Notes under the pieces: generated by a model
Databases searched by the model: none
Seen by the model: only the letters and a program-made list of their open reading frames with translations
Told to the model about the DNA's origin: nothing
Made by a program: the position numbers and the translations under genes
DNA from: a virus
Taxonomy: Duplodnaviria > Heunggongvirae > Uroviricota > Caudoviricetes
Reading direction: 5' to 3' (one strand)
DNA: 37,945 nucleotides
Virus record (IMG/VR): IMGVR_UViG_2526164597_000009
Part shown: positions 1 to 37,945 of the stretch, in pieces
Layout: the number at the start of each line of letters is the position of its first letter
Numbering within the stretch: position 1 is the stretch's first letter

Positions 1-1053
1 TTACGGGGTAATGCCAACCGCTGCCGCCACTTTGTCGCCACTTGGCAGCGTTGCCAGAGGATTGAAACGGAGCGCCGTTTCCAGATGATCCGGTGCCAGA
101 TGTGCGTAACGCATCGTCATTTTTATATCGTGATGTCCGAGAATTTTTTGTAAGGCCAGGATGTTTCCACCCGACATCATGAAGTGCGCCGCAAACGTAT
201 GGCGCAGAACGTGTGTGAGTTGACCGCGAGGGAGCACGATAGACGTTTTTTCCATCACGGATAAAAATTGAAAATAGCAGTCTGTGAAGAAATTGAACCC
301 ATCAAGCGCCATGATCTCTTCGTAAAGCTCTTTACTGATAGGGATGCTTCTGTTTTTCTTCCCCTTCGTTCTTACAAATGTAATTCGGTATTTGGTCACC
401 TGTGAACGAGTAAGATTTACGGCTTCTCGCCAGCGTGCGCCTGTGCTTAAGCATATCTTAACTACCAGTGCCAGAATTGGGTCCTGACGTTTGCAATCAG
501 CCAGTAATTCAACAATCTGCTCATGGGTAAGCCATGCCATCTCTTTTTCAGCGATGGTGAATTTTCGCATGTTCTCCAGTGGGTTCGGATACGACCATTC
601 GCCCAGGCGGGATAGTTCGCTAAAAACACTACTAAGATAGCTTTGCTCCAGGTTAATGGTGACCGGGCTTGCTCCTTTCTTCCATTTTTCGCTGAAGTAG
701 ATCTCTCCTGTCAGGCGTTTATCTCGATAGTGGGCAAACATTTTAGAGGTGAGATCGGTTGCAAGGGGATTGCCCAGAGCGTCAACTATCAACAGCAATT
801 TGTCATAGACATGCTGCCCAGCTGTCAGAGATTTACCATGTAGTTTGAACCATAGCTCAACCACGTCTTTCAGTGTTCGACGATCCACTGATTCACCCAG
901 CCAGGGCTTTGCTTCGGTTTCTTCCATCGTGTGACGCTCAAAAGCCAGAGCTTCACCTTTGGTGGCGAATTGTTTACGCACACGACGTCCACTACGTCCC
1001 GCGGGGTAACATTCGCATAGCCATTTTCCTGTGGTGAATTTTCGTACTGCCAT
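1..1053 (-). CDS. int: Tyrosine integrase (P2/186 Int family)
   Basis: ORF 1..1131 minus; start chosen at internal Met (MAVRKFTTGKW...) because GGAGG lies about 9 nt upstream; C-terminal HxxR...RYAHL catalytic region typical of P2-like integrases. Confidence 0.88.
   Translation of the reverse strand: MAVRKFTTGKWLCECYPAGRSGRRVRKQFATKGEALAFERHTMEETEAKPWLGESVDRRTLKDVVELWFKLHGKSLTAGQHVYDKLLLIVDALGNPLATDLTSKMFAHYRDKRLTGEIYFSEKWKKGASPVTINLEQSYLSSVFSELSRLGEWSYPNPLENMRKFTIAEKEMAWLTHEQIVELLADCKRQDPILALVVKICLSTGARWREAVNLTRSQVTKYRITFVRTKGKKNRSIPISKELYEEIMALDGFNFFTDCYFQFLSVMEKTSIVLPRGQLTHVLRHTFAAHFMMSGGNILALQKILGHHDIKMTMRYAHLAPDHLETALRFNPLATLPSGDKVAAAVGITP
19..40. repeat. Putative attL core (direct repeat cgctgccgccaCtttgtcgcca) lying inside the 3' end of int
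   Basis: 21 of 22 positions identical to 35091..35112; sits at the expected prophage boundary. Confidence 0.5.
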
Positions 1054-1078
1054 AAAAAATGCCCTCCAGTGGAGAGCA

Positions 1079-1106
1079 TTTTTACTGTATGTATAACCAG
1101 TGTCAA
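1079..1106 (-). promoter_or_regulatory. Candidate sigma70 promoter for int (-35 TTGACA, -10 TAAAAA) overlapping a near-consensus LexA-like box at 1085..1100
   Basis: Minus-strand TTGACA (plus 1101..1106), 16-bp spacer, TAAAAA; plus-strand CTGT-N8-CCAG at 1085..1100. Confidence 0.3.
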
Positions 1107-1142
1107 TGTATATGAATTGAGATTCATACATTGAGGTTAATT

Positions 1143-1748
1143 TTATCTTTCTACTTCCCAGCGTAGAGATTGCATTAACATAGCATAAATATTGAACAGG
1201 AAAGTTTTTAAAGTTAATACAAGGAACACTGCACTGCTTCCTACGAGTATATATAGTATTTGAACTCCAACAACTTTAGTGCAATGAGAAAACATTAAGG
1301 CTCTGAGTAATTTTGTAGCCAATCCATTTTCTTGCCCGAAAAGAAGGACTAAAAGATAGATAACAGACCAAAATATGAAATATATAAATACTCTCATAAA
1401 TACGCCATAAACATATTTTAAGTAACTTATCCCGTATAATGGATGCTTATACTCCATTAATGAAAGGAAAAGTTCAGGTTTATTTATGGTTGCAAATATT
1501 GTAAATCCAGTAATTAAAAAACCTAATGTTGTTGTAGTGAATCCGAATACTAAAGGTGTCCATTGTCTAATAGATGAAATTAACTCTGGTGATGAAGATA
1601 GACAAAAAGCATTAATAGATAATAATATCACTAATAATAATGTGAAATAAAAGTCAAATGAATTGACCTTTATTTTTTTAGTTAATTTGTAAACATCATG
1701 CAAAGATCGCTCTTTGGTCAGATCTTCTGGGTTGAATGTATATTTCAT
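1143..1748 (-). CDS. Hypothetical inner-membrane protein (about 4 predicted TM helices), last gene of the repressor-proximal cargo cassette
   Basis: 201-aa ORF in low-GC DNA; hydrophobic stretches such as LLLVILLSINAFCL, LVFGFTTTTLGFLITGFTIFATI, VFIYFIFWSVIYLLVLLFG, FLVLTLKTFLFNIYAML; start is 1 nt from upstream ORF stop. Confidence 0.6.
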   Translation of the reverse strand: MKYTFNPEDLTKERSLHDVYKLTKKIKVNSFDFYFTLLLVILLSINAFCLSSSPELISSIRQWTPLVFGFTTTTLGFLITGFTIFATINKPELFLSLMEYKHPLYGISYLKYVYGVFMRVFIYFIFWSVIYLLVLLFGQENGLATKLLRALMFSHCTKVVGVQILYILVGSSAVFLVLTLKTFLFNIYAMLMQSLRWEVER

Positions 1749-1749
1749 A

Positions 1750-2214
1750 CTATAGCCACCTAGAAATTATTGATGTTAACTTGGAAAAAATTTTAGTATA
1801 ATCTTCACGTTCTGGAATAATAATATTTCCTGCATCCTTTAATTCTGTGAATGCAGAATACGCCTCTTGAGCAGCTCTTTCCAAATCAGAACTAAGTTGT
1901 GGCCTTGATGCTTTTAGAGTAAAACTATCATTATTCCCTGATAGCCTTGCTCCGTGTTCATCTTTACCACTTATAATTACTTTAGAGTTGGCCATTCGGG
2001 TTGCACTTGTTGTTTTTTGAATGACGGCCTCAGAATTTAAACCATCTTCATTTTTATTTGTGTATACTAATTGAGCTTTACTACTATTAAGTTCTTCTTT
2101 TTCTTGTTCAATTTTCCTCCAGAAGCCATCAAGAGATATATTTTCACTATTTGTTGGCAATAACTCAATTGATAATCTATTAACAACAGAAAAGAGTTCA
2201 ACAAAATTGCTCAA
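1750..2214 (-). CDS. Hypothetical protein; probably the C-terminal part of a frameshifted about 348-aa gene (with 2294..2797)
   Basis: ORF begins with TTG and no good RBS; its frame is open upstream into the 3' end of the preceding ORF. Confidence 0.4.
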   Translation of the reverse strand: MSNFVELFSVVNRLSIELLPTNSENISLDGFWRKIEQEKEELNSSKAQLVYTNKNEDGLNSEAVIQKTTSATRMANSKVIISGKDEHGARLSGNNDSFTLKASRPQLSSDLERAAQEAYSAFTELKDAGNIIIPEREDYTKIFSKLTSIISRWL

Positions 2215-2293
2215 TGATCTTGGGTCTGTTAAGGGGGTAACCCGTAATTTGGGGGCTCCTAGTTTACGATAAATATCTTTTTTATACAGTCGA

Positions 2294-2797
2294 TCAATGT
2301 ATGATTTTTCTTTCTAATTCTTTTATTTTTTTTACTTCGTAATCCACAAAAGAATTATATCGCTGTGCAAGGCAATACTTGCTAGTATTTTCAAATTCTT
2401 CTAGGGTAGGGGCTCCAGAAACCTCTTTGCAAAGCATTAATCTGTGCTCATTAAGCATAAGAATAAAAATAGAGCTGGGGTGACTTTCTAGCGTCCTGTG
2501 ATCTCGAATTAATTGACCATCTTGAAATATTTGATCTCGTTTAAATATGGTCTTTTTTATAATGCGGCCACACAATGCAATTGTTGGAACTATAGGACCA
2601 ATAAAATCTGAATCTGTAGTATCTAACGTAATAATTTTTGTGTCAGTAAAGAAATATTCTGTATCTTTAAATTTTCTAACGTATTTTTGTGCGAAAAATG
2701 AAGGAAAAACAATGCAATCAAAAGCATCTAAGAGAACTTTGTCCTCTCCAAAATTTAAGGTATAGTTTGCAAATTCAATAGTTTTCGTAAAGCTCAT
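2294..2797 (-). CDS. Hypothetical protein; probably the N-terminal part of a frameshifted cargo gene
   Basis: 167-aa ORF in low-GC DNA starting 2 nt after the repressor stop; ends at an A5/T5 homopolymer (plus 2305..2309) where a 1-nt shift joins it to the next frame. Confidence 0.5.
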   Translation of the reverse strand: MSFTKTIEFANYTLNFGEDKVLLDAFDCIVFPSFFAQKYVRKFKDTEYFFTDTKIITLDTTDSDFIGPIVPTIALCGRIIKKTIFKRDQIFQDGQLIRDHRTLESHPSSIFILMLNEHRLMLCKEVSGAPTLEEFENTSKYCLAQRYNSFVDYEVKKIKELERKIIH

Positions 2798-2799
2798 TG

Positions 2800-3741
2800 T
2801 TAAACCCTTTTTCTAATTATTCCTTTAACTTTATTATTAAATTCCAAATCTTCTTTATCGCATTCAAAGCTATATTTTGTGTTTTCAACGCGGATGCGAT
2901 TGTTTGGAAGTTTAAATATGTCTCTAAAAGTAAATTCTCCGTTAATAGATACTAACCATAGACCATCGCTAAGATACTCCTCTTTGCTAATGATATATGA
3001 ATCATTTGCGGAATTAACTATATAGGGATGTTTTAAATTTTGAGGTAAAATTTCGCTCGAAACGATTAATTCTCTTTGATCAGTAAGTTTGCCGTCACGT
3101 AGATCATAGCAGTCTAATGTAAGCAACCCACTTAGCTTTGTTTGATTGGAATGCCCCTTACCAAAAGATAACCACTCGAGAGACACTCCTGTTTCTAAAC
3201 AGCATTGGATGATCCAGTCTGCCGGAAAAATGTCTCGCATGTATCGTGTAGCTAATGTGCTTTTTGAGATACCAAGGTGATCGGCTAAGGCTTGGCGCGT
3301 TTTGTAACCGTAAGCCTTAACAATTCGCTCTATTGCTGCTTTACCCCCTCGAGTGAAATCCATGTGGTTTTCATTATCGAACTTTATCGTGGGGGTGTGA
3401 ACTTCATTGCAAAATTCATCTGCAGACTGTTTTTCAGCATGCCGTTCTGGCGAAGGAGCTGGCACTCCTTCTTCAGCATCTAAACCAAATGCTAACCATT
3501 CGATTGATGCGCCAGTTTCCATTGAACATATAACAACCCAATCAGCAGGGAAGGTATCGCGTGCATATCTGTTAGCCATTGTACTTTGTGAAATACCAAG
3601 GTGGTTACAGAATGCTTGGCGTGATTTGAAACCATAGGCCATGAGTATTCTCTCAATGACTTTTTGCCCTCCTCGATTCTGCATGACCATGGCTTTCAGA
3701 TGATCTTCAACATGGCGAAATGTGATTTTATTAGTTGACAT
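2800..3741 (-). CDS. cI: Phage 186 CI-type immunity repressor with tandemly duplicated N-terminal HTH domain
   Basis: 313 aa; two about 65 percent identical modules (GGQKVIERILMAYGFKSRQAF...EWLAFG and GGKAAIERIVKAYGYKTRQAL...EWLSFG) then a C-terminal domain (GLWLVSINGEFTFRDIFKLPNNRIRVENTKYSFECD) resembling the 186 CI C-terminus as I recall it. Confidence 0.75.
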   Translation of the reverse strand: MSTNKITFRHVEDHLKAMVMQNRGGQKVIERILMAYGFKSRQAFCNHLGISQSTMANRYARDTFPADWVVICSMETGASIEWLAFGLDAEEGVPAPSPERHAEKQSADEFCNEVHTPTIKFDNENHMDFTRGGKAAIERIVKAYGYKTRQALADHLGISKSTLATRYMRDIFPADWIIQCCLETGVSLEWLSFGKGHSNQTKLSGLLTLDCYDLRDGKLTDQRELIVSSEILPQNLKHPYIVNSANDSYIISKEEYLSDGLWLVSINGEFTFRDIFKLPNNRIRVENTKYSFECDKEDLEFNNKVKGIIRKRV

Positions 3742-3763
3742 ATTCTTTATGCGAACCTATTCT
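3735..3763 (+). promoter_or_regulatory. Candidate lytic promoter pR (-35 TTGACA 3735..3740, 17-bp spacer, -10 TATTCT 3758..3763) in the cI/apl divergent region
   Basis: Consensus -35 with correct spacing to a 4 of 6 -10, directed into apl/cII. Confidence 0.4.
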
Positions 3764-3829
3764 CCGTTTTGTGAAGTTTTCGTCACGATTAATACCGGCT
3801 CACCACAAGCCAATAGGAGATGTTGCATC

Positions 3830-4051
3830 ATGACCCCTAACATTTCAATAACTCTGAATACGCCGCACGTCACAATTGAGCGTTATAGCGAACTTACTGG
3901 TCTTTCTATCGACACAATCAACGATATGCTGGCTGATGGTCGCATCCCTCGTCATCGCCTTCGGAAAGACAAGAAAAGAGAAAAGGTAATGATCAACCTT
4001 GCTGCTCTTACCGTTGATGCACTTACTGATTGCAATGTTGTATTCAACTAG
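3830..4051 (+). CDS. apl: Apl/Cox-like excisionase and transcriptional regulator (small HTH protein)
   Basis: 73-aa ORF with AGGAGA RBS 9 nt upstream of ATG at 3830; position between repressor and cII as in phage 186. Confidence 0.6.
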
Positions 4052-4083
4052 TTCCATTTTGGGATACATCAGGGGTGTCGACT

Positions 4084-4593
4084 ATGTTTGATTACCAAGT
4101 TTCCAAACATCCACATTTTGATGAAGCCTGTCGTGCATTCGCGCTGCGCCACAACCTGGTGCAACTGGCAGAACGTGCTGGCATGAATGTGCAGATTCTG
4201 CGGAACAAGCTGAACCCGGCTCAACCTCATTTATTAACCGCACCAGAAATCTGGCTGCTTACCGATCTGACTGAAGATTCAACGCTGGTAGATGGTTTTC
4301 TGGCTCAGATTCACTGCCTGCCATGCGTACCGATTAATGAGGTGGCAAAAGAGAAACTGCCACATTACGTCATGAGTGCAACCGCAGAGATCGGGCGTGT
4401 TGCTGCAGGTGCGGTATCTGGCGATGTAAAAACCAGTGCAGGTCGTCGTGATGCTATCAGCAGCATTAACTCTGTAACACGACTGATGGCGCTGGCGGCT
4501 GTTTCATTGCAGGCCCGTTTACAGGCTAATCCTGCGATGGCGAGTGCAGTTGATACCGTGACTGGCCTCGGTGCTTCATTCGGTTTGCTGTGA
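4084..4593 (+). CDS. cII: CII-like lysogeny establishment activator (186 CII family)
   Basis: 169 aa from [24 protein letters not shown]...; closely matches 186 CII as recalled ([20 protein letters not shown]...). Confidence 0.8.
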
Positions 4594-4600
4594 GGTGCTT

Positions 4601-4777
4601 ATGCTTACTAAAGAACCATCATTTGCATCGCTGCTGGTAAAACAAAGTCCGGCAATGCACTACTACGGTCACGGCTGGATCATGGGGGAGGATGGTAAAC
4701 GCTGGCATCCGTGCCGTTCACAAGATGAATTGCTGGCAGAACTATCTACGAAAAAAGGGGGAACAAATGGCTATTGA
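4601..4777 (+). CDS. Small early phage protein, hypothetical
   Basis: 58-aa ORF with GAGG RBS; its stop overlaps the next gene start. Confidence 0.45.
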   Translation: MLTKEPSFASLLVKQSPAMHYYGHGWIMGEDGKRWHPCRSQDELLAELSTKKGGTNGY

Positions 4778-5108
4778 AGGCGCTGCGGCGACTGTTCCAT
4801 TAAGCCCCGGTGAACGCCTGAGTGGACTTAATCACATAGCGGAATTAAGGGCGAAAGTTTTTGGCCTGAATATTGAGTCAGAGCTTGAGCGGTTTATTAA
4901 AGATATGCGTGATCCACGGGATATCAATAATGAACAAAATAAACGGGCACTGGCTGCTATATTCTTTATGGCAAAAATTCCGGCTGAACGTCATAGCATC
5001 AGCATTAATGAGCTGACCACTGACGAAAAGCGGGAGCTGATTAAAGCAATGAATCATTTTCGTGCAGTGGTGAGCTTATTTCCCAGACGGCTAACCATGC
5101 CGAATTAA
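4767..5108 (+). CDS. Early phage protein, hypothetical
   Basis: 113 aa from MAIEGAAATVPLSP...; start overlaps upstream stop. Confidence 0.5.
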   Translation: MAIEGAAATVPLSPGERLSGLNHIAELRAKVFGLNIESELERFIKDMRDPRDINNEQNKRALAAIFFMAKIPAERHSISINELTTDEKRELIKAMNHFRAVVSLFPRRLTMPN

Positions 5109-5175
5109 CCAACTAATGAAATTAATGGCGTAAACCCGCCGGGCATCCCTTTATCTAAATTCAGGAGAATTGATT

Positions 5176-5409
5176 ATGCGTAATATTGAAACCCTCACGA
5201 CTAAAACCGGACCGGATGACGCAGGGCTTAATATTTTACTGACAGAGGCTCGTCTGGAAGAACGCCGGGCAAGGGCTGAAGCAATGGCAGCTCGCCTTGA
5301 TCGCCTGGCGTGTCATATCACATCCCGCCAGTTAAACCACGTCGAAGCGGCAGAACTGCTGCGTGTGACTGCTGAAGCAATCCAGAACGAAGCGCAGGAG
5401 ATCCACTGA
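5176..5409 (+). CDS. Early phage protein, hypothetical
   Basis: 77 aa; AGGAGA RBS at 5163..5168. Confidence 0.5.
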   Translation: MRNIETLTTKTGPDDAGLNILLTEARLEERRARAEAMAARLDRLACHITSRQLNHVEAAELLRVTAEAIQNEAQEIH

Positions 5410-5636
5410 TGGCTGATGCAATGGATCTCGTACAGCAGCGCGTTGAAGAAGAACGCCAGCGTCATATCCGTGCTGCCCGTGCCAAAACGCCGGGAGTGTC
5501 CCGCGTGCTTTGCGTTGAGTGTGAAGCGCCAATTCCGCCAGCACGCCGCCGTGCCATTCCGGGTGTGCAACTTTGCATTACCTGTCAGGAAATCGCAGAG
5601 CTGAAAGGCAAACATTACAACGGAGGTGCTGTATGA
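5409..5636 (+). CDS. TraR/DksA-family C4 zinc-finger protein
   Basis: CVEC...(17 aa)...CITC zinc-finger spacing; start overlaps upstream stop (TGATG). Confidence 0.7.
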   Translation: MADAMDLVQQRVEEERQRHIRAARAKTPGVSRVLCVECEAPIPPARRRAIPGVQLCITCQEIAELKGKHYNGGAV

Positions 5637-6487
5637 GCACCATCCTGAAATGGGCGGGAAATAAAACTGCCATAATGTCCGAACTGAAAAAACATCTTCC
5701 TGCTGGCCCGCGACTGGTTGAACCTTTCGCGGGTTCCTGTGCTGTGATGATGGAGACGGATTATCCCAGCTATCTGGTTGCGGATATTAATCCTGATTTA
5801 ATCAACCTCTATAAAAAGGTTGCCGCTGATTGTGAATCGTTTATATCTCGCGCCAGAGTTTTATTTGAGATCGCAAACAGGGAGGTGGCTTATTACAACA
5901 TAAGGCAGGAGTTTAATTACTCAACTGAAATTACTGATTTCATGAGAGCGGTATATTTCCTGTATCTCAATCGTCACGGTTACCGTGGTTTATGTCGCTA
6001 TAACAAGAGCGGGCATTTCAACATTCCCTACGGTAATTATAAAAATCCGTATTTCCCTGAAAAAGAAATTCGCGCATTTGCAGAAAAGGCCCAGCGAGCA
6101 ACGTTTATCTGCGCCAGCTTTGATGAAACGCTGGCGATGTTGAAGGCGGGGGATGTGGTGTATTGCGATCCGCCGTATGACGGTACGTTTTCCGGCTATC
6201 ACACTGATGGTTTCACTGAAGATGACCAGTATCACCTGGCATCCGTTCTTGAACATCGAGCATCTGAAGGACATCCGGTCATTGTTTCTAACAGTGACAC
6301 GTCTTTGACCCGGTCTCTTTATCGTAATTTCACTCACCACTACATCAGGGCGAAACGCAGCATCGGCGTTGCAGCGGGGGAGGGAAAATTTGCAACAGAG
6401 ATGATTGCCACTAAATCTGCTAATTGGTTTAGTGCCGATTTTAGTAGGGGACGTGACTCTACTGTTATTTTCGGGGTGCAAGTGTGA
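5633..6487 (+). CDS. dam: DNA adenine methyltransferase (Dam-like, N6-adenine)
   Basis: ILKWAGNK N-terminus, [11 protein letters not shown]-binding motif, CDPPYDG catalytic motif; ATGA overlap with upstream gene. Confidence 0.88.
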
Positions 6488-7314
6488 AAGAAATGCACCA
6501 CGGAATTCATCATTTCCATGGGACGCCTGTCTGGGGAAGTGCTGGCGACGTTCATCGTATTGCGGTGAGCGGAGCTGGTGCTTTCGTCTCCTATGTACGA
6601 CCAGATCAGATTGCGGCGTCCATTCAGCACGCCCAGGTCGTTGGCATTGATAACGGCGCATTTTCTGCATGGGTGCGTGGGCTAAAAATTAACTGGAATG
6701 ATTTTTATAAATGGCTCCTGAACTATTACCACCATCCTAAGGTCGCTTTTTTTGTCATTCCTGATGTTGTGGACGGAGGTGAACGTGACAATGATGCCCT
6801 GATAAACGAAGTTCCGAAAATGTTCTACGGGAAGGCAACTCCCGTCTGGCATCTGCACGAGTCAATCGATCGGCTTATCGAGCTATGTCGTGAATGGCCT
6901 CGTGTCTGCTTTGGATCGTCTGGTGAATATGCGGCTATTAGAACTGCGCACTGGCATCGTCGTATGCAGGACGCTTTTGAAGCAATTTATTGCCGACACA
7001 ATTTCAAAACAGCTGTTCATGGTTTGCGCATGCTTGACGGTCGTGTGTTGGGAAATTACCCACTGGCGACTGCCGACAGTACAAATCTTGCCTGCAATGT
7101 CCCCAAATTTAATAGCAAATATCCTGAGCTTACGCGGGCTATTCAGGAGGCTGAGTATTCGCGCAATCTGACGGAAAAGGAGCTGAAAGCTGTCATTCTG
7201 AAAAACCGTTGCGCAATTTTAAAAGGTGCAATTGAAGCTGTTCGCCCACCTTCAGTTTCTGACTGGCTGTCGAATGGTTTGCAGCCTTCACAGCTCGAAC
7301 TGGAGATTGCGTAA
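6484..7314 (+). CDS. Hypothetical enzyme translationally coupled to Dam and A; possible DNA-modification function
   Basis: 276-aa ORF with GTG start overlapping dam stop; motifs [35 protein letters not shown] faintly recall the TGT/DpdA TIM-barrel pattern (unverified). Confidence 0.55.
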
Positions 7315-9686
7315 TGAACTACAGCTATTCCTGGAATGCTGAGAAAAAAGCAATCAATCCTTACGTAGAGACAGAAGAGCAATCTTCAGTTTCTGCGCTT
7401 TCAAACCTGATCGCTCTGTACGCTGCCGATAACGAGCAGGAACACCTGCGCCGCGAGGTACTGAGTGATCAGGTCTGGGAGCGTTATTTCTTTAATGAAT
7501 CCCGTGATCCTGTTCAGCGCGAAATGGAGCAGGATAAGCTCATTAGTCGGGCAAAGCTGGCGCATGAGCAGCAGCGTTTTAATCCAGATATGGTCATTCT
7601 GGCGGACGTCAATGCCCAGCCTTCCCATATCAGCAAGCCGCTGATGCAACGTATTGAATACTTCAGCAGCCTTGGCAGGCCAAAGGCTTATTCCCGCTAT
7701 TTGCGTGAGACGATTAAGCCATGTCTGGAACGGCTGGAGCATGTGCGCGACAGTCAGCTATCCACTTCTTTTCGCTTTATGGCAAGCCATGAAGGGCTGG
7801 ACGGCCTGCTGATTCTGCCTGAAATGAGTCAGGATCAGGTGAAACGCCTGTCCACCCTTGTTGCTGCGCATATGAGCATGTGCCTTGATGCAGCTTGTGG
7901 CGATTTGTATGCCACCGATGACGTTAAGCCAGAAGAAATCCGCAAGACATGGGAAAAGGTGGCAGCAGAAACCCTGCGACTGGATGTCATACCGCCTGCG
8001 TTTGAGCAACTCCGCCGGAAAAGAAACCGCCGTAAACCCGTGCCCTATGAACTCATTCCGGGTTCGCTGGCGCGTATGTTGTGCGCCGACTGGTGGTACC
8101 GGAAATTATGGAAGATGCGTTGCGAATGGCGGGAAGAGCAGTTGCGTGCTGTTTGCCTGGTCAGCAAAAAAGCATCTCCCTATGTCAGCTATGAAGCCGT
8201 GATGCATAAACGTGAGCAGCGCCGTAAGTCGCTGGAGTTTTTCCGTTCTCATGAACTGGTGAACGAAGACGGCGACACGCTGGACATGGAGGATGTGGTA
8301 AACGCCAGCAGCAGCAACCCTGCGCATCGCCGCAATGAGATGATGGCCTGTGTTAAAGGTCTGGAGCTTATCGCGGAAATGCGCGGTGACTGCGCCGTTT
8401 TCTACACCATCACCTGTCCGTCACGTTTCCATTCCACGCTAAATAACGGCAGGCCCAACCCAACCTGGACAAATGCGACGGTAAGACAAAGCAGTGATTA
8501 TCTGGTCGGCATGTTTGCTGCATTTCGTAAGGCGATGCACAAAGCCGGATTGCGGTGGTATGGCGTGCGGGTGGCTGAGCCGCATCATGACGGTACAGTT
8601 CACTGGCACCTGTTGTGTTTTATGCGCAAAAAAGACCGCCGCACCATCACTGCATTACTGCGTAAGTTTGCCATCCGTGAAGACCGCGAGGAGCTGGGCA
8701 ATAACACTGGGCCGCGCTTTAAGTCTGAGTTGATTAACCCGCGCAAAGGTACGCCAACAAGCTACATCGCGAAATACATCAGTAAGAACATTGACGGGCG
8801 TGGTCTGGCTGGCGAGATCAGCAAGGAAACGGGGAAATCCCTGCGTGATAATGCTGAATACGTTAATGCCTGGGCGTCTCTGCATCGTGTTCAGCAATTC
8901 CGCTTCTTTGGCATTCCGGGGCGTCAGGCTTACCGTGAACTGCGATTGCTGGCTGGTCAGGCGGCAAGGCAACAGGGGGACAAAAAAGCAGGTGCGCCGG
9001 TACTGGATAACCCGCGCCTTGATGCCATTCTGGCTGCTGCTGATGCTGGTTGTTTTGCCACCTACATCATGAAGCAGGGTGGCGTACTGGTTCCCCGCAA
9101 ATATCACCTCATCAGAACTGCTTATGAAATCAACGAAGAGCCGACCGCCTATGGCGATCACGGCATTCGTATTTATGGCATCTGGTCACCTATTGCAGAG
9201 GGCAAGATCTGCACTCATGCCGTGAAGTGGAAAATGGTTCGTAAGGCCGTTGACGTTCAGGAGGCGGCAGCCGACCAGGGCGCTTGCGCCCCTTGGACTC
9301 GTGGCAATAACTGTCCCCTTGCTGAAAATTTGAACCAACAGGAGAAAGATAAATCAGCTGATGGGGGCACTAGAACGGACATTACCCGCATGGATGACAA
9401 GGAGTTGCACGATTACCTGCACAGTATGAGCAAAAAAGAGCGCTGGGAACTGGCAGCAAGGTTACGCCTGGTTAAACCGAAACGGCGTAAAGACTACAAA
9501 CAGCGAATTACAGACCATCAGCGACTGCAGCTCGTCTATGAGCTGAAGTCCAGAGGATTTGATGGTAGCGAGAAAGAGGTCGATTTACTCCTTCGCGGCG
9601 GCAGTATTCCGTCAGGAGCAGGCCTGCGTATCTTCTATCGGAACCAGCGTTTGCGGGAAGATGATAAGTGGCGGAACCTGTATTAA
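7314..9686 (+). CDS. A: Replication initiation endonuclease (P2 gpA-like rolling-circle HUH endonuclease)
   Basis: 790 aa; HUH motif VHWHLLCF and tyrosine motif YIAKYISK; position after early operon. Confidence 0.9.
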
Positions 9687-9780
9687 TTCCGCGGGCTAAC
9701 AATTCGTGCTCTTAATAATACCAGGCATATCATGCTAATGAATGTAAAAAAACGTTTTACATCAGTAAGATTATTATATA

Positions 9781-9796
9781 CTGTAAATATAAACAG
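9781..9796 (+). promoter_or_regulatory. LexA box (CTGT-N8-ACAG) in the promoter of the tum/dinI-like operon
   Basis: Perfect CTGTAAATATAAACAG about 45 nt upstream of the ATG at 9840, adjacent to AT-rich -10-like sequence. Confidence 0.6.
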
Positions 9797-9839
9797 TGGT
9801 TATGCATACAGTGTTGCTTGTGGTGTCATAGGAGGAAAA

Positions 9840-10028
9840 ATGCAGGACTATTTTTTGGAGTCTTTGAAGCTCCAGCGCATTGATTTTTTTCTTAAGCTTG
9901 TAGCGGCTAGTGAGTGTAGTGATGAAGAGAAGGGGCTGGCTCTGCAGTGGGTTTCTGAATTGACTGATGAACTCATGGCAAAGATCAGAATCCACGAATA
10001 CAACCGCTCAATGGATGTCATCAGTTGA
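9840..10028 (+). CDS. Small SOS-regulated protein, possible Tum-like antirepressor N-terminal module
   Basis: 62 aa; strong AGGAGG RBS; immediately downstream of the LexA box. Confidence 0.4.
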   Translation: MQDYFLESLKLQRIDFFLKLVAASECSDEEKGLALQWVSELTDELMAKIRIHEYNRSMDVIS

Positions 10029-10038
10029 GGTGGCTTTT

Positions 10039-10272
10039 ATGCGCATTGAAATAATGATCGATAAAGAGCAGAAAATTAGCCAGTCTACTCTGGACGCCCT
10101 TGAATCCGAGCTTTACCGCAATCTGCGCCCCCTGTATCCCAAAGCGGTAATTCGTATCCGTAAAGGTAGCTCTAATGGTGTGGAACTGACCGGACTGCAA
10201 CTGGACGAAGAAAGAAAACAAGTGATGAAAATTATGCAGAAGGTGTGGGAAGACGACAGCTGGCTGCATTAA
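10039..10272 (+). CDS. dinI: DinI-family protein
   Basis: 77 aa, MRIEIMIDKEQKISQSTLDALESELYRNL...WEDDSWLH resembles E. coli DinI (MRIEVTIAK...ETWESADDWF); GAGG RBS. Confidence 0.7.
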   Translation: MRIEIMIDKEQKISQSTLDALESELYRNLRPLYPKAVIRIRKGSSNGVELTGLQLDEERKQVMKIMQKVWEDDSWLH

Positions 10273-10538
10273 GAAACGTTGCTGGCGTCTGAACTTGCTT
10301 CTGACGTCAGCAACGTTGAACAACTAGTTTAGTGGGGCATTAGTCATGGGGTAAAATACAGTAACCATTATTTTCACTTCCGCTCAGATTTAACCGAACG
10401 TTAGTTTTGCTACGTATGATGGGCTGCAAATTACCTTTTGGGATTTGTGATAGATACGAAAATCCTATTAGATGCTTGTTAGACCGGAAGCGCCACTTCG
10501 AACGAAAAGTAATGGCCACTTATGCCGGTTTAAAAGCC

Positions 10539-11069
10539 TTAACCTTGTATAGTTATTTGAATATTTTCTTCATTAACACCAAAGTATAGGGCTAGCCCTG
10601 CTTTTGCCTCCTGAAGTGTTAACGGCTTAACTACATTTTCTTCTTCTTCTTCGTACTCATCACCCGCTTGATCGACAATCGAATTAGTCGGGGTTAATTT
10701 TGGAAGAGCTTTAAATTCCAACTTGTCAGCCTCAATGCCAATGTCTTTGAGGTTGCGATAAGATACGGGATTCCGATTGCCATCCCATTGTCCTGGGATG
10801 TCAATTTCAGCATAAGAATTGATGTTTATGATCCAGCGTTTAGGGTTTTCTGGAGCCCTGCTTACTCCCGAGATTCGACCGATCATAAAAGCATGATGAT
10901 GTTTTGCTTCTTGTGATCCCCAGTCCTTTCTCGAATTTTGTACACAAACTAAATATTCGTGCTTAGCTGCATGGCTGGCGTCAAGTCTCCATGCTTGGCT
11001 TCCCCCTGTGTTCAAAATCTCTGTTAAACCACGAGCAGTAAGTACAGTAATACAGTTGGTAGTAGCCAT
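10539..11069 (-). CDS. Hypothetical cargo protein (orphan gene in the cos-proximal variable region)
   Basis: 176-aa ORF on the opposite strand to neighbours, in low-GC DNA; acidic DEYEEEEEN tract; no family recognised. Confidence 0.5.
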   Translation of the reverse strand: MATTNCITVLTARGLTEILNTGGSQAWRLDASHAAKHEYLVCVQNSRKDWGSQEAKHHHAFMIGRISGVSRAPENPKRWIININSYAEIDIPGQWDGNRNPVSYRNLKDIGIEADKLEFKALPKLTPTNSIVDQAGDEYEEEEENVVKPLTLQEAKAGLALYFGVNEENIQITIQG

Positions 11070-11385
11070 TGAATTGTGACCCCGTCTTTTTTAGAGAAAT
11101 ACTATTGATGAATGTAGTTTACGTATTTTTTTATGGAGTAGTCAAGTTAGTATTATGCTCATTATTGGCTGTTTGTTGAGTATTGTGAGTTAGTACTTTG
11201 TGTAGTACCTCTTGATTTATGAGAATTAAATCTAAGTTATGACAAAGGGAGGCAGGGGGAACGCGCAGCGCAAGGTGGACAGGAGGCCATAAGGACTCAC
11301 TTGAAGTAAGAAAAGATCGATAAAGCAACAATGCATGTCTATGCCGCATGAATTCGCATGATCGTTTGAGGATCGTTTTAGCTGA

Positions 11386-11414
11386 GGCCCGCCAGGAATG
11401 GCGGGCTTTTGTTT
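11386..11414 (+). terminator. Rho-independent terminator (stem GCCCGCC/GGCGGGC followed by TTTTGTTT)
   Basis: 7-bp GC stem, 6-nt loop, T-rich tail on the plus strand; about 40 bp upstream of cos. Confidence 0.6.
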
Positions 11415-11455
11415 ATGTCATGCAAGTGCATGAAAACCACTACATAAAGCGGGCT

Positions 11456-11474
11456 GGCGTGGCGGGGATACGAG
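11456..11474. other. Candidate cos site (cohesive-end sequence GGCGTGGCGGGGATACGAG)
   Basis: Resembles the P2/186 19-nt cohesive end (GGCGAGGCGGGGAAAGCAC as recalled); located upstream of Q 3' end in the A-to-Q interval. Confidence 0.45.
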
Positions 11475-11787
11475 CGCGCGCAACGTGCATGATATGGCAA
11501 TATGCATAACCTAGTTGATGAGATGTCTTGCCACTAATAATATTAAAACGATTGAAACATGTGTTCCGTCCGTACCATAATCTTTAAGTGGGTGCAGGGC
11601 TAAATTGTATGATGAAGTATCATATTGCTTCTGAATACTAATGGATAAGTACACGATTGATGTGATGTTATTGCTGACTATTTTTTGTTCTAGTCTTACC
11701 GAAGACCCAACACGGGAGAAGAAATAGAAATTAATTGCGTGCCCTTTAAGTGCACAATTTAGCAACAATTTAAAAATGAGGTGAACA

Positions 11788-12186
11788 GTGAAAGAGTTGG
11801 AACTATATAATCTGAATTTTTATTTTAGCTTGTGTACTTCAGATGAAGTGGAAAGAATAAAAAATGTATCAAACTCGGCGGATTACTTACTCAAAATTAG
11901 GGCTAATGCAACTATAGAACATATCAGAATCCATCGGGTATTACTAGCTGCAATGCGTAGAAGTGGAAATAATTGGTCATTAAGTAGTTATTTTGATGAT
12001 TCTCCTTTTGAGGATTATATTGATGATGTTTCTGAACAGTACAAAGAACATCTAGAAGGGATCTCTGGCGGATTTGTATTTTGCAATGATCCGAATGGTC
12101 GGATATTAAAAACTGATTATGGATGTGTGATTACTATTTCAGAATCACTTAAGTATTTTTTGTATTACATGAATTTAGCTTTTTAA
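11788..12186 (+). CDS. Hypothetical protein; likely N-terminal part of a frameshifted HEXXH-peptidase gene
   Basis: 132-aa ORF with GTG start and AGGTG RBS; ends just after a T6 run (12156..12161) where a -1 shift enters the downstream frame. Confidence 0.45.
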   Translation: MKELELYNLNFYFSLCTSDEVERIKNVSNSADYLLKIRANATIEHIRIHRVLLAAMRRSGNNWSLSSYFDDSPFEDYIDDVSEQYKEHLEGISGGFVFCNDPNGRILKTDYGCVITISESLKYFLYYMNLAF

Positions 12187-12251
12187 CTTTTGATGATTGT
12201 GATGTTCCTGATGATGTAAGAATTGCTGCATTAAGAATTGCAATAAGAACT

Positions 12252-12869
12252 ATGATGCAAAAGGAATCAATGGATTTTGAAATTGATCCACGTGGTATAA
12301 TTCCATCACAAATTGATATGGAAATTAGGTACCATGTAAATGATGTGATGAAGTTTATTGTTGGTCATGAATATTCACATTACGTACTTGGGCATTTGAA
12401 TGATGAATCAACTTTCGAGGCGAGTTTTTTAACCTCTATTGATACGGAAGAAGTTAAACACAAATTTTTCTCCTATGACCAAAAGGATGAACTAGCAGCA
12501 GATATTCATTCTTTACGAATGTTGTCGCTTTCTAAAGAAAAATTGGCTGGGTTAATTCAAAAGGTTTGTATCTACTTCGTGTTCATGGATATATATTCAA
12601 ATGTAAAAGATCAGGTGTCACCTTCACTTAATTTCACAAAGACTCACCCTGAACCAATGGATAGGCTTAGAAATATCATAGAAGAGTTTAAGGAGGAAGT
12701 GGAAATTGATTATAATGAAATGGATAAGTTCATCAGATCAGGTGAGGTCATAAAGGGTTTCTTGCAAGATGATGCTGGGTATAATTTTGATGAAATATAT
12801 GATTTTTATGGATCAATTTATTTAGGTCAGTGGAGGGGAAAGCCGTTAATAGATAGGGTAGACTATTGA
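12252..12869 (+). CDS. HEXXH zinc metallopeptidase-like protein (ImmA/IrrE-like motif); likely C-terminal part of a split about 360-aa gene
   Basis: GHEYSHYVLGH motif near residue 38; the frame is open 33 codons upstream of the ATG without a start codon or RBS. Confidence 0.55.
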   Translation: MMQKESMDFEIDPRGIIPSQIDMEIRYHVNDVMKFIVGHEYSHYVLGHLNDESTFEASFLTSIDTEEVKHKFFSYDQKDELAADIHSLRMLSLSKEKLAGLIQKVCIYFVFMDIYSNVKDQVSPSLNFTKTHPEPMDRLRNIIEEFKEEVEIDYNEMDKFIRSGEVIKGFLQDDAGYNFDEIYDFYGSIYLGQWRGKPLIDRVDY

Positions 12870-12883
12870 GTTGATGTTTATAT

Positions 12884-12930
12884 CCCAAATGACAATCAAA
12901 AATAGTGAACTTCTGTGACTGTCATTTGGG
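12884..12930. terminator. Hairpin between convergent genes (possible bidirectional terminator)
   Basis: 11-bp perfect inverted repeat CCCAAATGACA/TGTCATTTGGG with a 25-nt loop, between the peptidase gene and the Q 3' end. Confidence 0.35.
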
Positions 12931-13003
12931 TGGTGATTGTAATTTTTATTTGCAGTGGTTATGCATCTTTGGTTTAAGGTTTTTCTATAGAGAGAATGCT
13001 CGT

Positions 13004-14050
13004 CTATTTAGCATGGTTGGAATCTAATATATATTTATTGAATTTCACAATTTCATCACCTATCCAAGTATTTAGCTGCGATATTTGATGTTGTAGTGGT
13101 ATTAATTCATTTCTAACAAAAACCGTACTTGCCTTCTCCACATCCCCAAACCCACCAACATTACTTGGCATAATCCCCATCATTTGCGGCGGAACGCGGT
13201 GCGCAGCCATCATATCGTCACGGCTCACGTTCTTGATGTTCAAAAACTCATCCTTTGCCGCCACTTCTGACAGCGGGATGATCTGAATGCCATCCTTTTT
13301 ACCGTTGGGCGAGTACATAAACAGGTTGCGGAAGTTGCCCGGCCCTTTGGCGCTTTTCATGGCATGGCGGATGTTGTTCACGTCCTCCTGGTTCTGCGCG
13401 GCGTCGGTCATGTACATGATGAAGCCTGCATGACTGCCGTTGATGTAATATTTCCTGCGGAACAGCGTGGCGGACTCGTTGAGCAGGGCTGACGGAATAG
13501 CAGAAAGATAGCCGGGCAGGCCGTAGATCTCCTGATTTATGTCCGGTTCCATCAGATGAAAAATGCTGCCTTTCGTGAACTGATACGGCTGGGTTGTCAT
13601 ACCGTATTGCACAAACCAGTAGGTATCCAGGTCTAACCCGCGTCGGGTGTATTTTGCCAGTGCAGGCTCAAGGGCGATAACTTCACCGAAGCGGTTCGTG
13701 CGTTTCTCCAGGTAGGCGTTACCAAAAACCAGATAGTCCTGCACAAAACGCGAAAAAGCCTGCTGGCTGAGCAGCGGGTGAGGGATGTAGGTGCTGGTCA
13801 GAATGTTGCATTTCACTGCAATCGGTGAACTGTGATGCACGGCAGCGCGGAAGGTGCGCGCCAGCCCGTCAAAGCTGACGGGCGGCTCATACCAACGGTC
13901 CATCTGTACGCATTCCACATAGTCCAGCAGTTCTCGGCGGTCCAGAACAGGAACGGGATCGCCGAAGCTGAATGCTTCGGCTGTAGTCTGGTTTTTATGC
14001 TGGATCTGATTCGTCGCCGCAGCGCGGTTCTTCTTACTCTTTCCCATCAA
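13004..14050 (-). CDS. Q: Portal protein (P2 gpQ-like)
   Basis: 348 aa; position and size match P2 Q (344 aa); stop/start overlap with P. Confidence 0.88.
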   Translation of the reverse strand: MMGKSKKNRAAATNQIQHKNQTTAEAFSFGDPVPVLDRRELLDYVECVQMDRWYEPPVSFDGLARTFRAAVHHSSPIAVKCNILTSTYIPHPLLSQQAFSRFVQDYLVFGNAYLEKRTNRFGEVIALEPALAKYTRRGLDLDTYWFVQYGMTTQPYQFTKGSIFHLMEPDINQEIYGLPGYLSAIPSALLNESATLFRRKYYINGSHAGFIMYMTDAAQNQEDVNNIRHAMKSAKGPGNFRNLFMYSPNGKKDGIQIIPLSEVAAKDEFLNIKNVSRDDMMAAHRVPPQMMGIMPSNVGGFGDVEKASTVFVRNELIPLQHQISQLNTWIGDEIVKFNKYILDSNHAK

Positions 14051-15813
14051 AAAATCTCCACAATATTGCTGGTATTGGCGGACTCGCCCTGCAGCGGTTC
14101 GTTAAACAGTGCGTGCATTGTTGCCCACGCCAGATCGGCATGGCTGGCTTCTTCGCTGCGGCTGGCTTCATAGGTCGGGCGGTTGCCGCTGGCGGTGGTG
14201 GCGCGACGGATTGCCATAAATGACTGCGCTATGTCGGTGTGTCCGGCGTCAAACTCCAGACGGCGGTGACTGATAATGTCGTAGGCCTTGAGTACCAGGG
14301 CATTTTTAACGTTGGGGTTGTAGACAAACTCCCGGACGGCAGGAAAAAACGCTTTCACGTTCTCGTAAACCCCATGACCGACGCCGGTTGAGTCGATACC
14401 GATGTATGTCACGTTGTACTGTTCAGTCAGTTTTTTGATGGCGTCAGCCTGGGTGCGGAAGTCCATCCCGCGCCACTGGTGACGCTCAAGAATGCGGAAC
14501 TTACCACCTGGCACGGCTGGCGGTGCCACCACCACGCATCCGGCGCTGTCGCCGTTCTGCGTACCTTTTGCCGGGTCATAACCGATCCACACTTCGCGCC
14601 AGCCAAACGGGCGCAGCGCCAGTGCATGAAAGTCGGTCCAGACTTCCCAGCTGTCCACCATACACGCCTGCAGTTCGCTGAGCGGAAACACGGACGCGAG
14701 ATCGTCCACGAACTCGCACATCAGCAGGTTCTGGTATTCATCCGGGCTGTACTCCATGCGCAACTGGTCAAGGTCGAACAGGTTACAGCCGCCGCGCACC
14801 GCGTCTTCCACGGTGACTATCTGGCGGTATTGCCCGTCTGCGCACAGCAGGCCGGGGGCCAGATTGCTGTGGGACAGGTCGATGTCCACCTTGTCGGCTT
14901 TGTTGCGTCCACGGTTGAACAGCGCACCGGACCAGAACGGATAAGCACTGTGGGTCAGGCTGGATGGCGTGGAAAAATAGGTCTGTCGCCATTTCTTGTG
15001 AATAGCCATACCGGAAGCCACTTTGCGCAACTCCTGGAATTTTGGGATCCAGAAATATTCATCCAGATACAGGTTGCCGTGATAACTCTGGGCTGTGCGG
15101 GCATTGGTGCCGAGGAAGTAAAGCGTGGCCCCGTTAGGAAGCACCATCGGATCGCCTTTCAGCTCCACCTCCACTTCTTTGGCAAAGTCGATGATGTACT
15201 GTTTGAAGACGTGGGCCTGTGCCTTACTGGCAGAAAGGAAAATCTGGTTACGTCCGGTAAGCAGGGCGTCAATCAGGGCTTCACGGGCAAAGTAAAAGGT
15301 CGCGCCGATCTGGCGTGACTTCAGCAGGTTGCGGATGCGGTTGGTTTTTCCGGCTTCCCACCAGTGGCGCTGGTAGTTGAACATGGAGGAATGGAAGATT
15401 TCTTCCAGCTTCTCAATCTGCTCATCGGTGAAAACATTCTTTTCCGGCTGACGGCGCGGGCCTTTGTTGCGGTTGGCGACGTTTGGGTTTAAGTCAGCTT
15501 CGTTGCCGCCATTGTTAAACTTGCCGATCCGCGCGTGGCGTTCCGACTGGCGCGCCAGCAGGTCAATCTCTTTGAAATCTTTCCCTTCTTTGTGCTCCTT
15601 CATAATGAGCTGGCAGTAGCGTGCGGCGGTGGTGAGCTGCATCTGATCCAGCGGCCCATAGTCACCCCACTTGTCGCGTTTTTTCCAGCTGTGAACGGTT
15701 GCAACTTTCTCGCCCAGCATTTCAGCAATGCGGGCTACGCGGTATCCCTGAAAGTACAGCAGCATGGCCTGCCGACGGGGATCGAGATCTGCGGGTGTCA
15801 GTGTGGTGTTCAT
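14047..15813 (-). CDS. P: Terminase large subunit (P2 gpP-like ATPase)
   Basis: 588 aa; size matches P2 P (590 aa); divergent from O. Confidence 0.88.
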   Translation of the reverse strand: MNTTLTPADLDPRRQAMLLYFQGYRVARIAEMLGEKVATVHSWKKRDKWGDYGPLDQMQLTTAARYCQLIMKEHKEGKDFKEIDLLARQSERHARIGKFNNGGNEADLNPNVANRNKGPRRQPEKNVFTDEQIEKLEEIFHSSMFNYQRHWWEAGKTNRIRNLLKSRQIGATFYFAREALIDALLTGRNQIFLSASKAQAHVFKQYIIDFAKEVEVELKGDPMVLPNGATLYFLGTNARTAQSYHGNLYLDEYFWIPKFQELRKVASGMAIHKKWRQTYFSTPSSLTHSAYPFWSGALFNRGRNKADKVDIDLSHSNLAPGLLCADGQYRQIVTVEDAVRGGCNLFDLDQLRMEYSPDEYQNLLMCEFVDDLASVFPLSELQACMVDSWEVWTDFHALALRPFGWREVWIGYDPAKGTQNGDSAGCVVVAPPAVPGGKFRILERHQWRGMDFRTQADAIKKLTEQYNVTYIGIDSTGVGHGVYENVKAFFPAVREFVYNPNVKNALVLKAYDIISHRRLEFDAGHTDIAQSFMAIRRATTASGNRPTYEASRSEEASHADLAWATMHALFNEPLQGESANTSNIVEIF

Positions 15814-15859
15814 GGCACAAACCTACAGCCTTGAATGAAGGCTTTCCCCGCCTGCGGTT

Positions 15860-15877
15860 TGTGTGGTTGTCGGTACA
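15860..15877. promoter_or_regulatory. Candidate Ogr-binding site (TGT-N12-ACA) of the divergent P/O late promoter region
   Basis: TGTgtggttgtcggtACA centred about 55 bp upstream of the expected O transcript start. Confidence 0.4.
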
Positions 15878-15955
15878 AATACCGCGCATTGTTTCACTGC
15901 CCCCATCACCGCAACCATAAGGCTCCAGTAAGTTTTTTCTAACGGAGCACGGCTC

Positions 15956-16789
15956 ATGACAGTGAAAGCAAAGCGTTTTCGCATCGGGGTGGAAGGTGCC
16001 ACCACCGACGGACGCGAAATCCAGCGTGAATGGCTGGAACAGATGGCAGCCAGCTACAACCCGGCGGTGTATACCGCGCTGATTAACCTTGAGCACATCA
16101 AGTCTTATCTGCCGGACAGCACCTTTAACCGTTACGGCAAGGTGACGGCGCTGTTTGCCGAAGAAATCACGGAAGGTCCGCTGGCAGGCAAGATGGCGCT
16201 GTATGCCGACGTTGAGCCAACGGAATCCCTGGTGGAGCTGGTGAAAAAAGGCCAGAAATTATTCACCTCTATGGAAGTCAGCCCGAAGTTCGCTGATACG
16301 GGCAAAGCTTACCTGGTCGGCCTGGCTGCCACTGATGACCCTGCCAGTCTGGGTACGGAAATGCTGACATTCAGCGCCAGTGCAGCTCATAACCCGCTGA
16401 CAAACCGCAAGCAGAATCCTGCAAATCTCTTTACCGCTGCAGAGGAAACGGTGATCGAACTGGAAGAAATCCAGGATGACAAACCGTCCCTGTTTGCCCG
16501 TGTCACGGCGTTGTTTACCAAAAAAGAACAGTCCGATGACGCCCGGTTCTCTGATGTGCATAAGGCCGTGGAGCTGGTCGCCACTGAGCAGCAGAACCTG
16601 AGCGCACGCACCGAAAAATCCCTGTCTCAGCAGGAAGAACGTCTGTCTGAGCTGGAGACTGCCCTGCAGGCACAGCAGACCGCCTTTAACGAACTGGTGA
16701 ATAAGCTGAGTCATGAAGACAGCCGCCAGGACTACCGCCAGCGTGCAACAGGCGGTAACGCCCCCGCTGACACTCTGACCAATTGCTGA
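15956..16789 (+). CDS. O: Capsid scaffolding protein (P2 gpO-like)
   Basis: 277 aa, N-terminus MTVKAKRFRIGVEGATTDGREI...; position between P and N. Confidence 0.85.
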   Translation: MTVKAKRFRIGVEGATTDGREIQREWLEQMAASYNPAVYTALINLEHIKSYLPDSTFNRYGKVTALFAEEITEGPLAGKMALYADVEPTESLVELVKKGQKLFTSMEVSPKFADTGKAYLVGLAATDDPASLGTEMLTFSASAAHNPLTNRKQNPANLFTAAEETVIELEEIQDDKPSLFARVTALFTKKEQSDDARFSDVHKAVELVATEQQNLSARTEKSLSQQEERLSELETALQAQQTAFNELVNKLSHEDSRQDYRQRATGGNAPADTLTNC

Positions 16790-16805
16790 TGGAGCACAAA
16801 ACCCG

Positions 16806-17864
16806 ATGAAGAAGAATACCCGCTTTGCTTTTAACGCTTACCTGCAGCAGCTGGCGCGTCTGAACGGTGTGGCAGTTGAAGAACTGTCCAGCAAATTCAC
16901 CGTAGAGCCGTCTGTACAGCAGACGCTGGAAGACCAGATCCAGCAGTCCGCCGCTTTCCTGACGCTGATTAACGTCACGCCAGTGACTGAACAGTCCGGT
17001 CAACTGCTGGGGCTGGGTGTTGGTAGTACCATTGCCGGAACCACTGATACCACCGCGAAAGAGCGTGAACCCGTCGATCCGACGCTGATGGTCGATGTGG
17101 AATACAAATGCGAGCAGACCAACTTTGACACGGTGCTGACCTACGCGAAGCTGGATCTGTGGGCGAAGTTTCAGGATTTCCAGGTGCGTATCCGTGACGC
17201 CATCGTGAAACGTCAGGCACTGGACCGCATCATGATCGGCTTTAACGGCGTGAAGCGTGCGAAAACCTCCAACCGTAGCGAAAACCCGCTGCTGCAGGAT
17301 GTGAACAAAGGCTGGCTGCAGAAAATCCGTGAGGATGCACCGGATCACGTCATGGGCAGCACCACCACGGGCGGTGAAACCACACCGGGCGCGGTGAAAG
17401 TCGGGAAAGGTGGCGAATATGCCAACCTGGACGCCGTGGTGATGGATGCCGTCAATGAGCTTATCGACGTGGTCTACCAGGACGATGACGATCTGGTGGT
17501 GATTTGCGGTCGTGAACTGCTGTCTGACAAGTATTTCCCGCTGGTCAACAAAGAGCAGGAAAACAGTGAAAAACTGGCTGCCGATATGATCATCAGTCAG
17601 AAACGCATGGGTGGCCTGCAGGCCGTGCGTGCGCCGTTCTTCTCGCCGAATGCATTGCTGATCACCCGTCTGGATAACCTGTCCATCTACTGGCAGGAAG
17701 ATACCCGCCGCCGCTCAGTTATCGACAACCCGAAACGTGACCGGATTGAAAACTTTGAATCCGTTAACGAAGCCTATGTGGTTGAGGACTACCGCTGCGC
17801 CGCACTGGTGGAAAACATCCAGATTGGCGACTTCAGCGCCACCGCAGCAGAAACCGGAGCGTAA
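16806..17864 (+). CDS. N: Major capsid protein (P2 gpN-like)
   Basis: 352 aa; size and position match P2 N. Confidence 0.88.
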   Translation: MKKNTRFAFNAYLQQLARLNGVAVEELSSKFTVEPSVQQTLEDQIQQSAAFLTLINVTPVTEQSGQLLGLGVGSTIAGTTDTTAKEREPVDPTLMVDVEYKCEQTNFDTVLTYAKLDLWAKFQDFQVRIRDAIVKRQALDRIMIGFNGVKRAKTSNRSENPLLQDVNKGWLQKIREDAPDHVMGSTTTGGETTPGAVKVGKGGEYANLDAVVMDAVNELIDVVYQDDDDLVVICGRELLSDKYFPLVNKEQENSEKLAADMIISQKRMGGLQAVRAPFFSPNALLITRLDNLSIYWQEDTRRRSVIDNPKRDRIENFESVNEAYVVEDYRCAALVENIQIGDFSATAAETGA

Positions 17865-17867
17865 CCC

Positions 17868-18518
17868 ATGAGCCTGAGTCCCGCACGGCAGCATCGCCTG
17901 CGCGTTCAGGCTGAACAGGCCGCCCGCGAGGGCGGCAGTGTTCGCCACGCGTCGGGCTATGACCTGATGCTGCTGCAACTGGCGGAAGACCGCCGCCGTC
18001 TCAAGGGCGTTCAGTCCACGGTCAAAAAAGCGGAAATCAAAGTGGAGCTGCTGCCGAAGTACGCCGCCTGGGCAGAGGGTGTCCTGGCTGCCGGAGGCGC
18101 TCAACAGGATGACGTGCTGATGTACGTGATGCTGTGGCGCATTGATGCCGGAGATTATGCCGGGGCGCTGGAGATCGGGCGTCATGCCCTGCGTCATGGC
18201 TGGGTGATGCCGCTGGGTAACCGCAACGTGCAGACCGTGCTGGCAGAGGAAATGGCAGACGCCGCGCAGAGCGCAATGCTTGCCGCCACCGGCTTTGATG
18301 CCGATCTGTTGCTGCAGACGCTGGAGCTGACAGACGGTCTGGATATGCCGGACCAGTCACGGGCGCGTCTGCATAAAGCGATTGGCGCTGTCCTGAGTGA
18401 AAGCAACCCGGCTTCCGCCATTAATCATCTCAACCATGCGTTACAGCTCGATCCCCGCTGTGGCGTGAAAAAAGACAAACAGCAGCTGGAGCGCAGACTG
18501 CGAAATGACAGCCGCTGA
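17868..18518 (+). CDS. M: Terminase small (endonuclease) subunit (P2 gpM-like)
   Basis: 216 aa; position after N. Confidence 0.8.
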   Translation: MSLSPARQHRLRVQAEQAAREGGSVRHASGYDLMLLQLAEDRRRLKGVQSTVKKAEIKVELLPKYAAWAEGVLAAGGAQQDDVLMYVMLWRIDAGDYAGALEIGRHALRHGWVMPLGNRNVQTVLAEEMADAAQSAMLAATGFDADLLLQTLELTDGLDMPDQSRARLHKAIGAVLSESNPASAINHLNHALQLDPRCGVKKDKQQLERRLRNDSR

Positions 18519-18613
18519 CAGAACGTGCCCCCGCGCACGGGCGGCACGGGGTGGCGAAAGGCACTGCCACATCAAAACCCCGTCCACCGCCCTCTATTTC
18601 AGGAGAAAGCAGC

Positions 18614-19078
18614 ATGAAGTTTGTTGCGCCAGAACAGGCACCGGAACAGGCGGAAATCATTAGAAATACGCCGTTCTGGCCTGATGTGGACCTGTCGGAG
18701 TTTCGCAGTGTCATGCGCACTGACGGCACGGTGACGCAGCCGCGTTTAAAGCAGGTTGCCCTGTCGGCAATTTCGGAGGTCAACGCAGAGTTGTATGAGT
18801 TTCGCAGACGTCAGCAGATGCTGGGGTATGCGTCGCTGGCTGAGGTTCCGGCGGAACAGCTGGACGGCAAAAGTGAGCGCATTCATCACTATTTCAACGC
18901 GGTTTACTGCTGGGCTCGCGCCATGCTCAACGAGCGTTATCAGGACTATGACGCCACGGCATCCGGTGTGAAGCGGGGCGAGGAACTGGCGGAAGCAAGC
19001 GGTGATTTATGGCGTGACGCCCGCTGGGCCATCAGCCGGGTGCAGGATGCGCCGCACTGCACAGTGGAGCTTATCTGA
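18614..19078 (+). CDS. L: Head completion/stabilisation protein (P2 gpL-like)
   Basis: ORF 18551..19078; start chosen at MKFVAPEQ with AGGAGA RBS; the start could instead be the upstream GTG at 18551. Confidence 0.75.
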   Translation: MKFVAPEQAPEQAEIIRNTPFWPDVDLSEFRSVMRTDGTVTQPRLKQVALSAISEVNAELYEFRRRQQMLGYASLAEVPAEQLDGKSERIHHYFNAVYCWARAMLNERYQDYDATASGVKRGEELAEASGDLWRDARWAISRVQDAPHCTVELI

Positions 19079-19281
19079 TGAAAGTGCGTGCGCATCAGTA
19101 TGACACGGTGGACGCGCTTTGCTGGCGTCATTACGGGCGCACGCAGGGTGTCACGGAGCAGGTACTGAAGGCAAATCCGGGGCTTGCCGAATATGGCCCC
19201 TTTTTACCTCACGGGCTGCAGGTGGAGCTGCCGGACATTCCGACCACCACCACCGTGCAGACCGTCCAGCTATGGGACTGA
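19078..19281 (+). CDS. X: Tail protein X (P2 gpX-like)
   Basis: 67 aa, same size as P2 X; overlaps L stop. Confidence 0.8.
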   Translation: MKVRAHQYDTVDALCWRHYGRTQGVTEQVLKANPGLAEYGPFLPHGLQVELPDIPTTTTVQTVQLWD

Positions 19282-19284
19282 ATT

Positions 19285-19500
19285 ATGACGCTTGAGCGAA
19301 TCAGCGCCTTTATCACGTACTGCATCGCCGTTGTGCTGGCCTGGCTGGGCGATTTGTCCATCAAGGATGCCTCAACGCTGGGCGGCCTGATGATTGGTGT
19401 GCTGATGCTGGCTATCAACTGGTACTACAAACACAAAGCCTACCAGCTTTTGCGCGACGGGCAGATCTCGCGGGAGGACTATGAATCCATCAATCGTTAA
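19285..19500 (+). CDS. Holin
   Basis: 71 aa with two hydrophobic helices and a charged C-terminus; immediately upstream of the endolysin. Confidence 0.6.
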   Translation: MTLERISAFITYCIAVVLAWLGDLSIKDASTLGGLMIGVLMLAINWYYKHKAYQLLRDGQISREDYESINR

Positions 19501-19996
19501 ACGTTGCCTTGTCGGGGCCGTGCTGGCTATTGCTGCCACGCTGCCGGGTTTTCAGCAGCTTCACACCTCCGTGGAAGGGCTGAAACTGATTGCCGATTAC
19601 GAAGGTTGTCGTCTGCAGCCGTATCAGTGCAGCGCGGGTGTCTGGACCGACGGCATTGGTAATACATCGGGCGTCATCCCGGGCAAAACCATTACGGAAC
19701 GACAGGCAGCGGAAGGGCTGATCTCCAACATGCTGCGTGTGGAGCGGGCGCTGGAAAGGTGTGTGAAGCAACAGCCGCCGCAGAAGGTGTATGACGCGGT
19801 GGTGTCGTTTGCCTTCAACGTGGGAACGGGCAATGCCTGCAGTTCCACGCTGGTGAAATTGCTCAATCAGCGGCGCTGGGCGGATGCGTGCCGACAGTTG
19901 CCGCGCTGGGTTTATGTGAAAGGTGTTTTTAATCAGGGGCTGGATAACCGCCGTGCGCGGGAGATGGCCTGGTGCCTTAAAGGAGCTGGACTATGA
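19481..19996 (+). CDS. K: Endolysin, lysozyme family with N-terminal signal-anchor-release (SAR) type hydrophobic segment
   Basis: 171 aa; N-terminal CLVGAVLAIAATLPG; lysozyme motif EGLKLIADYEGCRLQPYQCSAGVWTDGIGNT. Confidence 0.82.
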   Translation: MNPSIVKRCLVGAVLAIAATLPGFQQLHTSVEGLKLIADYEGCRLQPYQCSAGVWTDGIGNTSGVIPGKTITERQAAEGLISNMLRVERALERCVKQQPPQKVYDAVVSFAFNVGTGNACSSTLVKLLNQRRWADACRQLPRWVYVKGVFNQGLDNRRAREMAWCLKGAGL

Positions 19997-20421
19997 CGCG
20001 TGCGCTGGCAGTAGTGGTGGCGCTGGCACTCGTTGCGCTGGGCTGGCAGTCGTGGCGGCTTAACAGCGCCAGCCACACCATCGAAACGCAGCACGCGGCG
20101 CTGAAAAGTAAAGCGCAGGAACTGACGAAGAAAAACAGCCAGCTTATCAGCCTGTCCATTCTGACTGAAACCAATAACCGGGAGCAGGCGCGGCTCTATG
20201 CCGAAGCAGAACAGACCAGCGCACTGCTGAGACAACGACAACACCGGATCGAGGAACTGAAACGTGAGAACGAGGATTTACGCCGCTGGGCTGATACTCC
20301 TTTGCCTGCTGACATTATCCGGCTGCGGGAACGTCCGGCACTCACCGGAGGTACAGCTTACCGTCAGTGGTTGTCCGCGAGTGACGCCGTGTCGGCTGGA
20401 TCAGGCAACGCCGCGCACTAA
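19993..20421 (+). CDS. lysB: i-spanin (LysB/Rz-like)
   Basis: 142 aa, N-terminal TM helix then coiled-coil-like charged region; matches P2 LysB size. Confidence 0.7.
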   Translation: MTRALAVVVALALVALGWQSWRLNSASHTIETQHAALKSKAQELTKKNSQLISLSILTETNNREQARLYAEAEQTSALLRQRQHRIEELKRENEDLRRWADTPLPADIIRLRERPALTGGTAYRQWLSASDAVSAGSGNAAH

Positions 20422-20554
20422 CGGTGATCTGAACGCGTTGCTGGATGAAACGGAGGCCGCCTGGGCGGTCTGTGCAGACAAAGTGGACATGATTATTGCG
20501 TGTCAGGAGCGAAACAGTGAACAAACCACAATCCCTGCGCCACGTCCTCAATAA
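20264..20554 (+). CDS. lysC: o-spanin lipoprotein (LysC/Rz1-like), overlapping lysB in another frame
   Basis: 96 aa (same as P2 LysC), GTG start, lipobox LTLSGC, proline-rich. Confidence 0.65.
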   Translation: MRTRIYAAGLILLCLLTLSGCGNVRHSPEVQLTVSGCPRVTPCRLDQATPRTNGDLNALLDETEAAWAVCADKVDMIIACQERNSEQTTIPAPRPQ

Positions 20555-20948
20555 AGCGGTGCCTTATGTCCGCAATAACCCGGACAAACTGCATCTGTTT
20601 GTGGATAACGGTTCGCTGGTTGCCACGGGGGCCAGTTCCATGTCGTGGGAGTACCGTTACACCCTGAACGCGGTGATTGAGGATTTCAGCGGCGACCAGA
20701 ATCTGCTGATGGCCCCGGTTTTGCTGTGGCTGCGGGATAACCAGCCCGATGCCATCAATAACCCGGCGTTACGGGAAAAACTATTTACCTTTGAGGTGGA
20801 TATTCTGCGCAACGATGTCTGTGATATCAGCCTTAACCTGCAACTGACGGAACGTGTGCTGGTCAGCACTGACGGCAGTGTGTCGAGCGTTGAAGCTGTA
20901 GCAGAACCCGATGAACCTGAAGAAATGTGGACGGTGAAACGTGGCTGA
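20517..20948 (+). CDS. R: Tail completion protein (P2 gpR-like)
   Basis: Matches recalled P2 R (DSLR...FVDNGS...YTLN...WLR.NQPD); GTG start with AGGAG RBS. Confidence 0.8.
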   Translation: MNKPQSLRHVLNKAVPYVRNNPDKLHLFVDNGSLVATGASSMSWEYRYTLNAVIEDFSGDQNLLMAPVLLWLRDNQPDAINNPALREKLFTFEVDILRNDVCDISLNLQLTERVLVSTDGSVSSVEAVAEPDEPEEMWTVKRG

Positions 20949-21387
20949 ACTGCAGAAGGTGGACGACTGGCTTAGTGCCTTACTGGCGAATCTGGAACCA
21001 GTCGCAAGAAGCCGCATGATGCGCCAGCTGGCGCAGGAACTGCGCCGGACACAGCAGCAGAATATCAGGATGCAGCGCAATCCAGATGGCAGCAGTTATG
21101 AACCGCGCAAGGTCACGGCGCGCAGTAAAAAAGGCCGCATCAAACGTCAGATGTTTGCAAAGCTGCGCACCACCAAATACCTGAAAACCGCCGCCAGCGC
21201 CGACTCTGCCAGCGTACAGTTTGAAAGTAAGGTGCAGCGCATTGCCCGCGTTCACCATTATGGCCTGCGCGATCGCGTCAGCCGCAAAGGACCGGAAGTG
21301 CGTTACGCAGAGCGTCGTTTGTTGGGTCTTAATGGTGAGTCTTACGTTCTAACTCTTGATATATTGAATAGATTCCTTCTGTCTTGA
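20941..21387 (+). CDS. S: Tail completion protein (P2 gpS-like); the last about 17 codons run into low-GC inserted DNA
   Basis: 148 aa; GTG start overlapping R; 3' end overlaps the convergent cargo gene. Confidence 0.75.
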   Translation: MAELQKVDDWLSALLANLEPVARSRMMRQLAQELRRTQQQNIRMQRNPDGSSYEPRKVTARSKKGRIKRQMFAKLRTTKYLKTAASADSASVQFESKVQRIARVHHYGLRDRVSRKGPEVRYAERRLLGLNGESYVLTLDILNRFLLS

Positions 21388-22135
21388 ATTCACCATATGC
21401 CCAATGAATTGCATTTTTTTGTTCAGTCAGAATATATTTCCTAACTTTTTTAGAATAGTGAATGGTCAGTATAAAACCCAAAGAAATCCATAATAGAATA
21501 AATATGGTTGTTGGGGCAAAGGAATAGATAAAGAATTTGTCTTTAACGAAATTCTTGACTTCTTCATCAATGTAAGCATTCCCTTCATCAGTGGTTAGTA
21601 GTTTACAAAGAATTTCTTTATGCTCGATAGTTAATGATTTGTACTTCTCTGTACTGGCAGAGGATGACTCTTCGCAATCATCCTTTGATATTTCCCAATC
21701 AGGAGTGGTTAATATTGTAGCTGCAGTCGCCAGTTTTTTTGACATATAAAATGATTCACCGGATTTTATCCAATAAAGCAATGTGCTATTTGGTGGGGTT
21801 CTAATGGCTTGGATGAAAACTGGACCAAAAATATAAATTGCACACAAAAAAAGAAGTGAAAAGAGAACCGTGATTGATTTTTCAGCCCATGTGATAGTAG
21901 GCAGCCTTTTTAATGATATTCGTATAAGAAAAAAATTTAATATAAACGCAGGTATTCCTGATTTTTTCAAAATTACATCATGAGATTTTCTATATTTGAA
22001 TAGTGCTCTTATAACTATCGTCACCAAAGTTATAACAGCTCCAATAATGGAAATCCATGCGGCAAGTGCCGCTGCCGGGGTGTTTAAAAATTCAGCATTA
22101 AATATATTAGAACTTATTGGATTCATAACACTCAT
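21329..22135 (-). CDS. Hypothetical membrane protein moron between S and V (P2 orf30 position)
   Basis: 268 aa in low-GC DNA on the opposite strand to the late operon; TM segments near both termini (WISIIGAVITLVTIVI, FIYSFAPTTIFILLWISLGFILTI). Confidence 0.6.
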   Translation of the reverse strand: MSVMNPISSNIFNAEFLNTPAAALAAWISIIGAVITLVTIVIRALFKYRKSHDVILKKSGIPAFILNFFLIRISLKRLPTITWAEKSITVLFSLLFLCAIYIFGPVFIQAIRTPPNSTLLYWIKSGESFYMSKKLATAATILTTPDWEISKDDCEESSSASTEKYKSLTIEHKEILCKLLTTDEGNAYIDEEVKNFVKDKFFIYSFAPTTIFILLWISLGFILTIHYSKKVRKYILTEQKNAIHWAYGEFKTEGIYSIYQELERKTHH

Positions 22136-22174
22136 TTATCCACCTATTGGTTGTTTTTTATCCTTTTATCAATT

Positions 22175-22192
22175 TGTACCATCGATACCACA
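22175..22192. promoter_or_regulatory. Candidate Ogr-binding site (TGT-N12-ACA) upstream of V
   Basis: TGTaccatcgataccACA about 50 bp upstream of the V start codon. Confidence 0.35.
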
Positions 22193-22238
22193 ATTTGCAA
22201 GAAGTTATAAACAAGTTTTCAGCTGTCATCATATATCT

Positions 22239-22817
22239 ATGAACGCACAACTAACCGAAATCATGCGCCTTATCACCAATCTGATCCGCATAGGTGTAGT
22301 CACCGAAGTGGACCGGGAAAACTGGCTTTGTCGGGTGAAAACGGGCGACCTTGAAACCAACTGGATTAACTGGCTGACGCTGCGCGCGGGTAATGCCCGC
22401 ACATGGTGGCGACCATCGGAAGGTGAGCAGGTGGTACTGCTGAGTCTGGGCGGCAATCTGGAAACAGCCTTTGCTTTGCCCGCCATCTATTCTAATCAGT
22501 TTGCACCGCCGTCGCAGTCGGTGGACGCCTGTGTGACAGAACATCCTGATGGTGGCTGGTTTGAATACGAACCCACTACCGGGCGCTGGTATGTCAGGGG
22601 CATCAAATCCATGGTCATTGAGGCTGCCGACAACATCACCCTGAAAACCAGTGAGTTTGTGCTGGAGGCTGACCGCACGCGTATTAACAGCGAAGTAGTG
22701 ATCAATGGTGGCGTTACCCAGGGCGGCGGTGCAATGAGTTCTAACGGAATTGTGGTTGATGCACATCAGCATACTGGCGTCCTGAAAGGCGGCGACACAA
22801 CCGGAGGCCCGGTATGA
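22239..22817 (+). CDS. V: Baseplate assembly protein / spike (P2 gpV-like)
   Basis: 193 aa from MNAQLTEIMRLI...; longer ORF-track version begins in the inserted low-GC DNA. Confidence 0.85.
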   Translation: MNAQLTEIMRLITNLIRIGVVTEVDRENWLCRVKTGDLETNWINWLTLRAGNARTWWRPSEGEQVVLLSLGGNLETAFALPAIYSNQFAPPSQSVDACVTEHPDGGWFEYEPTTGRWYVRGIKSMVIEAADNITLKTSEFVLEADRTRINSEVVINGGVTQGGGAMSSNGIVVDAHQHTGVLKGGDTTGGPV

Positions 22818-23173
22818 CGCTTTATAGCGGGATGAACAATACCAGCGGCAAAGTCATTACTGATATTGACCATCTGCGCCAGTCGGTGCGGGACATTCTG
22901 CTGACGCCGCAGGGTAGCCGCATTGCCCGTCGGGAATATGGTTCCCTGCTGTCGGCACTGATAGATCAGCCACAAAATCCGGCGTTACGCCTGCAGGTCA
23001 TGTCGGCAGTGTATGTGGCGCTGAGTCGCTGGGAGCCACGGCTGACGCTGGATTCCATCACCATCAACAGCCATTTTGACGGTTCAATGGTGGTGGAGCT
23101 GAGCGGGCGGCGTAATAACGGTGTGCCTGTTTCCCTTTCCGTATCAACAGGAGCAGAGAATGGCAGTGATTGA
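22814..23173 (+). CDS. W: Baseplate protein (P2 gpW-like)
   Basis: 119 aa; stop/start overlap with V. Confidence 0.85.
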   Translation: MTLYSGMNNTSGKVITDIDHLRQSVRDILLTPQGSRIARREYGSLLSALIDQPQNPALRLQVMSAVYVALSRWEPRLTLDSITINSHFDGSMVVELSGRRNNGVPVSLSVSTGAENGSD

Positions 23174-24068
23174 CCTTTCGCAGTTGCCTGCGCCGCAGAT
23201 TGTGGATGTGCCGGACTTTGAGACGCTGCTTGCCGAACGCAAGGCCGAATTTGTGGCGCTTCATCCGAAAGATGAGCAGGAAGCAGTGATCCGCACGCTG
23301 GAACTGGAATCTGAACCCGTTACCAAATTGTTGCAGGAGAACGCTTATCGTGAGTTGCTTCTGCGCCAGCGCATTAACGAAGCCGCGCAGGCGGTGATGG
23401 TGGCTTACGCGATGGGCGGCGATCTTGACCAGCTCGCTGCTAACTACAACGTGAAACGCCTGACGGTGACACCTGCTGATGATGACGCTGTACCGCCCGT
23501 TGCGGCTGTGATGGAAAGTGATGAAGCGTTACGCCTGCGTGTGCCTGCAGCCTTTGAAGGGCTTTCTGTTGCGGGGCCAACTGCCGCTTATGAGTTTCAT
23601 GCACGAAGCGCCGACGGTCGGGTGGCGGATGCCAGTGCAACCAGTCCGGCACCTGCAGAGGTGGTACTGACTGTCCTTAGCCGCGAAGGCGACGGAACAG
23701 CAGAAAAAGACTTGCTGGATGTGGTGGAGAACGCCCTGAACAGTGAGAACGTCCGCCCGGTGGCTGACCGTCTGACGGTTCGCAGCGCAGAAATCATCCC
23801 GTACCGCGTGGAAGCCACCATTTTTCTTTATCCGGGACCGGAAGCAGAGCCGGTAATGGCAGCGGCAAAAGCCAGCCTGCAGAAGTACATCGCCAGTCAG
23901 ACGCGGCTTGGTCGGGATATTCGCCGTAGTGCCATTTTTGCCGCGCTGCATGTTGAGGGGGTTCAACGTGTGGAGCTGACTTCACCGCTGGCTGATGTGG
24001 TCCTGAACAAAACACAGGCCGCCTCATGTACGCAGTGGAGCGTAACCAACGGAGGAACGGATGAATAG
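23160..24068 (+). CDS. J: Baseplate protein (P2 gpJ-like)
   Basis: 302 aa from MAVIDLSQLPAPQIV with AGGAG RBS; same length as P2 J. Confidence 0.85.
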   Translation: MAVIDLSQLPAPQIVDVPDFETLLAERKAEFVALHPKDEQEAVIRTLELESEPVTKLLQENAYRELLLRQRINEAAQAVMVAYAMGGDLDQLAANYNVKRLTVTPADDDAVPPVAAVMESDEALRLRVPAAFEGLSVAGPTAAYEFHARSADGRVADASATSPAPAEVVLTVLSREGDGTAEKDLLDVVENALNSENVRPVADRLTVRSAEIIPYRVEATIFLYPGPEAEPVMAAAKASLQKYIASQTRLGRDIRRSAIFAALHVEGVQRVELTSPLADVVLNKTQAASCTQWSVTNGGTDE

Positions 24069-24666
24069 TCTGCTGCCACCAGGTTCAACGCTACTGGAGC
24101 GCCGACTGGCGCAGACCTGTAGCGGGATTTCTGATCTGCAGGTGCCGCTGCGTGACTTGTGGAATCCGGCAACCTGTCCGGTCAGTTTCCTGCCTTATCT
24201 CGCTTGGGCGTTCTCTGTGGATCGCTGGGACGAGGGCTGGACTGAAAGCGTCAAACGTCAGGTGGTGAAGGATGCTTTTTATATTCATCAGAATAAAGGA
24301 ACCACCAGTGCCGTGCGGCGGGTGGTGGAACCGTTCGGATTCCTGATCCGCATTATTGAGTGGTGGCAGACCGGCGAAACACCGGGCACGTTTCGCCTGG
24401 ATATCGGCGTGCAGGATCAGGGCATCACTGAAGATACCTATCTGGAACTTGAGCGACTGATAAGCGATGCCAAACCATGTAGCCGTCACATGATCGGCAT
24501 GTCCATCAATCTGCAGACCAGCGGCCCGCATTGGGTGGGAGCCGCCAGCTATCTTGGCGAAGAAATCACGATCTATCCGTATATCAACGAAACAATTATT
24601 TCCGGCGGCACCGCGCATGAAGGCGGGGCGGTCCATGTTATTGACACAATGAGAGTGAATCCATGA
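24061..24666 (+). CDS. I: Baseplate/tail protein (P2 gpI-like)
   Basis: 201 aa; overlaps J and H. Confidence 0.8.
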   Translation: MNSLLPPGSTLLERRLAQTCSGISDLQVPLRDLWNPATCPVSFLPYLAWAFSVDRWDEGWTESVKRQVVKDAFYIHQNKGTTSAVRRVVEPFGFLIRIIEWWQTGETPGTFRLDIGVQDQGITEDTYLELERLISDAKPCSRHMIGMSINLQTSGPHWVGAASYLGEEITIYPYINETIISGGTAHEGGAVHVIDTMRVNP

Positions 24667-26405
24667 GCACAAAATTTTATACCCTGCTGACGGATATTGG
24701 CGCGGCGAAACTTGCCAGCGCCGCCGCGCTCGGTGTGCCTTTAAAAATTACCCATATGGCGGTCGGCGATGGCGGCGGAACATTACCAACGCCGGACGCA
24801 AAGCAGACAGCACTGGTAAATGAGAAACGCCGGGCTGCGCTGAATATGCTCTATATCGACCCGCAGAACAGCAGCCAGATTATTGCTGAACAGGTGATCC
24901 CTGAAAACGAGGGCGGTTGGTGGATACGTGAAGTGGGCTTGTTTGATGAGTCCGGGGCATTGATTGCCGTGGGTAACTGCCCGGAAAGCTATAAGCCGCA
25001 ACTGGCTGAAGGCAGTGGGCGTACCCAGACCGTGCGCATGGTGCTGATTACCAGCAGTACGGGCAATATCATCCTGAAAATCGACCCTGCTGTAGTGCTG
25101 GCAACCCGCAAGTATGTGGATGACAAGGCACTGGAGCTGAAGGTGTACGTGGATGACCTGATAGCAAAACATCTTGCCGCACTGGACCCGCATTCACAGT
25201 ATGCACCCAAAGAAAGTCCGACATTTACCGGAACCCCCAAAGCGCCAACGCCAGCGGCGGGGAATAATACCACTCAGCTTGCGACCACCGCATTTGTTCA
25301 GGCGGCACTGACGGCCCTGATTAATGGTGCGCCAGCCACGCTGGACACGCTGAAAGAAATAGCCGCAGCCATTAACAATGACCCGAAATTCAGTACCACC
25401 ATTAACAATGCGCTGGCACTGAAAGCGCCGCTGTCGAGTCCGGCACTCACCGGAACGCCAACAGCCCCCACGGCGGCGCAGTCGGTCAACAATACACAGA
25501 TTGCCACTACGGCTTTTGTGAAATCGGCGATTGCGGCAATGGTGGGTTCTGCACCTGCGGCACTGGATACACTGAACGAACTGGCGGCGGCACTGGGGAA
25601 TGATCCGAACTTTGCCACGACAATGCTTAATGCGCTGGCAGGTAAACAACCGCTGGACAATACGCTGACTAATTTGAGTGGAAAGGATGTAGCTGGTCTT
25701 CTCACATACCTTGGTTTGGGAGAAGCCAGATTCTCTGGTCGTTTGTTAAACACGAATATTTTTAAAAGTTCTGGAAAATATATCCCAACACCAGGGACAA
25801 AAAAGATAAGGGTCATTGCCTCTGGTGGTGGCGGCGGCGGCGGTGGGGTTCCTGAAACAACAGAAAATCAGCAGGCAACAGCCGGAGCTGGATTGAGCGG
25901 CGCATTTATTGAAGCATTTTTCGAGGTTGATAATGATTTCGAAGTCAACGTTATTATCGGTGCTGCAGGTAAAGGGGGGGGAGCCGGAAGAAATTCAGGT
26001 AGTGAAGGTGGCACAACTTATTTCGGTTCCATGATAACTGCACCTGGTGGTACAGGCGGTGGCGCGGGGGGAGCATCTGCAAACACATCATATATTCAGG
26101 GTATTTCATGGGGTGCCAGTCCGACATCGTCCGGCACTGTACTAAGAGCATTTCGCTGTAGTGCAAAAACACCAGGAGCAATGGTTATCTCTGTTAAAGC
26201 TGTAGCAGGTGGTACCGGGGGGGATACACCATTAGGTTCAGGCGGTATAGGTGGTGCAAGTTCTTCATCATTCAGAGGACGTGGTGGTGGTAAAGCTGAG
26301 GGCTTTGGTGCTGGCGGAGGCGGAGCCTGCGCACCTGCTGGAAGTGAGGCTCAATCGGGAGGTGACGGTGCCCCGGGAATAGTTATTGTTGAGGAGTATG
26401 CCTGA
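24663..26405 (+). CDS. H: Tail fibre protein (P2 gpH-like) with constant N-terminal part and an invertible variable C-terminal part
   Basis: 580 aa; N-terminus MSTKFYTLLTDIGAAKLASAAALGVPLKITHMAVGDGGG typical of P2 H; tandem fibre repeats; glycine-rich C-terminal domain. Confidence 0.85.
   Translation: MSTKFYTLLTDIGAAKLASAAALGVPLKITHMAVGDGGGTLPTPDAKQTALVNEKRRAALNMLYIDPQNSSQIIAEQVIPENEGGWWIREVGLFDESGALIAVGNCPESYKPQLAEGSGRTQTVRMVLITSSTGNIILKIDPAVVLATRKYVDDKALELKVYVDDLIAKHLAALDPHSQYAPKESPTFTGTPKAPTPAAGNNTTQLATTAFVQAALTALINGAPATLDTLKEIAAAINNDPKFSTTINNALALKAPLSSPALTGTPTAPTAAQSVNNTQIATTAFVKSAIAAMVGSAPAALDTLNELAAALGNDPNFATTMLNALAGKQPLDNTLTNLSGKDVAGLLTYLGLGEARFSGRLLNTNIFKSSGKYIPTPGTKKIRVIASGGGGGGGGVPETTENQQATAGAGLSGAFIEAFFEVDNDFEVNVIIGAAGKGGGAGRNSGSEGGTTYFGSMITAPGGTGGGAGGASANTSYIQGISWGASPTSSGTVLRAFRCSAKTPGAMVISVKAVAGGTGGDTPLGSGGIGGASSSSFRGRGGGKAEGFGAGGGGACAPAGSEAQSGGDGAPGIVIVEEYA
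25215..25656 (+). repeat. Tandem duplication (two copies of about 215 bp) encoding tail-fibre repeat modules within H
   Basis: Protein repeats PTFTGTPKAPT...TTAFVQAAL...LDTLKEIAAAINNDP and PALTGTPTAPT...TTAFVKSAI...LDTLNELAAALGNDP. Confidence 0.5.
25699..25724. promoter_or_regulatory. DNA-invertase crossover site (left; Gin/Hin/Cin/Pin-type 26-bp site) inside H
   Basis: TTCTCACATACCTTGGTTTGGGAGAA; its right half is the reverse complement of the right site's left half. Confidence 0.6.
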
Positions 26406-26671
26406 TGAGTAATTTTGCTCTGATTGAACATGGCGTGGTGAAAAATATTATTATCTGGGATGGAGAGGGTGATTTATTCTCTAATTGCGAAATTATAAAT
26501 GTTGATCATATAGATGCAGGCGTCGGTTGGTTCTATTCTGACGGAGAGTTTATAGCACCACCGGAACCGGAAATGACTGAATATGATGTTGGTAATATCG
26601 ACGCGGTGATGGAAGCAGATACCAGCACCGCGCCGGGGGTTATCTGGCCAGTTCCACCTGAGATGGTTTAA
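26405..26671 (+). CDS. Putative tail fibre assembly/chaperone protein (gpG position), within invertible segment
   Basis: 88-aa ORF overlapping H stop (ATGA), C-terminus GVIWPVPPEMV; short relative to P2 G. Confidence 0.45.
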   Translation: MSNFALIEHGVVKNIIIWDGEGDLFSNCEIINVDHIDAGVGWFYSDGEFIAPPEPEMTEYDVGNIDAVMEADTSTAPGVIWPVPPEMV

Positions 26672-26900
26672 TCTCAATCAGAATGGGTTCGCCCTTCTCG
26701 TTAACAGATATTTCCATTCCTTCAGGGATTTCAGATGCAGTAAAAAACCAGTTATCTTCTGGTAATTCCACAGCCCCGGTCACGTCATGAAGACCGGGGA
26801 TTACTTCAGTCAAAGTAACAGGATTAAACAGGCGCACAATAAACTCTCCAGGAAAAAGCACTTGTTGATGGTCTTCCGTCGTACATCTGGCAGCGGACAT
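26640..26900 (-). CDS. Putative alternative tail fibre assembly/chaperone protein (G-prime), silent in current orientation
   Basis: Minus-strand ORF downstream of the alternative fibre cassette; start ambiguous (ATG at 26900 or GTG at 26837 with GGAG RBS). Confidence 0.35.
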   Translation of the reverse strand: MSAARCTTEDHQQVLFPGEFIVRLFNPVTLTEVIPGLHDVTGAVELPEDNWFFTASEIPEGMEISVNEKGEPILIEIKPSQVELAR

Positions 26901-27165
26901 AAAAACCTGTATTACTGACCTGGTCATCCACGATCATTGAAACGTGAACGTTATTAGGTGTGGCCTCGTAATCTGTTCTTATTCTTTCCGCTATGCTGAT
27001 AAAACGTGAAAGCTTAGGTAGTGCAATTGGATAAACGACTTTAGCCAGCCCATTATCATTGGAACCACCAGTTCCAAATACTTCTATTGCACCATCTGAC
27101 CAGCGTATCCATGCACCATTGACATTAGCTCCTCGCTGAATGACATATCTGGCTTCTCCCAAACC
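26824..27165 (-). CDS. Promoterless alternative tail-fibre C-terminal cassette (Hv-prime) within the invertible segment
   Basis: Minus-strand frame passing through the right crossover site and encoding the same GLGEAR junction peptide as H at the left site. Confidence 0.45.
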   Translation of the reverse strand, partial: GLGEARYVIQRGANVNGAWIRWSDGAIEVFGTGGSNDNGLAKVVYPIALPKLSRFISIAERIRTDYEATPNNVHVSMIVDDQVSNTGFYVRCQMYDGRPSTSAFSWRVYCAPV

Positions 27166-27179
27166 AACGTTTATGAAAA
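27154..27179. promoter_or_regulatory. DNA-invertase crossover site (right), inverted relative to 25699..25724
   Basis: TTCTCCCAAACCAACGTTTATGAAAA, close to recalled cix/gix/hix sites; about 55 bp upstream of the invertase gene. Confidence 0.6.
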
Positions 27180-27234
27180 TGCAGAGATAACGGCTAACTG
27201 GCATCATCCCCGGTTTTTATTCAGGGGATTGATC

Positions 27235-27801
27235 ATGCTTATTGGCTATGTACGCGTGTCAACAAATGACCAGAACACTGATTTGCAACGTAATGCACTG
27301 AACTGCGCGGGATGTGAGCGGATTTTTGAGGACAAAATCAGTGGCACTAAGTCCAACAGACCGGGGCTGAAAAAACTGCTCAGGACACTATCGGCAGGAG
27401 ACACGCTGGTTGTCTGGAAGCTGGACAGGTTGGGGCGCAGTATGCGGCATCTTGTTACGTTGATAGAAGAGTTGCGCCAGCGAGGTGTGAATTTCCGAAG
27501 CCTGACTGACAGTATTGATACCAGTACCCCAATGGGCCGTTTCTTTTTTCATGTCATGGGTGCCCTGGCTGAAATGGAACGCGAACTGATAGTTGAACGT
27601 ACCAGGGCGGGGCTTGCTGCAGCTCGCGCCAAAGGCAGAGTAGGTGGACGCCGTCCTAAGTTGACTACCGAACAGTGGGCACAGATTGGACGCTTACTCG
27701 AGGCCGGAGAATCAAGACAGCGTATTGCACTGATTTTTGATGTGGGTGTTTCCACAATTTATAGAAAATTTCCGGCAAATAAGAGTAATGAATCCCCCTG
27801 A
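27235..27801 (+). CDS. Serine recombinase DNA invertase (Pin/Gin/Cin/Hin family)
   Basis: MLIGYVRVSTNDQNTDLQ...VVWKLDRLGRSM...SPMGRFFFHVMGALAEMERELI closely matches E. coli e14 Pin as recalled; catalytic Ser in the YVRVST motif. Confidence 0.9.
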   Translation: MLIGYVRVSTNDQNTDLQRNALNCAGCERIFEDKISGTKSNRPGLKKLLRTLSAGDTLVVWKLDRLGRSMRHLVTLIEELRQRGVNFRSLTDSIDTSTPMGRFFFHVMGALAEMERELIVERTRAGLAAARAKGRVGGRRPKLTTEQWAQIGRLLEAGESRQRIALIFDVGVSTIYRKFPANKSNESP

Positions 27802-27849
27802 ATCAGCATTATTTTGATTATCCCTGAAAGCAGACAAATACCGTCATTT

Positions 27850-27867
27850 TGTGTGAATAACGGTACA
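27850..27867. promoter_or_regulatory. Candidate Ogr-binding site (TGT-N12-ACA) of the FI/FII late promoter
   Basis: TGTgtgaataacggtACA centred about 85 bp upstream of FI ATG; resembles the P/O site. Confidence 0.4.
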
Positions 27868-27943
27868 ACTGCGCTTAGCTGTTTGTCAGGCACAATCACT
27901 TCAACATAGGGCGAAGCCTAATCCAATCAGGAGGTTCGCCACT

Positions 27944-29116
27944 ATGGCTCAGGATTACCACCACGGGGTGCGCGTTGTTGAAGTCAACGAAGGCACCCGA
28001 TCCATTACCACGGTGAGCACTGCCATCGTGGGTATGGTATGCACGGGCGATGATGCCGATGCAAAAATGTTTCCTCTTAATAAACCCGTGCTGATCACTG
28101 ATGTGCTGACTGCCAGCGGTAAAGCGGGTGAGTCAGGCACGCTGGCTCGTTCGCTGGATGCCATCGCTGACCAGGCAAAACCCGTGACCGTTGTTGTGCG
28201 TGTGCCGCAGGGTGAAACGGAAGAAGAAACCACGACCAATATCATCGGAGCAGTGACCGCTGAAGGTAAAAAAACAGGCATGAAAGCCCTGTTATCTGCC
28301 CAGTCACAGCTCGGCGTTAAACCGCGCATTCTCGGCGTGCCAGGTCACGACACGAAGGCGGTAGCTACTGAGTTGCTGAGCGTGGCGCAAAGCCTGCGTG
28401 GATTTGCTTACCTGTCAGCGTATGGTTGCAAGACGGTGCAGGAAGCAATCACTTACCGTGAAAACTTCAGTCAGCGTGAAGGAATGCTGATCTGGCCCGA
28501 CTTTACTGGCTGGGACACGGTGCTGAATGCCGAAGCAACGGCTTATGCCACCGCCCGTGCGCTTGGTCTGCGCGCCAAAATTGACGAGCAGACCGGATGG
28601 CACAAAAGCCTGTCCAACGTGGGCGTTAACGGTGTCACCGGAATTTCTGCTGATGTGTTCTGGGATCTGCAGGACCCGGCAACCGATGCGGGACTGCTGA
28701 ACCAGAACGACGTCACCACCCTTATCCGCAAAGACGGTTTTCGCTTCTGGGGTTCCCGCTGCCTGAGTGATGACCCACTCTTTGCCTTCGAAAACTACAC
28801 CCGCACGGCGCAGGTGCTGACGGACACGATGGCAGAAGCGCACATGTGGGCGGTGGATAAACCGCTGAATCCGTCGCTGGCCCGCGACATTATCGAGGGT
28901 ATCCGCGCCAAAATGCGCAGCCTGGTCAGTCAGGGCTATCTCATTGGTGGTGATTGCTGGCTGGATGAGTCGGTGAACGACAAAGACACGCTGAAAGCCG
29001 GAAAACTCACCATCGACTACGACTACACGCCAGTGCCGCCACTTGAAAACCTGATGCTGCGTCAGCGCATCACCGATCAGTACCTGGTGAATTTCTCCAG
29101 CCAGGTCAGCGCGTAA
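27944..29116 (+). CDS. FI: Contractile tail sheath protein (P2 gpFI-like)
   Basis: 390 aa; size matches P2 FI (396 aa). Confidence 0.9.
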
Positions 29117-29125
29117 GGGGACAAC

Positions 29126-29641
29126 ATGGCTTTACCACGCAAATTAAAACACCTGAACCTGTTTAATGACGGGAACAACTGGCAGGGGATCGTTGAGTCG
29201 CTGACGCTGCCGAAATTTACCCGCAAATATGAGAAGTATCGCGGCGGCGGAATGCCGGGTGCAGTGGATGTGGATCTGGGGCTGGATGACGGCGCACTGG
29301 ATACGGAATTTTCCATTGGTGGTACTGAACTGCTGCTGTTTAAGCAGATGGGCAAAGCCACGGTGGATGGTATCCAGTTGCGCTTTACCGGCTCTATCCA
29401 GCGTGACGATACCGGGGAAGTGCAGGCCGTGGAGCTTGTGGTGCGTGGACGTCACAAAGAAGTGGATTCCGGCGAGTGGAAGACGGGCGAAAGCAACACC
29501 ACCAAAGTGACCAGTACCAACAGCTACGCGAAGCTGACTATAAATGGTGAGGTGCTCTATGAAGTGGACCTTATCAACATGGTGGAAATTGTGGACGGTG
29601 TGGACCTGATGGAAGCGCACCGCAACGCCCTCGGCCTCTGA
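29126..29641 (+). CDS. FII: Tail tube protein (P2 gpFII-like)
   Basis: 171 aa; position after FI. Confidence 0.9.
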   Translation: MALPRKLKHLNLFNDGNNWQGIVESLTLPKFTRKYEKYRGGGMPGAVDVDLGLDDGALDTEFSIGGTELLLFKQMGKATVDGIQLRFTGSIQRDDTGEVQAVELVVRGRHKEVDSGEWKTGESNTTKVTSTNSYAKLTINGEVLYEVDLINMVEIVDGVDLMEAHRNALGL

Positions 29642-29695
29642 TGTATCTGAACGGCGCGGGATACCGCGCCAGAACCCAATTTACAGGACAGCAAA

Positions 29696-29998
29696 ATGAG
29701 CGATAAGCAGACTGAAAAGACTATTCAACTGGATACCCCCATCAAGCGCGGTAAAACAGAAATCACCGAAATTGTGCTGCGTAAACCGCAGTCCGGTGCG
29801 CTGCGCGGTACACGCCTGCAGGCCATTATGGATATGGATGTGAACGCGATGATGACCGTGATCCCCCGCATCTCCAGTCCGGCACTGACTGCACAGGAAA
29901 TTGCAGAGATGGACCCGGCAGATCTCACTGCCATGTCGGTTGAGGTTGTCACTTTTTTGTTGAAGAAGTCGGTGCTTGCCGGTTTACCGACAGCCTGA
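29696..29998 (+). CDS. E: Tail assembly chaperone (P2 gpE-like)
   Basis: 100 aa; contains slippery heptamer near 3' end. Confidence 0.8.
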   Translation: MSDKQTEKTIQLDTPIKRGKTEITEIVLRKPQSGALRGTRLQAIMDMDVNAMMTVIPRISSPALTAQEIAEMDPADLTAMSVEVVTFLLKKSVLAGLPTA

Positions 29999-30132
29999 CG
30001 GTTGACGATCTGGTGGCTGATATCGCCACCATCTTTCACTGGCCGCCATCCGTTACTGACGTTATGCCGCTGACCGAAGTGCTGGAATGGCGGTATAAAG
30101 CGATTCAGAGAAGCGGGGCCAACGATGAGTGA
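29696..30132 (+). CDS. Tail assembly chaperone E+E-prime fusion made by programmed -1 frameshift
   Basis: Slippery TTTTTTG at 29953..29959; the -1 frame continues (...VDDLVADIATIFHWPPSVTDVMPLTEVLEWRYKAIQRSGANDE) to a stop overlapping the T start. Confidence 0.6.
29953..29959 (+). other. Programmed -1 ribosomal frameshift slippery site (T TTT TTG)
   Basis: Heptamer in E with open -1 frame downstream; analogous to lambda G/GT and P2 E/E-prime. Confidence 0.6.
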
Positions 30133-33100
30133 TAATAACCTGCGCCTGCAGGTCATTCTTAATGCGGTTGACAAACTCACCCGCCCATTCCGTGCTGCAC
30201 AGGCCAGTTCGAAAGAGCTGGCTGGCGCAATTCAGAATACCCGAAACAGCCTCAAAGAACTGAATAAGCAGGCTGGCAGAATTGATGAATTTCGCAAGAC
30301 GCGCTCGCAACTAGCCATAACAGCCAACAACCTGAACGCAGCCCGCGAAGAGGCGGCAAAACTCGCCACACAATTTGCTGCCACTAACAGGCCAACCGCC
30401 GCGCAGGCAAAGTTATTCAGTCAGGCCAAAACACGAGTACAGGAACTTCAGCAGACCTATAACGGCTTGTTGGGGGCGGTCCAGAGACAACGTCAGGCAC
30501 TTAAAGAATCAGGGATTGATACCAGACAACTCAGTAGTGCCCAGCGAGAACTTAAGAAAAATGCCGAAGAAACTCGTCAGGCACTGGAGGGCCAGCAAAA
30601 AGCACTTAAACGTCTGGGTGAACAACAGGCACGGATGAACGTTGCCAGAGAACAATACTCAAGACGGCTTGAAGTGCGCGATCGCATCGCAGGAGCCGGA
30701 GCCACCACCACGGCTGCAGGGCTGGCAATGGGCGCGCCAGTGATGGCGGCGGTAAAAAGCTATACCAGCATGGAAGATGCCATGAAAGGTGTGGCAAAGC
30801 AGGTCAATGGTCTGCGTGACGATAATGGCAACCGCACTGCGCGTTTTTACGAAATGCAGGATGCCATCAAAGCTGCCAGTGAACAGCTGCCAATGGAAAA
30901 CGGTGCTGTGGACTTCGCCGCACTGGTTGAAGGTGGTGCGCGCATGAATGTGGCAAACCCTGACGACAGCTGGGAGGACCAGAAACGTGACCTGCTGGCC
31001 TTCGCCAGTACGGCAGCAAAAGCGGCAACAGCCTTTGAGCTGCCAGCGGATGAACTGTCAGAAAGTCTGGGGAAAATCGCCCAGCTCTACAAAATACCAA
31101 CCCGCAATATTGAACAGCTCGGTGATGCGCTGAACTATCTGGATGATAACGCTATGTCGAAAGGGGCAGACATCATTGATGTCATGCAACGCCTGGGCGG
31201 TGTGGCTGATCGTCTGGATTATCGTAAAGCGGCGGCGCTGGGTTCCACCTTCCTGACACTGGGGGCTGCGCCGGAGGTCGCTGCCAGTGCTGCCAACGCG
31301 ATGGTGCGTGAATTGTCCATTGCGACCATGCAAAGCAAGAGTTTCTTTGAAGGAATGAATCTGCTGAAACTCAATCCTGAAGTGATTGAAAAGCAGATGA
31401 CGAAGGATGCGATGGGAACTATCCAGCGCGTACTGGAGAAGGTGAACGCACTGCCGCAGGATAAGCGCCTGTCTGCCATGACCATGTTGTTTGGTAAAGA
31501 GTTTGGCGATGATGCGGCGAAACTGGCAAACAACCTGCCGGAACTGCAGCGCCAGCTAAAACTGACAGCGGGCAATGATGCGCTCGGTTCGATGCAGAAA
31601 GAATCCGACATTAACAAGGACTCACTTTCTGCGCAGTGGTTGCTGGTCAAAACCGGAGCGCAGAACACCTTCAGCAGCCTGGGCGAAACGCTGCGCCAGC
31701 CGCTGATGGATATTCTGTACACGGTGAAAAGCATCACGGGGGCGTTGCGTCGCTGGGTGGAAGCTAACCCTGAACTGACGGGCACACTGATGAAAGTAGC
31801 CGCGGTTGTGGCTGCTGTTACTGTGGGCCTCGGCACCCTGGCTGTGGTGTTGGCTGCTGTGCTGGGGCCGCTGGCAGTCATCCGTCTGGGATTCTCTGTG
31901 CTGGGTATCAAAACGTTACCTTCCGTTACGGCAGCAGTAACGCGAACCAGCAGCGCGTTGTCCTGGTTGGCTGGCGCACCACTTGCACTGCTGCGACGCG
32001 GGCTTGCTTCATCGGGCAACGCCGCAGGTTTACTTACTGCGCCGTTGTCGTCTTTGCGCCGCACGGCATCACTGACGGGAAATGTCCTGAAAACTGTAGC
32101 AGGTGCGCCGGTTGCACTTTTGCGGTCTGGATTATCCGGTTTACGTGCTGTTGCTGTGATGTTTATGAATCCTCTGGCGGTACTGCGCGGTGGACTGGCC
32201 TCCGCAGGCACGGTGCTGCGAGTACTGGCATCTGGTCCACTAGCGATGCTGCGCGTTGCCCTGTATGCCGTATCTGGTCTGTTAGGTGCTCTGCTCAGTC
32301 CGATAGGTCTTGTGGTTACTGCACTGGCGGGCGTGGCGCTGGTTGTCTGGAAATACTGGCAACCCATCACCGCATTTCTTGGTGGCGTGGTGGAAGGATT
32401 CAAAGCGGCGGCAGGTCCCGTCAGTGCAGCATTCGAACCGCTTAAGCCCGTGTTCCAGTGGATTGGCGACAAAGTACAGGCGCTGTGGGGCTGGTTTACT
32501 GATCTGCTGACGCCCGTTAAGTCGACCTCTGCCGAACTGCAGAGTGCAGCGGCAATGGGGCGGCGATTCGGGGAGGCATTGGCGGAAGGGCTGAATATGG
32601 TCATGCATCCGCTGGACTCCCTGAAATCCGGCGTTTCCTGGTTGCTGGAGAAACTCGGCATTGTCAGTAAAGAGGCTGCAAAGGCGAAACTGCCGGAAAG
32701 AGTGACGCGTCAGCAACCTGCGACGGTGAATGCAGACGGTAAAGTGATGATGCCATCGGGTGCTTTTCCGTCATGGGGATATGGCTTTGCGGGGATGTAT
32801 GACAGCGGCGGCTATATCCCGCGCGGGCAGTTTGGCATCGTCGGTGAAAACGGGCCGGAAATTGTTAACGGCCCGGCAAATGTGACCAGCCGGAGAAATA
32901 CTGCTGCACTGGCTGCCGTTGTTGCCGGAATGATGGGCGTTGCTGCCGCGCCTGCAGAGCTTCCACCGTTGCATCCTTTGGCACTTCCCGCGAAAGGCGG
33001 CGAAGCGATGGTGAGTCGTGCAGCCACTGTGCCGCCCGTTCACCGGATTGAGGCACCGACGCAGATCATCATTCAGACGCAGCCAGGACAAAGTGCGCAG

Positions 33101-33202
33101 GATATTGCGCGGGAGGTGGCACGCCAGCTTGATGAACGTGAACGCAGGCTGAAGGCAAAAGCCAGGAGTAACTACAGCGATCAGGGGGGATACGACGCAT
33201 GA
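30125..33202 (+). CDS. T: Tail tape measure protein (P2 gpT-like)
   Basis: 1025 aa; coiled-coil N-terminus and hydrophobic middle region; position after E. Confidence 0.85.
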   Translation: MSDNNLRLQVILNAVDKLTRPFRAAQASSKELAGAIQNTRNSLKELNKQAGRIDEFRKTRSQLAITANNLNAAREEAAKLATQFAATNRPTAAQAKLFSQAKTRVQELQQTYNGLLGAVQRQRQALKESGIDTRQLSSAQRELKKNAEETRQALEGQQKALKRLGEQQARMNVAREQYSRRLEVRDRIAGAGATTTAAGLAMGAPVMAAVKSYTSMEDAMKGVAKQVNGLRDDNGNRTARFYEMQDAIKAASEQLPMENGAVDFAALVEGGARMNVANPDDSWEDQKRDLLAFASTAAKAATAFELPADELSESLGKIAQLYKIPTRNIEQLGDALNYLDDNAMSKGADIIDVMQRLGGVADRLDYRKAAALGSTFLTLGAAPEVAASAANAMVRELSIATMQSKSFFEGMNLLKLNPEVIEKQMTKDAMGTIQRVLEKVNALPQDKRLSAMTMLFGKEFGDDAAKLANNLPELQRQLKLTAGNDALGSMQKESDINKDSLSAQWLLVKTGAQNTFSSLGETLRQPLMDILYTVKSITGALRRWVEANPELTGTLMKVAAVVAAVTVGLGTLAVVLAAVLGPLAVIRLGFSVLGIKTLPSVTAAVTRTSSALSWLAGAPLALLRRGLASSGNAAGLLTAPLSSLRRTASLTGNVLKTVAGAPVALLRSGLSGLRAVAVMFMNPLAVLRGGLASAGTVLRVLASGPLAMLRVALYAVSGLLGALLSPIGLVVTALAGVALVVWKYWQPITAFLGGVVEGFKAAAGPVSAAFEPLKPVFQWIGDKVQALWGWFTDLLTPVKSTSAELQSAAAMGRRFGEALAEGLNMVMHPLDSLKSGVSWLLEKLGIVSKEAAKAKLPERVTRQQPATVNADGKVMMPSGAFPSWGYGFAGMYDSGGYIPRGQFGIVGENGPEIVNGPANVTSRRNTAALAAVVAGMMGVAAAPAELPPLHPLALPAKGGEAMVSRAATVPPVHRIEAPTQIIIQTQPGQSAQDIAREVARQLDERERRLKAKARSNYSDQGGYDA

Positions 33203-33684
33203 TGATGGTGCTGGGATTGTACGTGTTTATGCTGCGCACCGTTCCGTATCAGGAACTGCAGTATCAACGCAGCTGGCGACATGCGGCAAACAGCCGGGTA
33301 AACCGTCGTCCGTCCACGCAATTTCTGGGACCGGACAACGACATGCTGACGCTTTCTGGTGTTCTTATGCCGGAGATAACGGGCGGCAGGCTGTCGTTGC
33401 TGGCTCTGGAGCAGATGGCAGAACAGGGAAAAGCATGGCCCCTGATTGAAGGCAGCGGCACGATTTACGGCATGTATGTGATTGAGGGACTGAATCAGAC
33501 TAAAACGGAGTTTTTCCGCGATGGTATGCCGCGCCGGATTGAGTTTACCCTGTCGCTCAAACGGGTGGATGAATCCCTGTCCGATATGTTCGGTGATCTC
33601 AGTGCGCAGCTGAATAATTTGCAGGATACGGCAACGTCTGCCTTAAGCGATATCAGTAAAACGGTGGGAGGGCTGCTGTCGTGA
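33199..33684 (+). CDS. U: Tail protein (P2 gpU-like)
   Basis: 161 aa; overlaps T stop. Confidence 0.85.
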   Translation: MMMVLGLYVFMLRTVPYQELQYQRSWRHAANSRVNRRPSTQFLGPDNDMLTLSGVLMPEITGGRLSLLALEQMAEQGKAWPLIEGSGTIYGMYVIEGLNQTKTEFFRDGMPRRIEFTLSLKRVDESLSDMFGDLSAQLNNLQDTATSALSDISKTVGGLLS

Positions 33685-34781
33685 ATTTCAGCTCTGAACT
33701 GCTTAACAAAGGCAACAAAACTCCCGCATTCAGCATCAGTATTGAGGGGAAGGATATCACCACTGTGCTGGACAAACGCCTGATGGGGCTTACGCTGACG
33801 GATAACCGGGGCTTTGAAGCGGACCAGCTTGATCTGGAGCTGGACGACGCCGACGGAAAAATCGTGCTGCCGCGCCGTGGTGCGGTCATTACGCTGGCGC
33901 TGGGCTGGAAGGGGCAGCCGCTTTTCCCGAAAGGGGCATTCACGGTGGACGAGATTGAACACACTGGCGCACCGGACCGCCTGACTATCCGGGCGCGAAG
34001 TGCTGATTTTCGTGAAACGCTGAATACCCGCCGTGAAAAGTCGTGGCACAAGACCACCGTTGGGGAAGTGGTGAAGGAAATAGCTGCGCGGCACAAACTG
34101 AAGATGGCATTGGGTAAAGATCTGTCAGATAAACCCGTGGAACATATAGACCAGACCAATGAGAGTGACGGCAGTTTTCTGATGCGGCTGGCGCGCCAGT
34201 ACGGTGCTATTTCATCGGTGAAAAATGGCAATCTGTTATTCATCCGGCAGGGTCAGGGCAAAAGTGCCAGCGGTAAACCACTGCCGGTGATAACTATCAC
34301 ACGTAAGGACGGCGACAGTCACCGCTTTACCCTGGCAGATCGCGGAGCTTACACGGGCGTAATTGCCAGCTGGTTGCATACCCGCGAACCCGCGAAGAAA
34401 GAAAGCACCACGGTGAAGCGTAAGCGCAGGACTAAGAAGCAGAAGAAAGAGCCGGAAGCGAAGCAGGGCGATTACCTGGTGGGTACGGATGAAAACGTGC
34501 TGGTACTCAATCGCACCTATGCCAACCGGAGTAACGCCGAACGGGCAGCGAAAATGCAGTGGGAACGCCTGCAACGCGGCGTTGCGTCATTCTCGCTACA
34601 ACTGGCGGAAGGGCGGGCAGATCTCTACACGGAAATGCCTGTGAAGGTCAGTGGTTTTAAACAGCCGATAGATGATGCGGAATGGACCATTACGACTCTG
34701 ACACATACCGTCAGCCCGGATAACGGTTTTACGACCAGTCTGGAGCTTGAAGTGAGGATTGATGATTTCGAAATGGAATGA
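33681..34781 (+). CDS. D: Tail protein (P2 gpD-like)
   Basis: 366 aa; overlaps U stop; position before ogr. Confidence 0.85.
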   Translation: MNFSSELLNKGNKTPAFSISIEGKDITTVLDKRLMGLTLTDNRGFEADQLDLELDDADGKIVLPRRGAVITLALGWKGQPLFPKGAFTVDEIEHTGAPDRLTIRARSADFRETLNTRREKSWHKTTVGEVVKEIAARHKLKMALGKDLSDKPVEHIDQTNESDGSFLMRLARQYGAISSVKNGNLLFIRQGQGKSASGKPLPVITITRKDGDSHRFTLADRGAYTGVIASWLHTREPAKKESTTVKRKRRTKKQKKEPEAKQGDYLVGTDENVLVLNRTYANRSNAERAAKMQWERLQRGVASFSLQLAEGRADLYTEMPVKVSGFKQPIDDAEWTITTLTHTVSPDNGFTTSLELEVRIDDFEME

Positions 34782-34871
34782 TTCTTCGCAATGGAGAACT
34801 TTTAAGTTTGCGAAATGGAATAATGCGGTATCATTATTGTGATTTTAGCAAAAATGGGGAGAACTCGAAAA

Positions 34872-35090
34872 ATGATGATTTGCCCACTGTGTGGAAGTGC
34901 CGCCCATACTCGCAGCAGTTTTCAGGTATCTTCATTGACCAAAGAGCGTTACAACCAGTGCCAGAATATTAACTGCAGCCATACTTTTGTTACCCATGAA
35001 ACTTTTGTTCGTTCGATTGCAACGCCAAAAGAGTCAAATCCGGTTCAGCCGCATCCAATGAAATCAGGACAGGTGGCGCTCTCTCTTTGA
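34872..35090 (+). CDS. ogr: Late gene transcriptional activator, Ogr/Delta zinc-finger family
   Basis: 72 aa, CPLC...CQNINC zinc finger; matches recalled P2 Ogr (MFHCPLCQHAAHARTS...KERYHQCQNVNC). Confidence 0.85.
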   Translation: MMICPLCGSAAHTRSSFQVSSLTKERYNQCQNINCSHTFVTHETFVRSIATPKESNPVQPHPMKSGQVALSL

Positions 35091-35112
35091 CGCTGCCGCC
35101 ATTTTGTCGCCA
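35091..35112. repeat. Putative attR core (direct repeat cgctgccgccaTtttgtcgcca)
   Basis: 21 of 22 positions identical to 19..40; immediately after the ogr stop; host DNA follows. Confidence 0.5.
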
Positions 35113-35170
35113 TCGATAAAAAACAGTGCTTCTAACATCATGATTTTAAAAGGCATAAATTTCAGGCAAC

Positions 35171-35214
35171 AAAAAACCCATCAACCTTGAACCGAAATGG
35201 CGGGGTTGATGGGC
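35171..35214 (-). terminator. Candidate Rho-independent terminator downstream of ybjL
   Basis: 10-bp inverted repeat CCCATCAACC/GGTTGATGGG followed on the minus strand by TTTTTT; loop is long (17 nt). Confidence 0.4.
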
Positions 35215-35325
35215 TCCACAAAATGGGGACATCAAAGAAAAGCAGTGGCACTAATTAAGACTGATGCCCTGCGGAAAAGTTCTGCGGTTGTGCAAAAAAA
35301 TTTCATTTTCAGGGCAACTTCAGTT

Positions 35326-37011
35326 TTATCCTAATCCTGGCCATACCATGACGATGATTGTCCCTGCCAGCGTCAGCAGGACGTTGGCGATTGCGTAGGT
35401 GCCCGCATAGCCCAGCGCAGGGATGTTACTGCGAGCTGTATCACTGATGATCTCCATTGCCGGCGCGCAGGTGCGTGCGCCCATCATTGCGCCGAACAAC
35501 AGTGCGCGGTTCATTCGCAATACATAAGCACCGAACAAGAAACAGATAACCACGGGCACAAGACTGACAATTAATCCGGCAATCAACATCTGACCGCCAA
35601 TCGCGCCCAGGCCGTTATTAATACCGCTACCGGCGCTCAGACCAACGCCTGCCATAAACACCATCAAGCCGAACTCTTTCACCATGCTTAATGCACCTTG
35701 CGGAATGTAACCGAAGGTCGGGTGGTTAGCACGCATAAAGCCCAGCATAATTCCGGCGAATAACAACCCGGCAGCGTTCCCCATGCCGAAACTGAATGTG
35801 CTGAACTGGAAGGTGATCATCCCGATCATCAGCCCAATAACAAAGAAGGCGCAGAATGCCAGCAGGTCAGTGACCTGGCTGTGAATCGAGATAAAGCCGA
35901 TGCGATCGGCGATGGTTTTTACGCGGCGGGCATCGCCGCTGACTTGTAAAACGTCACCTTTGTTAAGCACGACGTTGTCATCTATCGGCATCTCAATCTG
36001 GCTACGAATGACGCGGTTAAGGAAGCAACCGTGATCGGTCAACTTCAGTTGTGCGAGACGTTTACCTACAGCGTTATGGTTTTTAACGACCACTTCTTCA
36101 GTGACGATACGCATGTCGAGAAGGTCACGATCGAAAACTTCTTTACCGTTACGGAAGCTGGGATCGAGTCGGGCATGGGCGTCGGGATAGCCTACCAACG
36201 CTATTTCATCGCCCATTTGTAGCACGGCATCACCGTCTGGATTTGCCAGAATCCCGTTACGTCGAATACGTTCAATGTAGCAGCCGGTTTGTCGATAAAT
36301 ACCCAGTTCACGCAGATTTTTGCCGTCGGTCCAGGCCACCAGCTCCGGGCCGACGCGATAGGCGCGGATCACCGGTAAATAAACCTTACGGTTGGCATCA
36401 GTGTCCAGGCCACGTTCGCGGGCGATTTGCTGGGCGCTGGTCTGTAAGTCCTGATGCTGCAATTTCGGCAAGTAACGCGCACCAACAATCAAACTCACCA
36501 GACCGATTAAATAGGTTAAGGCATACCCGAGGCTCAGATTATCCAGTGCCAGTGAGAGCTGCCTGCTTTCCATGCCGAAATGACGCAGTGTATCGCCAGC
36601 ACCGACCAGAACCGGTGTCGACGTCATAGAGCCTGCTAACATACCGGCCGTCAGGCCAATATCCCAGCCAAACAGCTTACCTAACCCTAAGGCGATCACC
36701 AGCGCACTGCCAACCATCACCAGTGCTAACATTAGGTAATTTTTCCCATCGCGAAAAAAAATGGAAAAAAAGTTCGGTCCGGCTTCGACCCCGACGCAGA
36801 AAATAAACAGCATAAAGCCAAGATTAAGCGCATCGGTGTTAATGCTGAAATGTTGTTGGCCTAATAACAGCGATACGACTAAAACGCCAATGGAATTACC
36901 CAGTTGGATCGAACCAAGTCGTAACTTTCCGAGACATAGCCCAAGCGCGAGGACCACAAATAATAACAGAATGTAATTCCCATTTAACAATTCGGCGACG
37001 TTTATATTCAC
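35326..37011 (-). CDS. ybjL: Putative transport protein YbjL (AAE-family transporter with central TrkA-C-like domains)
   Basis: 561-aa ORF recognised as E. coli YbjL by length and flanking gene order (ybjM, grxA); multiple TM segments. Confidence 0.88.
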
Positions 37012-37280
37012 GGAGGCTAACTTCTTGTTTACTAGTAAGCTGTTGAAAGAAATGGTAATTTACGATAATGTTTTTTACCAGAATTCAGGGCGCAGATTCA
37101 TTCAGCGCACCTAAACGATAGTAAAGTAACAATATATTTTACTAGTGTAATCACATTAGGTATCAACGGCTATATGAATTGCGTTGGCCTATATTAGCAT
37201 GGAATGCGAAGCGGCTTTATCTTACTGAACGCCACACTGGCGAAAAATGTGTTCGATAGACGCAGTGTCAGGAGGAACGA

Positions 37281-37658
37281 GTGAAACATAAACAACGTTG
37301 GGCGGGGGCAATCTGCTGTTTTGTCCTCTTCATTGTGGTGTGCCTTTTTCTGGCGACGCACATGAAAGGCGCTTTTCGGGCTGCCGGGCATCCTGAAATC
37401 GGCTTGCTATTTTTCATTCTTCCTGGAGCAGTTGCCAGTTTCTTTTCACAGCGTAGAGAAGTCCTGAAACCTCTATTTGGCGCAATGCTGGCGGCACCCT
37501 GTTCAATGCTCATTATGCGGCTGTTTTTTTCACCGACGCGCTCATTCTGGCAAGAGCTGGCATGGTTACTAAGCGCGGTGTTCTGGTGTGCGCTGGGGGC
37601 ACTGTGTTTCTTATTTATCAGTAGTTTGTTTAAACCACAGCACAGAAAAAATCAGTAA
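37281..37658 (+). CDS. ybjM: Inner membrane protein YbjM
   Basis: 125-aa hydrophobic protein with GTG start between ybjL and grxA, as in E. coli K-12. Confidence 0.78.
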   Translation: MKHKQRWAGAICCFVLFIVVCLFLATHMKGAFRAAGHPEIGLLFFILPGAVASFFSQRREVLKPLFGAMLAAPCSMLIMRLFFSPTRSFWQELAWLLSAVFWCALGALCFLFISSLFKPQHRKNQ

Positions 37659-37678
37659 AGCCCTCAACGCGAGGGCTT
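37659..37678. terminator. Hairpin between convergent ybjM and grxA (possible bidirectional terminator)
   Basis: GCCCTC-aacgc-GAGGGC immediately after the ybjM stop. Confidence 0.4.
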
Positions 37679-37687
37679 GTCAGACGA

Positions 37688-37945
37688 TCAGGCGTCCAGA
37701 TTTTCTTTCACCCATGCAGCAAAATCGGTATAGCCGCCGATATGTTGCTGATCGACAAAAATCTGCGGCACGGTTTCTACGGGTTTACCTGCCTTTTGTT
37801 GTAGATCTTCTTTAGTGATCCCTTCCGCACGAATATCTACATACTGATACTGAAAATCATCGCGTTCATTGCTCAATTTCTCAGCCAGATCTTTTGCACG
37901 CACACAGTAAGGGCAACCCGAACGACCAAAAATAACGGTTTGCAT
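37688..37945 (-). CDS. grxA: Glutaredoxin 1
   Basis: 85 aa, MQTVIFGRSGCPYCVRAKDLAEKL... with CPYC active site; matches E. coli GrxA as recalled. Confidence 0.9.
   Translation of the reverse strand: MQTVIFGRSGCPYCVRAKDLAEKLSNERDDFQYQYVDIRAEGITKEDLQQKAGKPVETVPQIFVDQQHIGGYTDFAAWVKENLDA

Follow-up and report, generated by a model that had tools for sequence, protein, structure and literature searches.

Among abortive-infection systems, phage lambda's RexAB has been known the longest; what triggers it and how RexA activates RexB are long-standing questions. It comprises a soluble protein and a small four-TM protein, encoded in this order on the repressor strand directly 3′ of cI. Experimental descriptions exist for five Rex-type systems, that of lambda included (PMC12894663), and sequence-unrelated pairs of a RexA-fold protein and a four-TM protein have been shown by experiment to defend against phages (PMC6426596, PMC6426606, PMC12894663). 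In the case of RexABpp from Pseudomonas putida prophage P1 (PP_5643/PP_5644), defence, DNA binding, and membrane damage dependent on the B protein have been validated experimentally, and HHpred matches PP_5643 to the RexA structure 8TWQ with a probability above 95%. Likewise, Sbash gp30/gp31, CarolAnn gp44/gp43 and Butters gp30/gp31 each combine a cytoplasmic protein of ~340-370 aa with a four-TM protein; all three pairs are lysogenically expressed, and that of CarolAnn is co-transcribed with the repressor.

Rex-like prophage systems and defence hotspots between cI and int are thus already described. The cI-int interval serves as a defence hotspot in K139-like phages (PMC9122126), and hotspots of the cI-int and int-primase intervals are described in PMC9122126 and PMC13586616. 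In phage 186 (NC_001317), cI and int are both covered by the pL/pE lysogenic operon. Here, we analysed the corresponding interval in a stretch of 37,945 nucleotides (referred to as the window), which derives from a 186-like E. coli prophage.

A low-GC cargo block separates cI and int

The initial annotation had described an AT-rich insert of about 1.65 kb, absent from phage 186, that separates cI from int and shares their strand. In line with this, we measured a cargo block of 1.66 kb with a G+C content of ~31% on the strand of its neighbours, whereas cI (22433-23011) abuts int (21423-22433) in NC_001317. The G+C fraction amounts to 0.297 for the gene encoding the membrane protein (gene B) and to 0.328 for the gene encoding the soluble protein (gene A), as compared with 0.481 for int and 0.513 for the remaining window. 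The close packing proposed earlier was read directly from the sequence: the TAA stop codon of cI is followed by the dinucleotide CA and the ATG of gene A, leaving a gap of 2 nucleotides, and a single T separates the TAG stop codon of gene A from the ATG of gene B, a gap of 1 nucleotide. The features of the locus are listed in Table 1. The repressor itself comprises two Phage_CI_repr HTH domains and one Phage_CI_C domain. Within the cassette we found no convincing terminator, and promoter-like sites are not in excess there. The genes presumably form one lysogenic operon with cI as the first gene, int as the last and the cargo in between, and the cargo would thus be co-transcribed with cI.

Table 1. 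Positions of the features of the cI-int region in the window
Feature	Position	Strand	Basis or remark
int, tyrosine integrase	1..1131 (longest ORF); 1..1053 (as annotated in relatives)	-	Pfam Int_N + Phage_integrase
Gene B, 201-aa four-TM protein	1143..1748	-	ORF
Gene A, 349 aa when intact	1750..2797	-	here two ORFs
154-aa ORF, part of gene A	1750..2214	-	ORF
167-aa ORF, part of gene A	2294..2797	-	ORF
Frameshift sites in gene A	2304..2326	-	two 1-nt contractions
cI repressor, 313 aa	2800..3741	-	PF07022, two stretches, 2.5e-57; PF16452, 1.3e-19
Exchangeable low-GC block (cargo and cI C-terminal domain)	~1112..3190		blastn, composition

Gene A is interrupted by two single-nucleotide contractions

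Aligned with two related loci (L001 and L019), the ORFs of 167 and 154 aa read as one gene of 349 aa broken by two 1-nt deletions. The first contraction shortens an A6 run of the coding strand to A5 (T6 to T5 on the plus strand) at window position ~2304, the second an A9 run to A8 (T9 to T8 on the plus strand) at ~2325, and both sit in the lysine-rich segment ...EVKKNKRIRKKK.... Hence, the initial view of a single soluble protein with a broken reading frame holds, with two amendments: the intact protein measures 349 rather than 348 aa, and two separate deletions instead of one account for the break. We also considered a conserved slippery A-run, that is, a site of programmed frameshifting or phase variation, and rejected it because the A9 run is restricted to the closest relatives.

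The copy of gene A in the window is consequently either inactive or mis-sequenced, and we judge the chances to be even that the module in this genome is a functionless pseudogene remnant or that its frameshift is a sequencing artefact. Both contractions are private to the window: the gene is intact in all 31 other near-identical copies examined (11 from E. coli genomes, 13 from Klebsiella phage records, 7 from IMG/VR contigs), and the deletions are absent from each of the 11 E. coli genomes compared. Sources of an intact cassette include E. coli 98193 (NZ_CP173591.1, 527629-529285) and Klebsiella phage 4LV2017. Moreover, a third homopolymer contraction is present at position 4750 in the fil region. 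On the other hand, gene B and the flanking genes are undamaged, and the contractions are clustered. They affect 3 of the 13 A/T runs of at least 6 bases in the first 6.4 kb and none of the 27 in the other aligned blocks (hypergeometric p ~0.03), so a uniform sequencing-error process offers no obvious fit.

The soluble protein adopts a RexA-like fold

Foldseek analysis of the AlphaFold model of protein A (pLDDT 82, pTM 0.83) against the PDB returned lambda RexA (8twq_B) with an E-value of 6.7e-6 and a probability of 1.00, whereas the next unrelated match reached only E 0.07. The RexA structure (PDB 8TWQ) was the top solved-structure match in two independent programs and ranked ahead of RdgC and kinetochore proteins. 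In the model, A displays the two-domain, RdgC-like fold of RexA, composed of a globular domain, which is split, and of a dimerisation domain, and the structural neighbours reported for RexA by Adams et al. (PMC11077077) are those found for A. The global TM-score between the model and 8TWQ is low (0.31-0.36) and there is no full superposition, which would fit differing orientations of the domains.

At the sequence level the resemblance is weak and confined to the C-terminal part. Alignment of the A family profile with a RexA profile by hhalign paired residues 243-318 of A with residues 189-264 of RexA over 74 columns (P = E = 0.025, probability 1.9%). The score of 23.5 exceeded those of all 40 block-shuffled controls, the highest of which was 22.8; we regard the match as marginal. 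With the single lambda RexA sequence, hhalign again gave a weak alignment of 20-50 columns. A search of PDB sequences with the A family profile yielded nothing at E ≤ 10. Likewise, the intact 349-aa protein had no Pfam match at E ≤ 10, the RexA family PF15969 included, and no PADLOC match at E ≤ 1, the RexA model included, whereas lambda RexA, employed as the positive control, was recognised by the Pfam and PADLOC RexA models at 1e-97 and 9e-110, respectively. The two proteins also differ in length, RexA comprising 279 aa. The linker helix of A (residues 131-182) is rich in lysine and arginine (15 K+R, pI 9.8). We propose that the protein probably binds DNA non-specifically as a dimer.

The membrane protein has motifs of its own

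The initial annotation had assigned about four TM helices to the 201-aa protein. A Kyte-Doolittle scan of protein B indeed revealed four hydrophobic segments, and its AlphaFold model consists of four long helices (pLDDT 84). B is predicted to sit in the inner membrane with both termini in the cytoplasm. Alignment of 13 partner proteins revealed the conserved motifs ExSLxD at the N-terminus, LGFLIxGFTIF in TM2, LKY in the central loop, LK(T/S)FxFN in TM4 and LRWE at the C-terminus. The N-terminus and the central loop are rich in K/R, and this layout of charges and of conserved cytoplasmic motifs is the one described for Sbash gp31. We presume that B is the effector of the pair.

No homology was detectable between B and its lambda counterpart, which is shorter (144 aa). 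B did not match any model in Pfam, NCBIfam or PADLOC, the RexB models (PF15968) included, and hhalign of the B profile with lambda RexB gave no signal (E 0.4). Foldseek of B against viral models (BFVD) returned nothing significant (best E 0.86), with lambda RexB absent among the best 50 matches. The fourth-ranked, non-significant match (E 2.3) is a Sbash protein of 165 aa, which is the reported length of gp31.

Neither protein was assigned to a family by scans with Pfam, NCBIfam and PADLOC HMMs. At E ≤ 1, neither matches any family of PADLOC-DB 2.0.0, and this defence HMM set consequently does not flag the clade. The sole PHROGs match of the two proteins was phrog_10040 (3.5e-9), for which no function is assigned, and we found no mention of their two RefSeq accessions in the literature. 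The family comprises about 700 clusters at 50% identity.

The pair is strictly linked and found in defence-type neighbourhoods

A homologue of B (E ≤ 1e-39) lies directly downstream of A in all 37 related loci with a spacing of -14 to +7 nucleotides. These loci derive from Enterobacterales, Vibrio, Photobacterium, Marinomonas, Alcanivorax, Rhodocyclales and viral contigs. Among 38 related loci that were analysed, 22 have the order cI-A-B-int. In 14 loci the pair is found without a nearby relative of cI or int. Three of these 14 (L007, L009 and L012) adjoin type I R-M genes outside prophages, and in another locus (L017) the pair adjoins SNF2 and NOV_C genes.

Comparison of the cI-int interval across sister prophages, proposed together with the initial annotation, revealed that the slot is exchangeable. 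At the same rcdA attachment site and on the same strand, sister prophages carry P2 Old between cI and int (PADLOC Old, 5.6e-234). Old, a one-protein nuclease of the ATPase-Toprim type, has no relation to A and B in sequence or mechanism. Blastn alignments of the window with two sister loci (L020 and L021) lose similarity between ~1112-1117 and 3155-3191. Thus, the block in which the sister prophages differ exceeds the cargo and takes in the C-terminal domain of cI.

Since this domain and the cargo are exchanged jointly, we asked whether they are functionally coupled. This idea was rejected, as the domain is not consistently more similar where the pair is present: its identity to that of the window is 25-59% in copies linked to A-B and 26-29% in others.

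A candidate Rex-type defence module

Based on the anatomy of the genes, A's RexA fold, the four TM segments of B, their strict linkage and the defence-type neighbourhoods, we consider it rather probable that the cassette is a RexAB-type anti-phage module (abortive infection or exclusion), which a 186-like prophage carries within its lysogenic operon as cargo. A defence role is supported by the coupling of A and B, the R-M neighbours and the presence of Old in the same slot, as well as by the experimentally established activity of other pairs of a RexA-fold and a four-TM protein. The Rex-like nature of the cassette had initially been proposed by analogy of placement; it now gains structural homology for the soluble partner, whereas homology to RexB is not detectable for the membrane partner. 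The pair, which resides in a P2/186-like instead of a lambdoid phage, is most likely related to RexAB, the classic anti-phage system. Unlike RexABpp with its experimental validation, the pair of the window is a predicted system. The actinobacteriophage Rex-like systems differ in host phylum, and hhalign revealed no similarity of CarolAnn gp44 to A (E 0.6) or of CarolAnn gp43 to B (E 1).

We propose that in the lysogen A and B would be read together with cI from a pL-type promoter. A would reside in the cytoplasm as a RexA/RdgC-fold infection sensor, and B would serve as a four-TM effector in the inner membrane. Upon infection by a heterologous phage, A would be activated and would trigger B by way of the conserved cytoplasmic motifs of B. 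B would then damage or depolarise the membrane, growth would halt, and the infection would abort. Only tentatively, we suggest that the pair could be the principal form of Rex-type immunity among Gram-negative bacteria, with an effector family unrelated to RexB and a mechanism that might differ from the ion-channel model of RexB.

Under a reverse arrangement, A itself would be the antiviral or toxic effector, acting for example by DNA binding, and B would restrain it until infection. Such a logic is known from mycobacteriophage Butters gp30/gp31 (PMC12894663, summary; PMC7542560), and it would accommodate the strongly basic linker of A and its fold, shared with the DNA binders RexA and RdgC. 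We regard it as unlikely, given that, of the five Rex-type systems described, four employ the membrane protein as the effector (PMC12894663) and that the high conservation of B extends into TM2, which suggests that B is active in the membrane and does not just serve as an anchor.

The location directly behind cI likewise raises the question whether the module mainly serves the lysis-lysogeny switch or the induction of its own phage instead of defence against others. According to PMC11077077, lambda RexA biases the CI/Cro bistable switch towards lytic growth independently of RexB, and the exchangeable block does include the C-terminal domain of cI. However, the loci without a nearby cI or int relative (in three the pair adjoins type I R-M genes), the type of the cI C-terminal domain, which is not tied to the pair, and phage 186, which functions with an empty slot, render this explanation quite improbable.

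Finally, a membrane function unrelated to Rex (superinfection exclusion or DNA-entry block, a holin-like or addiction function, or a non-defence moron) is very doubtful, as is the notion that the RexA likeness of A reflects a shared ancient DNA-binding fold only: despite the lack of detectable RexB homology, the marginal sequence match of A and the service of the RexA/RdgC/IML3 fold in unrelated processes, such as recombination in the case of RdgC, a non-defence role, the structural comparison clearly places RexA first, entry-blocking Sie proteins can usually do without an obligate 340-aa partner in the cytoplasm, and both the R-M neighbours and the exchange with Old suggest a defence that acts after entry.

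Taken together with the lesions in gene A, the favoured reading of a Rex-type module implies that the prophage in the window probably carried a Rex-type defence, the sensor gene of which is now frameshifted or mis-sequenced. The cassette would add a widespread, uncharacterised clade to the Rex-type set, ranging from prophages of E. coli, Klebsiella and Enterobacter to R-M islands of marine and environmental Proteobacteria. If active, it would offer comparative studies of Rex sensing an E. coli system that is amenable to genetics, widen the cargo catalogue of the P2/186-like cI-int hotspot and belong in defence-annotation tools. As the pair occurs naturally in P2/186-like prophages of E. coli and Klebsiella, it could then be the first Rex-type system beyond that of lambda open to the full coliphage toolbox, and a way to address what is sensed by a RexA-type protein and how its membrane partner is gated, a question now 70 years old.

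With regard to nomenclature, PGAP names the protein in the window a DUF4747 family protein, and precomputed tables list PF15931.11 for its family (P0001 and four relatives). In our local Pfam copy, PF15931.10 (DUF4747) did not match protein A of the window and matched two among 99 representatives of the family, with E 2.6e-4 at best. The label shared with CarolAnn is weak, since gp44 has no DUF4747 match by hmmscan. PMC13373217 includes a 'DUF4747/CarolAnn' operon in its list of established or predicted immune operons located after capK-capS, sometimes in a locus starting with an R-M operon.

The Cargo between cI and int

Between the repressor gene cI and int, the window carries a soluble protein gene (A) and a membrane protein gene (B), listed with further features in the table below. 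Two nucleotides lie between the cI stop codon and the following ATG start codon; a single nucleotide lies between the stop codon of the 154-aa ORF and the start codon of the 201-aa ORF. At a G+C content of 0.30 and 0.33, respectively, the membrane gene and the soluble gene are more AT-rich than int (0.48) and the remainder of the window (0.51). In phage 186, in contrast, cI directly abuts int with nothing between them, both genes lying within the annotated pL/pE lysogenic operon. Given this anatomy and the gene-free junction of phage 186, the initial annotation was accurate in placing a tightly spaced, low-GC cargo between cI and int on the same strand and in contrasting it with phage 186.

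Features of the cI-int interval, conserved motifs of B, and ORFs of the replication-portal hotspot
Feature	Position	Strand	Length or remark
int, tyrosine recombinase	1..1131 (longest ORF); 1..1053 (annotation of relatives)	-	
B	1143..1748	-	201 aa
A, second fragment	1750..2214	-	154 aa
A, first fragment	2294..2797	-	167 aa
cI	2800..3741	-	313 aa
B motif ExSLxD			cytoplasmic N-terminus (predicted)
B motif LGFLIxGFTIF			TM2
B motif LKY			central loop
B motif LK(T/S)FxFN			TM4
B motif LRWE			C-terminus
Hotspot ORF	10539..11069	-	176 aa
Hotspot ORF	11788..12186	+	132 aa
Hotspot ORF	12252..12869	+	205 aa; weak Peptidase_M48 match (3.3e-6)

The repressors differ as well. Whereas phage 186 cI comprises 192 aa with one HTH domain, the 313-aa protein of the window contains two tandem Phage_CI_repr HTH domains (approximately residues 25-87 and 135-197), followed by a Phage_CI_C domain. 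This duplication is common to two sister prophages at rcdA (L020 and L021), and other prophages carrying A and B encode single-HTH cI proteins of 189-224 aa. The block swapped among the sister prophages (approximately 1112-3190) extends beyond the cargo into cI, whose low-GC (0.32) C-terminal domain it contains; one recombination boundary therefore falls within this gene.

Frameshifts in Gene A

The initial annotation had proposed a soluble protein of about 348 aa split into two ORFs. In 11 complete E. coli genomes containing the same region (10 at 99.6-99.8% identity, one at 97.9%), both ORFs indeed form one gene, but its 1,050 nt encode 349 aa (WP_040038354.1, named "hypothetical" or "DUF4747 family protein" by PGAP, depending on the record). 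All 11 genomes comprise 4,102 bases in this region versus 4,100 in the window, where two A-runs inside a lysine-rich stretch are each contracted by 1 nt (at approximately 2304 and 2325). Gene A is intact in 11/11 E. coli genomes, in 13/13 Klebsiella phage records (phage 4LV2017 and relatives) and in 7/7 near-identical IMG/VR contigs, and the two deletions are absent from all of these copies. A plus-strand A-run at approximately 4750 in the fil region is shortened as well, from the A7 of close relatives to A6, and this third homopolymer contraction changes the frames in which the overlapping genes fil and DUF5347 are read; a 3-nt insertion at 4659-4661 is in frame. In the first 6.4 kb, three of the 13 A/T runs of at least 6 bases are contracted, compared to 0/27 in the remaining aligned blocks. 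These contractions may reflect either sequencing error or genuine decay of the prophage immunity region. A programmed slippage site at the A9 run is unlikely, since its conservation does not extend to more distant homologues.

A Has a Predicted RexA Fold

No match to A was found in Pfam, NCBIfam or PADLOC, and in PHROGs it matches only one family, to which no function is assigned there. A profile built from 24 homologues retrieved 702 representatives (E <= 1e-3) from a library of 1.84 billion proteins, nearly all of them 320-350 aa in length and aligned end to end. The structure of the reconstructed protein was modelled with AlphaFold on the family alignment, yielding a confident model (pLDDT 82, pTM 0.83). 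When this model was compared to the PDB with Foldseek, as the initial annotation had proposed, chains B and A of lambda RexA (8TWQ) were the only matches below E = 1e-3 (6.7e-6 and 2.4e-4, probability 1.00), the next match having an E-value of 0.07. Two independent structure searches agree on lambda RexA. Global TM-scores reach only 0.31-0.36; because hinge motion is known for RexA, low scores are to be expected if the two domains differ in orientation. Moreover, the structural neighbours of A coincide with those published for RexA (PMC11077077).

At the sequence level the link appears marginal: hhalign of a 99-sequence A profile against a 28-sequence RexA profile aligned the C-terminal domains with P = 0.025 and a probability of 1.9%, narrowly above 40/40 block-shuffled controls. 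The DUF4747 label is likewise weak. The local PF15931.10 model matches 2/99 representatives of the A family, and a precomputed table assigns PF15931.11 to a few members. A weak HHpred match to DUF4747 has been reported for CarolAnn gp44, in which hmmscan detected no DUF4747.

B Is a Conserved Membrane Partner of A

B contains four hydrophobic segments, and its AlphaFold model (pLDDT 84) consists of four long helices. From the charge distribution, both termini and the central loop are predicted to be cytoplasmic. A B homologue (phmmer E <= 1e-39) trails A at -14 to +7 nt in 37/37 related loci with downstream sequence. The protein is well conserved, the motifs in the table being invariant or near-invariant. 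Similarity to RexB or CarolAnn gp43 was not found, and the model yielded no significant structural match in BFVD; at rank 4 a Sbash protein of 165 aa, matching the reported length of gp31, was retrieved with E = 2.3, at most a hint.

The A-B Pair Occurs in Several Contexts

Among 38 related loci, the order cI-A-B-int is found in 22, including prophages of Silvania and Enterobacter cloacae in which A is just 43-77% identical to that of the window. In two IMG/VR viral contigs (L029 and L030) the pair is instead located downstream of int, towards the prophage end (cI-int-A-B); therefore, the module moves between hotspots as a unit. In 14/38 loci no cI or int relative is present nearby. Among these 14, A-B in four loci directly follows hsdM-hsdS-hsdR (L007) or hsdR, flanked by an AAA_13 gene and a RhuM gene (L012), or adjoins hsdM-hsdS (L009) or an SNF2 helicase and a NOV_C protein (L017).

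Other E. coli prophages at rcdA carry alternative cargo in the same slot (L020:1627-3396 and L021:1635-2612): a 589-aa, full-length homologue of P2 Old (PADLOC Old, 5.6e-234), found in many genomes, and a 325-aa protein without a PADLOC match but with weak coiled-coil or membrane Pfam hints, a candidate for another defence gene. Published work supports these contexts. A cI-int defence hotspot has been described in K139-like phages by Rousset et al. (PMC9122126), and an int-primase hotspot of P2-like prophages in a 2026 survey (PMC13586616). In addition, a 2026 EMBO J study places capK-capS between an R-M operon upstream and an immune operon downstream in nearly 20% of cases, and names a "DUF4747/CarolAnn prophage system" as one of the operons, of known or predicted immune function, found after capK-capS (PMC13373217).

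A Rex-Like Reading of the Cassette

A-B resembles RexAB-type systems in architecture, in the fold of A and in genomic context, whereas by the usual sequence criteria A and B are not members of the Pfam RexA and RexB families. PADLOC 2.0 found neither, although the lambda proteins are detected by its RexA and RexB models. It is already known that Rex-type systems cannot be recognised from one another's sequences, and we therefore count A-B within the known Rex kind rather than as a separate one. The Rex-like idea of the initial annotation is supported and now has a much firmer footing.

The Rex paradigm is the best-supported model, with functional steps borrowed from lambda RexAB, Sbash gp30/31, CarolAnn gp44/43 and P. 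putida RexABpp. Gene spacing of 1-2 nt, the lack of a credible internal terminator in the cassette and the phage 186 operon suggest that a single lysogenic transcript spans cI, A, B and int. A, a putative RexA/RdgC-fold protein with a basic linker (residues 131-182, pI 9.8), would sense a cue specific to infection; the cue proposed for proteins of the RexA type is either a phage protein or an intermediate of replication or recombination made of DNA and protein (PMC12894663). A might then activate B via the conserved cytoplasmic motifs, whereupon B would compromise the membrane, growth would halt and infection would abort. Among Rex-type models, the chief alternative is the Butters arrangement, summarised in PMC12894663 as a soluble effector restrained by the membrane protein. 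It is unlikely that the module serves only the prophage's own switch, given that A-B is also found outside prophages and that the cI C-terminal domain type does not follow the cargo.

The significance is limited by the frameshift in the window's copy of A, and Rex-like prophage modules and cI-int hotspots are already established concepts. The A clade is widespread (about 700 clusters at 50% identity), is missed by the one defence HMM set tried (PADLOC-DB 2.0.0), and is found in enterobacterial hosts that are genetically tractable.

Other Features of the Prophage

The prophage is inserted between rcdA and ybjL (ybjJ-rcdA / prophage / ybjL-ybjM-grxA; window 34900-37945 and the flanks of L001 and L019). 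Compared to its best E. coli match it is mosaic, with 99.3% identity in the immunity region, 94-97% elsewhere and several replaced segments. The classical P2 defence hotspot between the replication and portal genes (10300-13000) contains three ORFs without a PADLOC match; in relatives, this position is occupied by an AIPR/AbiU-like protein (L019) or by TIR-domain proteins. The interval 5573-7314 (+) encodes a Dam-like orphan methyltransferase (PADLOC oMTase, 2.7e-110) and, after it, a 276-aa ORF without a match in Pfam or PADLOC, in whose place L019 encodes a PAPS-reductase-domain protein resembling SspD/DndC. Finally, a 268-aa ORF (21329-22135, -) lies on the opposite strand amid genes for tail and lysis functions, where the sequence is variable and differs from L019 too, and matches DUF6216 (7e-12) and, weakly, an HP1 holin model.

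What the first reader, a model, noticed from the sequence alone, without database searches (positions are those of the whole stretch)
2294..2320. Homopolymer frameshift splits the first cassette gene
The 167-aa ORF ends just after an A5 run (T5 on the plus strand at 2305..2309). The downstream 154-aa ORF has no ATG or GTG start (TTG only) and no RBS, and its frame stays open upstream across the 80-bp gap. A 1-nt shift in the run gives a continuous sensible ORF (...ELERK-SYIDRLYKKDIYRKLGAPKLRVTPLTDPRSLSNFVELF...) of about 348 aa. This could be a recent inactivating mutation, a phase-variable tract, programmed +1 frameshifting, or a homopolymer sequencing error.
Basis: seen in the sequence. Interest (0 to 1): 0.6.

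Follow-up and report, generated by a model that had tools for sequence, protein, structure and literature searches.

The report
Broken RexA-like prophage exclusion gene
A prophage gene resembling the lambda RexA phage-exclusion protein has been knocked out in this E. coli strain by two separate one-base deletions in runs of A, which makes it an ordinary inherited pseudogene and not a programmed frameshift or a sequencing error.

Summary
The split is real, but there are two lesions, not one. All 33 close relatives examined at DNA level (E. coli prophages, Klebsiella phages, viral and metagenome contigs) carry one uninterrupted 1050-nt gene (349 aa) with runs A9 and A6. The window has A8 (plus strand 2326..2333) and A5 (2305..2309).

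The same A8/A5 allele occurs in an independent assembly of a different strain (Logan ERR152026), which also has two further 1-nt deletions downstream. This points to an inherited, decaying pseudogene and argues against a sequencing error. Programmed frameshifting is not supported: every homologue is in frame, the overlap between the two frames is only 17 nt with no recognisable shift site, and slippage in the A8 run leads straight to a TAA stop.

The parts
1750..2797 (-). RexA-like (DUF4747-type) gene, here a pseudogene. The ancestral form is 1050 nt / 349 aa.
   Evidence: Relatives carry one ORF at this position, WP_040038354.1, annotated 'DUF4747 family protein' or 'hypothetical protein'. 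For the AF2 model, lambda RexA is the best PDB match.
2294..2797 (-). 5' remnant ORF of 167 aa: 157 native residues followed by 10 out-of-frame residues (IKELERKIIH) and a TGA stop.
   Evidence: The exact protein is on record in GCA_000250475.2 and in Logan ERR152026.
2326..2333 (-). First lesion: an A8 run (T8 on the plus strand) where all relatives have A9.
   Evidence: It is A9 in every one of the 14 other loci read directly. All 24 BLAST hits are 2 nt longer than the query.
2305..2309 (-). Second lesion: an A5 run (T5 on the plus strand) where all relatives have A6.
2297..2313 (-). The only stretch where both the upstream and the downstream reading frame are open, so any rescuing shift would have to occur here.
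   Evidence: Three-frame translation. The downstream frame has stops (*KK*KN*) right up to 2314. The upstream frame stops at 2296..2294.
1750..2214 (-). 3' remnant: 154 codons counted from a TTG with no Shine-Dalgarno sequence. The native frame is open from 2313, and native sequence resumes at ...SYIDRL.
   Evidence: There is no ATG or GTG in that frame before the internal Met of ...TRMANSK.
1143..1748 (-). Intact 201-aa multi-pass membrane protein, the RexB-like partner. Its ATG lies 1 nt after the stop of the broken gene and is preceded by AGGTGG.
   Evidence: Hydropathy predicts 4-5 transmembrane segments. An equivalent partner follows the gene in 11 of 11 complete homologous loci.
2800..3741 (-). 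CI repressor (313 aa, two Phage_CI_repr HTH domains plus Phage_CI_C). Its stop lies 2 nt before the start of the RexA-like gene.
   Evidence: Pfam hits; annotation of the relatives.
1..1131 (-). P2/186-type tyrosine integrase. The longest ORF is 376 aa; relatives annotate 350 aa, which corresponds to 1..1053.

Best explanation
The window is an E. coli P2/186-like prophage integrated between rcdA and ybjL. Between its cI repressor and int genes it carries a low-GC, two-gene cargo cassette: a 349-aa cytoplasmic protein with a lambda-RexA-like fold, followed by a 201-aa multi-pass membrane protein. The gene order cI, rexA-like, rexB-like is the same as in the lambda immunity region.

In this strain the RexA-like gene has suffered two independent 1-nt deletions, 16 nt apart, in A runs within a lysine-rich interdomain stretch (A9 to A8 and A6 to A5). 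Translation now ends after 157 native and 10 aberrant residues. The product lacks the region that would correspond to the RexA dimerisation domain and the C-terminal helices that complete the split globular domain. The 3' part has no usable start codon.

The gene is therefore a real, inherited pseudogene, and any exclusion (abortive-infection) function that depends on it is most likely lost. The membrane partner remains intact.

Shown here: the two deletions, their absence from all intact relatives, their presence in a second strain, and the fold match. Inferred: loss of function, Rex-like exclusion as the original function, and co-transcription with cI.
For: Lesions:
- Alignment A1 shows A9 to A8 and A6 to A5 against four relatives.
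- All 11 E. coli genomes and all 13 Klebsiella phage records give matches 2 nt longer than the query and annotate one 1050-nt CDS.
- Nine further viral or metagenome loci all have A9/A6.

Reality of the allele:
- The exact 167-aa product is encoded in NCBI GCA_000250475.2, which is 100% identical to the window and is its apparent source, and independently in Logan ERR152026.
- That second contig differs from the window at 14 SNPs, 8 of which are alleles also seen in other relatives. It therefore comes from a different strain and is not noise.
- Its chromosomal flank shows no indels.
- It carries two additional 1-nt deletions further down the same gene, as expected of a decaying pseudogene.
- A homopolymer census found only three contractions in the whole window; the other 6-8-nt runs that could be compared all match relatives, and 15.7 kb aligned to strain 214-4 has zero gaps.

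Single ORF is the norm:
- 25 homologous clusters measure 338-359 aa, apart from one of 415 aa and one of 229 aa.
- The alignment is continuous across the site.
- 11 of 11 complete loci from other genera have one ORF followed by a membrane partner.

Identity of the gene:
- The AF2 model has pLDDT 81.7.
- In Foldseek against the PDB the only significant hit is lambda RexA 8TWQ, E = 1.2e-5.
- RexA-like DUF4747 proteins paired with 4-TM partners next to the repressor are described for phages Sbash and CarolAnn (PMC6426596, PMC6426606).
- GC content is 33% and 30% for the two cassette genes against 39-54% for the other window segments measured (cI 39%, int 47%, early and late genes 49-54%).
Against: - I could not inspect reads, and the sequencing platforms of both assemblies are unknown.
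- Two further A deletions close together in ERR152026, and a third homopolymer contraction in the window's fil gene, are also the pattern that homopolymer-prone chemistry produces.
- The RexA link rests on fold only. Local Pfam, NCBIfam and PADLOC scans and hhalign against lambda RexA and RexB found nothing.
- No experiment shows that the intact gene excludes phages or that the truncated product is inactive.
- A low level of spontaneous frameshifting on AAA-A cannot be excluded.
Confidence: 0.85

Rival explanations
1. Homopolymer sequencing or assembly error: the strain really has A9/A6 and an intact gene.
For: Both lesions are -1 changes in A runs inside an A-rich stretch, which is the classic 454 / Ion Torrent / Nanopore error signature. 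A third -1 contraction lies in fil at 4751..4756. Within the aligned 1,151 nt the window is otherwise identical to strain CAVP766 (L001).
Against: - The identical A8/A5 allele is present in an independently sequenced, genetically distinct strain, ERR152026.
- All other comparable 6-8-nt runs, including G8 and A8 runs, match relatives.
- There are no indels across 15.7 kb aligned to strain 214-4.
- The three contractions cluster within 2.5 kb and are not spread over the window.
Confidence: 0.05
2. Contingency (phase-variable) switch: the A9 run is an evolved, reversible ON/OFF tract for a costly abortive-infection gene, and the window shows an OFF state.
For: Three tract lengths exist in nature:
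- A9 is the common one; the intact protein P0028 is on 555 contigs.
- A8 occurs in the window and in ERR152026.
- A10 is inferred for K. pneumoniae protein P0029 (161 aa, 14 contigs). An in-silico A10 in the Klebsiella allele reproduces its exact C-terminus ...EVKKKYKN*.
Against: - The run is not conserved. The 77%-identical orthologue in the same prophage context has A5 at this position, and distant homologues have no run there.
- The runs follow naturally from 33% GC combined with a Lys-rich linker.
- OFF alleles are rare.
- The window allele has a second deletion, so regaining A9 alone would not restore the frame.
- ERR152026 shows further decay.
Confidence: 0.07
3. Recoding: programmed +1 ribosomal frameshifting, or transcriptional slippage, produces a full-length protein from the A8/A5 allele.
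For: The two frames overlap. The overlap contains AAA-A, on which tRNA-Lys can re-pair in the +1 frame, together with the rare codons AGA and AUA.
Against: - No homologue needs a shift.
- The overlap is only 17 nt. It has no shift-prone codon followed by a stop or hungry codon in the right position, and no upstream Shine-Dalgarno-like stimulator seen in the sequence.
- A5 is too short for efficient RNA polymerase slippage (established knowledge).
- Slippage of -1 or +2 in the A8 run gives GTA AAA AAA TAA or GTA AAA AAA AAA TAA, an immediate stop in either case (derived from the sequence).
Confidence: 0.02
4. A functional split: the two halves are made as separate polypeptides that still assemble into an active protein.
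For: The break falls in the most variable, Lys-rich segment of the family alignment, at the C-terminal end of the long predicted helix 132-164.
Against: - The 3' half has only a TTG start with no Shine-Dalgarno sequence, 79 nt after the stop.
- No homologue is split at this position.
- In lambda RexA the globular domain is built from both the N- and the C-terminal segments (PMC11077077), so a break separates parts of a single domain.
- The ERR152026 allele has additional frameshifts in the 3' half.
Confidence: 0.02

Closest known systems
Lambda RexA/RexB exclusion system (cI-rexA-rexB immunity operon)
   Same: - Gene order: repressor, then a cytoplasmic protein, then a small multi-pass membrane protein, tightly packed on the lysogenic strand.
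- The predicted fold of the 349-aa protein has lambda RexA (8TWQ) as its best PDB match and RdgC as its second.
- The cassette is prophage-borne and has low GC.
   Different: - There is no detectable sequence similarity to RexA or RexB, and no hits to Pfam RexA/RexB.
- The proteins are larger (349 and 201 aa against 279 and 144 aa).
- The host phage is P2/186-like, not lambdoid.
- int follows directly downstream.
- No exclusion phenotype has been tested.
- In this window the RexA-like gene is broken.
DUF4747 / 'CarolAnn' prophage defence system (Sbash gp30-gp31, CarolAnn gp44-gp43)
   Same: - It is a two-gene module: a protein of about 340-370 aa related to DUF4747/RexA plus a membrane protein of about 165-205 aa. 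In CarolAnn it is co-expressed with the repressor (PMC6426606, PMC6426596).
- RefSeq names the intact orthologue 'DUF4747 family protein'.
- Five homologue clusters carry a precomputed PF15931 hit.
   Different: - My own Pfam scans of 22 family members did not reach PF15931, even at E up to 1.
- The hosts are Proteobacteria, not Actinobacteria.
- I made no direct sequence comparison with the actinophage proteins.
Homopolymer frameshift pseudogenes in prophage accessory ('moron') genes
   Same: The changes are -1 indels in A runs of an AT-rich acquired gene. The allele is rare, is shared by descent, and shows further decay in a sister lineage.
   Different: Nothing unusual, apart from two lesions lying 16 nt apart and the same A9 run being hit independently in Klebsiella (A10).
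Programmed +1 frameshift genes (prfB type) and slippage-rescued poly(A) genes
   Same: Two overlapping frames next to an A run.
   Different: There is no conservation of the shift among homologues, no stimulatory context, and the run is too short. Slippage in the longer A8 run leads straight to a stop.

Membership tests
Programmed ribosomal frameshift / recoding site | The two-frame arrangement and the shift site are conserved in homologues | tested here: not met
   All 33 close relatives read at DNA level, 25 protein clusters and 11 complete distant loci encode one uninterrupted ORF.
Programmed ribosomal frameshift / recoding site | A recognisable shift motif with a stimulator (a slippery codon before a stop or hungry codon, plus an upstream SD-like element or downstream structure) | tested here: not met
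   The 17-nt overlap AAAGAAAAATCATACAT has only AAA-A followed by the common codon AUC. The 0-frame stop is preceded by CAU, which cannot re-pair in the +1 frame (read directly). RNA structure was not examined.
Programmed ribosomal frameshift / recoding site | A full-length trans-frame product is made | not testable with these tools
   This needs mass spectrometry or a reporter assay.
Phase-variable contingency locus (homopolymer slipped-strand switch) | Tract length is polymorphic among close relatives, toggling the frame | tested here: inconclusive
   A9 is seen in 33 DNA records, A8 in two strains, and A10 is inferred from one Klebsiella protein found on 14 contigs. OFF alleles are rare and may be clonal.
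Phase-variable contingency locus (homopolymer slipped-strand switch) | The tract is maintained in orthologues despite available synonymous alternatives | tested here: not met
   The 77%-identical orthologue in Silvania confinis has CTT AAA AAT (A5) at this position. Distant homologues have no run at the site.
Phase-variable contingency locus (homopolymer slipped-strand switch) | The OFF state is reversible by a single tract change | tested here: not met
   The window allele needs two changes, A8 to A9 and A5 to A6. Alternatively a single -1 or +2 change must fall inside the 17-nt overlap.
Lambda RexA family (Pfam PF15969) / DUF4747 (PF15931) | Sequence match to the family profile | tested here: not met
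   There are no Pfam, NCBIfam or PADLOC hits for the intact protein or for 22 relatives. hhalign against lambda RexA gives a probability of 1.7%. Precomputed PF15931 hits exist for five homologue clusters, and RefSeq uses the DUF4747 name, so sequence-level membership is borderline.
Lambda RexA family (Pfam PF15969) / DUF4747 (PF15931) | A RexA/RdgC-type two-domain fold | tested here: met
RexAB-like two-gene exclusion module | A small multi-pass membrane partner encoded immediately downstream | tested here: met
   The 201-aa partner has 4-5 predicted transmembrane segments. It is present in 11 of 11 complete loci across Gamma- and Betaproteobacteria. It shows no sequence similarity to RexB.
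RexAB-like two-gene exclusion module | Encoded next to, and on the same strand as, the prophage repressor | tested here: met
   The cI stop lies 2 nt before the gene's start in the window and in the close relatives. This was not examined in the non-prophage loci.
RexAB-like two-gene exclusion module | Excludes superinfecting phages | not testable with these tools
   This needs plaque assays with lysogens carrying the A9/A6 allele and the A8/A5 allele.
Sequencing artefact | Not reproduced in independent data | tested here: not met
   The same A8/A5 allele occurs in Logan ERR152026, a distinct strain with 14 SNPs relative to the window.

The most novel reading that the evidence does not exclude
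The A9 run in the RexA-like gene of these P2-like prophages acts as a natural mutational switch. It repeatedly turns a costly abortive-infection module off (A8 in E. coli, A10 in Klebsiella) and possibly on again. The window captures an allele that was switched off and then locked off by a second deletion, leaving a RexB-like membrane protein expressed on its own.
Probability: 0.08. Interest if true: 0.5.

Novelty: new member of a known kind. Interest (0 to 1): 0.2.

Why it matters
The finding corrects the annotation. The two 'hypothetical proteins' WP_050553204.1 (167 aa) and WP_158000288.1 (154 aa) are the halves of one broken gene. The ancestral sequence differs from the junction that a single-base repair would give.

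It also identifies the cargo between cI and int in this group of P2/186-like prophages of E. coli and Klebsiella as a RexAB-like two-gene module. PADLOC v2, Pfam and NCBIfam models do not detect this module.

The strain offers a natural rexA-minus, rexB-plus allele to compare with intact relatives. As a frameshift in its own right, it is an ordinary pseudogenisation.

Tried and rejected
- Pfam, NCBIfam, PADLOC and PHROGs scans of the intact protein and its partner gave nothing useful. The only hit was the unannotated phrog_10040.
- PDB sequence and profile searches found no hits.
- hhalign of the family alignments against lambda RexA and RexB found no relationship.
I repeated it with P0001 as the first row.
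The A10 state is therefore inferred from an in-silico insertion that reproduces its C-terminus.
- Literature searches for AIHN00000000 and ERR152026, made to learn the sequencing platforms, returned nothing.
- I considered rescue by slippage in the A8 run and rejected it, because any -1 or +2 change there creates a TAA stop.
- I considered window-wide homopolymer undercalling and rejected it after the census.
- The tblastn search of the phage collection found only the 13 Klebsiella records already known.

Full report
**1. Observation**

On the minus strand a 167-aa ORF (2797..2294) ends ...KELERKIIH-TGA, just after an A5 run (plus strand 2305..2309). A 154-aa ORF (2214..1750) begins with TTG and has no purine-rich sequence upstream. 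Its frame is open upstream as far as 2313.

The downstream frame carries three stops (*KK*KN*) immediately before 2313, and the upstream frame stops at 2296..2294. Any event joining the frames must therefore fall within a 17-nt stretch, 2313..2297.

**2. What the lesion really is**

Megablast of 1700..2850 found the locus in 11 of 5,426 complete E. coli genomes and in 13 Klebsiella phage records (Elveevirus, Peduoviridae). Every match is 2 nt longer than the query. In all four relatives fetched, a single 1050-nt CDS of 349 aa occupies the position between the CI repressor and a 201-aa ORF.

The alignment shows two separate 1-nt deletions in the window:
- A9 to A8 at plus 2326..2333.
- A6 to A5 at plus 2305..2309.

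The ancestral protein reads ...DYEVKKNKRIRKKKSYIDRLYKK.... In the window the first deletion shifts the frame, so the last 10 residues of the 167-aa ORF (IKELERKIIH) are out of frame. The second deletion shifts the frame again.

Nine more loci recovered by a pattern scan (7 IMG/VR contigs and 2 metagenome contigs) all have A9/A6.

**3. Real mutation or sequencing error?**

The exact 167-aa product is on record in two places.
- The first is NCBI GCA_000250475.2, contig AIHN01000039.1. It is 100% identical to the window over 8.8 kb and is its apparent source.
- The second is a Logan assembly of run ERR152026. It has the same A8 and A5 runs but differs from the window at 14 SNPs across 4.3 kb. Eight of these are alleles also seen in other relatives, so it is a different strain and the differences are genuine polymorphisms.

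The chromosomal flank of that second contig differs from the window's source by 2 SNPs and no indels. Within the same gene it has two further 1-nt deletions (A6 to A5 and AA to A, near window 2011..2018). That is what continued decay of an already dead gene looks like.

A window-wide census also argues against systematic homopolymer undercalling:
- Only three homopolymer contractions exist relative to close relatives: 2305, 2326, and 4751 in fil.
- Every other 6-8-nt run that could be compared, including a G8 and an A8, has the same length as in relatives.
- 15.7 kb aligned to strain 214-4 contains no gap.

I could not look at reads or learn the sequencing platforms. A small residual probability of artefact therefore remains.

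**4. Recoding**

The family consists of uninterrupted proteins. Among 25 clusters, all are 338-359 aa apart from one of 415 aa and one of 229 aa. They align continuously across the site. In 11 of 11 complete loci from other genera the gene is one ORF.

The 17-nt overlap has no recognisable +1 motif. The A5 run is too short for efficient transcriptional slippage. Slippage in the longer A8 run cannot help, because removing one A or adding two A's there gives an in-frame TAA at once (derived from the sequence). Programmed frameshifting is not supported.

**5. Phase variation**

The 90% cluster of the intact protein (295 member sequences) includes these forms:
- The intact form P0028, on 555 contigs.
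- A K. pneumoniae protein of 161 aa, P0029, on 14 contigs, ending ...EVKKKYKN.
- Other lesions: P0030, an N-terminal frameshift or deletion, and P0039, a stop-codon loss.

Inserting one A into the A9 run of the Klebsiella allele reproduces the P0029 C-terminus and its length exactly. The same run has therefore been hit independently in the opposite direction (A10), and the A9 run is a mutational hotspot.

Several points speak against an evolved switch:
- The run is not conserved. The 77%-identical orthologue in the same prophage context (Silvania confinis) has A5 at this position, and distant homologues have no run there.
- The runs are what 33% GC plus a Lys-rich linker would produce.
- OFF alleles are rare.
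- The window allele cannot revert by restoring either run alone to its ancestral length; only a single -1 (or +2) change inside the 17-nt overlap would re-open the frame.

I rate an evolved contingency switch as unlikely, at about 0.07-0.08.

**6. What the gene is**

The cassette runs cI (313 aa; stop 2 nt before the next start), then the 349-aa protein, then a 201-aa protein (start 1 nt after the stop, preceded by AGGTGG), then int. GC content is 33% and 30% for the two cassette genes, against 39-54% for the other window segments measured (cI 39%, int 47%, early and late genes 49-54%).

The 201-aa protein has 4-5 predicted transmembrane segments. An equivalent partner follows the gene in all 11 complete loci from Gamma- and Betaproteobacteria, so this is a conserved, mobile two-gene module.

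Sequence methods say little about the 349-aa protein:
- There are no local Pfam, NCBIfam or PADLOC hits.
- PDB sequence searches find nothing.
- hhalign against lambda RexA and RexB is negative.
- RefSeq nonetheless names the intact protein 'DUF4747 family protein', and five homologue clusters carry precomputed PF15931 hits.

The literature describes RexA as DUF4747-containing. It describes Sbash gp30/gp31 and CarolAnn gp44/gp43 as Rex-like pairs: a DUF4747 protein plus a 4-TM protein, co-expressed with the repressor in CarolAnn (PMC6426596, PMC6426606). A 2026 paper lists 'DUF4747/CarolAnn' among immune operons (PMC13373217).

I conclude that the cassette works like RexAB. Membership at the sequence level is borderline, and the function has not been tested.

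**7. Consequence of the break (inferred)**

In the model, the break falls at the end of a long helix (residues 132-164) and the following loop. This is the most variable, Lys-rich part of the family alignment.

In lambda RexA the globular domain is assembled from the N-terminal segment and the C-terminal helix, with the dimerisation domain inserted between them (PMC11077077). A product of 157 native residues would therefore lack the dimerisation region and part of the globular domain.

The membrane partner keeps its own start and Shine-Dalgarno-like sequence. However, it now lies 540 nt downstream of a premature stop, so polarity on it and on int is possible. This was not tested.

**8. Verdict**

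The most likely explanation (0.85) is an inherited double-frameshift pseudogene of a RexA-like exclusion gene in a P2/186-like prophage. Sequencing error, recoding, a functional split and an evolved phase switch are each unlikely.

The frameshift itself is ordinary. The modest points of interest are the identification of a RexAB-like module that current defence-system models miss, and a recurrently hit A9 run.

Noticed in passing
window 4751..4756 (and 4659..4666): The fil gene (Phage_186_Fil) also carries a -1 homopolymer contraction (A7 to A6). This gives a 58-aa product with an altered C-terminus in place of the 66 aa of relatives. There is also an in-frame 3-nt ACT insertion about 90 nt upstream. 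In a spread sample from more than 1,100 E. coli genomes covering at least 80% of the query, the full-length matches span 299 nt where the window has 301. There is no independent confirmation, because the ERR152026 contig ends before this site.
   Followed up: partly
window 2800..3741 (-): The CI repressor is 313 aa and has two tandem Phage_CI_repr HTH domains (about residues 15-85 and 135-197) ahead of one Phage_CI_C domain. This looks like a duplicated DNA-binding domain. The same protein (WP_000106180.1) is present in the relatives.
   Followed up: no
L008 (Logan ERR152026) 2560..2600, equivalent to window about 2011..2018: The sister allele has two more single-A deletions 3 nt apart (TCAAAAAACAACAAG becomes TCAAAAACACAAG). 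All four lesions in this gene lineage are losses of A in A-rich stretches, occurring as two tight pairs. That could hint at a mismatch-repair-deficient episode or at a clustered-mutation process.
   Followed up: partly
window 10539..12869: A second cargo region lies between the DinI-like gene and the portal gene. It holds a 176-aa ORF (-), then a 132-aa and a 205-aa ORF (+) in different frames, 65 nt apart. The 205-aa ORF has an HExxH motif and a weak Peptidase_M48 hit. The 11.5-13.0 kb part has no close match in 5,426 complete E. coli genomes. The 132-aa and 205-aa ORFs might be another split gene.
   Followed up: partly
window 21329..22135 (-): A 268-aa AT-rich membrane protein (DUF6216) sits between the virion morphogenesis gene and the baseplate V gene. 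Relatives carry a different 816-nt hypothetical gene at this position. This is the third variable cargo site of the prophage, and several A7/T7 runs lie here.
   Followed up: no
Cluster of the intact protein (P0029, P0030, P0039): Klebsiella pneumoniae carries other damaged alleles of the same gene. One is an A10 frameshift (161 aa, 14 contigs). Another is an N-terminal frameshift or deletion (308 aa, 3 contigs). The third is a stop-codon loss that reads into the partner gene (367 aa). The gene appears to be lost repeatedly.
   Followed up: partly
window 1..1131 (-): The longest integrase ORF is 376 aa, starting from an upstream ATG. RefSeq relatives and the collection's gene calls use a 350-aa start, which corresponds to 1..1053.
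   Followed up: no

Follow-up and report, generated by a model that had tools for sequence, protein, structure and literature searches.

A 186-type immunity repressor that joins two helix-turn-helix heads of different repressor classes in a P2/186-like prophage

Repressors of the 186 CI family carry one helix-turn-helix (HTH) per subunit of about 190-210 aa. What, then, is the task of the second HTH in a repressor of this family that carries two? The question is raised by the cI gene at positions 2800..3741 (minus strand) of the DNA analyzed here, a stretch of 37,945 nucleotides from a virus of the class Caudoviricetes (IMG/VR record IMGVR_UViG_2526164597_000009), which we refer to as the window. 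The ORF, the Pfam matches and the match to the 186 CI structure 2fjr identify the product of this gene as a double-HTH immunity repressor of the 186 CI family. The original prediction for this locus described a tandemly duplicated DNA-binding domain and proposed that two heads in a single chain would change operator spacing and stoichiometry and might define a distinct immunity specificity.

Architecture of the repressor and its prophage

The gene encodes 313 aa followed by a stop codon, compared to 192 aa in 186 CI (record U32222). In an ungapped self-alignment of the protein, aa 23-86 pair with aa 131-194 at a BLOSUM62 score of 241, and the two copies, referred to as HTH1 and HTH2, are 64.1% identical in protein and 66% identical in DNA. 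A Pfam search, one of the checks proposed beforehand, returned PF07022 (Phage_CI_repr) in two stretches (E 2.5e-57), together with a PF16452 (Phage_CI_C) match spanning aa 213-305 (E 1.3e-19). The length of the protein and the presence of two CI-type HTH modules, roughly 65% identical, in front of a 186-like C-terminal domain are in this way as predicted. Along the minus strand the gene encodes an N-terminal leader (MSTNKITFRH..., codons 1-22, 3676..3741), HTH1 (aa 23-86, 3484..3675) with the recognition region ISQSTMANRYARDTF, a hypervariable linker that is predicted to be disordered (aa 87-130, 3352..3483), HTH2 (aa 131-194, 3160..3351) with the recognition region ISKSTLATRYMRDIF, and a 186-CI-type C-terminal (oligomerisation) domain (aa 205-313, 2803..3129).

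An AlphaFold2 monomer model built from 44 homologues consists of two separate five-helix domains (aa 25-85 and 133-193), a linker with a pLDDT below 50 at aa 90-127, and a confident, beta-rich C-terminal domain (pLDDT about 90); the whole-chain pTM of 0.39 points to no fixed arrangement of the domains. The top Foldseek match of the model is 2fjr (E 5.8e-17), and the C-terminal domain superimposes on that of 186 CI (2fkd_A) with a TM score of 0.90 and an rmsd of 1.6 A. The protein has the same PF07022 HTH family and the same PF16452 C-terminal family and fold as 186 CI (2fjr, 2fkd, U32222), but differs from it in having two HTH in 313 aa rather than one in 192 aa. Given that 2fjr can only be aligned with aa 136-309, HTH2 and the C-terminal domain together correspond to one complete 186-type CI, and the leader, HTH1 and the linker constitute the extra part. 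An internal start at Met127, which would give a single-HTH form of 187 aa, was rejected because it lacks a Shine-Dalgarno sequence and this Met is not kept in other double-HTH proteins.

The window is a complete P2/186-like (Peduoviridae) prophage with int, three cargo ORFs, cI, apl, cII, fil-region genes, a methylase gene, a replication gene and late genes. [quoted passage not shown] The rightward lytic operon begins with a gene for an apl/cox-like excisionase-regulator (3830..4051, plus strand; phrog_575, E 9.6e-32), followed by a 186-type cII gene (4084..4593, plus strand; PF06892, E 3.2e-42). A further likeness to 186 is a putative LexA-controlled module of the Tum/DinI type: the only perfect LexA box in the window (CTGTAAATATAAACAG, 9781-9796, plus strand) is located upstream of a 62-aa ORF (9840-10028, plus strand; phrog_698) and of an overlapping DinI-domain ORF (9967-10272, plus strand). 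The latter resembles Tum-type proteins in their C-terminal half, and its match to phrog_189 (151 positions) is likewise confined to the C-terminal half. This arrangement fits 186-style SOS induction through a putative antirepressor. We suggest that 9781..10272 is probably an SOS induction module, in which the LexA box and the two ORFs may represent a two-gene version of the Tum module of 186. An interpretation of the two ORFs as a frameshifted tum gene was rejected because the first of them, of 62 aa, matches a family of its own, phrog_698, over the full length.

The slot between cI and int (1143-2797, minus strand) is occupied by three ORFs of 167 aa, 154 aa and 201 aa, for which PADLOC returned no match; the 154-aa ORF has a weak match to DUF4747 and phrog_10040, and the 201-aa protein looks membrane-bound from its sequence. 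The corresponding slot lies at 1365-3135 in L001 and at about 2395-3425 in L235-L237. In Escherichia coli 504239 the slot contains GmrSD and HEPN genes and in other relatives single ORFs of 295-342 aa, so that it looks like a hotspot for defence or cargo genes. Similarly, a poorly annotated block between the SOS module and the late genes (10539-12869), with ORFs of 176 aa (phrog_37247, minus strand), 132 aa (no match) and 205 aa (weak match to M48 peptidases), may be further accessory cargo.

Natural prophage repressors with two HTH in one chain are known from unrelated families, as in the case of RacR of the Rac prophage (PMC9638921) and phiCDKH01_17 of a Clostridioides difficile phage (PMC11172241). 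These proteins share with the window CI the presence of two HTH in a single temperate-phage repressor chain. Unlike the window CI, they are members of XRE-type families without a C-terminal oligomerisation domain of the 186 type, and are not known to combine two immunity classes in a mosaic. We found no published description of a double-HTH CI of the 186 family; the variants noted in a 2011 survey of P2-like regulatory genes are limited to longer couplers and C-terminal domains and include no such protein.

Two repressor classes joined in an old and widespread gene

The CI proteins of this family can be sorted into classes that we name A, B (with B1 and B2), C and D; these names were coined in this analysis and are not published. 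Class A comprises single-HTH CIs of 207 aa that have the same 22-aa leader as the window CI, a recognition region ISQSTMANRYAR and up to 91% identity to HTH1. Class B comprises single-HTH CIs of 186-198 aa that have the recognition region SKSTLA(N/T)RYMRD and up to 92% identity to HTH2. Both classes are found in enterobacterial 186/Fels-2-like prophages, and the window CI joins the two in one chain: its leader, HTH1 and pR operators are like those of class A, and its HTH2, junction and C-terminal domain are like those of class B. The last approximately 15 aa of the linker are homologous to the leader of class B2 CIs. The B2 N-terminus KYPNEIKINPNQGGK persists as the end of the linker in the window CI and, in an alignment including the N-terminus of P0118, B2 N-termini (MSTSKYPNEIKINPNQGGK...) persist in the same place in the double-HTH proteins (consensus KxPIExxINxNQGGK). 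Moreover, the canonical G-x-G junction to the C-terminal domain comes after HTH2 and not after HTH1.

The DNA has the same mosaic structure. Positions 3492-3775 match class A phages at about 73% identity in a match that ends immediately after the last of the candidate operators at pR, and positions 3734-4680 are 94% identical to L232, a B2 single-HTH phage, which places the breakpoint at about 3775-3782; within the gene, the HTH2 DNA (3169-3349) matches B1 and B2 single-HTH cI genes at 70-75%. The window cI is thus a mosaic in which a class-A-like unit of pR operators, leader and HTH1 (about 3484-3775) precedes an otherwise complete class B CI with a short leader. The wording "tandemly duplicated" is consequently not supported, since HTH1 and HTH2 come from two distinct CI lineages, each of which is also represented by single-HTH proteins, and the two copies in the window CI are not each other's closest relatives, as would be the case after tandem duplication in situ. 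Class A is not necessarily the donor: the class A single-HTH proteins close their HTH with the HTH2-like sequence SLxWLxxGxG and could be deletion derivatives of double-HTH proteins.

Phage L232 (Escherichia sp. E1V33) is 94% identical to the window in the early region (apl, cII and beyond), but has an ordinary single-HTH B2 cI of 198 aa; near-identical phages have recently exchanged their immunity modules.

The combination of class A and class B heads is one of several. Other double-HTH proteins combine C with B2 (P0033-39), B1 with C (P0046), C with B1 (P0040) and D with a B2-like head (P0043, P0047 and P0051), and a library clustered at 50% identity contains further two-copy families of 285-330 aa in which the copies of one protein are 28% to 70% identical to each other. 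Together, the different combinations and the further families argue that the double-HTH architecture arose repeatedly. Some of the distant families are true in-situ duplications, such as P0190 of Shewanella algae, in which the two copies are 70% identical and each other's closest relatives. A scan of genome contigs recovered mostly class B single-HTH proteins because the search patterns were derived from HTH2. Two longer proteins, P0241 (484 aa) and P0251 (521 aa), contain four or five tandem HTH repeats that weakly match the CI HTH, have no CI C-terminal domain and appear to belong to a different multi-HTH family.

The repeat itself is the only observation that would favor an assembly artefact or a very recent tandem duplication, and we regard either explanation as having a negligible chance of being correct. 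The copies are only 66% identical in DNA, the synonymous sites between HTH1 and HTH2 of the window gene are saturated (pS 0.83, pN 0.19), and the gene is present in numerous independent complete genomes and phage records. Region 2200-4700 is found at an identity of at least 98.4% in 11 complete E. coli genomes, and a close N-terminal double-HTH part in 41 of 5426 complete E. coli genomes, including E2348/69. Thirteen Klebsiella phage records contain the protein at 98% identity, and at a clustering threshold of 90% it groups with sequences from E. coli, Klebsiella and Salmonella in a cluster of 215 members. Among the best 120 homologue clusters, the two-HTH architecture is present in 48 (290-330 aa long). 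Across the family, the mean identity is 74% between HTH1 sequences, 78% between HTH2 sequences and 60% between HTH1 and HTH2. The double-HTH CI is thus an old, widespread and genuine gene, and the concern of an artefact raised together with the original prediction can be set aside.

Candidate operators at pR and the first head

The candidate pR (3735..3763) consists of a -35 element TTGACA (3735-3740, plus strand), which overlaps the cI start codon (3739-3741), and a -10 element TATTCT (3758-3763, plus strand) at a spacing of 17 nt. It scores 10/12 in a consensus scan, is conserved in all relatives and, with respect to the cI start, is positioned like the pR annotated in 186. The operator search that had been proposed for pR and its flanks identified three conserved candidate sites at pR and no flanking site that tracks the CI class. 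Candidate operator a (CGAAATGTGA, 3716..3725, plus strand) is located within cI codons 6-9 just upstream of the -35 element, so that the DNA encoding the leader both contains this site and overlaps the promoter. Candidate operator b (3745..3754, plus strand) is in the promoter spacer, where it is degenerate in the window (TTTATGCGA) and canonical in relatives (CCGATTTGTGA or GCGTTTTGTGA). Candidate operator c (CGTTTTGTGA, 3765..3774, plus strand) lies at about +1 of pR and is the last element of the class-A-like module. All three are direct CG-N4-G(T/C)GA elements, and they occupy positions -26, +3 and +23 from the cI start in double-HTH and class A single-HTH phages alike. Within the 38 kb the exact motif clusters only at pR; a looser pattern has a background of 0.55 per kb. 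In cI codons 1-12, the identity of synonymous codons is 0.88-0.92 compared to a baseline of about 0.55, and pS is 0.34 in the leader compared to about 0.65 elsewhere in cI. This conservation is expected from an operator and a -35 element embedded in the coding sequence.

As in the window, the repressor sites of 186 overlap pR and the cI start, and in the curated 186 record three CI sites, beginning at the cI start, cover pR. The 186 sites are inverted repeats, however, in contrast to the candidate direct CG-N4-GTGA repeats in the window. The 186 record also contains two flanking sites (ATTCAC-N5-GTGAAT) at distances of about 285 bp (FL, on the left) and 393 bp (FR, on the right); around the window pR, we identified no counterparts of FL and FR that track the CI class. 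Directly repeated operator elements are used by the P2 C repressor (PMC2995052), an immunity repressor that differs from the window CI in belonging to another protein family and in having a single HTH in 99 aa.

Which of the two heads recognizes the sites at pR? In the double-HTH phages with the combinations C+B2, B1+C and D+B2-like, the pR region is similar to that of single-HTH phages of the class to which HTH1 belongs. The pR sites of C-type phages follow TCYC-N5-GTGA and those of B1-type phages TCAC-N5-GTGA; the pR of the B1 phage L102 contains GGTCACTCCAAGTGAAC and that of the B2 phage L190 GTTCCCATTTGGGGAC. Since the pR operators match the class of HTH1 across the different combinations, we infer that repression of the phage's own pR is the role of HTH1, and that in the window this head likely acts through the three candidate sites, which are assigned to HTH1 by homology with class A phages. 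Two parts of the original prediction do not fit these data. The proposed change in operator spacing is not supported by the positions -26, +3 and +23, which are the same in the single-HTH class A phages, and the proposed distinct immunity specificity is not apparent at pR, where the specificity looks shared with class A.

A comparison of phage 186 (L182) with the pR regions of L102, L188 and L207 indicates that every operator type in the family is built on a GNGA/TCNC half-site, which is GAGA and GTGA in 186 (927-943 and 1605-1621 in L182), GTGA in classes A, B1 and C, and GGGA in B2. The recognition helices of the classes differ mainly at the N/T position and at the residue before the final R. 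This correspondence between half-sites and helices looks like a tractable recognition code.

The second head and the role of the double repressor

By combining the architecture, the mosaic structure and the pR operators with the pattern of selection, we suggest, with a probability of about 0.7, that the window CI is a functional mosaic immunity repressor of the 186 family in which HTH1 serves pR and HTH2 serves a second DNA-binding task. In pooled pairwise counts over 41 unique genes, with saturated sequences, pN/pS is 0.11 in HTH1, 0.21 in HTH2, 0.77 in the linker and 0.66 in the C-terminal domain, so that both heads are under purifying selection and HTH2 is maintained. (A sliding analysis of synonymous conservation was uninterpretable in the linker, where only near-identical sequences share identical residues and the values are inflated as a result.) As to the nature of the second task, the recognition region of HTH2 differs at one position from ISKSTLATRYMRDSF of an abundant E. 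coli B1 CI; cluster P0119 comprises 589 sequences, and a B1 scan matched 489 stretches in the viral collection. We therefore consider class B operators of the TCAC-N5-GTGA type, i.e. a broadened immunity, the most likely target of HTH2 and our leading guess. Alternatively, HTH2 could make extra stabilising contacts. In addition, the common GNGA half-site and the very similar recognition helices imply that the specificities of the two heads may overlap, in which case HTH2 could also bind the sites at pR.

Pattern scans of the window for TCAC-N5-GTGA, TCCC-N5-GGGA, TGTGA-N8-TCACG and TTCCATTTTGGGA gave occurrences at chance level only, and the prophage yielded no cognate site for HTH2. Three individual candidates were rejected. 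A palindrome at the apl-cII junction (AGTTCCATTTTGGGATAC, 4049-4066) resembles B2-type palindromes and could have been an FR-like site for HTH2; it is alike in A, B1, B2, C and double-HTH phages and hence does not track HTH2. TCAC motifs at 3783-3786 and 3800-3803 are not specific for double-HTH phages but common to B2 and C single-HTH phages with the same apl type. Relics of B2 operators in the coding sequence of the HTH2 leader, which could have formed an analogue of FL, are present in the double-HTH phages L044, L051 and L183 but absent from the window and from several other such phages, and coding constraint is a confounding factor.

Some of these elements merit a comment in their own right. 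The element at 4049-4066 (TAGTTCCATTTTGGGAT) overlaps the apl stop codon exactly at the position of the FR operator of 186, is nearly invariant across the classes and is probably associated with the cII/pE region and not with a particular CI specificity. The TCAC-containing elements GTCACGATTAA and GGCTCACCACAAGCC (3783..3812, plus strand) are probably not specific for a CI class, given their presence in B2 and C phages, and are possibly Apl sites or part of pL. Finally, an inverted repeat GAAGGAG-N6-CTCCTTC in the linker coding sequence (3447-3476), about 290 bp to the left of the cI start and thus near the position of FL in 186, is partly kept in relatives and could be due to chance.

How do other explanations of the two heads compare with a functional mosaic? 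Engineered single-chain 434 repressors act as pseudo-dimers in cis, and these proteins and the POU-domain factors illustrate that tethered, related HTH modules can read bipartite or asymmetric sites. By analogy, HTH1 and HTH2 of one chain could bind the two halves of a composite operator, which would alter spacing and stoichiometry and create a new specificity. The candidate pR sites are indeed asymmetric, with a degenerate left part (...C-G) and a strong right half (GTGA) that two different heads might read, and the flexible linker in the AlphaFold2 model would permit such binding. However, the same asymmetric sites are present at the same three positions in single-HTH class A phages, and C-type single-HTH phages also use asymmetric TCYC-N5-GTGA sites, demonstrating that asymmetry needs no second kind of head. 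The single-chain 434 repressors are, moreover, artificial and the POU-domain factors eukaryotic, and the operator layout in the window is unchanged compared to single-HTH relatives. We consider binding as a pseudo-dimer in cis unlikely.

It is less probable still that HTH2 is a functionless relic of the fusion or a mere spacer and that HTH1 alone matters. While this would explain why the pattern scans found no cognate operator in the prophage and why the pR palindromes of B2 phages are absent from the window pR, a relic would not be expected to evolve under the constraint seen in HTH2 next to a nearly neutral linker, to be on average more conserved across 47 clusters than HTH1 (78% compared to 74%), to keep a nearly invariant recognition helix, and to occur in no truncated or decayed form among the full-length proteins. 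The reverse assignment, in which HTH2 is the operator-binding head and the tethered HTH1 is an antirepressor decoy, a docking site or a long-range bridge, could draw on the fact that HTH2 and the C-terminal domain are the unit that aligns with full-length 186 CI, and on the presence of the LexA-controlled DinI/Tum-like module; given that the pR operator set matches HTH1 in four different HTH1/HTH2 combinations and that HTH1 is the most constrained segment of the protein, we regard it as the most improbable of these three alternatives.

In the model that we favor, the functional mosaic, the C-terminal domain would assemble the protein into dimers or higher oligomers, as in 186, and binding of HTH1 to the three direct CG-N4-G(T/C)GA sites would shut off pR. 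HTH2 would be retained by selection for its second DNA-binding task and, if this task is the recognition of class B operators, would extend the immunity to a second group of related phages. Induction would probably occur via the LexA-controlled antirepressor module, as in 186.

A more tentative proposal, which we regard as possible rather than probable, concerns the origin of such proteins. Capture of an immunity cassette could be a recurrent event in which a foreign module consisting of pR operators and an HTH is inserted in frame before a resident cI, with the old head being kept for immunity of the former class. If so, a single step would give the phage's own lytic promoter a new specificity and bypass any stage of non-functional mismatch between repressor and operators, and one prophage would be immune to two heteroimmune groups of competitors. 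Double-HTH CIs would then be natural intermediates, as well as stable end-points, on the way to new immunity specificities.

How repressor and operator specificities can change jointly has long been a problem in phage biology, since any single change should break the switch. A chain in which an "old" head is combined with a "new" one, and whose pR already has the new operators, provides a simple route across this specificity gap. The mosaic pattern points to a testable path of immunity evolution, whose key functional steps we infer from sequence. The several natural combinations of HTH1 and HTH2 are available to test it. Because the sources name double-HTH CIs simply "phage repressor protein CI", the annotation of these genes currently carries no mention of their architecture. 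[quoted passage not shown] About a quarter of the complete E. coli genomes matched part of region 2200-4700. HTH2 may add a second specificity to the repressor and, if the second head gives cross-immunity, competition among P2/186-like prophages would be affected.

Follow-up and report, generated by a model that had tools for sequence, protein, structure and literature searches.

The 276-aa protein encoded between a Dam methylase gene and replication gene A of the prophage analysed here is a DpdA-type enzyme of the tRNA-guanine transglycosylase (TGT) superfamily. It is probably a singleton phage DpdA, which would swap guanine in DNA for a 7-deazaguanine made by the host, with the neighbouring Dam methylase acting independently. 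The term singleton refers to the third group of Hutinet 2019, in which DpdA occurs without preQ0/G+ genes. The assignment is not new, as the counterpart in Salmonella phage SEN1 has already been listed as DpdA. The main value of the analysis lies in the correction of an annotation, the biology being already catalogued.

The window, that is, the whole stretch of 37,945 nucleotides that was analysed, carries a 186/P2-like prophage. According to the list of open reading frames and the Pfam and PHROGs matches, it includes an integrase, a CI repressor, a Cox/Apl-like gene, CII, DUF5347, DUF2732, a TraR-like gene, gpA, a DinI-like gene, portal, terminase and tail genes. The features of the early region that are relevant to the 276-aa protein are the following:

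3735 to 3763, plus strand: candidate pR-like early lytic promoter (TTGACA-17-TATTCT)
5409 to 5636, plus strand: TraR/DksA-type zinc-finger protein, 75 aa (PF01258 4e-11, phrog_54 2e-30)
5633 to 6487, plus strand: Dam-family (D12 class) N6-adenine DNA methyltransferase, 284 aa (PF02086 4e-76, TIGR00571 8e-95)
6409 to 7388, no strand: mosaic cassette with dpdA, 980 bp, with breakpoints inside both flanking genes (dam at its 3' end, gene A at its 5' end)
6484 to 7314, plus strand: probable DpdA-like protein of the singleton phage group (DNA guanine transglycosylase, TGT superfamily), 276 aa if started at GTG 6484 and 273 aa if started at ATG 6493
7314 to 9686, plus strand: replication initiation endonuclease gpA, 790 aa (PF05840 9e-128, phrog_91 1e-286)

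The candidate promoter is the sole strong sigma-70-like match on the plus strand from 3500 to 10500 and lies just 5' of the Cox/Apl-like gene (phrog_575). A scan of the plus strand found no convincing promoter or terminator between this element and gpA. Read from the layout of phage 186, the early lytic transcript from the pR-like promoter most likely carries dam, dpdA and gene A together.

Within this operon, the GTG start of the 276-aa ORF overlaps the TGA stop of dam (GTGA, 6484-6487), and the GGGGTG located 5 nt 5' of the GTG is a plausible Shine-Dalgarno sequence. In the NCBI PGAP annotation, the same gene starts at the in-frame ATG 6493, encodes 273 aa and follows dam after a gap of 5 nt. 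The overlap with dam described in the sequence-only reading of this DNA is therefore present with the first start and lost with the second, and comparison does not settle the choice because the dpdA homologues are conserved only from residue 10 (HxHGTP) on. The overlap with the start of gene A, which was described as well, is there: the last base of the TAA stop (7312-7314) is also the first base of the gpA ATG at 7314. Whichever start is used, dam, the 276-aa ORF and gpA are tightly packed. Close packing is usual along the whole early operon, where the stop of the TraR/DksA-type gene also overlaps the start of dam.

Most searches with the 276-aa protein are uninformative. No relevant match was found in Pfam, NCBIfam or PADLOC, and searches of the PDB sequences with phmmer and hmmsearch, using the single sequence and two profiles, returned only chance matches (phage coat protein, designed protein, GCN4 coiled coils). 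The RefSeq name is "hypothetical protein", and the best 120 of 4,297 homologues have no Pfam domain and no informative name, most of them being labelled "hypothetical protein" or left unnamed. The statement that the protein has no obvious assignment is accurate for Pfam, NCBIfam, the PDB sequence searches and RefSeq, but not for PHROGs. There it matches phrog_887 ("queuine tRNA-ribosyltransferase") at 2e-96, and the DpdA of Escherichia phage CAjan matches the same family at 8e-96.

To describe the family, a profile of 64 homologues with a mean identity of 29% was used, none of which (0 of 64) matches the Pfam TGT domain PF01702 at E <= 0.1. This silence of Pfam is to be expected, because the Pfam TGT model likewise misses CAjan DpdA. 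Aligned by hhalign with the single sequence of E. coli Tgt, the family profile reaches a probability of only 1.4%; a single-sequence template of this kind is too weak, and the CAjan DpdA was therefore used as a bridge. Against CAjan DpdA, the 64-sequence profile gives a probability of 98.8% (E 7.5e-17, 157 columns), with the motif pairs (family/CAjan) lDNGAFS/LDSGAFS, PVWHlhE/PCFHFGE, klHGLRM/KLHAFGI and SaDST/SCDSS. In the AlphaFold2 model of the protein (pLDDT 87.7, pTM 0.85), eight strands alternate with helices to give a TGT-like (beta/alpha)8 barrel fold, and a helical extension is added at the C terminus. The fold of the TGT/DpdA type, which had been guessed from motifs, is thus confirmed by the PHROGs match, the alignment to CAjan DpdA, the modelled barrel and a set of invariant residues.

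The motifs that led to this guess are all present, the first at residues 54-63, FFVIPDVV at 89-96 and VCFGSSGEY at 141-149, and D56 and D94, of the three invariant aspartates, lie within them. Across the 64 homologues, at 29% mean identity, D56, D94, H123, H179, D198 and S199 are invariant. In the AlphaFold2 model, D56, D94, D198, H123 and H179 are located at the C-terminal ends of barrel strands 3, 4, 8, 5 and 7, respectively, and the C-terminal ends of barrel strands are the usual active-site face. In the hhalign alignment, D56, H179 and D198 coincide with the CAjan DpdA motifs LDSGAFS, KLHAF and SCDSS, and the motif order of E. coli Tgt, with D89 (DSGGFQ), D143 (DEC) and D264 (FDC), matches D56, D94 and D198. 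In bacterial DpdA and TGTs, the three invariant aspartates act as general acid/base, in base recognition and as nucleophile, and mutation of the first or the last abolishes guanine exchange (PMC10164549). By this correspondence, D198 would be the nucleophile and D56 the general acid/base, and D56, D94 and D198 would be the expected counterparts of Asp95, Asp130 and Asp256 in S. Montevideo DpdA (7UI4).

Membership of the superfamily would also be compatible with a transglycosylase that acts on a target other than DNA, either a protein N-terminus, as in the deazaguanylation by Cap10 of type IV CBASS, or a host or phage tRNA. Such a target is unlikely. In comparison with the TGTs of E. coli and Z. 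mobilis (3UNT), the window protein has no PF01702 match, is about 100 residues shorter and lacks the CxCxxC...H zinc site (residue 302 in E. coli Tgt), its cysteines being isolated only (C135, C142, C170, C204 and C243). The substrates of TGT and Cap10 (9NTN) are tRNA and a protein N-terminus, respectively, and their gene contexts are unrelated to the one described here. A Cap10 operon combines a QueC-like Cap9 with a CD-NTase, whereas the window contains no QueC-like gene, the protein has no match in PADLOC, and the context is a phage early operon.

If the protein is a singleton phage DpdA, as is preferred here, the base has to be supplied from elsewhere. No preQ0 genes were found in the 37.9-kb window, where tblastn with FolE, QueD, QueE, QueC and the preQ0 transporter YhhQ of CAjan gave short chance matches (best E 0.009), or in the RefSeq annotation of the near-identical prophage region. 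The gene is thus a singleton in the sense defined above, without FolE, QueD, QueE, QueC or amidotransferase genes. E. coli makes preQ0 via FolE, QueD, QueE and QueC, and ADG is an intermediate of QueC. As the prophage itself lacks genes for preQ0 synthesis, it has to draw the base from this queuosine pathway of the host.

The proposed course of events is as follows. Upon induction or infection, the early operon would express Dam, DpdA and gpA together. [quoted passage not shown] Free preQ0, or its amide ADG, would then resolve this intermediate, completing a double displacement. The expected product would be sparse and probably motif-specific dPreQ0 or dADG in the phage DNA, as in the relatives that have been measured, and Dam would add m6A independently.

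The upstream gene had been described as Dam-like with a DPPY motif, and this description is correct. Both profiles score above their cutoffs (256 bits against 22 for PF02086; 317.5 bits against 114.85 for TIGR00571) and, together with the DPPY at residues 179-182 (window 6167-6178), they place the protein in the Dam family, D12 class. PADLOC matches it as an "orphan MTase" (3e-110), and its score of 289.6 bits falls short of the 441 bits required by NF008152, the E. coli Dam equivalog. Its specificity is presumed to be GATC, a site that, when examined for traces of selection related to Dam, proved neither avoided nor enriched in the window (134 observed vs 127 +/- 10.5 expected). Marking of the phage DNA in two ways, by m6A and a 7-deazaguanine, had been suggested as a means of evading restriction. 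The double marking itself is plausible, as Pantoea phage vB_PagS_MED16 has both enzymes and both marks, but not as the work of a two-component system. Evasion of restriction does not find support: modification in the two measured relatives, 7-11 and MED16, is sparse (0.02-0.13% of G), and MED16 has no detectable protection against the enzymes tested.

A different role has also been considered. The singleton DpdAs of temperate enterobacterial phages might not be anti-restriction enzymes at all but might insert the QueC intermediate ADG at a few sites, possibly GA-containing ones that overlap GATC, to give a rare composite mark with another use. Such a mark could serve to discriminate between phage and host DNA, to time replication or packaging beside gpA, or to counter or trigger modification-sensing defence. 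The recurrent place of dpdA directly 5' of gene A, and occasionally beside dam, would then be functional rather than incidental. This is a long shot.

According to another proposal, translational coupling would tie Dam and the 276-aa protein into an obligate two-component system, in which one needs the other or both write one composite site. Several observations agree with it: the two ORFs abut or overlap, the dam-dpdA arrangement recurs in an Atlantibacter prophage (L008), a Dam-like gene adjoins a dpdA-like gene in Rosenbergiella in a different order, MED16 encodes both enzymes (PMC8306585), and known DpdAs target GA-containing motifs, which could overlap GATC. However, close packing is normal in this operon, and the distribution of the two genes makes an obligate system very unlikely. 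When a 2-kb query was compared with 5,426 complete E. coli genomes, 1,242 matched part of it, mostly the Dam part, and most of these matches end at window 6408, inside the 3' end of dam. The whole 2-kb region is covered in only 102 genomes (102-105 with dpdA). With the dpdA gene alone as the query, matches were obtained in 107 complete genomes, 103 of them with at least 95% identity.

The boundaries of the inserted segment point in the same direction. In L012, a sibling E. coli prophage that carries Dam only, gene A directly follows dam. This prophage is 97% identical to the window over 5000-6408 and 7389-10000 and has 195 bp in place of the 980 bp at 6409-7388; therefore, dpdA arrived on a mosaic cassette of its own. 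With it, ~26 codons at the end of dam and ~25 codons at the beginning of gene A were exchanged as well. Since its breakpoints lie inside both genes, both neighbours of dpdA are chimeric.

Further loci show how loosely the two genes are associated. The comparison covered eight 186-like loci with dpdA upstream of gpA: one in phage SEN1, one on an E. coli chromosome, and one in each of six genomes out of nine others that a scan of GTDB species representatives had supplied. Among these, dam precedes dpdA in only two, those of E. coli and Atlantibacter; Dam is absent from the remaining six, SEN1 included. Phages 7-11 and BTP1 have no adjacent methylase at dpdA. In Rosenbergiella metrosideri (L010, 6001-7686), a dpdA-like gene with 62% identity has, ~100 bp downstream, a Dam-like gene sharing 35% identity with Dam of the window, and no CII, TraR-like or gpA homologues occur in the vicinity; here the two gene types have come together a second time, independently. 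Because of the distribution across genomes and the cassette boundaries, the two genes are judged to be separable. The two-component interpretation given in the sequence-only reading was consequently abandoned, and dam and dpdA are best read, from sequence comparison, as two independent accessory modules in one operon. One Logan contig (36,570 bp) encodes a 421-aa protein, 99% identical, in which Dam residues 1-192 are joined in frame to DpdA-like residues 48-276. This fusion was seen once, is most simply an in-frame deletion and was rejected as a sign of functional coupling.

Finally, it is highly improbable that the 276-aa protein is a replication accessory factor of gpA or a decayed enzyme remnant without base exchange: although the gene lies directly 5' of gene A, shares a base with its start codon and keeps this position in 186-like prophages of eight genera, and although mycobacteriophage Orion has a singleton DpdA yet unmodified DNA, the sibling prophages replicate with the slot empty (which led to rejection of the accessory role), the state of Orion DNA is explained by a host that makes no preQ0 (PMC6884629), and a TIM barrel with invariant Asp/His/Asp at ~29% identity in members from unrelated phages (P22-like, Vibrio, Rhizobium, cyanophage) argues for selection on the active site, not on an interaction with gpA.

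Several other features of the prophage were recorded. The CI repressor ORF (2800-3741, minus strand, 313 aa) has two separate PF07022 helix-turn-helix matches and a CI C-terminal domain. In the near-identical E. coli prophage L001, the annotated CI is shorter (210 aa, 633 bp). The greater length could come from duplication of the N-terminal domain or from an ORF called too long. Three ORFs of 201, 154 and 167 aa that separate the integrase from cI (1143-2797, minus strand) have no functional assignment in Pfam, PHROGs or PADLOC, the middle one having only a weak DUF4747/phrog_10040 match; the segment could be a slot for accessory or defence cargo. The region from the DinI-like gene to portal (10539-12869) is a variable cargo region. 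It contains a 176-aa phrog_37247 protein of unknown function on the minus strand, a 132-aa ORF without a match and a 205-aa ORF in which an M48-peptidase motif is weakly recognizable, and L001 has a different 1.4-kb hypothetical gene in this slot. A DNA invertase (27229-27801, plus strand, phrog_125 1e-101) directly follows the tail-fibre genes, which, by analogy with Gin of phage Mu and Cin of phage P1, suggests an invertible host-range segment. The Asp-Al_Ex/TrkA_C transporter gene at 35326-37011 (minus strand) is most likely host chromosome, in which case the prophage ends before ~35.3 kb.

The corrected annotation, from "hypothetical protein" to DpdA-type DNA base-exchange enzyme, concerns ~2% of complete E. 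coli genomes and many prophages of Enterobacteriaceae. For example, the widely used laboratory strain E. coli ATCC 8739 (NZ_CP033020.1, 3047740-3048561) carries a dpdA-like gene that is 99.0% identical and lies 5' of a replication endonuclease. E. coli AR_0017 and APEC O78 likewise have the gene with an identity of at least 99%. As its host has full queuosine-pathway genetics, the E. coli prophage may offer a tractable system for the questions posed by singleton DpdAs, namely which base is inserted, why it is dADG rather than dPreQ0, which motif is recognized, and what benefit the phage would draw from so sparse a mark.

Among the known systems, bacterial DpdA belongs to the Dpd restriction-modification system. 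It needs the ParB-like ATPase DpdB and works within the dpdA-K island, in which DpdC makes ADG. The enzyme of S. Montevideo (PDB 7UI4) has only 12% identity to the window protein, and bacterial DpdA is larger (413-436 aa). The PADLOC model of DpdA is unmatched, and neither DpdB nor DpdC is found nearby, the neighbours being the TraR-like gene, dam and gpA.

CAjan DpdA, of the DpdA1 type, belongs to the same PHROG 887 and shares the catalytic motifs by profile comparison, although the pairwise identity is only ~20%. Unlike the window, CAjan encodes its own FolE, QueD, QueE, QueC and preQ0 transporter; ~32% of its G is replaced by dPreQ0, and deletion of dpdA abolishes dPreQ0 (PMC6884629). The DpdA of Salmonella phage 7-11 (YP_004782407) is closer, with 34% identity over 96% of the query. 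This phage serves as type example for the 76 phages classed as "DpdA only", and its DNA contains dADG at ~0.02% of G, a value obtained with no knock-out (PMC6884629). In contrast to the window, 7-11 is a podovirus of the lytic kind, the genes around its dpdA are unrelated, and no methylase lies beside it. A shorter DpdA-like form (~200-250 aa) occurs in P22-like, SfI-like, Rhizobium, Caulobacter, cyanophage and many Vibrio phages. Its alignment covers residues 10-206 only, so that the C-terminal helices that extend the SEN1/MED16/7-11 type are missing; the BTP1 copy (L016, 2995-3750) is located in the ea region, with the recombination genes on one side and xis/int on the other.

The DpdA of MED16 (gp38) is of the long form with the C-terminal helical extension and has 55% identity over 96% of the query. 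Like the window, MED16 has a singleton DpdA without preQ0 genes and also a Dam-type methylase (PMC8306585). However, it is a lytic siphovirus, and its dam (ORF32) and dpdA (ORF38) are apart. In its DNA, LC-MS/MS detected dADG at ~0.13% of G and m6dA at ~0.27% of A, no dpdA knock-out having been made, and no protection by dADG was detectable with the restriction enzymes tested (PMC8306585). HHpred relates its DpdA to T. maritima TGT (99.18%), and the closest viral homologues named are SEN1 and SW9 (PMC8306585).

The best phage match is gp38 of SEN1 (YP_009217891 / ALF02275), with 75.7% identity over 267 residues, both proteins being 276 aa long. Hutinet et al. 2019 include YP_009217891 among the DpdA-only phages of their Supplementary Data 1. 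SEN1 is a P2/186-like Eganvirus in which the gene occupies the same slot immediately 5' of the replication endonuclease, with CII, DUF2732 and TraR-like genes upstream and no preQ0 genes. It differs from the window in having a 92-aa hypothetical gene in place of dam and a gpA that is only ~34% identical. By sequence and position, the gene described here is the E. coli counterpart of a published singleton DpdA of P2-like phages.

What the first reader, a model, noticed from the sequence alone, without database searches (positions are those of the whole stretch)
9770..10272. SOS-controlled operon with a perfect LexA box, small protein and DinI homologue (186 tum-like induction module)
A consensus LexA box (CTGTAAATATAAACAG) sits in the promoter of a two-gene unit: a 62-aa protein with a strong RBS and a clear DinI-family protein. 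In phage 186, prophage induction depends on a LexA-repressed antirepressor, Tum. I recall the Tum C-terminus as DinI-like, but this is not verified. Here the same content may be present as two separate ORFs in different frames, each with its own RBS, or as a split tum.
Basis: partly seen in the sequence, partly recalled or inferred. Interest (0 to 1): 0.55.

Follow-up and report, generated by a model that had tools for sequence, protein, structure and literature searches.

The report
LexA-controlled split tum (tumA–dinI) operon
This is the DNA-damage switch of a P2/186-like prophage, a LexA-repressed promoter driving a small anti-repressor (TumA) and a DinI homologue, and it is real but already described for phages PSP3 and Fels-2.

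Summary
A LexA box (9781-9796) overlaps the -10 of a promoter. That promoter drives a 62-aa ORF (9840-10028) and a DinI-family ORF (10039-10272), just downstream of the P2/186 replicase gene A.

The DinI ORF is 40% identical to residues 71-145 of 186 Tum. The 62-aa ORF has no BLASTP match to Tum, but its family profile matches the Tum N-terminal half (hhalign 96.8%, E 3e-10). It is 97% identical to Fels-2 STM2728. PSP3 annotates the same pair as tumA and tumB, and Lemire et al. 2011 state that tum is split in Fels-2 and PSP3, so the arrangement is already known.

Details I added:
- The operator is a colicin-type pair of overlapping LexA boxes (25 of 31 bases match ColE1 cea), conserved in 24 of 33 related loci.
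- The tumA-dinI junction varies in spacing and frame, so no fused product is made.
- dinI is missing or broken in about a third of loci.
- TumA does not co-vary with its presumed target, the 186-type CI.

The pair occurs in 1125 of 5426 complete E. coli genomes. No function was tested here. Low interest.

The parts
9756..9761 (+). -35 hexamer TTTACA of the p95-like promoter
   Evidence: It lies 17 nt upstream of TACTGT. T at -25 and -24 relative to the box is invariant, and the hexamer as a whole is strongly conserved in 33 related loci. It corresponds to the annotated -35 TTCACA of 186 p95. The simple promoter scanner misses this promoter because the -10 matches only 3 of 6.
9779..9784 (+). 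-10 hexamer TACTGT, lying inside LexA box 1 (alternative: TATACT at 9777-9782 with a 15-nt spacer)
   Evidence: It is the same hexamer and the same overlap with the LexA site as the annotated -10 of 186 p95. Positions -4 to +3 are nearly invariant across the loci. The assignment is by analogy; no transcript start was mapped.
9781..9796 (+). LexA box 1, CTGTAAATATAAACAG (20-mer 9779-9798)
   Evidence: It scores 23.2 bits with the PSSM and ranks 2nd of 37,926 positions. It is conserved in all 33 analysed loci.
9796..9811 (+). LexA box 2, GTGGTTATGCATACAG, sharing one base pair with box 1 (a colicin-type double operator)
   Evidence: 25 of 31 bases match the ColE1 cea operator CTGTATATAAAACCAGTGGTTATATGTACAG. 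The double pattern is expected 0.04 times per window. It ranks 3rd in the window at 11.4 bits, and the same box scores 16-20 bits in relatives. It is present in 24 of 33 loci, and conservation collapses right after it. Binding of a second LexA dimer is inferred.
9830..9835 (+). Ribosome-binding site AGGAGG of tumA
   Evidence: Sequence. [AT]AGGAG[GA] is conserved before the ATG in most related loci.
9840..10028 (+). tumA: a 62-aa presumed antirepressor, homologous to the N-terminal half of 186 Tum
   Evidence: hhalign against the Tum N-half gives 96.8% probability, E 2.7e-10. It is 96.8% identical to Fels-2 STM2728. It matches PHROG 698, 'unknown function', and no Pfam family. It shows a coding signature. 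AlphaFold2 predicts a two-helix hairpin, H2-23 and H28-61, at pLDDT 89.5.
10027..10030 (+). Ribosome-binding site GAGG of the DinI gene, overlapping the tumA stop codon
   Evidence: Sequence. A G-rich RBS sits at or just after the tumA stop in all relatives that carry dinI.
10039..10272 (+). tumB/dinI: a 77-aa DinI-family protein
   Evidence: Pfam PF06183, E 7e-23. It is 40% identical to 186 Tum residues 71-145, 99% to the Fels-2 DinI and 77% to PSP3 TumB. It aligns over residues 1-77 of E. coli DinI, PDB 1GHH.
10275..10317 (+). Strong stem-loop ending the operon (presumed terminator or 3' stabiliser), with no U-tract
   Evidence: Free energy is -27.8 kcal/mol, z = -5.0, and 0 of 200 shuffles fold as well. 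The structure is kept through compensatory changes in relatives. It directly follows tumA where dinI is absent (L011, L020, L037). There is no Rfam match.
2800..3741 (-). cI: a 186-type immunity repressor and the presumed target of TumA
   Evidence: Pfam finds two Phage_CI_repr HTH domains plus Phage_CI_C, and no peptidase S24 domain. It lies next to a Cox/Apl-sized ORF at 3827-4051, which has no Pfam hit and is assigned by position only, and next to a 186-type cII (PF06892). The targeting of CI is inferred from 186.

Best explanation
This is the SOS induction module of a Fels-2/186-like (Peduoviridae) prophage, in its two-gene 'tumA-tumB' form.

Proposed mechanism:
1. In an undamaged lysogen, LexA occupies two overlapping boxes. 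These cover the -10 and the start region of a p95-like promoter and keep it shut.
2. Sustained DNA damage activates RecA and LexA cleaves itself, so the promoter fires.
3. TumA, a 62-aa two-helix protein homologous to the N-terminal half of 186 Tum, accumulates and binds the 186-type CI repressor. This CI has no self-cleavage domain. Binding takes CI off its operators, so the early lytic promoter switches on and the prophage is induced.
4. The co-transcribed DinI homologue, equivalent to the C-terminal half of Tum, binds RecA filaments and tunes the SOS signal. It is accessory.
5. A strong hairpin ends the operon.

Shown here: the sequence elements, the homologies, the gene context and the evolutionary conservation.
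Inferred from 186, PSP3 and Fels-2: LexA binding, SOS induction, the TumA-CI interaction and the role of DinI.
For: Context:
- The module lies directly after gene A (Phage_GPA, E 9e-128). The same prophage carries a 186-type CI and cII plus an Apl-sized ORF assigned by position only.

Promoter and operator:
- The -35 / 17 nt / TACTGT / LexA-box layout is the same as the annotated 186 p95.
- It is conserved in 33 loci from many enterobacterial genera, whereas the leader beyond the boxes is not.
- The double box matches the ColE1 cea operator at 25 of 31 bases. PMC2994835 describes colicin operators as binding two LexA dimers.

TumA:
- The profile-profile match to the Tum N-half is 96.8%, E 2.7e-10. 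The Tum N-half in turn matches PSP3 TumA at 85.9%, E 5e-6, in the same register.
- It is 96.8% identical to Fels-2 STM2728.
- PSP3 tumA is annotated 'UV induction of prophage'.
- PMC3121763 reports that the upstream PSP3 gene carries the antirepressor activity, and that Fels-2 and PSP3 have a split tum.
- PMC7708051 describes 186 Tum as a LexA-controlled anti-CI factor that sequesters CI.

Two real genes rather than a fusion:
- The stop-to-ATG spacing is 3, 9, 10, 11 or 12 nt and all three relative frames occur.
- tumA shows purifying selection.

DinI is accessory:
- It is absent from about 12 of 33 loci and truncated or frameshifted in L019 and L036, while tumA and the LexA operator persist.
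Against: - No experiment was done on this sequence or on this TumA type in the material I could read. The primary Fels-2 paper (Bunny, Liu and Roth 2002) was not available, and the PSP3 activity is a personal communication cited second-hand.
- TumA has no pairwise BLASTP similarity to 186 Tum or to PSP3 TumA. The direct profile match to PSP3 TumA is weak (11%).
- TumA identity does not co-vary with CI. TumA cores that are 100% identical sit beside CIs sharing only 57-65% identity in the N-terminal domain and 28-35% in the C-terminal domain (Mantel rho -0.06 and -0.14). A specific binding pair would not obviously behave this way.
- Box 2 of this window is weaker (11.4 bits) than any site in my training set (minimum 12.9).
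- The -10 hexamer is poor, and the promoter scanner reports nothing here.
Confidence: 0.85

Rival explanations
1. The pair is a decayed or recoded tum. On this view a single 186-like tum gene was broken by a stop or frameshift, and is either a pseudogene or is restored to a fused Tum by programmed frameshifting or readthrough.
For: - 62 + 77 aa is close to the 146 aa of 186 Tum.
- In this window the DinI frame is open for 72 nt upstream of its ATG (ORF 9967-10272), so a +1 shift near the end of tumA would give a fusion.
Against: - The junction differs among relatives: spacing is 3 to 12 nt and the relative frame is 0, 1 or 2. Each dinI has its own RBS and ATG.
- tumA keeps a 62-codon ORF with a strong third-position bias across 30 sequences.
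- tumA-only operons exist.
- Stand-alone N-half proteins are also common in the 186-type family itself, at 63-78 aa and named 'Tum protein'.
- No fused member of this TumA type appeared among 1.84 billion representative proteins.
Confidence: 0.03
2. The 62-aa protein is an SOS-induced small protein with a different job and is not the antirepressor. It might be a partner or modulator of DinI, RecA or LexA, or a superinfection or host-takeover factor.
For: - There is no Pfam family, and PHROG 698 is 'unknown function'.
- The predicted fold is a generic helical hairpin with no significant PDB match.
- TumA does not co-vary with CI.
Against: - The profile homology to the Tum N-half covers the whole conserved core.
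- It has the same position, promoter type and partner gene as PSP3 tumA and 186 tum.
- It occurs without dinI in about a third of loci, so it does not depend on DinI.
- A 186-type CI lacking a cleavage domain lies upstream in every locus where the flank reaches far enough, and such a repressor needs an antirepressor for SOS induction.
Confidence: 0.1
3. The LexA-like sequence is a chance AT-rich palindrome. On this view the operon is expressed constitutively or from read-through of the gene A transcript.
For: - CTGT-N8-ACAG alone is expected 0.55 times per window.
- No sigma-70 promoter was reported by the scanner.
Against: - The box, its partner box, the -35 and their spacing are conserved in 33 loci whose surrounding sequence has diverged completely.
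- The site is positionally equivalent to the annotated LexA site of 186 p95.
- It ranks 2nd of 37,926 positions by PSSM.
Confidence: 0.02

Closest known systems
Salmonella phage Fels-2, STM2728 / STM2726.1 (split tum)
   Same: - TumA is 96.8% identical and DinI 99% identical.
- It has the same double LexA operator, and the Fels-2 operator matches ColE1 at 28 of 31 bases.
- It has the same position after gpA.
- The literature describes Fels-2 tum as split by a stop codon (PMC3121763).
   Different: - Fels-2 CI has a single HTH domain and is only about 41% identical to the window's CI.
- The sequence after dinI differs: Fels-2 lacks the hairpin at that spot and has a 243-aa ORF next.
Phage PSP3 tumA / tumB
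   Same: - It has the same two-gene layout behind a LexA box (TACTGTATAAATATACAGTA).
- tumB is 77% identical to the window's DinI.
- It has the same downstream hairpin and conserved GTTGAACAAC motif.
- Its CI also has two HTH domains.
   Different: - PSP3 TumA (60 aa) has no BLASTP similarity to the window's TumA, and the direct profile match is only 11%. The two link up through the 186 Tum N-half.
- It has a single LexA box and a 3-nt in-frame junction.
Coliphage 186 Tum (p95-tum SOS operon)
   Same: - It has a LexA-repressed promoter whose -10 lies inside the box, placed after gene A.
- Its N-half is homologous to TumA and its C-half to DinI.
- Its target is a 186-type CI.
   Different: - 186 makes one 146-aa fused protein plus internal-start products.
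- It has a single LexA box.
- orf97 follows on the same strand, ending at canonical U-tract terminators.
Colicin operators (ColE1 cea) with two overlapping SOS boxes
   Same: - Two 16-bp boxes share one base pair, with the second box starting GTGG.
- 25 of 31 bases are identical.
- Such operators are described as binding two LexA dimers and giving very tight repression (PMC2994835).
   Different: It controls a prophage antirepressor and not a toxin. No additional repressor or late-induction behaviour has been shown here.
Gifsy prophage dinI-gfoA/gftA operons
   Same: A LexA-controlled operon pairs a DinI homologue with a small antirepressor, and the repressor is not cleaved (PMC3121763).
   Different: The gene order is reversed, with dinI first. 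The antirepressors and repressors are unrelated lambdoid types.

Membership tests
Tum/TumA antirepressor of 186-like phages | Sequence homology to the N-terminal (non-DinI) half of 186 Tum | tested here: met
   hhalign of A3 against A4 gives 96.8%, E 2.7e-10, over 52 columns in register. BLASTP alone finds nothing.
Tum/TumA antirepressor of 186-like phages | Transcribed from a promoter overlapped by a LexA box, located after replication gene A | tested here: met
   This is sequence-level evidence only.
Tum/TumA antirepressor of 186-like phages | The same phage encodes a 186-type CI (Phage_CI_repr + Phage_CI_C) with no self-cleavage domain | tested here: met
   Pfam on 2800-3741. A CI homologue was found by tblastn (E<=1e-3) in 27 of the 33 related loci; the 6 without one are L007 and L009 (1.2- and 2.2-kb contigs) and L012, L014, L031, L035 and L036 (full 8-kb upstream flanks).
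Tum/TumA antirepressor of 186-like phages | Transcription induced by the SOS response and blocked in lexA(Ind-) | not testable with these tools
   Needs a reporter fusion or RNA measurement.
Tum/TumA antirepressor of 186-like phages | The protein binds CI and prevents operator binding, and its expression alone induces the prophage | not testable with these tools
   Known for 186 Tum (PMC7708051) and reported second-hand for PSP3 TumA. The lack of TumA-CI co-variation neither proves nor excludes it.
DinI family (PF06183) | Pfam score above the gathering threshold over the whole domain | tested here: met
   81.2 bits against 24.2, covering profile positions 1-63 of 63.
DinI family (PF06183) | Conserved C-terminal helix (I-x-Q-x-x-W-E ... 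D-W) aligned with E. coli DinI | tested here: met
   Alignment to 1GHH over residues 1-77: IMQKVWEDDSW against ILQETWESADDW.
DinI family (PF06183) | Binds RecA filaments and modulates coprotease activity | not testable with these tools
   Biochemical assay needed.
Colicin-type double SOS operator | Two 16-bp LexA boxes overlapping by one base pair | tested here: met
   Boxes at 9781-9796 and 9796-9811. 25 of 31 bases match ColE1. Conserved in 24 of 33 loci.
Colicin-type double SOS operator | Simultaneous binding of two LexA dimers | not testable with these tools
   Box 2 of this window scores only 11.4 bits. A footprint or gel shift is needed.

The most novel reading that the evidence does not exclude
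The Fels-2-type TumA may be a generalist antirepressor. It would recognise a feature shared by many 186-type CI repressors of different immunity specificity, so one damaged cell would co-induce every resident P2-like prophage of this group. Its conserved colicin-type double LexA operator would act as a high-threshold, late-firing timer.

The evidence does not exclude this:
- Identical TumA cores sit beside CIs that share only about 30% identity in the C-terminal domain and about 60% in the N-terminal domain.
- One locus (L026) pairs this TumA with a CI that is 60% identical to 186 CI.

An alternative reading is that the lack of co-variation reflects frequent module shuffling, with specificity carried by a few residues.
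Probability: 0.3. Interest if true: 0.45.

Novelty: already known. Interest (0 to 1): 0.2.

Why it matters
It explains how this very common prophage type is induced by DNA damage even though its repressor cannot cleave itself. The module is found in 1125 of 5426 complete E. coli genomes and in Salmonella, Klebsiella, Citrobacter, Enterobacter, Pantoea and others.

The practical value lies mainly in annotation:
- RefSeq and PHROGs still call the 62-aa gene 'hypothetical' or 'unknown function', and some records call it 'levan regulatory protein'.
- It can be named TumA with reasonable confidence.

Two details are testable and bear on the timing of induction and on cross-talk between co-resident prophages. 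They are the conserved double LexA operator and the lack of TumA-CI co-variation. Both extend a known system and do not define a new one.

Tried and rejected
- **Pairwise BLASTP.** TumA against 186 Tum, TumA against PSP3 TumA, and PSP3 TumA against 186 Tum all gave no alignment. Only profile comparison worked.
- **Family and structure databases for TumA.** Pfam gave nothing. PDB sequence search with the family profile gave nothing. A Foldseek search of the AlphaFold2 model against PDB gave only generic helical hairpins, with best E 2.3, which is uninformative.
- **Promoter scanner.** It found no promoter at 9600-10700 because the -10 matches only 3 of 6. I placed the promoter by analogy with 186 p95 and by conservation.
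- **Weak terminator-like hit at 10017-10034.** This spans the tumA stop. I rejected it as a terminator because it is the dinI RBS region, and the junction sequence there is not conserved among relatives.
- **Rfam on 9600-11200.** No match.
- **First double-box pattern on ColE1.** It had one N too many and found nothing. I corrected it.
- **Bunny, Liu and Roth 2002.** This primary Fels-2 lexA paper is not held.
- **Literature search for TumA/TumB/PSP3.** It returned only unrelated papers.
- **PADLOC on the six neighbouring cargo ORFs.** No hits.
- **Programmed frameshift fusion.** I considered and rejected it.
- **TumA-CI co-variation test.** It was negative.

Full report
**1. What is there**

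The window is a P2/186-like (Peduoviridae) prophage. Gene A, the replicase, occupies 7314-9686 (Pfam Phage_GPA, E 9e-128).

In the 153-bp gap after gene A the sequence reads TTTACA (9756-9761), 17 nt, then TACTGT (9779-9784).

Two short ORFs follow:
- AGGAGG, four bases, ATG at 9840, then a 62-codon ORF ending at 10028.
- GAGG overlapping that stop codon, ATG at 10039, then a 77-codon ORF ending at 10272, in a different frame.

The second ORF is an unambiguous DinI-family protein (PF06183, 81.2 bits against a cut-off of 24.2). It aligns over its full length with E. coli DinI, PDB 1GHH. A strong hairpin at 10275-10317 closes the unit (-27.8 kcal/mol, z = -5.0).

**2. Is the LexA box more than chance?**

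The bare 4-N8-4 pattern is not significant. It is expected 0.55 times in a window of this size and composition. Four other lines of evidence support it.

With it, the 20-mer 9779-9798 scores 23.2 bits, above the median of the training sites (20.5), and ranks 2nd of 37,926 positions.
- The box occupies the same place as the annotated LexA site of the 186 p95 promoter. There the -10 hexamer is the same TACTGT, inside the box.
- I fetched 33 loci that encode relatives of the 62-aa protein, from Escherichia, Citrobacter, Kluyvera, Serratia, Raoultella, Enterobacter, Lelliottia, Leclercia, Klebsiella, Pantoea, Tatumella, Erwinia and others. In the 33 sequences analysed (the window, Fels-2 and 31 of those loci) the -35, the TATACTGT and the box are nearly invariant. 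The spacer and the leader after the boxes carry almost no information.
- The scanner's failure to call a promoter here is explained by the weak -10, which matches 3 of 6. The same is true of p95.

**3.

Immediately after box 1, and sharing its last G, lies GTGGTTATGCATACAG (9796-9811).

The 31-base unit CTGTAAATATAAACAGTGGTTATGCATACAG matches the ColE1 colicin operator CTGTATATAAAACCAGTGGTTATATGTACAG at 25 of 31 positions. I located that operator in the ColE1 record. The Fels-2 version matches it at 28 of 31.

The evidence for box 2:
- The double pattern is expected 0.04 times per window, even allowing two mismatches.
- Box 2 is the third-best PSSM hit in the window at 11.4 bits. That is weaker than any training site.
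- In relatives the same box, usually CAGTGGATATATATACAGTT, scores 16-20 bits.
- It is present in 24 of 33 loci, and conservation falls to background right after it.
- The Pantoea, Erwinia and Tatumella members, like 186 and PSP3, have a single box.

I infer that two LexA dimers bind here and that the operon is a tightly repressed member of the SOS regulon. This has not been shown.

**4. What the two proteins are**

*The DinI ORF.* It is 40% identical to residues 71-145 of 186 Tum (E 1e-23). It is 99% identical to the Fels-2 DinI and 77% to PSP3 TumB.

*The 62-aa ORF: what the standard searches give.*
- No Pfam family.
- PHROG 698, 'unknown function'.
- No pairwise similarity to 186 Tum or to PSP3 TumA.
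- 96.8% identity to Fels-2 STM2728.

*The 62-aa ORF: how wide the family is.* The family is narrow. An exhaustive HMMER search of 1.84 billion representative proteins found 62 clusters, all of short proteins. None carries a DinI domain after the match.

*The 62-aa ORF: the profile evidence.*
- I aligned 26 diverse members. The consensus is MxDLFxESLxLQRIxLxxRLVAxSxCSxxDKELAxxWxxELTxEL.
- I aligned 16 members of the 186 Tum N-half family.
- The two profiles match over 52 columns, residues 1-48 in register, at 96.8% probability and E 2.7e-10.
- The Tum N-half profile also matches PSP3 TumA in the same register (85.9%, E 5e-6). The direct match between the window family and PSP3 TumA is weak (11%).

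So the 62-aa protein is a divergent homologue of the antirepressor half of Tum.

*The 62-aa ORF: predicted structure.* AlphaFold2 with the family alignment predicts a two-helix hairpin (helices 2-23 and 28-61, pLDDT 89.5). The conserved cysteine sits at the turn. No solved structure resembles it significantly.

**5. Two genes, not a broken one**

- Across relatives, the distance from the tumA stop to the dinI ATG is 3, 9, 10, 11 or 12 nt.
- All three relative frames occur, and each dinI has its own G-rich RBS. This excludes a conserved frameshift or readthrough fusion.
- tumA shows a clear coding signature. Variable sites by codon position are 21/11/50, and there are 473 synonymous against 206 non-synonymous codon differences.
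- dinI is absent from about 12 of 33 loci and is truncated or frameshifted in L019 and L036.
- In L011, L020 and L037 the tumA stop is followed directly by the hairpin that normally follows dinI.
- The 186-type N-half also occurs widely as a stand-alone protein of 63-78 aa, named 'Tum protein' by NCBI.

Fusion and fission of the two halves have therefore happened repeatedly. The N-half is the constant component and DinI is the optional one.

**6. Mechanism**

The prophage carries a 186-type immunity region:
- CI at 2800-3741 on the minus strand, with two Phage_CI_repr HTH domains plus Phage_CI_C and no peptidase domain.
- An Apl-sized ORF, which has no Pfam hit and is assigned by position only.
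- A 186-type CII.

In 186, induction works through SOS derepression of p95 and Tum, an anti-CI factor that sequesters CI reversibly (PMC7708051). The 186 record annotates Tum as inhibiting CI DNA binding.

For the split form there are two sources:
- The PSP3 record annotates tumA as 'UV induction of prophage'.
- Lemire et al. 2011 (PMC3121763) state that Fels-2 and PSP3 have tum split by a stop codon, and that the upstream PSP3 gene encodes the antirepressor and the downstream one the DinI homologue. They cite Bunny, Liu and Roth 2002 and a personal communication from G. E. Christie.

The most likely mechanism for the window follows these steps:
1. LexA cleavage opens the promoter.
2. TumA binds CI and releases the early lytic promoter.
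3. DinI modulates RecA.

Steps 1 to 3 are inferred by homology and context. My confidence is about 0.85.

**7. One observation that does not fit neatly**

TumA does not co-vary with CI. Over 25 loci, pairwise identity of the TumA core is uncorrelated with identity of either CI domain:
- CI HTH domain: Mantel rho -0.06, p 0.67.
- CI C-terminal domain: Mantel rho -0.14, p 0.91.

Identical TumA cores accompany CIs that share about 60% (HTH) and about 30% (C-terminal) identity. Phages with 97-98% identical TumA have CIs that are 41-52% identical to the window's. The Pantoea stewartii locus L026 pairs this TumA type (84% identical) with a CI that is 60% identical to 186 CI.

Two readings are possible:
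- This TumA recognises a conserved CI feature and is a generalist. That would allow cross-induction between co-resident prophages, as Lemire et al. showed for Gifsy antirepressors.
- The immunity and tum modules are shuffled faster than they co-adapt.

I cannot decide between them.

**8. Comparison with known systems, and novelty**

At protein level the module is essentially the Fels-2 one. In organisation it is the PSP3 tumA/tumB pair, and it is a homologue of 186 p95-tum.

It occurs in 1125 of 5426 complete E. coli genomes, where it is annotated 'hypothetical protein' plus 'DinI-like family protein'. It also occurs in 67 phage records.

The finding is real and correctly interpreted, but it is already known. 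The increments from this analysis are:
- the explicit profile-level link of this TumA type to Tum;
- the conserved colicin-type double operator;
- the dispensability of dinI;
- the absence of TumA-CI co-variation.

These are refinements. Interest is low (0.2).

Noticed in passing
window 1078-1106 (minus strand), upstream of int (ATG at 1053): The best LexA-like site in the whole window is at 1083-1102: TACTGTATGTATAACCAGTG on the plus strand, 23.3 bits. The CTGT-N8-ACAG pattern misses it because it ends in CCAG. It fills the spacer of a near-consensus promoter, TTGACA-17-AAAAAT, which lies 25 nt upstream of a GGAGGG RBS and the integrase start. The identical box is present in L005 at 1135. The segment is 99% identical in the Klebsiella phage 4LV2017 group. 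This suggests an SOS-controlled int gene, possibly because three cargo genes separate int from cI here.
   Followed up: partly
window 2800-3741 (minus strand): The CI repressor is 313 aa, with two tandem Phage_CI_repr HTH domains that are 60% identical to each other, plus one Phage_CI_C domain. 186 CI and all 24 genomic relatives whose CI was recovered have one HTH domain and are about 190-218 aa. PSP3 CI (286 aa) also has two, and Klebsiella phages 4LV2017 and ST11-OXA245phi3.1 match over the full length. The architecture is therefore known but in the minority.
   Followed up: partly
window 10275-10345; L003 3556-3620; L005-L027 just after dinI: The hairpin after dinI is kept by compensatory changes. 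Examples of the stems are GCTGGCGTC/GACGTCAGC, GCGGACG/CGTCCGC, CGCCCCCA/TGGGGGC and GCTGCCAGCGATAAAA/TTTTATCGCTGGCAG. It is followed by a conserved sequence, GGTTGAACAACGAG-N6-8-GCGAGGCGTTAG, and has no U-tract. There is no Rfam family. It could be an atypical terminator, an RNA 3' end, or the boundary of the cargo hot spot that follows.
   Followed up: partly
window 1143-2797 (minus strand) and 10539-12869: There are two cargo islands at the classical P2 hot spots.
- Three ORFs of 201, 154 and 167 aa lie between int and cI. The first looks like a multi-pass membrane protein, and the only family hit is a weak DUF4747 match.
- After the tum operon lie a 176-aa minus-strand ORF (PHROG 37247, unknown function) and two plus-strand ORFs of 132 and 205 aa with no hits.
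None matches Pfam at threshold or PADLOC.
   Followed up: partly
window 9742-9762: A perfect 8-bp inverted repeat, ATGTAAAA-N5-TTTTACAT, overlaps the -35 hexamer of the tum promoter. A near-identical copy is in Fels-2 (arms ACGTAAAA/TTTTACAT in L002, so one arm position differs). In other relatives only the A-run plus TTTACA is kept. Upstream of it, CATATCA(T/G)G is shared with 186 and PSP3. I have no function to propose.
   Followed up: no
window 10344-10363: A weak LexA-like half-site, TCATGGGGTAAAATACAGTA (11.0 bits), is the fourth-best in the window. It lies in the untranslated gap after the hairpin. It is probably chance.
   Followed up: no
database annotation of the 62-aa protein: Some phage and UniRef records name this protein 'levan regulatory (domain) protein'. 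Nothing found here supports that name, and it looks like a propagated mis-annotation.
   Followed up: no

Follow-up and report, generated by a model that had tools for sequence, protein, structure and literature searches.

Results

The locus and its gene

The stretch of DNA analyzed here (the window; 37,945 nucleotides, IMG/VR record IMGVR_UViG_2526164597_000009) is a 186/P2-like E. coli prophage. The genes and features that concern us are as follows.

1..1131, minus strand: HP1/P2-type integrase
2800..3741, minus strand: CI repressor
4030..4593: CII/CP76
5573..6487: D12 Dam-class methyltransferase
7314..9686: replication endonuclease A
9840..10028: small PHROG-698 ORF
10039..10272, plus strand: DinI-like gene (Pfam DinI, 1.4e-22)
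10275..10317: hairpin between the DinI-like gene and the 176-aa gene; both strands fold (plus, −27.3 kcal/mol, z −5.6; minus, −22.9 kcal/mol, z −4.7)
10344..11331: cargo module of ∼1 kb in the left sub-slot (the gene with 260 bp of 5' flank and 200 bp of 3' flank)
10539..11069, minus strand: 176-aa coding sequence with an ATG start (19.6 kDa, pI 5.4), of the same length and position as RefSeq WP_000246368.1
11116..11189, minus strand: three overlapping sigma-70-like candidate promoters, 47–120 nt upstream of the ATG
11332..11484: 150-bp conserved spacer with an intrinsic terminator (stem 11384..11409, plus strand), parting the left from the right sub-slot
13004..14050, minus strand: portal gene Q

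A preliminary description of this DNA had placed a 176-aa open reading frame at 10539–11069 on the opposite strand, in low-GC DNA, convergent with the dinI side of the locus and within the A-to-Q interval. All of this was borne out: the coordinates are exact, the frame lies on the minus strand with an ATG start, its GC content is 0.418 (GC3 0.333) versus 0.526 (GC3 0.568) in the neighboring replication gene A, it converges with the plus-strand DinI-like gene, and it is situated between A and the portal gene Q. Because an identical ORF is present in RefSeq (WP_000246368.1) and the dN/dS ratio relative to an 88% identical Enterobacter copy is ∼0.10 (dN 0.059, dS 0.612), the ORF is a real gene under selection. 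PHROG 37247 (function unknown) matches the protein from end to end (6e-94), and no family name was obtained from Pfam, NCBIfam, or PADLOC; the earlier statement that the protein has no recognizable family is thus correct for the latter three collections and incorrect for PHROGs. We found no publication on the protein, whose accessions returned nothing in the literature, and the gene is not among the entries in the part of Table S5 of Rousset et al. that was available to us. A search of positions 9600–13100 with Rfam identified no structured RNA.

Rousset et al. 2022 (PMC9122126) defined the gpA–gpQ interval as a P2 hotspot, and the 176-aa gene has the properties of its cargo, being variable, lying between gpA and gpQ, and exchanged in modular fashion. 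When the region was compared by BLASTN to P2-like loci that are empty or otherwise filled, homology broke at ∼10328–10367 and at 11328–11332. The gene and its 5' flank (10538..11481) are 79% identical in an Enterobacter P2-like prophage. Of 5,426 complete E. coli genomes, 1,100 were matched by a flank query including the conserved spacer; the spacer itself was confirmed in six aligned loci and in many of 60 sampled rows, the other rows representing the DinI side only. The transcription of the gene runs counter to that of the early operon, and hairpins resembling terminators flank the module on both sides, the one at 10275..10317 being likely a bidirectional terminator. The three candidate promoters come from a scan in which the number of matches was not above shuffle expectation. 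The gene is probably expressed from the prophage, as a self-promoted cargo module.

The left sub-slot is empty in many of the sampled prophages and elsewhere holds a 141-aa protein, a DUF6236 protein, a GNAT protein, or a DUF4145 protein that weakly resembles PD-T7-4 (E 2e-5). By DNA search, the 176-aa gene was present in only 8 of the 5,426 complete E. coli genomes, always in the A–Q position and at least 99% identical, and these genomes contain at least three annotated right-slot partners, among them a HipA-like+HIRAN combination (PADLOC candidate PDC-M03) and an St85 retron. The window itself has an M48/Lit-like metallopeptidase gene in the right slot. At least 14 P2-like IMG/VR contigs carry the gene at the same position, and the 11 contigs that include Q display ∼10 distinct right-slot contents (e.g., AAA ATPases and a DGQHR/ParB-like pair). 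Because the identical gene is paired with different right-slot cargo, it is a self-contained single-gene unit.

Protein anatomy

The protein consists of three parts, all encoded on the minus strand.

10695..11069: N-domain, residues 1–125; PUA-like beta-barrel of the EVE/YTH/ASCH class, basic (pI 9.0)
10626..10694: acidic linker, residues 126–148, including DEYEEEEEN; variable in length and sequence
10542..10625: C-terminal motif, residues 149–176, PLTxxEAKxGLAxxFGVxxxxIxITIxG; helix, turn, and short helix/strand

AlphaFold2 models the 176-aa protein with a mean pLDDT of 84, the N-domain at ∼90, and the C-terminal motif at 84–88 with a confident helix at residues 152–163, while the linker falls below 50 at residues 127–144. 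In alignments, the invariant or near-invariant residues of the N-domain are T11, G23, W27, N45, H57, F61, R78, W95, R99, P101, and Y104, and its aromatic and basic residues are kept across 45 N-domains sharing only 30–49% identity with the 176-aa protein. Of 224 family members examined, 208 have the C-terminal motif. Little of the linker is left in a natural 153-aa homologue (P0061), whose model (pLDDT 91.8, pTM 0.79, C-terminal helix 93–96) suggests that the C-terminal tail packs on the barrel.

The preliminary description had stressed the DEYEEEEEN tract and a histidine cluster (KHHHAF). Both are present (residues 137–145 and 56–61, respectively), but they carry little weight because the tract belongs to a disposable, non-conserved, disordered linker and only one of the three histidines is invariant (H57; H58 is mostly His, and H59 is variable). 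We also rejected a DNA mimic of the ArdA/Ocr type: the acidic run is a disordered linker of 9–20 residues, lacks conservation, and has all but disappeared in some members; the N-domain is basic; and no ArdA or Ocr match was obtained. The C-terminal motif gave only designed-repeat artefacts and matches at E≥0.05 in a PDB profile search, and 35 motif peptides scanned against Pfam produced isolated single matches, Tautomerase_2 and SHOCT-like ones among them; an impression that the motif is HTH-like or 4-OT-like was therefore supported by neither type of search. No enzymatic or effector domain was found in the 176-aa protein with Pfam, PADLOC, or the AlphaFold2 model.

Fold and putative pocket

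Profile and structure searches had been proposed as checks. Sequence profiles left the protein unnamed, and structure comparison revealed a PUA-like fold of the EVE/YTH/ASCH class, i.e., the beta pseudo-barrel in which a helix follows strand 1 and by which the PUA-like superfamily is recognized. The scores in the structure comparison, which are moderate, were as follows.

PH1033 (EVE): 7.6
YTHDC2: 7.1
YTHDC1: 6.9
VcaM4I (EVE-HNH type IV enzyme): 6.9
DrmA: 6.7
PD-T4-3 (GIY-YIG-EVE, 5hmC-specific): 6.4
ZmASCH: 6.2
THYN1: 5.9
McrB N-domains: 5.0

Foldseek concurred, with probabilities of 0.99 for DrmA, 0.98 for the TRIP4 ASCH domain, and 0.82 for PD-T4-3. At the sequence level, curated PUA-clan Pfam families (EVE, YTH, ASCH, PUA, and DUF3850) matched neither the 176-aa protein at E≤1 nor any of 45 diverse N-domains, and the family profile and the protein yielded nothing meaningful against PDB sequences. 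Because the scores are moderate and sequence-level membership in the PUA clan is absent, the protein is filed under a PUA-like fold class rather than a curated family. For kinship with the DUF3850/ASCH protein that a related P2-like prophage (E. coli MS1665) carries, hhalign gave a probability of 1.5%, and the idea was rejected. In BFVD, the matches were borderline only, to two uncharacterized proteins of Erwinia phage Yoloswag.

Nine of the invariant or near-invariant positions (W27, F61, W95, Y104, H57, R78, R99, T11, and N45) are candidate pocket residues, and from their conservation in alignments we infer that the aromatic, His, and Arg residues would form one nucleobase-binding pocket. 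A set of similar composition has been described for PUA-Cal, in which the pocket residues are F9, H23, W35, W38, Y100, Y101, R8, R10, and K40 (10.64898/2026.01.15.699771), and PUA pockets bind m6dAMP (10.1101/2025.11.05.686725; 10.64898/2026.01.15.699771).

Family size, fusions, and genomic contexts

The gene had also been called an orphan, which it is not. A word-indexed search found 74 close relatives of the 176-aa protein; among 1.84 billion representatives, an exhaustive profile search yielded 998 clusters (50% identity) at E≤1e-3, 308 of them at E≤1e-30; and a profile of the N-domain found 1,169 clusters at 90% identity. The hosts named include Gamma- and Alphaproteobacteria, Acidobacteriota, Myxococcota, and actinobacterial plasmids, and the source name of every relative is "hypothetical protein." No consistent Pfam family emerged among 45 diverse members. 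PADLOC, likewise proposed as a check, provided no defense model: in PADLOC-DB v2.0.0, which covers PD-T4, PD-T7, PD-Lambda, Lit, AbiTii, and the PDC candidates, the 176-aa protein had no match at E≤1 and none of 39 family members had a significant one, the lone match (E 0.017) being regarded as chance. Homology to a structural phage protein, which the preliminary description had named as a finding that would count against defense, was confined to gp8 matches below cut-off that we rejected as chance. These were a Pfam Phage-Gp8 match (T4 gp8, baseplate wedge) at E 0.11, seen in one of the 45 members and scoring 12 bits where the cut-off is 25, and a weak match of the 176-aa protein to phrog_977 (baseplate wedge) at E 0.026.

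Among the best 150 representatives, one (P0206) joins the N-domain to DUF3427 and HNH, the architecture of a modification-dependent endonuclease; a second (P0210) fuses it to AbiTii; and in a third (P0106) the N-domain is tandemly duplicated. HNH and AbiTii proteins thus use the same N-domain as their N-terminal module, and in both P0206 and P0210 the effector takes the place of the C-terminal motif. All 120 matches listed in the N-domain profile search were ∼170 aa long, with no further fusions among them.

Outside the P2 hotspot, the family is found on 188 PLSDB plasmids (159 mobilizable, mostly 4–9 kb). On enterobacterial ColE1-like plasmids a Sel1-repeat gene comes 5 bp after the homologue; neither the window nor any other locus examined has this gene. 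On the Acinetobacter pRAY-type plasmid pABLAC2 the homologue is directly downstream of mobA. Other relatives reside in integrase-flanked islets; adjoin ParDE in Pectobacterium; lie near C5-methylase and ImuB/UmuD-like genes at another position of a P2-like prophage; stand beside AbiEii/DUF6088 and an HsdR-like gene; or have a type I RM system at their side and, immediately downstream, ThyA-like and aGPT-Pplase3/ADDT thymidine-hypermodification genes. The homologue of an Aeromonas HK97-like prophage is a moron that separates the S49 protease gene from the major capsid gene, and a copy 69% identical to it adjoins TraG and an integrase in Stutzerimonas, an ICE-like context. Distant copies (28% identity) occur in large Brevundimonas phages (348 kb). 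No partner gene was conserved across the contexts examined.

Discussion

This study describes a widespread, unnamed, effector-less PUA-like family that travels as single-gene mobile cargo and whose fold class is already tied to phage-host conflict. The 176-aa protein resembles EVE, YTH, and ASCH domains (PH1033, 1wmm; THYN1, 5j3e; YTHDC1/2; ZmASCH, 5guq) but differs from them in lacking sequence-profile membership and in having an additional C-terminal motif. Its sensor fold is common to VcaM4I/TspA15I (EVE-HNH, 6yex), PD-T4-3 (GIY-YIG-EVE, 9u75), the McrB N-domains, and PUA/DUF3427-HNH proteins (PMC6765204). Likeness to such type IV enzymes extends to P0206, which has the same architecture (N-domain, DUF3427, and HNH), and to their occurrence as cargo of mobile elements and defense islands; however, in these enzymes a nuclease (HNH, PD-(D/E)XK, GIY-YIG, or PLD) is linked to the reader, whereas the 176-aa protein has none and is a sensor only. 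Metis (MisA) and PUA-Cal-HAD also begin with a PUA-like domain, and their aromatic/His/Arg pocket for m6dAMP, compared here by description only, resembles in composition the conserved set of our family; yet these systems possess metallophosphatase or NADase effectors and form filaments, and the 176-aa protein is without an effector. Because the nuclease or other effector and sequence-level membership are both lacking, the protein is to be likened to the sensor module of type IV enzymes, Metis, and PUA-Cal-HAD and is a member of none of them. With P2 old, tin, fun(Z), and the systems of Rousset et al., the gene shares the cos-proximal A–Q locus, low GC content, a size of one or a few genes, and the character of swapped, lysogenic-conversion-type cargo (PMC9122126, PMC13586616), but these have no kinship to it in sequence or fold and none is a PUA-like reader.

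We conclude, with a probability of roughly 0.75, that the gene encodes a PUA-like reader carried as conflict cargo of mobile elements. The further step, that it defends the lysogen by excluding other phages, we consider possible at somewhat less than even odds. Under that reading, the putative aromatic/basic pocket (the nine residues named above) would bind a nucleobase, and the ligand would be a free modified nucleotide or else a modified base that has been flipped out of a DNA or RNA strand, as for the EVE/YTH, Metis, and PUA-Cal-HAD sensors. Because the protein has no nuclease or other effector, its action would be non-catalytic: it may coat or occlude the marked nucleic acid that an infecting phage brings in or, alternatively, ligand binding may be coupled through the C-terminal motif to self-assembly or to a partner in trans. 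The outcome would be the exclusion of competing phages from the lysogen, as with P2 old and tin at the same locus.

The preliminary description had advanced a single-gene defense or exclusion candidate from position alone, and the hotspot argument is now stronger, as the gene is an autonomous 1-kb insertion found beside an St85 retron or PDC-M03, has a sensor fold, and has relatives fused to HNH and AbiTii. The locus, the orientation of the gene, the flanking hairpins, the neighbors, the fusions, and the literature prior together favor defense, tentatively and short of an even chance. As to that prior, six of eight randomly chosen loci of unknown function in P4 hotspots were defensive, and 15–32% of unknown P2 proteins are predicted to be antiviral (PMC13586616). 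Against defense, the effector domain is absent, PADLOC is unmatched in 39 members, and the promoter matches are at chance level. Moreover, fast-evolving EVE domains are typical of defense contexts (Bell et al. 2020, PMC7641849), whereas the near-invariance of the putative pocket across phyla, as read from alignments, would fit a universal ligand better than a recognition of phage hypermodifications that evolves fast. Relatives on small mobilizable plasmids and in large phages suit counter-defense at least as well.

Counter-defense is indeed a serious rival, if an unlikely one, because the protein has no effector or PADLOC model, its family is equally common on small mobilizable plasmids, and it has distant relatives in large Brevundimonas phages. 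Here the effector-less reader would shield methylated or otherwise modified bases of the element's own phage or plasmid DNA from type IV enzymes with related sensor domains or, as a sponge or decoy, sequester an alarm signal (e.g., m6dAMP, the trigger of Metis and PUA-Cal-HAD, or another immune nucleotide). A sensor domain devoid of an effector would suit such a role, and invading elements are frequent hosts of the family (the 188 plasmids, the ICE-like context, and the 348-kb Brevundimonas phages); the structural look-alikes in Erwinia phage Yoloswag, borderline as they are, point the same way. The near-invariance of the putative pocket suggests a universal ligand (a common methylated base or nucleotide, for instance), the host phage itself encodes a D12 Dam-class methyltransferase (5573..6487), and PUA pockets of the cited systems bind m6dAMP. 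Known anti-defense genes, however, are rare in P2-like phages, only 28 P2 elements having any (PMC13586616). In addition, the gene lies outside the early operon and is oriented like lysogenic-conversion genes, and the pABLAC2 homologue, directly downstream of mobA, is probably not in the leading region. Since P2-like phages are not, to our knowledge, known to degrade the host chromosome, a sponge for m6dAMP would be without obvious benefit to them. Tad1, Tad2, and Acb2 are phage nucleotide sponges, small and effector-less ligand binders on mobile elements, and they offer a functional analogy for counter-defense; their folds differ from the PUA-like fold. That the family represents the first PUA-fold sponge or decoy, sequestering a modified-nucleotide danger signal (e.g., m6dAMP) or masking bases and thereby disarming immune sensors of the same fold, we regard as a long shot.

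A split system, in which the protein would be the sensor half, inactive or host-dependent on its own, and its partner in trans a host protein or a neighbor such as the Sel1-repeat protein, is improbable. The Sel1-repeat gene that follows the homologue by 5 bp on ColE1-like plasmids is what one would expect of such an arrangement, as is the C-terminal position held by the effector domains in the two fused relatives, but the contexts share no conserved partner, the Sel1 gene is missing elsewhere, and the identical P2 gene is paired with unrelated right-slot cargo. A housekeeping or regulatory function, in which the protein reads Dam or other methylation to tune replication, lysogeny, or plasmid maintenance and transfer, or acts as an ASCH-type hydrolase on a modified nucleotide or RNA, we likewise consider doubtful. 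A structural phage protein or a spurious ORF is effectively refuted: the weak gp8/wedge matches and the placement of the Aeromonas homologue between the S49 head protease and major capsid genes are set against the 12-bit score in a single member, the 69%-identical copy beside an integrase and TraG in Stutzerimonas, the commonness of the family on 4–6 kb plasmids without virion genes, the dN/dS of 0.10, and the confident AF2 model.

In phage-host conflict, PUA-like readers are known as sensors attached to nucleases, phosphatases, or NADases. The family described here, with ∼1,000 clusters at 50% identity, no Pfam model or name, and no literature that we could find, consists of the sensor and a short, conserved tail. 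If it is defensive, reading a mark on nucleic acid without an enzymatic effector would suffice for phage exclusion; if it is counter-defensive, it would constitute a new class of decoy or sponge against modification-sensing immunity. The candidate is one 531-bp gene and is directly testable, and with either outcome PHROG 37247 would gain a function, as would a recurrent "hypothetical protein" of clinical ColE1-like and Acinetobacter pRAY-type plasmids.

Organization of the A–Q hotspot and other cargo in the prophage

The interval between the replication endonuclease gene (A) and the portal gene (Q) is split by a short spacer into two sub-slots, each of which is swapped independently; the left one holds the module of the PUA-like reader gene and the right one other cargo. 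The features of the window considered here are as follows.

1143..2797, minus strand: three ORFs (201, 154 and 167 aa) flanked by the integrase and CI repressor genes
6484..7314, plus strand: 276-aa ORF separating the Dam-class methyltransferase gene from gene A
10344..10538: segment of about 200 bp on the 3′ side of the reader gene, belonging to the module as it occurs in E. coli
11332..11484: 150-bp spacer; its intrinsic terminator (11384..11409) is strong (z −4.7)
11788..12869, plus strand: split metallopeptidase-like gene (132-aa and 205-aa ORFs), right sub-slot

A flank query that includes the spacer, rather than the spacer alone, matched 1,100 E. coli genomes; confirmation of the spacer itself comes from six aligned loci and from many of the sampled rows. 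The spacer may serve as a recombination anchor for cassette exchange. Within the left-hand module, the segment downstream of the reader gene is present in the E. coli version but absent from the Enterobacter version; its sole ORF content is a 59-aa ORF, and an Rfam search of the segment gave no match.

The two ORFs of the right sub-slot are a single gene broken by a 1-nt deletion, located in a T-run near 12179–12184, as shown by comparison with a 99.8%-identical IMG/VR contig (L048) in which the gene is intact as one ORF of about 359 aa. Its product contains an HExxH motif and matches Pfam Peptidase_M48 at 3e-6; matches to Lit are weak. A search of 5,426 complete E. coli genomes did not find this cargo. 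The break reflects either pseudogenization of a Lit-like defense candidate or a sequencing error.

Elsewhere in the prophage, the three minus-strand ORFs next to the integrase look like a second cargo region; none has a significant Pfam match, the 154-aa ORF having a weak one to DUF4747. The 276-aa ORF likewise has no match in Pfam, and at the equivalent position in related prophages it is replaced by a PAPS-reductase-domain gene.

Family members in other contexts

Homologs of the reader gene occur at the following loci.

L062, 6001..6527: homolog in an IMG/VR P2-like contig
L024, 615..1746; L026, 1076..2199; and L007: two-gene unit of homolog and Sel1-repeat gene, enterobacterial ColE1-like plasmids
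L017, 7956..8576: full-length member, Aeromonas media HK97-like prophage
L043, 5001..7636; and L044: member followed by thymidylate-synthase-like and aGPT-Pplase3/ADDT genes

Because the P2-like contig copy aligns as two overlapping pieces (residues 1–101 and the last 85), a frameshift is suggested. On the plasmids, only 5 bp separate the homolog from the gene for the Sel1-repeat protein (∼195 aa), making a tight unit, and this protein is missing beside the prophage versions of the family.

The Aeromonas member, identical in L064 and related in L063, sits between the S49 head protease and major capsid genes, where a decoration or scaffold gene would be positioned. It is nevertheless most likely a moron, because a 69%-identical Stutzerimonas copy adjoins an integrase and TraG.

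In L043 and L044, the two neighboring genes, which encode thymidine-hypermodification enzymes, begin 176 bp downstream of the member and share its strand; the group adjoins a type I restriction–modification system and an FRG-domain gene. This neighborhood may tie the reader to one particular hypermodification of DNA.

Follow-up and report, generated by a model that had tools for sequence, protein, structure and literature searches.

A Lit-like zinc metallopeptidase gene, interrupted by a one-base deficit in a T run, among the cos-adjacent cargo of a P2-like Escherichia coli prophage

Lit is the classic case of abortive infection by a single proteolytic protein, a sparsely populated class; it cleaves EF-Tu and is triggered by the T4 Gol peptide. 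The three motifs of its catalytic core read HEISHVVLQH, EREAD and THPAAYER. M48 peptidases, with which the gene described here also shares a core, have varied roles. The cos-adjacent region between gpA and gpQ of P2-like phages has been described as a defence hotspot (Rousset et al. 2022, PMC9122126), and a second prophage hotspot from the same study, in Bacillus, spans the interval from a regulator to a peptidase next to the integrase (PMC9122126). The supplement of that study lists the exact protein considered here as system 137, named 'Peptidase_U49' and present in 16 genomes; system 137 was not among the systems cloned and tested (PMC9122126). The gene is accordingly already known as a catalogued candidate anti-phage protease (PMC9122126), and our literature search found no paper testing the family for anti-phage activity.

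The window examined in the present study, the whole stretch of 37,945 nucleotides of the IMG/VR record IMGVR_UViG_2526164597_000009, is a P2-like prophage. Over 20,399 nt it shows 100% identity with contig AIHN01000039.1 (GCA_000250475.2) of E. coli DEC14D. The peptidase gene lies in a cargo slot bounded on the left by a conserved non-coding block and on the right by the portal gene, in the following setting:

7314..9686: replication gene A (gpA)
9840..10028: small ORF
10039..10272: DinI-like gene (PF06183)
10539..11069, minus strand: gene for a 176-aa protein
11332..11485, no strand: conserved non-coding block, left boundary of the variable cargo slot
11457..11475: cos-like sequence GGCGTGGCGGGGATACGAG, found by eye within the conserved block
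13004..14050, minus strand: portal gene Q (gpQ; PF04860), right boundary of the cargo slot
14047..15813, minus strand: terminase gene P

The conserved block shows 91-96% identity in P2-like phages of Yersinia, Escherichia and Klebsiella, and homology with the prophage of strain A41 (L002) stops at 11480 and restarts at 13091. We take the first 13 nt of the cos-like sequence to match the cos of phage 186; the exact P2 cos 19-mer is absent from the window with up to three mismatches allowed. Positions 11457..11475 would, on this likeness, act as the cos site. The initial annotation had described a cargo gene at the left genome end, which agrees with the position of the gene at the cos-proximal end of a P2-like genome. 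The gene thus occupies a gpA-gpQ, cos-adjacent slot of variable occupancy, as defined for the P2 defence hotspot. Related prophages carry other cargo in the same slot, for example a hypothetical gene with a HIRAN gene, and elsewhere in the A-Q hotspot of related E. coli prophages there are retron, HipA, Old-like and TIGR02391 genes. Within the region the peptidase gene is on the Q side of cos, and the DinI-like gene and the 176-aa gene are on the A side. The 176-aa gene (WP_000246368.1 in strain A41) is conserved across related E. coli P2-like prophages while the Q-side cargo changes; its product has no match in Pfam or PADLOC.

Other variable parts of the window were also recorded. The integrase-CI interval holds a second cargo pair of low GC content (30-33%) on the minus strand (1143..2797), consisting of a 201-aa and a 349-aa gene, neither of whose products matches Pfam or PADLOC. 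The 349-aa gene is split here into 1750..2214 and 2294..2797 and is intact in NZ_CP173591. The fil gene (P2/186 type, 66 aa in the reference; window 4601..4800) has a frameshift near residue 50, with A6 in place of A7 at about 4749..4754. A further variable slot, from the dam methylase gene to gene A (6443..7388), holds a 276-aa ORF (6484..7314) with no precomputed Pfam match on record; in a prophage of 99% similarity (L004) this slot contains a gene of the PAPS-reductase family.

The features of the peptidase gene, all on the plus strand, are as follows:

11778..11784, plus strand: 7-nt Shine-Dalgarno match GAGGTGA, by sequence inspection
11788..12869, plus strand: whole gene, one coding sequence for a 360-aa M48/Lit-like putative zinc metallopeptidase, broken here by a one-base deficit
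11788..11790, plus strand: GTG start codon of the whole gene; the close orthologues all begin MKELELYN
11788..12186, plus strand: ORF1 of the ORF list, 132 aa, with a GTG start
12156..12161, plus strand: T6 run named in the initial annotation, not the lesion site and the same in the intact allele
12180..12184, plus strand: frameshift site, T5 here and T6 in intact alleles, by alignment with the intact allele L001
12252..12869, plus strand: ORF2, 205 aa, containing GHEYSHYVLGH, with no Shine-Dalgarno sequence seen by eye
12366..12395, plus strand: predicted zinc-binding and catalytic motif HEYSHYVLGH (H194, E195, H198 and H203 in repaired numbering), invariant in 62 homologues
12425..12430, plus strand: second T6 run in the gene, at which the DEC14C protein EHX92575.1 terminates
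12489..12503, plus strand: ELAAD motif (E235, A238, D239), invariant and aligned with EREAD of Lit
12642..12665, plus strand: THPEPMDR motif (H287, P288, R293), typical of M48 and Lit, invariant and aligned with THPAAYER of Lit
12884..12930, plus strand: inverted repeat with 15-nt arms and a 17-nt loop, directly 3' of the stop codon

The inverted repeat is a possible terminator, although a consensus terminator scan did not call it. The GC content of the peptidase gene region is about 32-34%, compared to about 55% for the structural genes.

The two ORFs form a single gene, encoding 360 residues and deposited for E. coli DEC14D as the fragments ECDEC14D_1010 and ECDEC14D_1011. This had been anticipated from the sequence as a gene of about 360 aa broken at a T homopolymer, and most of the details given with that proposal stand: the GHEYSHYVLGH motif lies in ORF2, no ribosome-binding site precedes its start, and 33 further codons of open frame lie ahead of it, beginning at 12153 after a TAA at 12150. 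The position proposed for the shift does not. The run 12156..12161 is unchanged in the intact allele, the real site is 24 nt away in another T run, and a fusion at the former would carry eight wrong residues (FVLHEFSF instead of LYYMNLAF). The intact allele, with 98.9% nucleotide identity across window positions 11451..13433, has one additional T at position 12180 and reads GCTTTTTTAAC where the window reads GCTTTTTAAC. Across the junction the intact 360-aa orthologues read LKYFLYYMNLAF followed directly by LTFDDCDV. Since the close orthologues P0001, P0002, P0132 and P0133 continue there as SESLKYFLYYMNLAF-LTFDDCDVPDD, the frame of ORF1 is correct up to its own stop codon, the TAA at 12184..12186, whose first base is the final T of the run. 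With five Ts here and six in the orthologues, the missing base therefore lies in the run 12180..12184, and the exact lesion is one T missing from it.

Insertion of one T at 12180..12184 gives a translation equal to P0132 residue for residue, and identical also to the system 137 protein of Rousset et al. Because this one-base repair reproduces a protein present on 155 contigs, chance is excluded; the near-identical P0133 is found on a further 104 contigs of the cluster table. Intact orthologues of 360 aa, identical save for the break, occur on more than 250 E. coli contigs. A homologue search with the fused protein listed 120 matches, most of them single proteins of 355-450 aa with 96-100% query coverage (P0001, for instance, with 98% identity and 100% coverage) and a minority shorter or partial. 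The alignment with intact orthologues suggested in the initial annotation consequently returned single genes of about 360 aa as well as the placement of the lesion, and two independent orthologous genes, the finding that would have spoken against a single gene, were not seen among the homologues examined.

Inactivation, phase variation and sequencing error had all been left open as causes of the break. Of these, sequencing error is now favoured: the T5 run is most probably a homopolymer undercall in the reads of a draft genome. Relative to a 99.3%-identical prophage (L004) the window has three further one-base deficits in homopolymers, namely T5 at 2305 and T8 at 2326, which both break the 349-aa cargo gene next to CI, and A6 at 4751, which breaks the conserved fil gene; the L004 copies of both genes are intact. 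All four window lesions are thus one-base deletions in A/T runs, and no nonsense mutation, IS element or larger deletion was found among the inactivating lesions of this prophage. The corresponding protein of the sister strain DEC14C (P0125, EHX92575.1) reads ...MNLAFLTFDDCDV... across the break of the window and ends ...EASF at the T6 run 12425..12430, a position derived from the end of the protein and not from DNA. Deletions restricted to A/T runs, together with a different break in the sister assembly, are the pattern expected of homopolymer undercalls, and the DEC genomes were presumably 454-sequenced.

The main rival is a real frameshift, by which DEC14D would carry a recent pseudogene formed through replication slippage in T6; general prophage decay, a mutator background or the removal by selection of a protease that is costly or toxic could lie behind it. 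In our estimation this is rather unlikely. In its favour, a Logan k-mer reassembly of the raw run SRR099143, which may not be the run of DEC14D, shows the same T5; five Ts are accordingly what the reads of that run agree on, and a slip of the assembler is not the source. The homopolymer deletions elsewhere in this prophage, in three other genes or parts of genes, could likewise be real, as such deletions would also be expected in a lineage deficient in mismatch repair or where a costly protease is selected against, and the different break of the same gene in DEC14C could mean repeated selection for loss. Against it stand the restriction of every lesion to a one-base A/T-run deletion, a coding sequence that outside the break encodes P0132 exactly, and a gap-free alignment of 15.7 kb of the window (22237..37945) to a 99.2%-identical relative. 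A single genome, moreover, accounts for all records of the 132-aa product specific to T5 (the NCBI contig and the Logan reassembly of one run), and pseudogenes recognisable as defence genes are rare, at about 2% of P2 pseudogenes (PMC13586616). Real homopolymer breaks in both DEC14C and DEC14D, through selection against the cost of the peptidase, are the less likely account of the two assemblies. Even further from the evidence is a regulatory switch, in which the length of the tract would vary by phase or a -1 ribosomal slip on GCU-UUU-UAA would supply a low level of full-length protein; we consider this extremely improbable. If tRNA-Phe made a -1 slip at the stop codon, from UUU (12181..12183) to UUU (12180..12182), the exact A-F-L-T-F junction would indeed result. 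There is, however, no X XXY YYZ heptamer, and the orthologues are in frame with T6, which makes frameshifting unnecessary; with every orthologue in frame, nothing suggests that a programmed slip is used. Tracts of 5-6 nt are below the lengths known to phase-vary at useful rates. Phase variation, as the other part of the initial proposal, also fits poorly with the records, in which the T6 protein is found on 155 and 104 contigs and T5 in one genome.

Sequencing error being the preferred reading, the window is best treated as an old draft genome in which four homopolymer deletions imitate broken cargo genes, and frameshifts at its A/T runs should not be taken as biology unless read-level support exists. 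In a separate comparison, the portal and terminase genes of E. coli 214-4 (NZ_CP025840, L003 123..2920) are annotated as frameshifted in a complete reference genome. Relative to that genome the window has an extra A at homopolymers 13242, 14049 and 14302; the window ORFs are intact where those of 214-4 are frameshifted, and homopolymer errors therefore affect the reference too.

The repaired protein has the conserved catalytic motifs and the fold of an M48-like peptidase, and metal binding is predicted from its sequence. Pfam M48 (PF01435) matches residues 229-297 at model positions 134-182 of 186, with 25.2 bits against a gathering cutoff of 20.3, and at E <= 0.01 the model also finds 54 of the 62 family members. 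Ten residues that make up the motifs HExxHxxxxH, ExxAD and THPxxxxR (H194, E195, H198, H203, E235, A238, D239, H287, P288 and R293) are invariant in the 62-sequence alignment. The AF2 model (pLDDT 91.3, pTM 0.91) places a helix at residues 232-244, and E235 is presumed to be the third zinc ligand on this 'glutamate helix'. The structural alignment with M48 peptidases extends over about 160 residues, as expected of an M48-type fold. Foldseek searches of PDB and BFVD gave no significant whole-chain match, and a profile search of PDB sequences returned noise only. Strong conservation specific to the family is found in the N-terminal half (D32, L34, R50, G112, R154 and E160-G170) and in the C-terminal tail YGSxYL...WRGxxLxDRVDY. 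The repaired protein contains neither a signal peptide nor a segment of transmembrane-level hydrophobicity. In the predicted secondary structure the break at residue 132 comes after a three-stranded sheet and a helix, which are probably part of the catalytic domain; the break therefore probably falls inside or at the edge of that domain and not between domains, and ORF2 alone is unlikely to be active. The earlier division into an N-terminal domain of uncertain nature plus a peptidase does not agree with this arrangement.

Variation in length was noted among the relatives. P0131, a near-identical ENA metagenome protein of 334 aa, has an in-frame deletion of 26 residues (SIDTEE...ADIHS) that removes ExxAD, and may represent either a misassembly or an allele inactivated in nature. 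Four proteins of 420-440 aa (P0052, P0063, P0070 and P0108) have an N-terminal extension of 50-100 residues with a SEC-C motif (PF02810).

An ImmA/IrrE-type (M78) identity had been proposed from the HEXXH signature, and a sensor or regulator of this kind would act in a circuit of induction or defence by cutting its partner repressor. M78 peptidases resemble this protein in being small zinc peptidases, in occurring on mobile elements and in having HEXXH with a Glu further along the chain. The assignment did not survive the family searches: the window protein has no M78 match at E <= 1, one of 62 homologues has one at E = 0.0023, and the matches are M48/Lit-like instead. As no HTH/Xre partner lies beside the gene in the window and no neighbour family recurs among its homologues, this already disfavoured role is very unlikely.

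Homologues of the peptidase are solitary genes of prophages, ICEs, plasmids and defence islands across phyla. An exhaustive profile search recovered 178 cluster representatives at E <= 1e-30 and 289 at E <= 1e-10, and many of the representatives begin 50-110 residues earlier. The 80 loci taken from species-representative genomes belong to Pseudomonadota, Bacteroidota, Bacillota, Cyanobacteria, Acidobacteriota and other phyla. In a crude census of immediate neighbours (129 flanking longest ORFs scanned as a batch, raw counts, top 25 families listed) no family occurred in more than four of the 129, and on this count there is therefore no conserved partner. Defence-type neighbours comprised PDC-M62B, PDC-M01B, PbeA, DpdF, PsyrT, BrxH, SngC, Avs2 and MkoC; the others included integrases and many ordinary genes. 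Among individual loci, the Leclercia homologue adjoins an integrase and a type II restriction-modification system, the Enterobacter homologue is ICE cargo near TIR, Fic and HNH genes, and the homologue in Pseudomonas fluorescens has T5orf172 on one side and HEPN_AbiV on the other. The Macrococcoides homologue adjoins MmeI and an AAA_15 ATPase, and that of Colwellia is near a TIR-STAND gene. In Bacillus cereus the homologue is in a prophage, between a CI-like repressor on one side and an M78 peptidase and integrase on the other, a context that matches the Bacillus prophage hotspot of PMC9122126. A Providencia homologue (L013 7001..8083) is inserted between terS and terL of an unrelated prophage, and adjoins the packaging module as does the window gene. 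The family is also present on 52 Agrobacterium/Rhizobium plasmids including pTiC58, on which the copy is beside a RES toxin gene and a helicase gene. An M48 gene in the EPEC RptR-RMS-DarTG island (PMC12255303) was considered and judged unrelated from its different genomic context.

Megablast of window positions 11700..12950 gave no match in 5,426 complete E. coli genomes or in phage genomes, and tblastn of the protein against the phage collection likewise found it in no isolated phage genome. A 5.39-Mb contig is nonetheless on record as carrying the intact protein, and such records may be absent from those collections.

Taken as a whole, the explanation that we favour, with moderate confidence, is that of one cargo gene with an artefactual T5 whose intact product is a latent Lit-like defence protease. 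The P2-like prophage of E. coli DEC14D would bear the gene as cargo in its cos-portal slot, and the intact gene would yield a soluble cytoplasmic zinc metallopeptidase of 360 aa with an M48-type core and the three motifs of Lit. The protease would be latent until a phage-derived trigger appears and, once triggered, may cleave an essential host or phage protein, by analogy with the action of Lit on EF-Tu. The location of the gene in a defence hotspot and its distribution as a solitary gene borne on mobile elements are observed; sequencing error as the cause of the break, the defence role, the latency, the trigger and the target are inferred. As for the function itself, a stand-alone Lit-like abortive-infection protease is the most likely reading, by a modest margin. 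Several results argue against a role in defence. PADLOC gave no significant match, and the protein scored 17 bits against a Lit cutoff of 274; many neighbours in other phyla are housekeeping genes, and no isolated phage genome in the collection encodes the protein.

These results leave some room for an intact peptidase that is cargo of another kind, for example a protease for counter-defence or host manipulation that aids its carrier, be it prophage, plasmid or ICE, or one that acts in stress or quality control. The variety of M48 roles, the many metabolic-gene neighbours outside enterobacteria, the copies on Agrobacterium/Rhizobium plasmids with their RES toxin and helicase neighbours and the PADLOC result are all compatible with it. 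It is nevertheless unlikely, given that the gene is found in two independently defined prophage defence hotspots, is repeatedly adjacent to restriction-modification, Abi, TIR-STAND and Avs genes, and encodes a protein with a Lit-type catalytic core that, unlike the housekeeping M48 enzymes, lacks membrane or periplasmic targeting. A more tentative proposal within the defence reading, which we regard as possible, is that the proteins form a new family of stand-alone anti-phage proteases, of about 180 clusters at 50% identity in many phyla, that have only the M48/Lit core in common with Lit. Their own conserved N-terminal half and invariant WRGxxLxDRVDY tail would then serve to recognise a phage trigger and to steer the protease to a substrate that is not EF-Tu. 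As a compact, solitary and widespread gene with a Lit-like zinc-peptidase core, the intact gene is a reasonable candidate for experiment. If active, it would provide a second example of single-protein proteolytic abortive infection, and its trigger and substrate could then be found.

Compared with known systems, the protein differs from ImmA, IrrE and CapP (M78) in family by Pfam, in fold ranking and in gene neighbourhood. With respect to the M48 enzymes BepA/YfgC, HtpX and Ste24 (PF01435), the Pfam match is confined to the C-terminal third of the model; the protein has none of the signal peptide, membrane segment or periplasmic targeting of the housekeeping enzymes, and the family is patchily distributed on mobile elements and is not a core gene. 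Databases of defence and phage proteins place it no closer to another family: PADLOC-DB 2.0 gave nothing significant (best match peptidase_U41, E = 0.032) and PHROGs no meaningful match. It shares its locus with the P2 hotspot cargo old, tin, retrons and PARIS (PMC9122126), and here too the cargo is low in GC. Similarity to Lit is weak (hhalign E = 0.015) and confined to about 116-120 residues of the catalytic core, the N-terminal half and C-terminal tail being different. The Lit equivalog NF007238 scores 17.1 bits against a cutoff of 274 (E = 0.0024), and none of the 62 members matches PF10463 at E <= 0.01 with the current Pfam; precomputed PF10463 matches exist for about 20 of the 120 listed homologues, with a weak one for the C-terminal fragment of the window. 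Lit (prophage e14; MEROPS U49, PF10463, NF007238) and this protein are nonetheless both single-gene, prophage-borne, predicted soluble zinc peptidases, and share the motifs HE[IY]SH[VY]VL[QG]H, E-x-x-A-D and THP-x4-R, whose order and spacing agree between the two.

Follow-up and report, generated by a model that had tools for sequence, protein, structure and literature searches.

The S–V junction and its cargo gene

The window analysed here is a whole 37,945-nt stretch of Caudoviricetes DNA (IMG/VR record IMGVR_UViG_2526164597_000009), numbered from its first letter. Between two genes of P2 type, S and V, it carries a moron that is read antisense to the late operon. The features of this junction are the following:

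20941..21387, plus strand: gene S (tail completion/virion morphogenesis; P2 gpS), with an AT-rich, cassette-borne C-terminal tail; Pfam Phage_tail_S, E 1.9e-38
21329..22135, minus strand: coding sequence of the DUF6216-family membrane protein (the moron), 268 aa, ATG start and TAA stop, from the ORF list
~21339..22235: replacement cassette of ~900 bp with a GC of 0.32–0.36, made up of a variant S tail, the moron and a variant V promoter region
21527..21805, minus strand: predicted periplasmic alpha/beta domain, codons 111–203, with the invariant C154 and C177
22140..22145, minus strand: Shine-Dalgarno sequence AGGTGG of the moron, read directly from the sequence, 4 nt 5' of the ATG
22173..22200, minus strand: candidate sigma-70 promoter of the moron, near-consensus and inferred, with -35 TTGCAA (22200–22195), a 16-nt spacer with TG and -10 TACAAA (22178–22173)
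22175..22192, plus strand: TGT-N12-ACA activator (Ogr-type) dyad of the V promoter, TGTACCATCGATACCACA, centred 55 nt 5' of the V ATG
22239..22817, plus strand: gene V (baseplate spike; P2 gpV); Pfam Phage_base_V and Apex

Pfam also recognises P2 gpR among the flanking genes. The original prediction had described a 268-aa ORF on the opposite strand in low-GC DNA, overlapping the 3' end of S, whose tail is itself low-GC, and abutting the dyad of the V promoter. These points were borne out. The ORF has a GC content of 33% (flanks ~57%) and a GC3 of 0.27 (0.59–0.62 in R, S and V), its 3' end and that of S form a 59-bp antisense overlap at 21329..21387, the S sequence downstream of ~21338 has 33–35% GC, and the ORF starts 40 bp from the dyad. 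A chance reading frame in AT-rich DNA was rejected, the probability of 268 stop-free codons at the composition of the ORF being ~1e-9. The protein has 31 near-full-length homologues with 50–99% identity. In divergent pairs, with protein identity to the window copy down to 50% and remnant copies included, dN/dS is 0.14 to 0.32. Judged by these sequence comparisons, the moron is a real gene under purifying selection. Its periplasmic domain turned out to be somewhat more variable (omega 0.19–0.36), and a search of this domain for positive or diversifying selection gave no sign of either (omega ≤0.36).

The moron had been described as inserted between S and V. It does lie there, but not as a clean insertion: it is part of a replacement cassette that brings an S tail and a V promoter version of its own. 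Sister phages whose junction is empty resemble the window up to ~21338 and again from ~3 nt before the V ATG, and the S tail downstream of ~21338 differs from the tail in those phages. All 15 other cargo-bearing representative loci that were tabulated share this structure. Short family members found outside the S–V slot (243–246 aa) end just before the segment that overlaps S. No terminator-like site was found in 21100–22400, and the moron ends inside S.

In each of the 17 loci tabulated, a dyad begins between -63 and -66. The pV activator site has the same position in the P2 record, where V transcription is annotated to start at the first base of the coding sequence; an Ogr-like zinc-finger ORF is present in the window at ~34854–35090. 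As for the candidate promoter of the moron, six loci, among them prophage remnants without V, have TTGCAA and TACAAA unchanged but differ in the spacer. The Serratia remnant keeps both hexamers though the 12-nt spacing of the dyad is lost. A stringent promoter scan upstream of the moron returned no site and missed this candidate too. The conservation of this near-consensus candidate suggests that, as predicted, the gene may be expressed from its own promoter in the lysogen.

Occupancy of the slot and persistence of the gene

The S–V site is known from P2 as the orf30 slot for morons (PMC6823313, PMC3091744). Its content was surveyed in 76 IMG/VR phages with a V protein at least 95% identical to that of the window. 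The slot is empty in 44 of them, eight have the moron gene, and the remaining 24 carry other AT-rich cassettes of at least 14 further size classes. All cassettes have 30–37% GC, and every cargo gene but one lies on the minus strand; the moron cassette consists of a single gene. The empty slot in close relatives, the AT-rich composition, the orientation antisense to the late operon and the known slot lend good support to the predicted moron between S and V. A comparison of the junction across P2-like phages had been proposed as a check, and in the phages surveyed the moron did not prove to be conserved throughout with a virion function. That it is a conserved virion component was rejected, most relatives having an empty slot. 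The block at 21339–22235 is exchangeable cargo of the P2 orf30 slot and not a new type of element.

Alternative occupants gave matches to PARIS AriA/AriB, a fused AriAB/GajA-like ATPase, AbiU/AIPR and a KAP NTPase (PDC-S49), and further ones to an FRG protein (PDC-S15) and a TIR protein. At three loci the slot holds a second DUF6216 allele with only 24% identity, and several other membrane proteins are also among the uncharacterised single-gene cargo. Of 1047 complete E. coli genomes that have this type of V, ~111 carry the moron itself. P2 morons (old, tin, Z/fun etc.) are AT-rich exchanged cargo at a few fixed slots and are often anti-phage (PMC9122126, PMC13586616, bioRxiv 10.1101/2024.10.15.618418). 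The moron resembles such hotspot cargo in being AT-rich and horizontally exchanged, and PARIS, AIPR/AbiU, KAP, FRG and TIR genes share its very slot. However, the products of such cargo are cytoplasmic and have recognised domains, being nucleases, ATPases or NADases, whereas the moron encodes a membrane protein without a recognised catalytic domain. Since sister phages hold recognised anti-phage systems in the slot, the moron is a plausible phage-exclusion candidate, and the superinfection exclusion or abortive infection of the original prediction gains plausibility; sharing a hotspot with defence genes is statistical evidence only.

The moron is intact in K. aerogenes, Serratia, Franconibacter and other remnants, while the flanking phage genes are truncated or gone; its ORF is intact in every remnant examined. 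It is even kept as a lone chromosomal gene after complete decay of the prophage, e.g., across Franconibacter species. The defective P2-like prophage of E. coli B/BL21 has a 99.5%-identical copy, which is ECBD_RS14385 in BL21-Gold(DE3)pLysS AG and which RefSeq annotates as a DUF6216 family protein. E. coli B/BL21 is the classical permissive host for T1–T7, and the gene must therefore be either silent there or inactive on those phages. Two family members were found in other settings. One is located between Q and the holin in a lambdoid prophage, a region that is a site of cargo genes in lambdoid phages, and has ParE and a methyltransferase beside it; the other comes first among the cargo genes of a Tn7-like element, beside a Cap4-type nuclease.

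Family, topology and remote relatives

The protein matches Pfam DUF6216 (PF19723) with 45.6 bits against a cutoff of 27.3 (E 7e-12), the alignment joining residues 72–237 to profile positions 114–265 of 270. Profile–profile comparison with canonical DUF6216 (alignment A5) gave 84% probability and E 7e-6 for the window-protein alignment (A3), and 95.6% and E 1.3e-8 over 99 columns for the broader subfamily (A7). It is close to certain that the moron is a DUF6216-family inner-membrane protein. Canonical members such as P0080 and a Bordetella bronchialis protein share with it a C-terminal half made of the second membrane helix, a two-Cys periplasmic domain and the third helix. They differ in the N-terminal ~110 residues of the profile: positions 1–113 remained unaligned both to the moron protein in the Pfam match and to its broader subfamily in the profile–profile comparison. 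By these alignments, the subfamily of the window protein is one with an N-terminal region unlike that of canonical DUF6216. It is small, with 49 representatives in 1.84 billion clusters; its organism-named members all come from Enterobacterales, and most of the contexts examined are prophage-linked.

Other searches added little. No PADLOC-DB v2 defence-protein model matched the moron protein at E ≤1, the PHROGs gave no usable match, and no Pfam family, exclusion families included, reached E ≤0.1 apart from DUF6216 and a sub-threshold holin. The holin-like matches (Pfam Phage_holin_2_3, E 0.037, 14.5 bits against a cutoff of 28.8; PHROG phrog_4237, E 0.26) lie on the first membrane helix only. 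These matches are below threshold and cover just a hydrophobic helix. A tblastn search of 50,697 deposited phage genomes with the moron protein found no match, and the megablast matches of the region were confined to the S and V flanks.

Transmembrane segments near both ends of the protein had been anticipated. Hydropathy places hydrophobic segments at both ends (residues ~20–45 and 204–226) but adds a middle one (86–110), three in total. The predicted topology has the N-terminus outside, three membrane helices, a basic cytoplasmic loop, a periplasmic domain of ~95 aa and a cytoplasmic tail. Across 38 diverse family members, C154 and C177 are the sole invariant columns, and F129 and W147 are nearly invariant; all four residues lie inside the predicted periplasmic domain, which is probably stabilised by a disulfide. 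In the AF2 model, one long helix (183–245) that includes the third membrane helix connects this domain to the cytoplasm. Neither the full-length model nor the domain model has structural neighbours among solved structures and BFVD viral models.

P2 Orf30 (NP_046770, P2p15) occupies the S–V slot on the minus strand, abuts the pV activator site and is AT-rich, with 261 aa compared to 268 aa. By inspection, its translated sequence has the same three hydrophobic segments as the moron protein, the last of them preceded by a D-C...C motif. The P2 arrangement differs in that S and Orf30 are free of overlap and are separated by an annotated terminator, whereas here S and the moron overlap. A Pfam search of Orf30 gave no match, and direct profile comparison of the window-protein alignment with the Orf30 family was not significant. 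The Orf30 family (A6) reached canonical DUF6216 with 85% probability (E 6e-6, 189 columns), and the broader subfamily reached the Orf30 family with 48.6% probability (E 1.8e-4) on the Cys-Cys core. P2 Orf30 is probably a remote relative of the moron, with the link running via canonical DUF6216 only. It is nonessential, and its function is listed as unknown (PMC3091744).

Proposed function and its alternatives

The explanation that we consider best, with a probability of roughly 0.4 and hence tentatively, is envelope protection by a prophage-expressed protein, most likely superinfection exclusion via its periplasmic domain; we infer both this function and its regulation. The prophage would express the moron from its own promoter, divergent from the V promoter and interleaved with its activator site. 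The protein would protect the lysogen at the envelope, where its periplasmic domain would most likely interfere with delivery of the genome of a superinfecting phage across the inner membrane. In late lytic growth, the activator on the dyad together with antisense late transcription may shut the moron off. A role in superinfection exclusion or defence is plausible from association and anatomy. The slot-mates that are defence genes, the intact low-dN/dS gene in decayed prophages, the family members at other mobile cargo sites, the invariant hexamers of the candidate promoter and the invariant periplasmic Cys count for exclusion. Against it count the lack of PADLOC, PHROG and SieA/SieB similarity and of structural neighbours, the T-phage-sensitive E. 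coli B carrying the gene, the promoter that the stringent scan did not return, the missing terminator and the lack of any sign of positive selection.

P22 SieA offers a functional analogy, being a small prophage inner-membrane protein whose gene lies antisense just after late structural genes and has its own promoter. SieA blocks DNA injection, and its sequence types are <30% identical to each other (PMC10883804). With 164 aa, it has no sequence relationship to the moron (hhalign probability 0.35% against SieA and 0.14% against SieB), and a block of injection by a DUF6216 protein would be an analogy only. The HK97 gp15 moron, reportedly described by Cumby et al. in 2012, is said to be a tail-region moron whose inner-membrane protein blocks DNA entry and causes superinfection exclusion. 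It is likened to the present one, also a tail-region moron encoding an inner-membrane protein, by description.

Lysogenic conversion unrelated to phage is a rather unlikely alternative. The protein would then confer immunity to a periplasm-acting toxin (a pore-forming bacteriocin, a tailocin or a T6SS/CDI effector) or a host-beneficial change of the envelope. Such a role would suit the periplasmic location of the conserved core, the lone gene that outlives the prophage in Franconibacter and the full T-phage sensitivity of E. coli B, as well as the ordinary chromosomal settings of canonical DUF6216 genes, which in Bordetella lie among DUF4148 genes beside gyrB and occur likewise at locus L104. 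However, the cassette is a single gene that neither a toxin gene nor an effector gene accompanies in the slot, and the other recognisable cargo there is directed against phages instead of conferring immunity to toxins.

It is unlikely that the protein is a membrane effector or sensor of abortive infection. Infection would then trigger depolarisation or permeabilisation of the inner membrane and death of the cell before phage release. The association with the defence hotspot is the same as for exclusion, the single long helix of the AF2 model would suit transmembrane signalling, and the weak matches on the first membrane helix are holin-like. Nevertheless, most Abi triggers are found in the cytoplasm, but the invariant residues of this protein in the periplasm; a partner sensor gene is absent, and the holin-like matches are below threshold and cover only a hydrophobic helix.

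An accessory of the phage's own lytic cycle, setting lysis timing or blocking re-adsorption of progeny to lysing cells, appears improbable: the moron lies just downstream of lysis and tail-completion genes and beside the V promoter, but it is antisense to the late operon, absent in most sister phages and kept where the phage is dead, and Orf30, the P2 occupant of this slot, carries a nonessential annotation. It is very improbable that the ORF has no current function and persists by chance, hitch-hiking or silenced, since its dN/dS is low in remnant copies too and all remnants examined have it intact, although its AT-rich DNA is likely H-NS-bound and a 2026 preprint on H-NS-silenced BL21 immunity loci names DUF6216 once (bioRxiv 10.64898/2026.09.05.749240).

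A broader proposal, which we regard as speculative and rather unlikely, is that DUF6216 and P2 Orf30 form one prophage inner-membrane superfamily that would exclude superinfecting phages by an undescribed disulfide-bonded periplasmic fold. The V dyad, inside the spacer of the moron promoter, would double as an operator, and one binding event would turn V on and the exclusion gene off. If true, this superfamily would explain P2 orf30.

The S–V slot has been studied much less than the hotspots old/tin and Z/fun, and it now turns out to hold recognised defence systems in one lineage of near-identical phages. These systems make its uncharacterised single-gene cargo, i.e., two divergent DUF6216 alleles and several other membrane proteins, credible candidates for exclusion at the envelope. 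An anti-phage role of the moron would provide a function for P2 orf30 and for a Pfam domain of unknown function; if there is no such role, its persistence in decayed prophages would even so suggest that the host envelope benefits in some way. The 99.5%-identical copy in BL21 opens the hypothesis to a simple deletion or cloning test.

The moron and the S–V slot

The original prediction placed a 268-aa protein on the opposite strand in low-GC DNA, overlapping the 3′ end of S, whose tail is itself poor in GC, and abutting the dyad of the V promoter. All of these points are borne out by the sequence. The moron is a real gene and was correctly called a moron; its slot is a known site of variable cargo, and its family is a catalogued one with a domain of unknown function. 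The features concerned are as follows:

20496-20948: gpR, P2-type (Pfam)
20941-21387: gpS, P2-type (Pfam)
21329-22135 (-): moron ORF of 268 codons, ATG 22135-22133 to TAA 21331-21329 (ORF list)
22175-22192: dyad TGT-N12-ACA, 40 bp from the moron start
22239-22817: gpV, P2-type (Pfam)

The ORF overlaps the end of S by 59 bp and has a GC content of 33% with a GC3 of 0.27, as compared to a GC3 of 0.59–0.62 in the flanking genes. A ribosome-binding site, AGGTGG, lies 4 nt 5′ of its ATG. In a sliding window, GC falls from ~0.57 to 0.32–0.36 exactly across 21300-22200, and the S tail past ~21338 has a GC content of 33–35%. The chance probability of a 268-codon open frame at this base composition is ~1e-9.

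The S–V position is the classical 'orf30' of P2, one of three regions in P2-like genomes known for nonessential genes gained by horizontal transfer (PMC6823313, PMC3091744). In the P2 record it is filled by Orf30, a protein of 261 aa encoded on the minus strand between the post-S terminator and the pV activator-binding site. The slot was surveyed in 80 IMG/VR loci chosen for a V protein with ≥95% identity to that of the window, both S and V being found in 76. The slot is variable: S and V lie 68 bp apart in 44 of the 76 loci (the empty junction, as in L001), 8 carry the same DUF6216 cassette as the window and 24 carry other cassettes of 14 size classes. Cassette GC is 30–37% throughout, and all cargo genes but one are on the minus strand. 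The alternative occupants comprise PARIS AriA/AriB, a fused AriAB/GajA-like ATPase, an AIPR/AbiU protein, a KAP NTPase (PADLOC candidate PDC-S49, E 4e-135), an FRG-domain protein (PDC-S15), a TIR protein, several unannotated proteins, some of which look membrane-associated by sequence, and a second DUF6216 allele (3 loci) only 24% identical to the one in the window. These contents mark the orf30 slot as a diversity hotspot rich in defence genes. At a coarse level this is already recognised, since a 2026 survey places one defence hotspot of P2 'within the tail genes', on the downstream side of GpL (PMC13586616).

The moron does lie between S and V as predicted, but it is not a clean insertion, because the cassettes replace the S tail as well. 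After the conserved RRLLG, a different AT-rich variant of the tail is present in all 16 cargo-bearing loci tabulated, and the variants share a residue pattern (e.g., LDILNRFL, RDMILQWL, RDLLLKYL). Exchange thus seems to proceed by crossovers within S and at the beginning of V, each cassette being a replacement rather than an insertion. The variant tails cover the last ~16 codons at 22–38% GC, with the pattern LLGxN...D-hydrophobic-hydrophobic...WL (L002, L024, L030-L032, L035, L040, L051, L056, L058, L066, L068, L081, L090). The stretch that codes for the final ~21 residues of the 268-aa protein runs antisense to the S tail, and family members outside the slot (243–246 aa) lack these residues; conservation of this end probably reflects a constraint on S rather than on the moron.

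The dyad starts 63–66 nt 5′ of the V ATG in 17 of 17 loci, including one empty junction and every cassette type, so that its centre falls near −55, counted from the first base of V. This agrees with the P2 record, where V transcription starts on the first base of the CDS. The V start has no Shine-Dalgarno sequence (window 22175-22241), a feature that fits the leaderless V transcript annotated in the same record. The 103 bp between the two start codons are highly conserved, more so than the coding sequence, even in remnants devoid of V. On the moron strand they contain TTGCAA, 16 nt ending in TGG, and then TACAAA, a candidate sigma-70 promoter that is close to consensus and has an extended −10. 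Neither hexamer varies, unlike the spacer; in a Serratia remnant the 12-nt spacing of the dyad is lost and both hexamers are kept. A stringent promoter scan did not call the candidate, because its −10 hexamer is devoid of the final T, and a terminator scan around the moron found none. The activator dyad is located inside this candidate promoter, where it shares bases with the −10 hexamer and borders the −35 hexamer, so a single binding event of the late activator could activate V and shut off the moron. In addition, late transcription continuing past S would be antisense to the moron.

Protein family and distribution

The protein matches the Pfam family DUF6216 (45.6 bits vs. a cutoff of 27.3) over its C-terminal two-thirds only. 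A PHROG search gave no meaningful match, and PADLOC and tblastn against 50,697 deposited phage genomes gave none. There are 31 near-full-length homologues of 50–99% identity, with E. coli, Salmonella, Klebsiella, Citrobacter, and Serratia as named hosts. An exhaustive profile search revealed only 49 relatives among 1.84 billion cluster representatives; those with a named organism are all from Enterobacterales (e.g., Cedecea, Franconibacter, Erwinia, Mixta, Tatumella).

Membrane segments had been predicted near both ends and are indeed there, but hydropathy reveals three in all, not just one at each end: residues ~20–45, 86–110, and 204–226. By the positive-inside rule, the N-terminus is predicted to be outside, the K/R-rich loop 45–87 and the basic tail 227–268 cytoplasmic, and residues 111–203 periplasmic. 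Across 38 diverse members only C154 and C177 are invariant, F129 and W147 being nearly so, and all four fall within the predicted periplasmic domain. This pattern suggests a functional core that faces the periplasm and may be stabilised by a disulfide. The full-length AlphaFold model is of moderate confidence (pLDDT 74.8), the last helix of the periplasmic domain extending across the membrane as the third membrane helix and on to the cytoplasmic side. For the domain alone, the model is confident (pLDDT 87.4, pTM 0.77), with four beta strands followed by helices.

P2 Orf30 itself has no Pfam match, and its direct comparison with the window family gives no similarity. On inspection of its sequence, however, it has three hydrophobic segments and a D-C...C before the last one, with spacing similar to that of the window protein. 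In profile comparisons, canonical DUF6216 matches the Orf30 family (85% probability, E 6e-6, 189 columns), the window family (84%, E 7e-6), and the broader window subfamily (95.6%, E 1.3e-8); the latter matches the Orf30 family in the Cys-Cys core only (48.6%, E 1.8e-4). The two proteins are therefore likely to be remote homologues within one superfamily, which would link P2 orf30 to DUF6216.

A single copy of the cassette is found in each of 111 out of 5,426 complete E. coli genomes; about 1,047 genomes have a V gene of the window type. E. coli B/BL21 has it at 99.5% identity in a defective P2-like prophage (rcdA-ybjL), where RefSeq labels it 'DUF6216 family protein'. That prophage also has a retron annotated as St85-family between the replication and portal genes. 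The window prophage appears to have the full set of P2 late genes. RybB sRNA (35168-35246, minus strand, Rfam 105 bits) lies between its Ogr-like ORF (~34854-35090) and ybjL (35326-37011), hence the prophage is integrated next to rybB, between rcdA and ybjL, at the same site as in E. coli B.

The ORF stays intact in decayed prophages. In K. aerogenes it is accompanied by R fragments, S, and the first 23 codons of V, followed by an IS element; in Serratia rubidaea by a scrambled remnant that retains pieces of A, P, O, and Q; and in locus L011 by the final 35 codons of S and a fragment of V. In Franconibacter and in L094/L095 the intact gene lies between ybjL and a TetR-family gene at the rcdA position, with only unannotated ORFs beside it in the latter two; beside the moron of L010, no other match to window phage proteins is detectable. 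The K. aerogenes loci L004/L005 share 86% identical DNA with the first ~64 codons and upstream region (window 21944-22290), while the protein overall is only 50% identical, a mosaic allele indicating recombination inside the gene.

Family members are also found in the S–V slot of an intact P2-like prophage in Tatumella and in a lambdoid prophage, where one neighbours ParE and a methyltransferase in the region from Q to the holin, a cargo site of lambdoid phages. In a Tn7-like transposon (L102, 7001-11296), the cargo begins after TniQ with a canonical DUF6216 gene, and a Cap4-type nuclease and an SMC/AAA_23-like ATPase follow.

Possible function

The best explanation, to which we give a probability of roughly 40%, is superinfection exclusion: the prophage-expressed protein would reside at the inner membrane and its periplasmic domain would interfere with genome delivery by a superinfecting phage. 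It is favoured because of the defence-rich slot, the antisense layout with a candidate promoter of its own, the retention in dead prophages, the other mobile-element cargo sites, and the periplasmic conserved core. The closest functional analogue is SieA of P22, an inner-membrane protein whose gene is antisense and directly follows the late structural genes, although profile comparison reveals no sequence relationship. SieA prevents the injection of DNA, and its sequence types diverge strongly (PMC10883804).

A protective or immunity function unrelated to phage, also exerted in the periplasm, is a less probable reading; some canonical DUF6216 members have ordinary chromosomal contexts. E. coli B is the standard permissive host for T1–T7, and since it has the gene, any defence must have a narrow range or be silenced in that strain. 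Immunity loci silenced by H-NS are the subject of a 2026 bioRxiv preprint, which uses 'BL21' 29 times, 'P2-like' 4 times, and 'DUF6216' once. The exclusion hypothesis should be easy to test in BL21. That the protein is a membrane effector of abortive infection, a role the original prediction named beside exclusion, is unlikely. A role in the phage's own lytic cycle is still harder to credit, and P2 Orf30 is annotated as nonessential. Lack of any current function is the least credible; divergent moron pairs show pairwise dN/dS of 0.14–0.32, so the moron is a protein-coding gene under purifying selection.

Other features of the prophage

Three ORFs (201, 154, and 167 aa; GC 29–33%) occupy 1143-2797 (minus strand) between the integrase (1-1131) and the CI repressor (2800-3741), with no match in Pfam or PADLOC; the integrase-proximal region is a minor P2 defence hotspot according to a 2026 survey. 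A second low-GC island (11788-12869, plus strand, ~32% GC) fills the old/tin slot between the replication and portal genes. It encodes ORFs of 132 and 205 aa, the latter weakly matching M48 peptidases (E 3.3e-6) but nothing in PADLOC. In the tail-fibre region, a resolvase/invertase gene (27229-27801, plus strand) adjoins an oppositely oriented ORF (26824-27207, minus strand), which suggests that part of the tail-fibre region is invertible, like that of related prophages (BL21, strain H3). The longest CI-repressor ORF (2800-3741, minus strand) has 313 aa with two matched stretches of the CI helix-turn-helix domain; as CI of BL21 has 189 aa, this may be either an ORF-calling artefact of an upstream start or a duplicated N-terminal domain.
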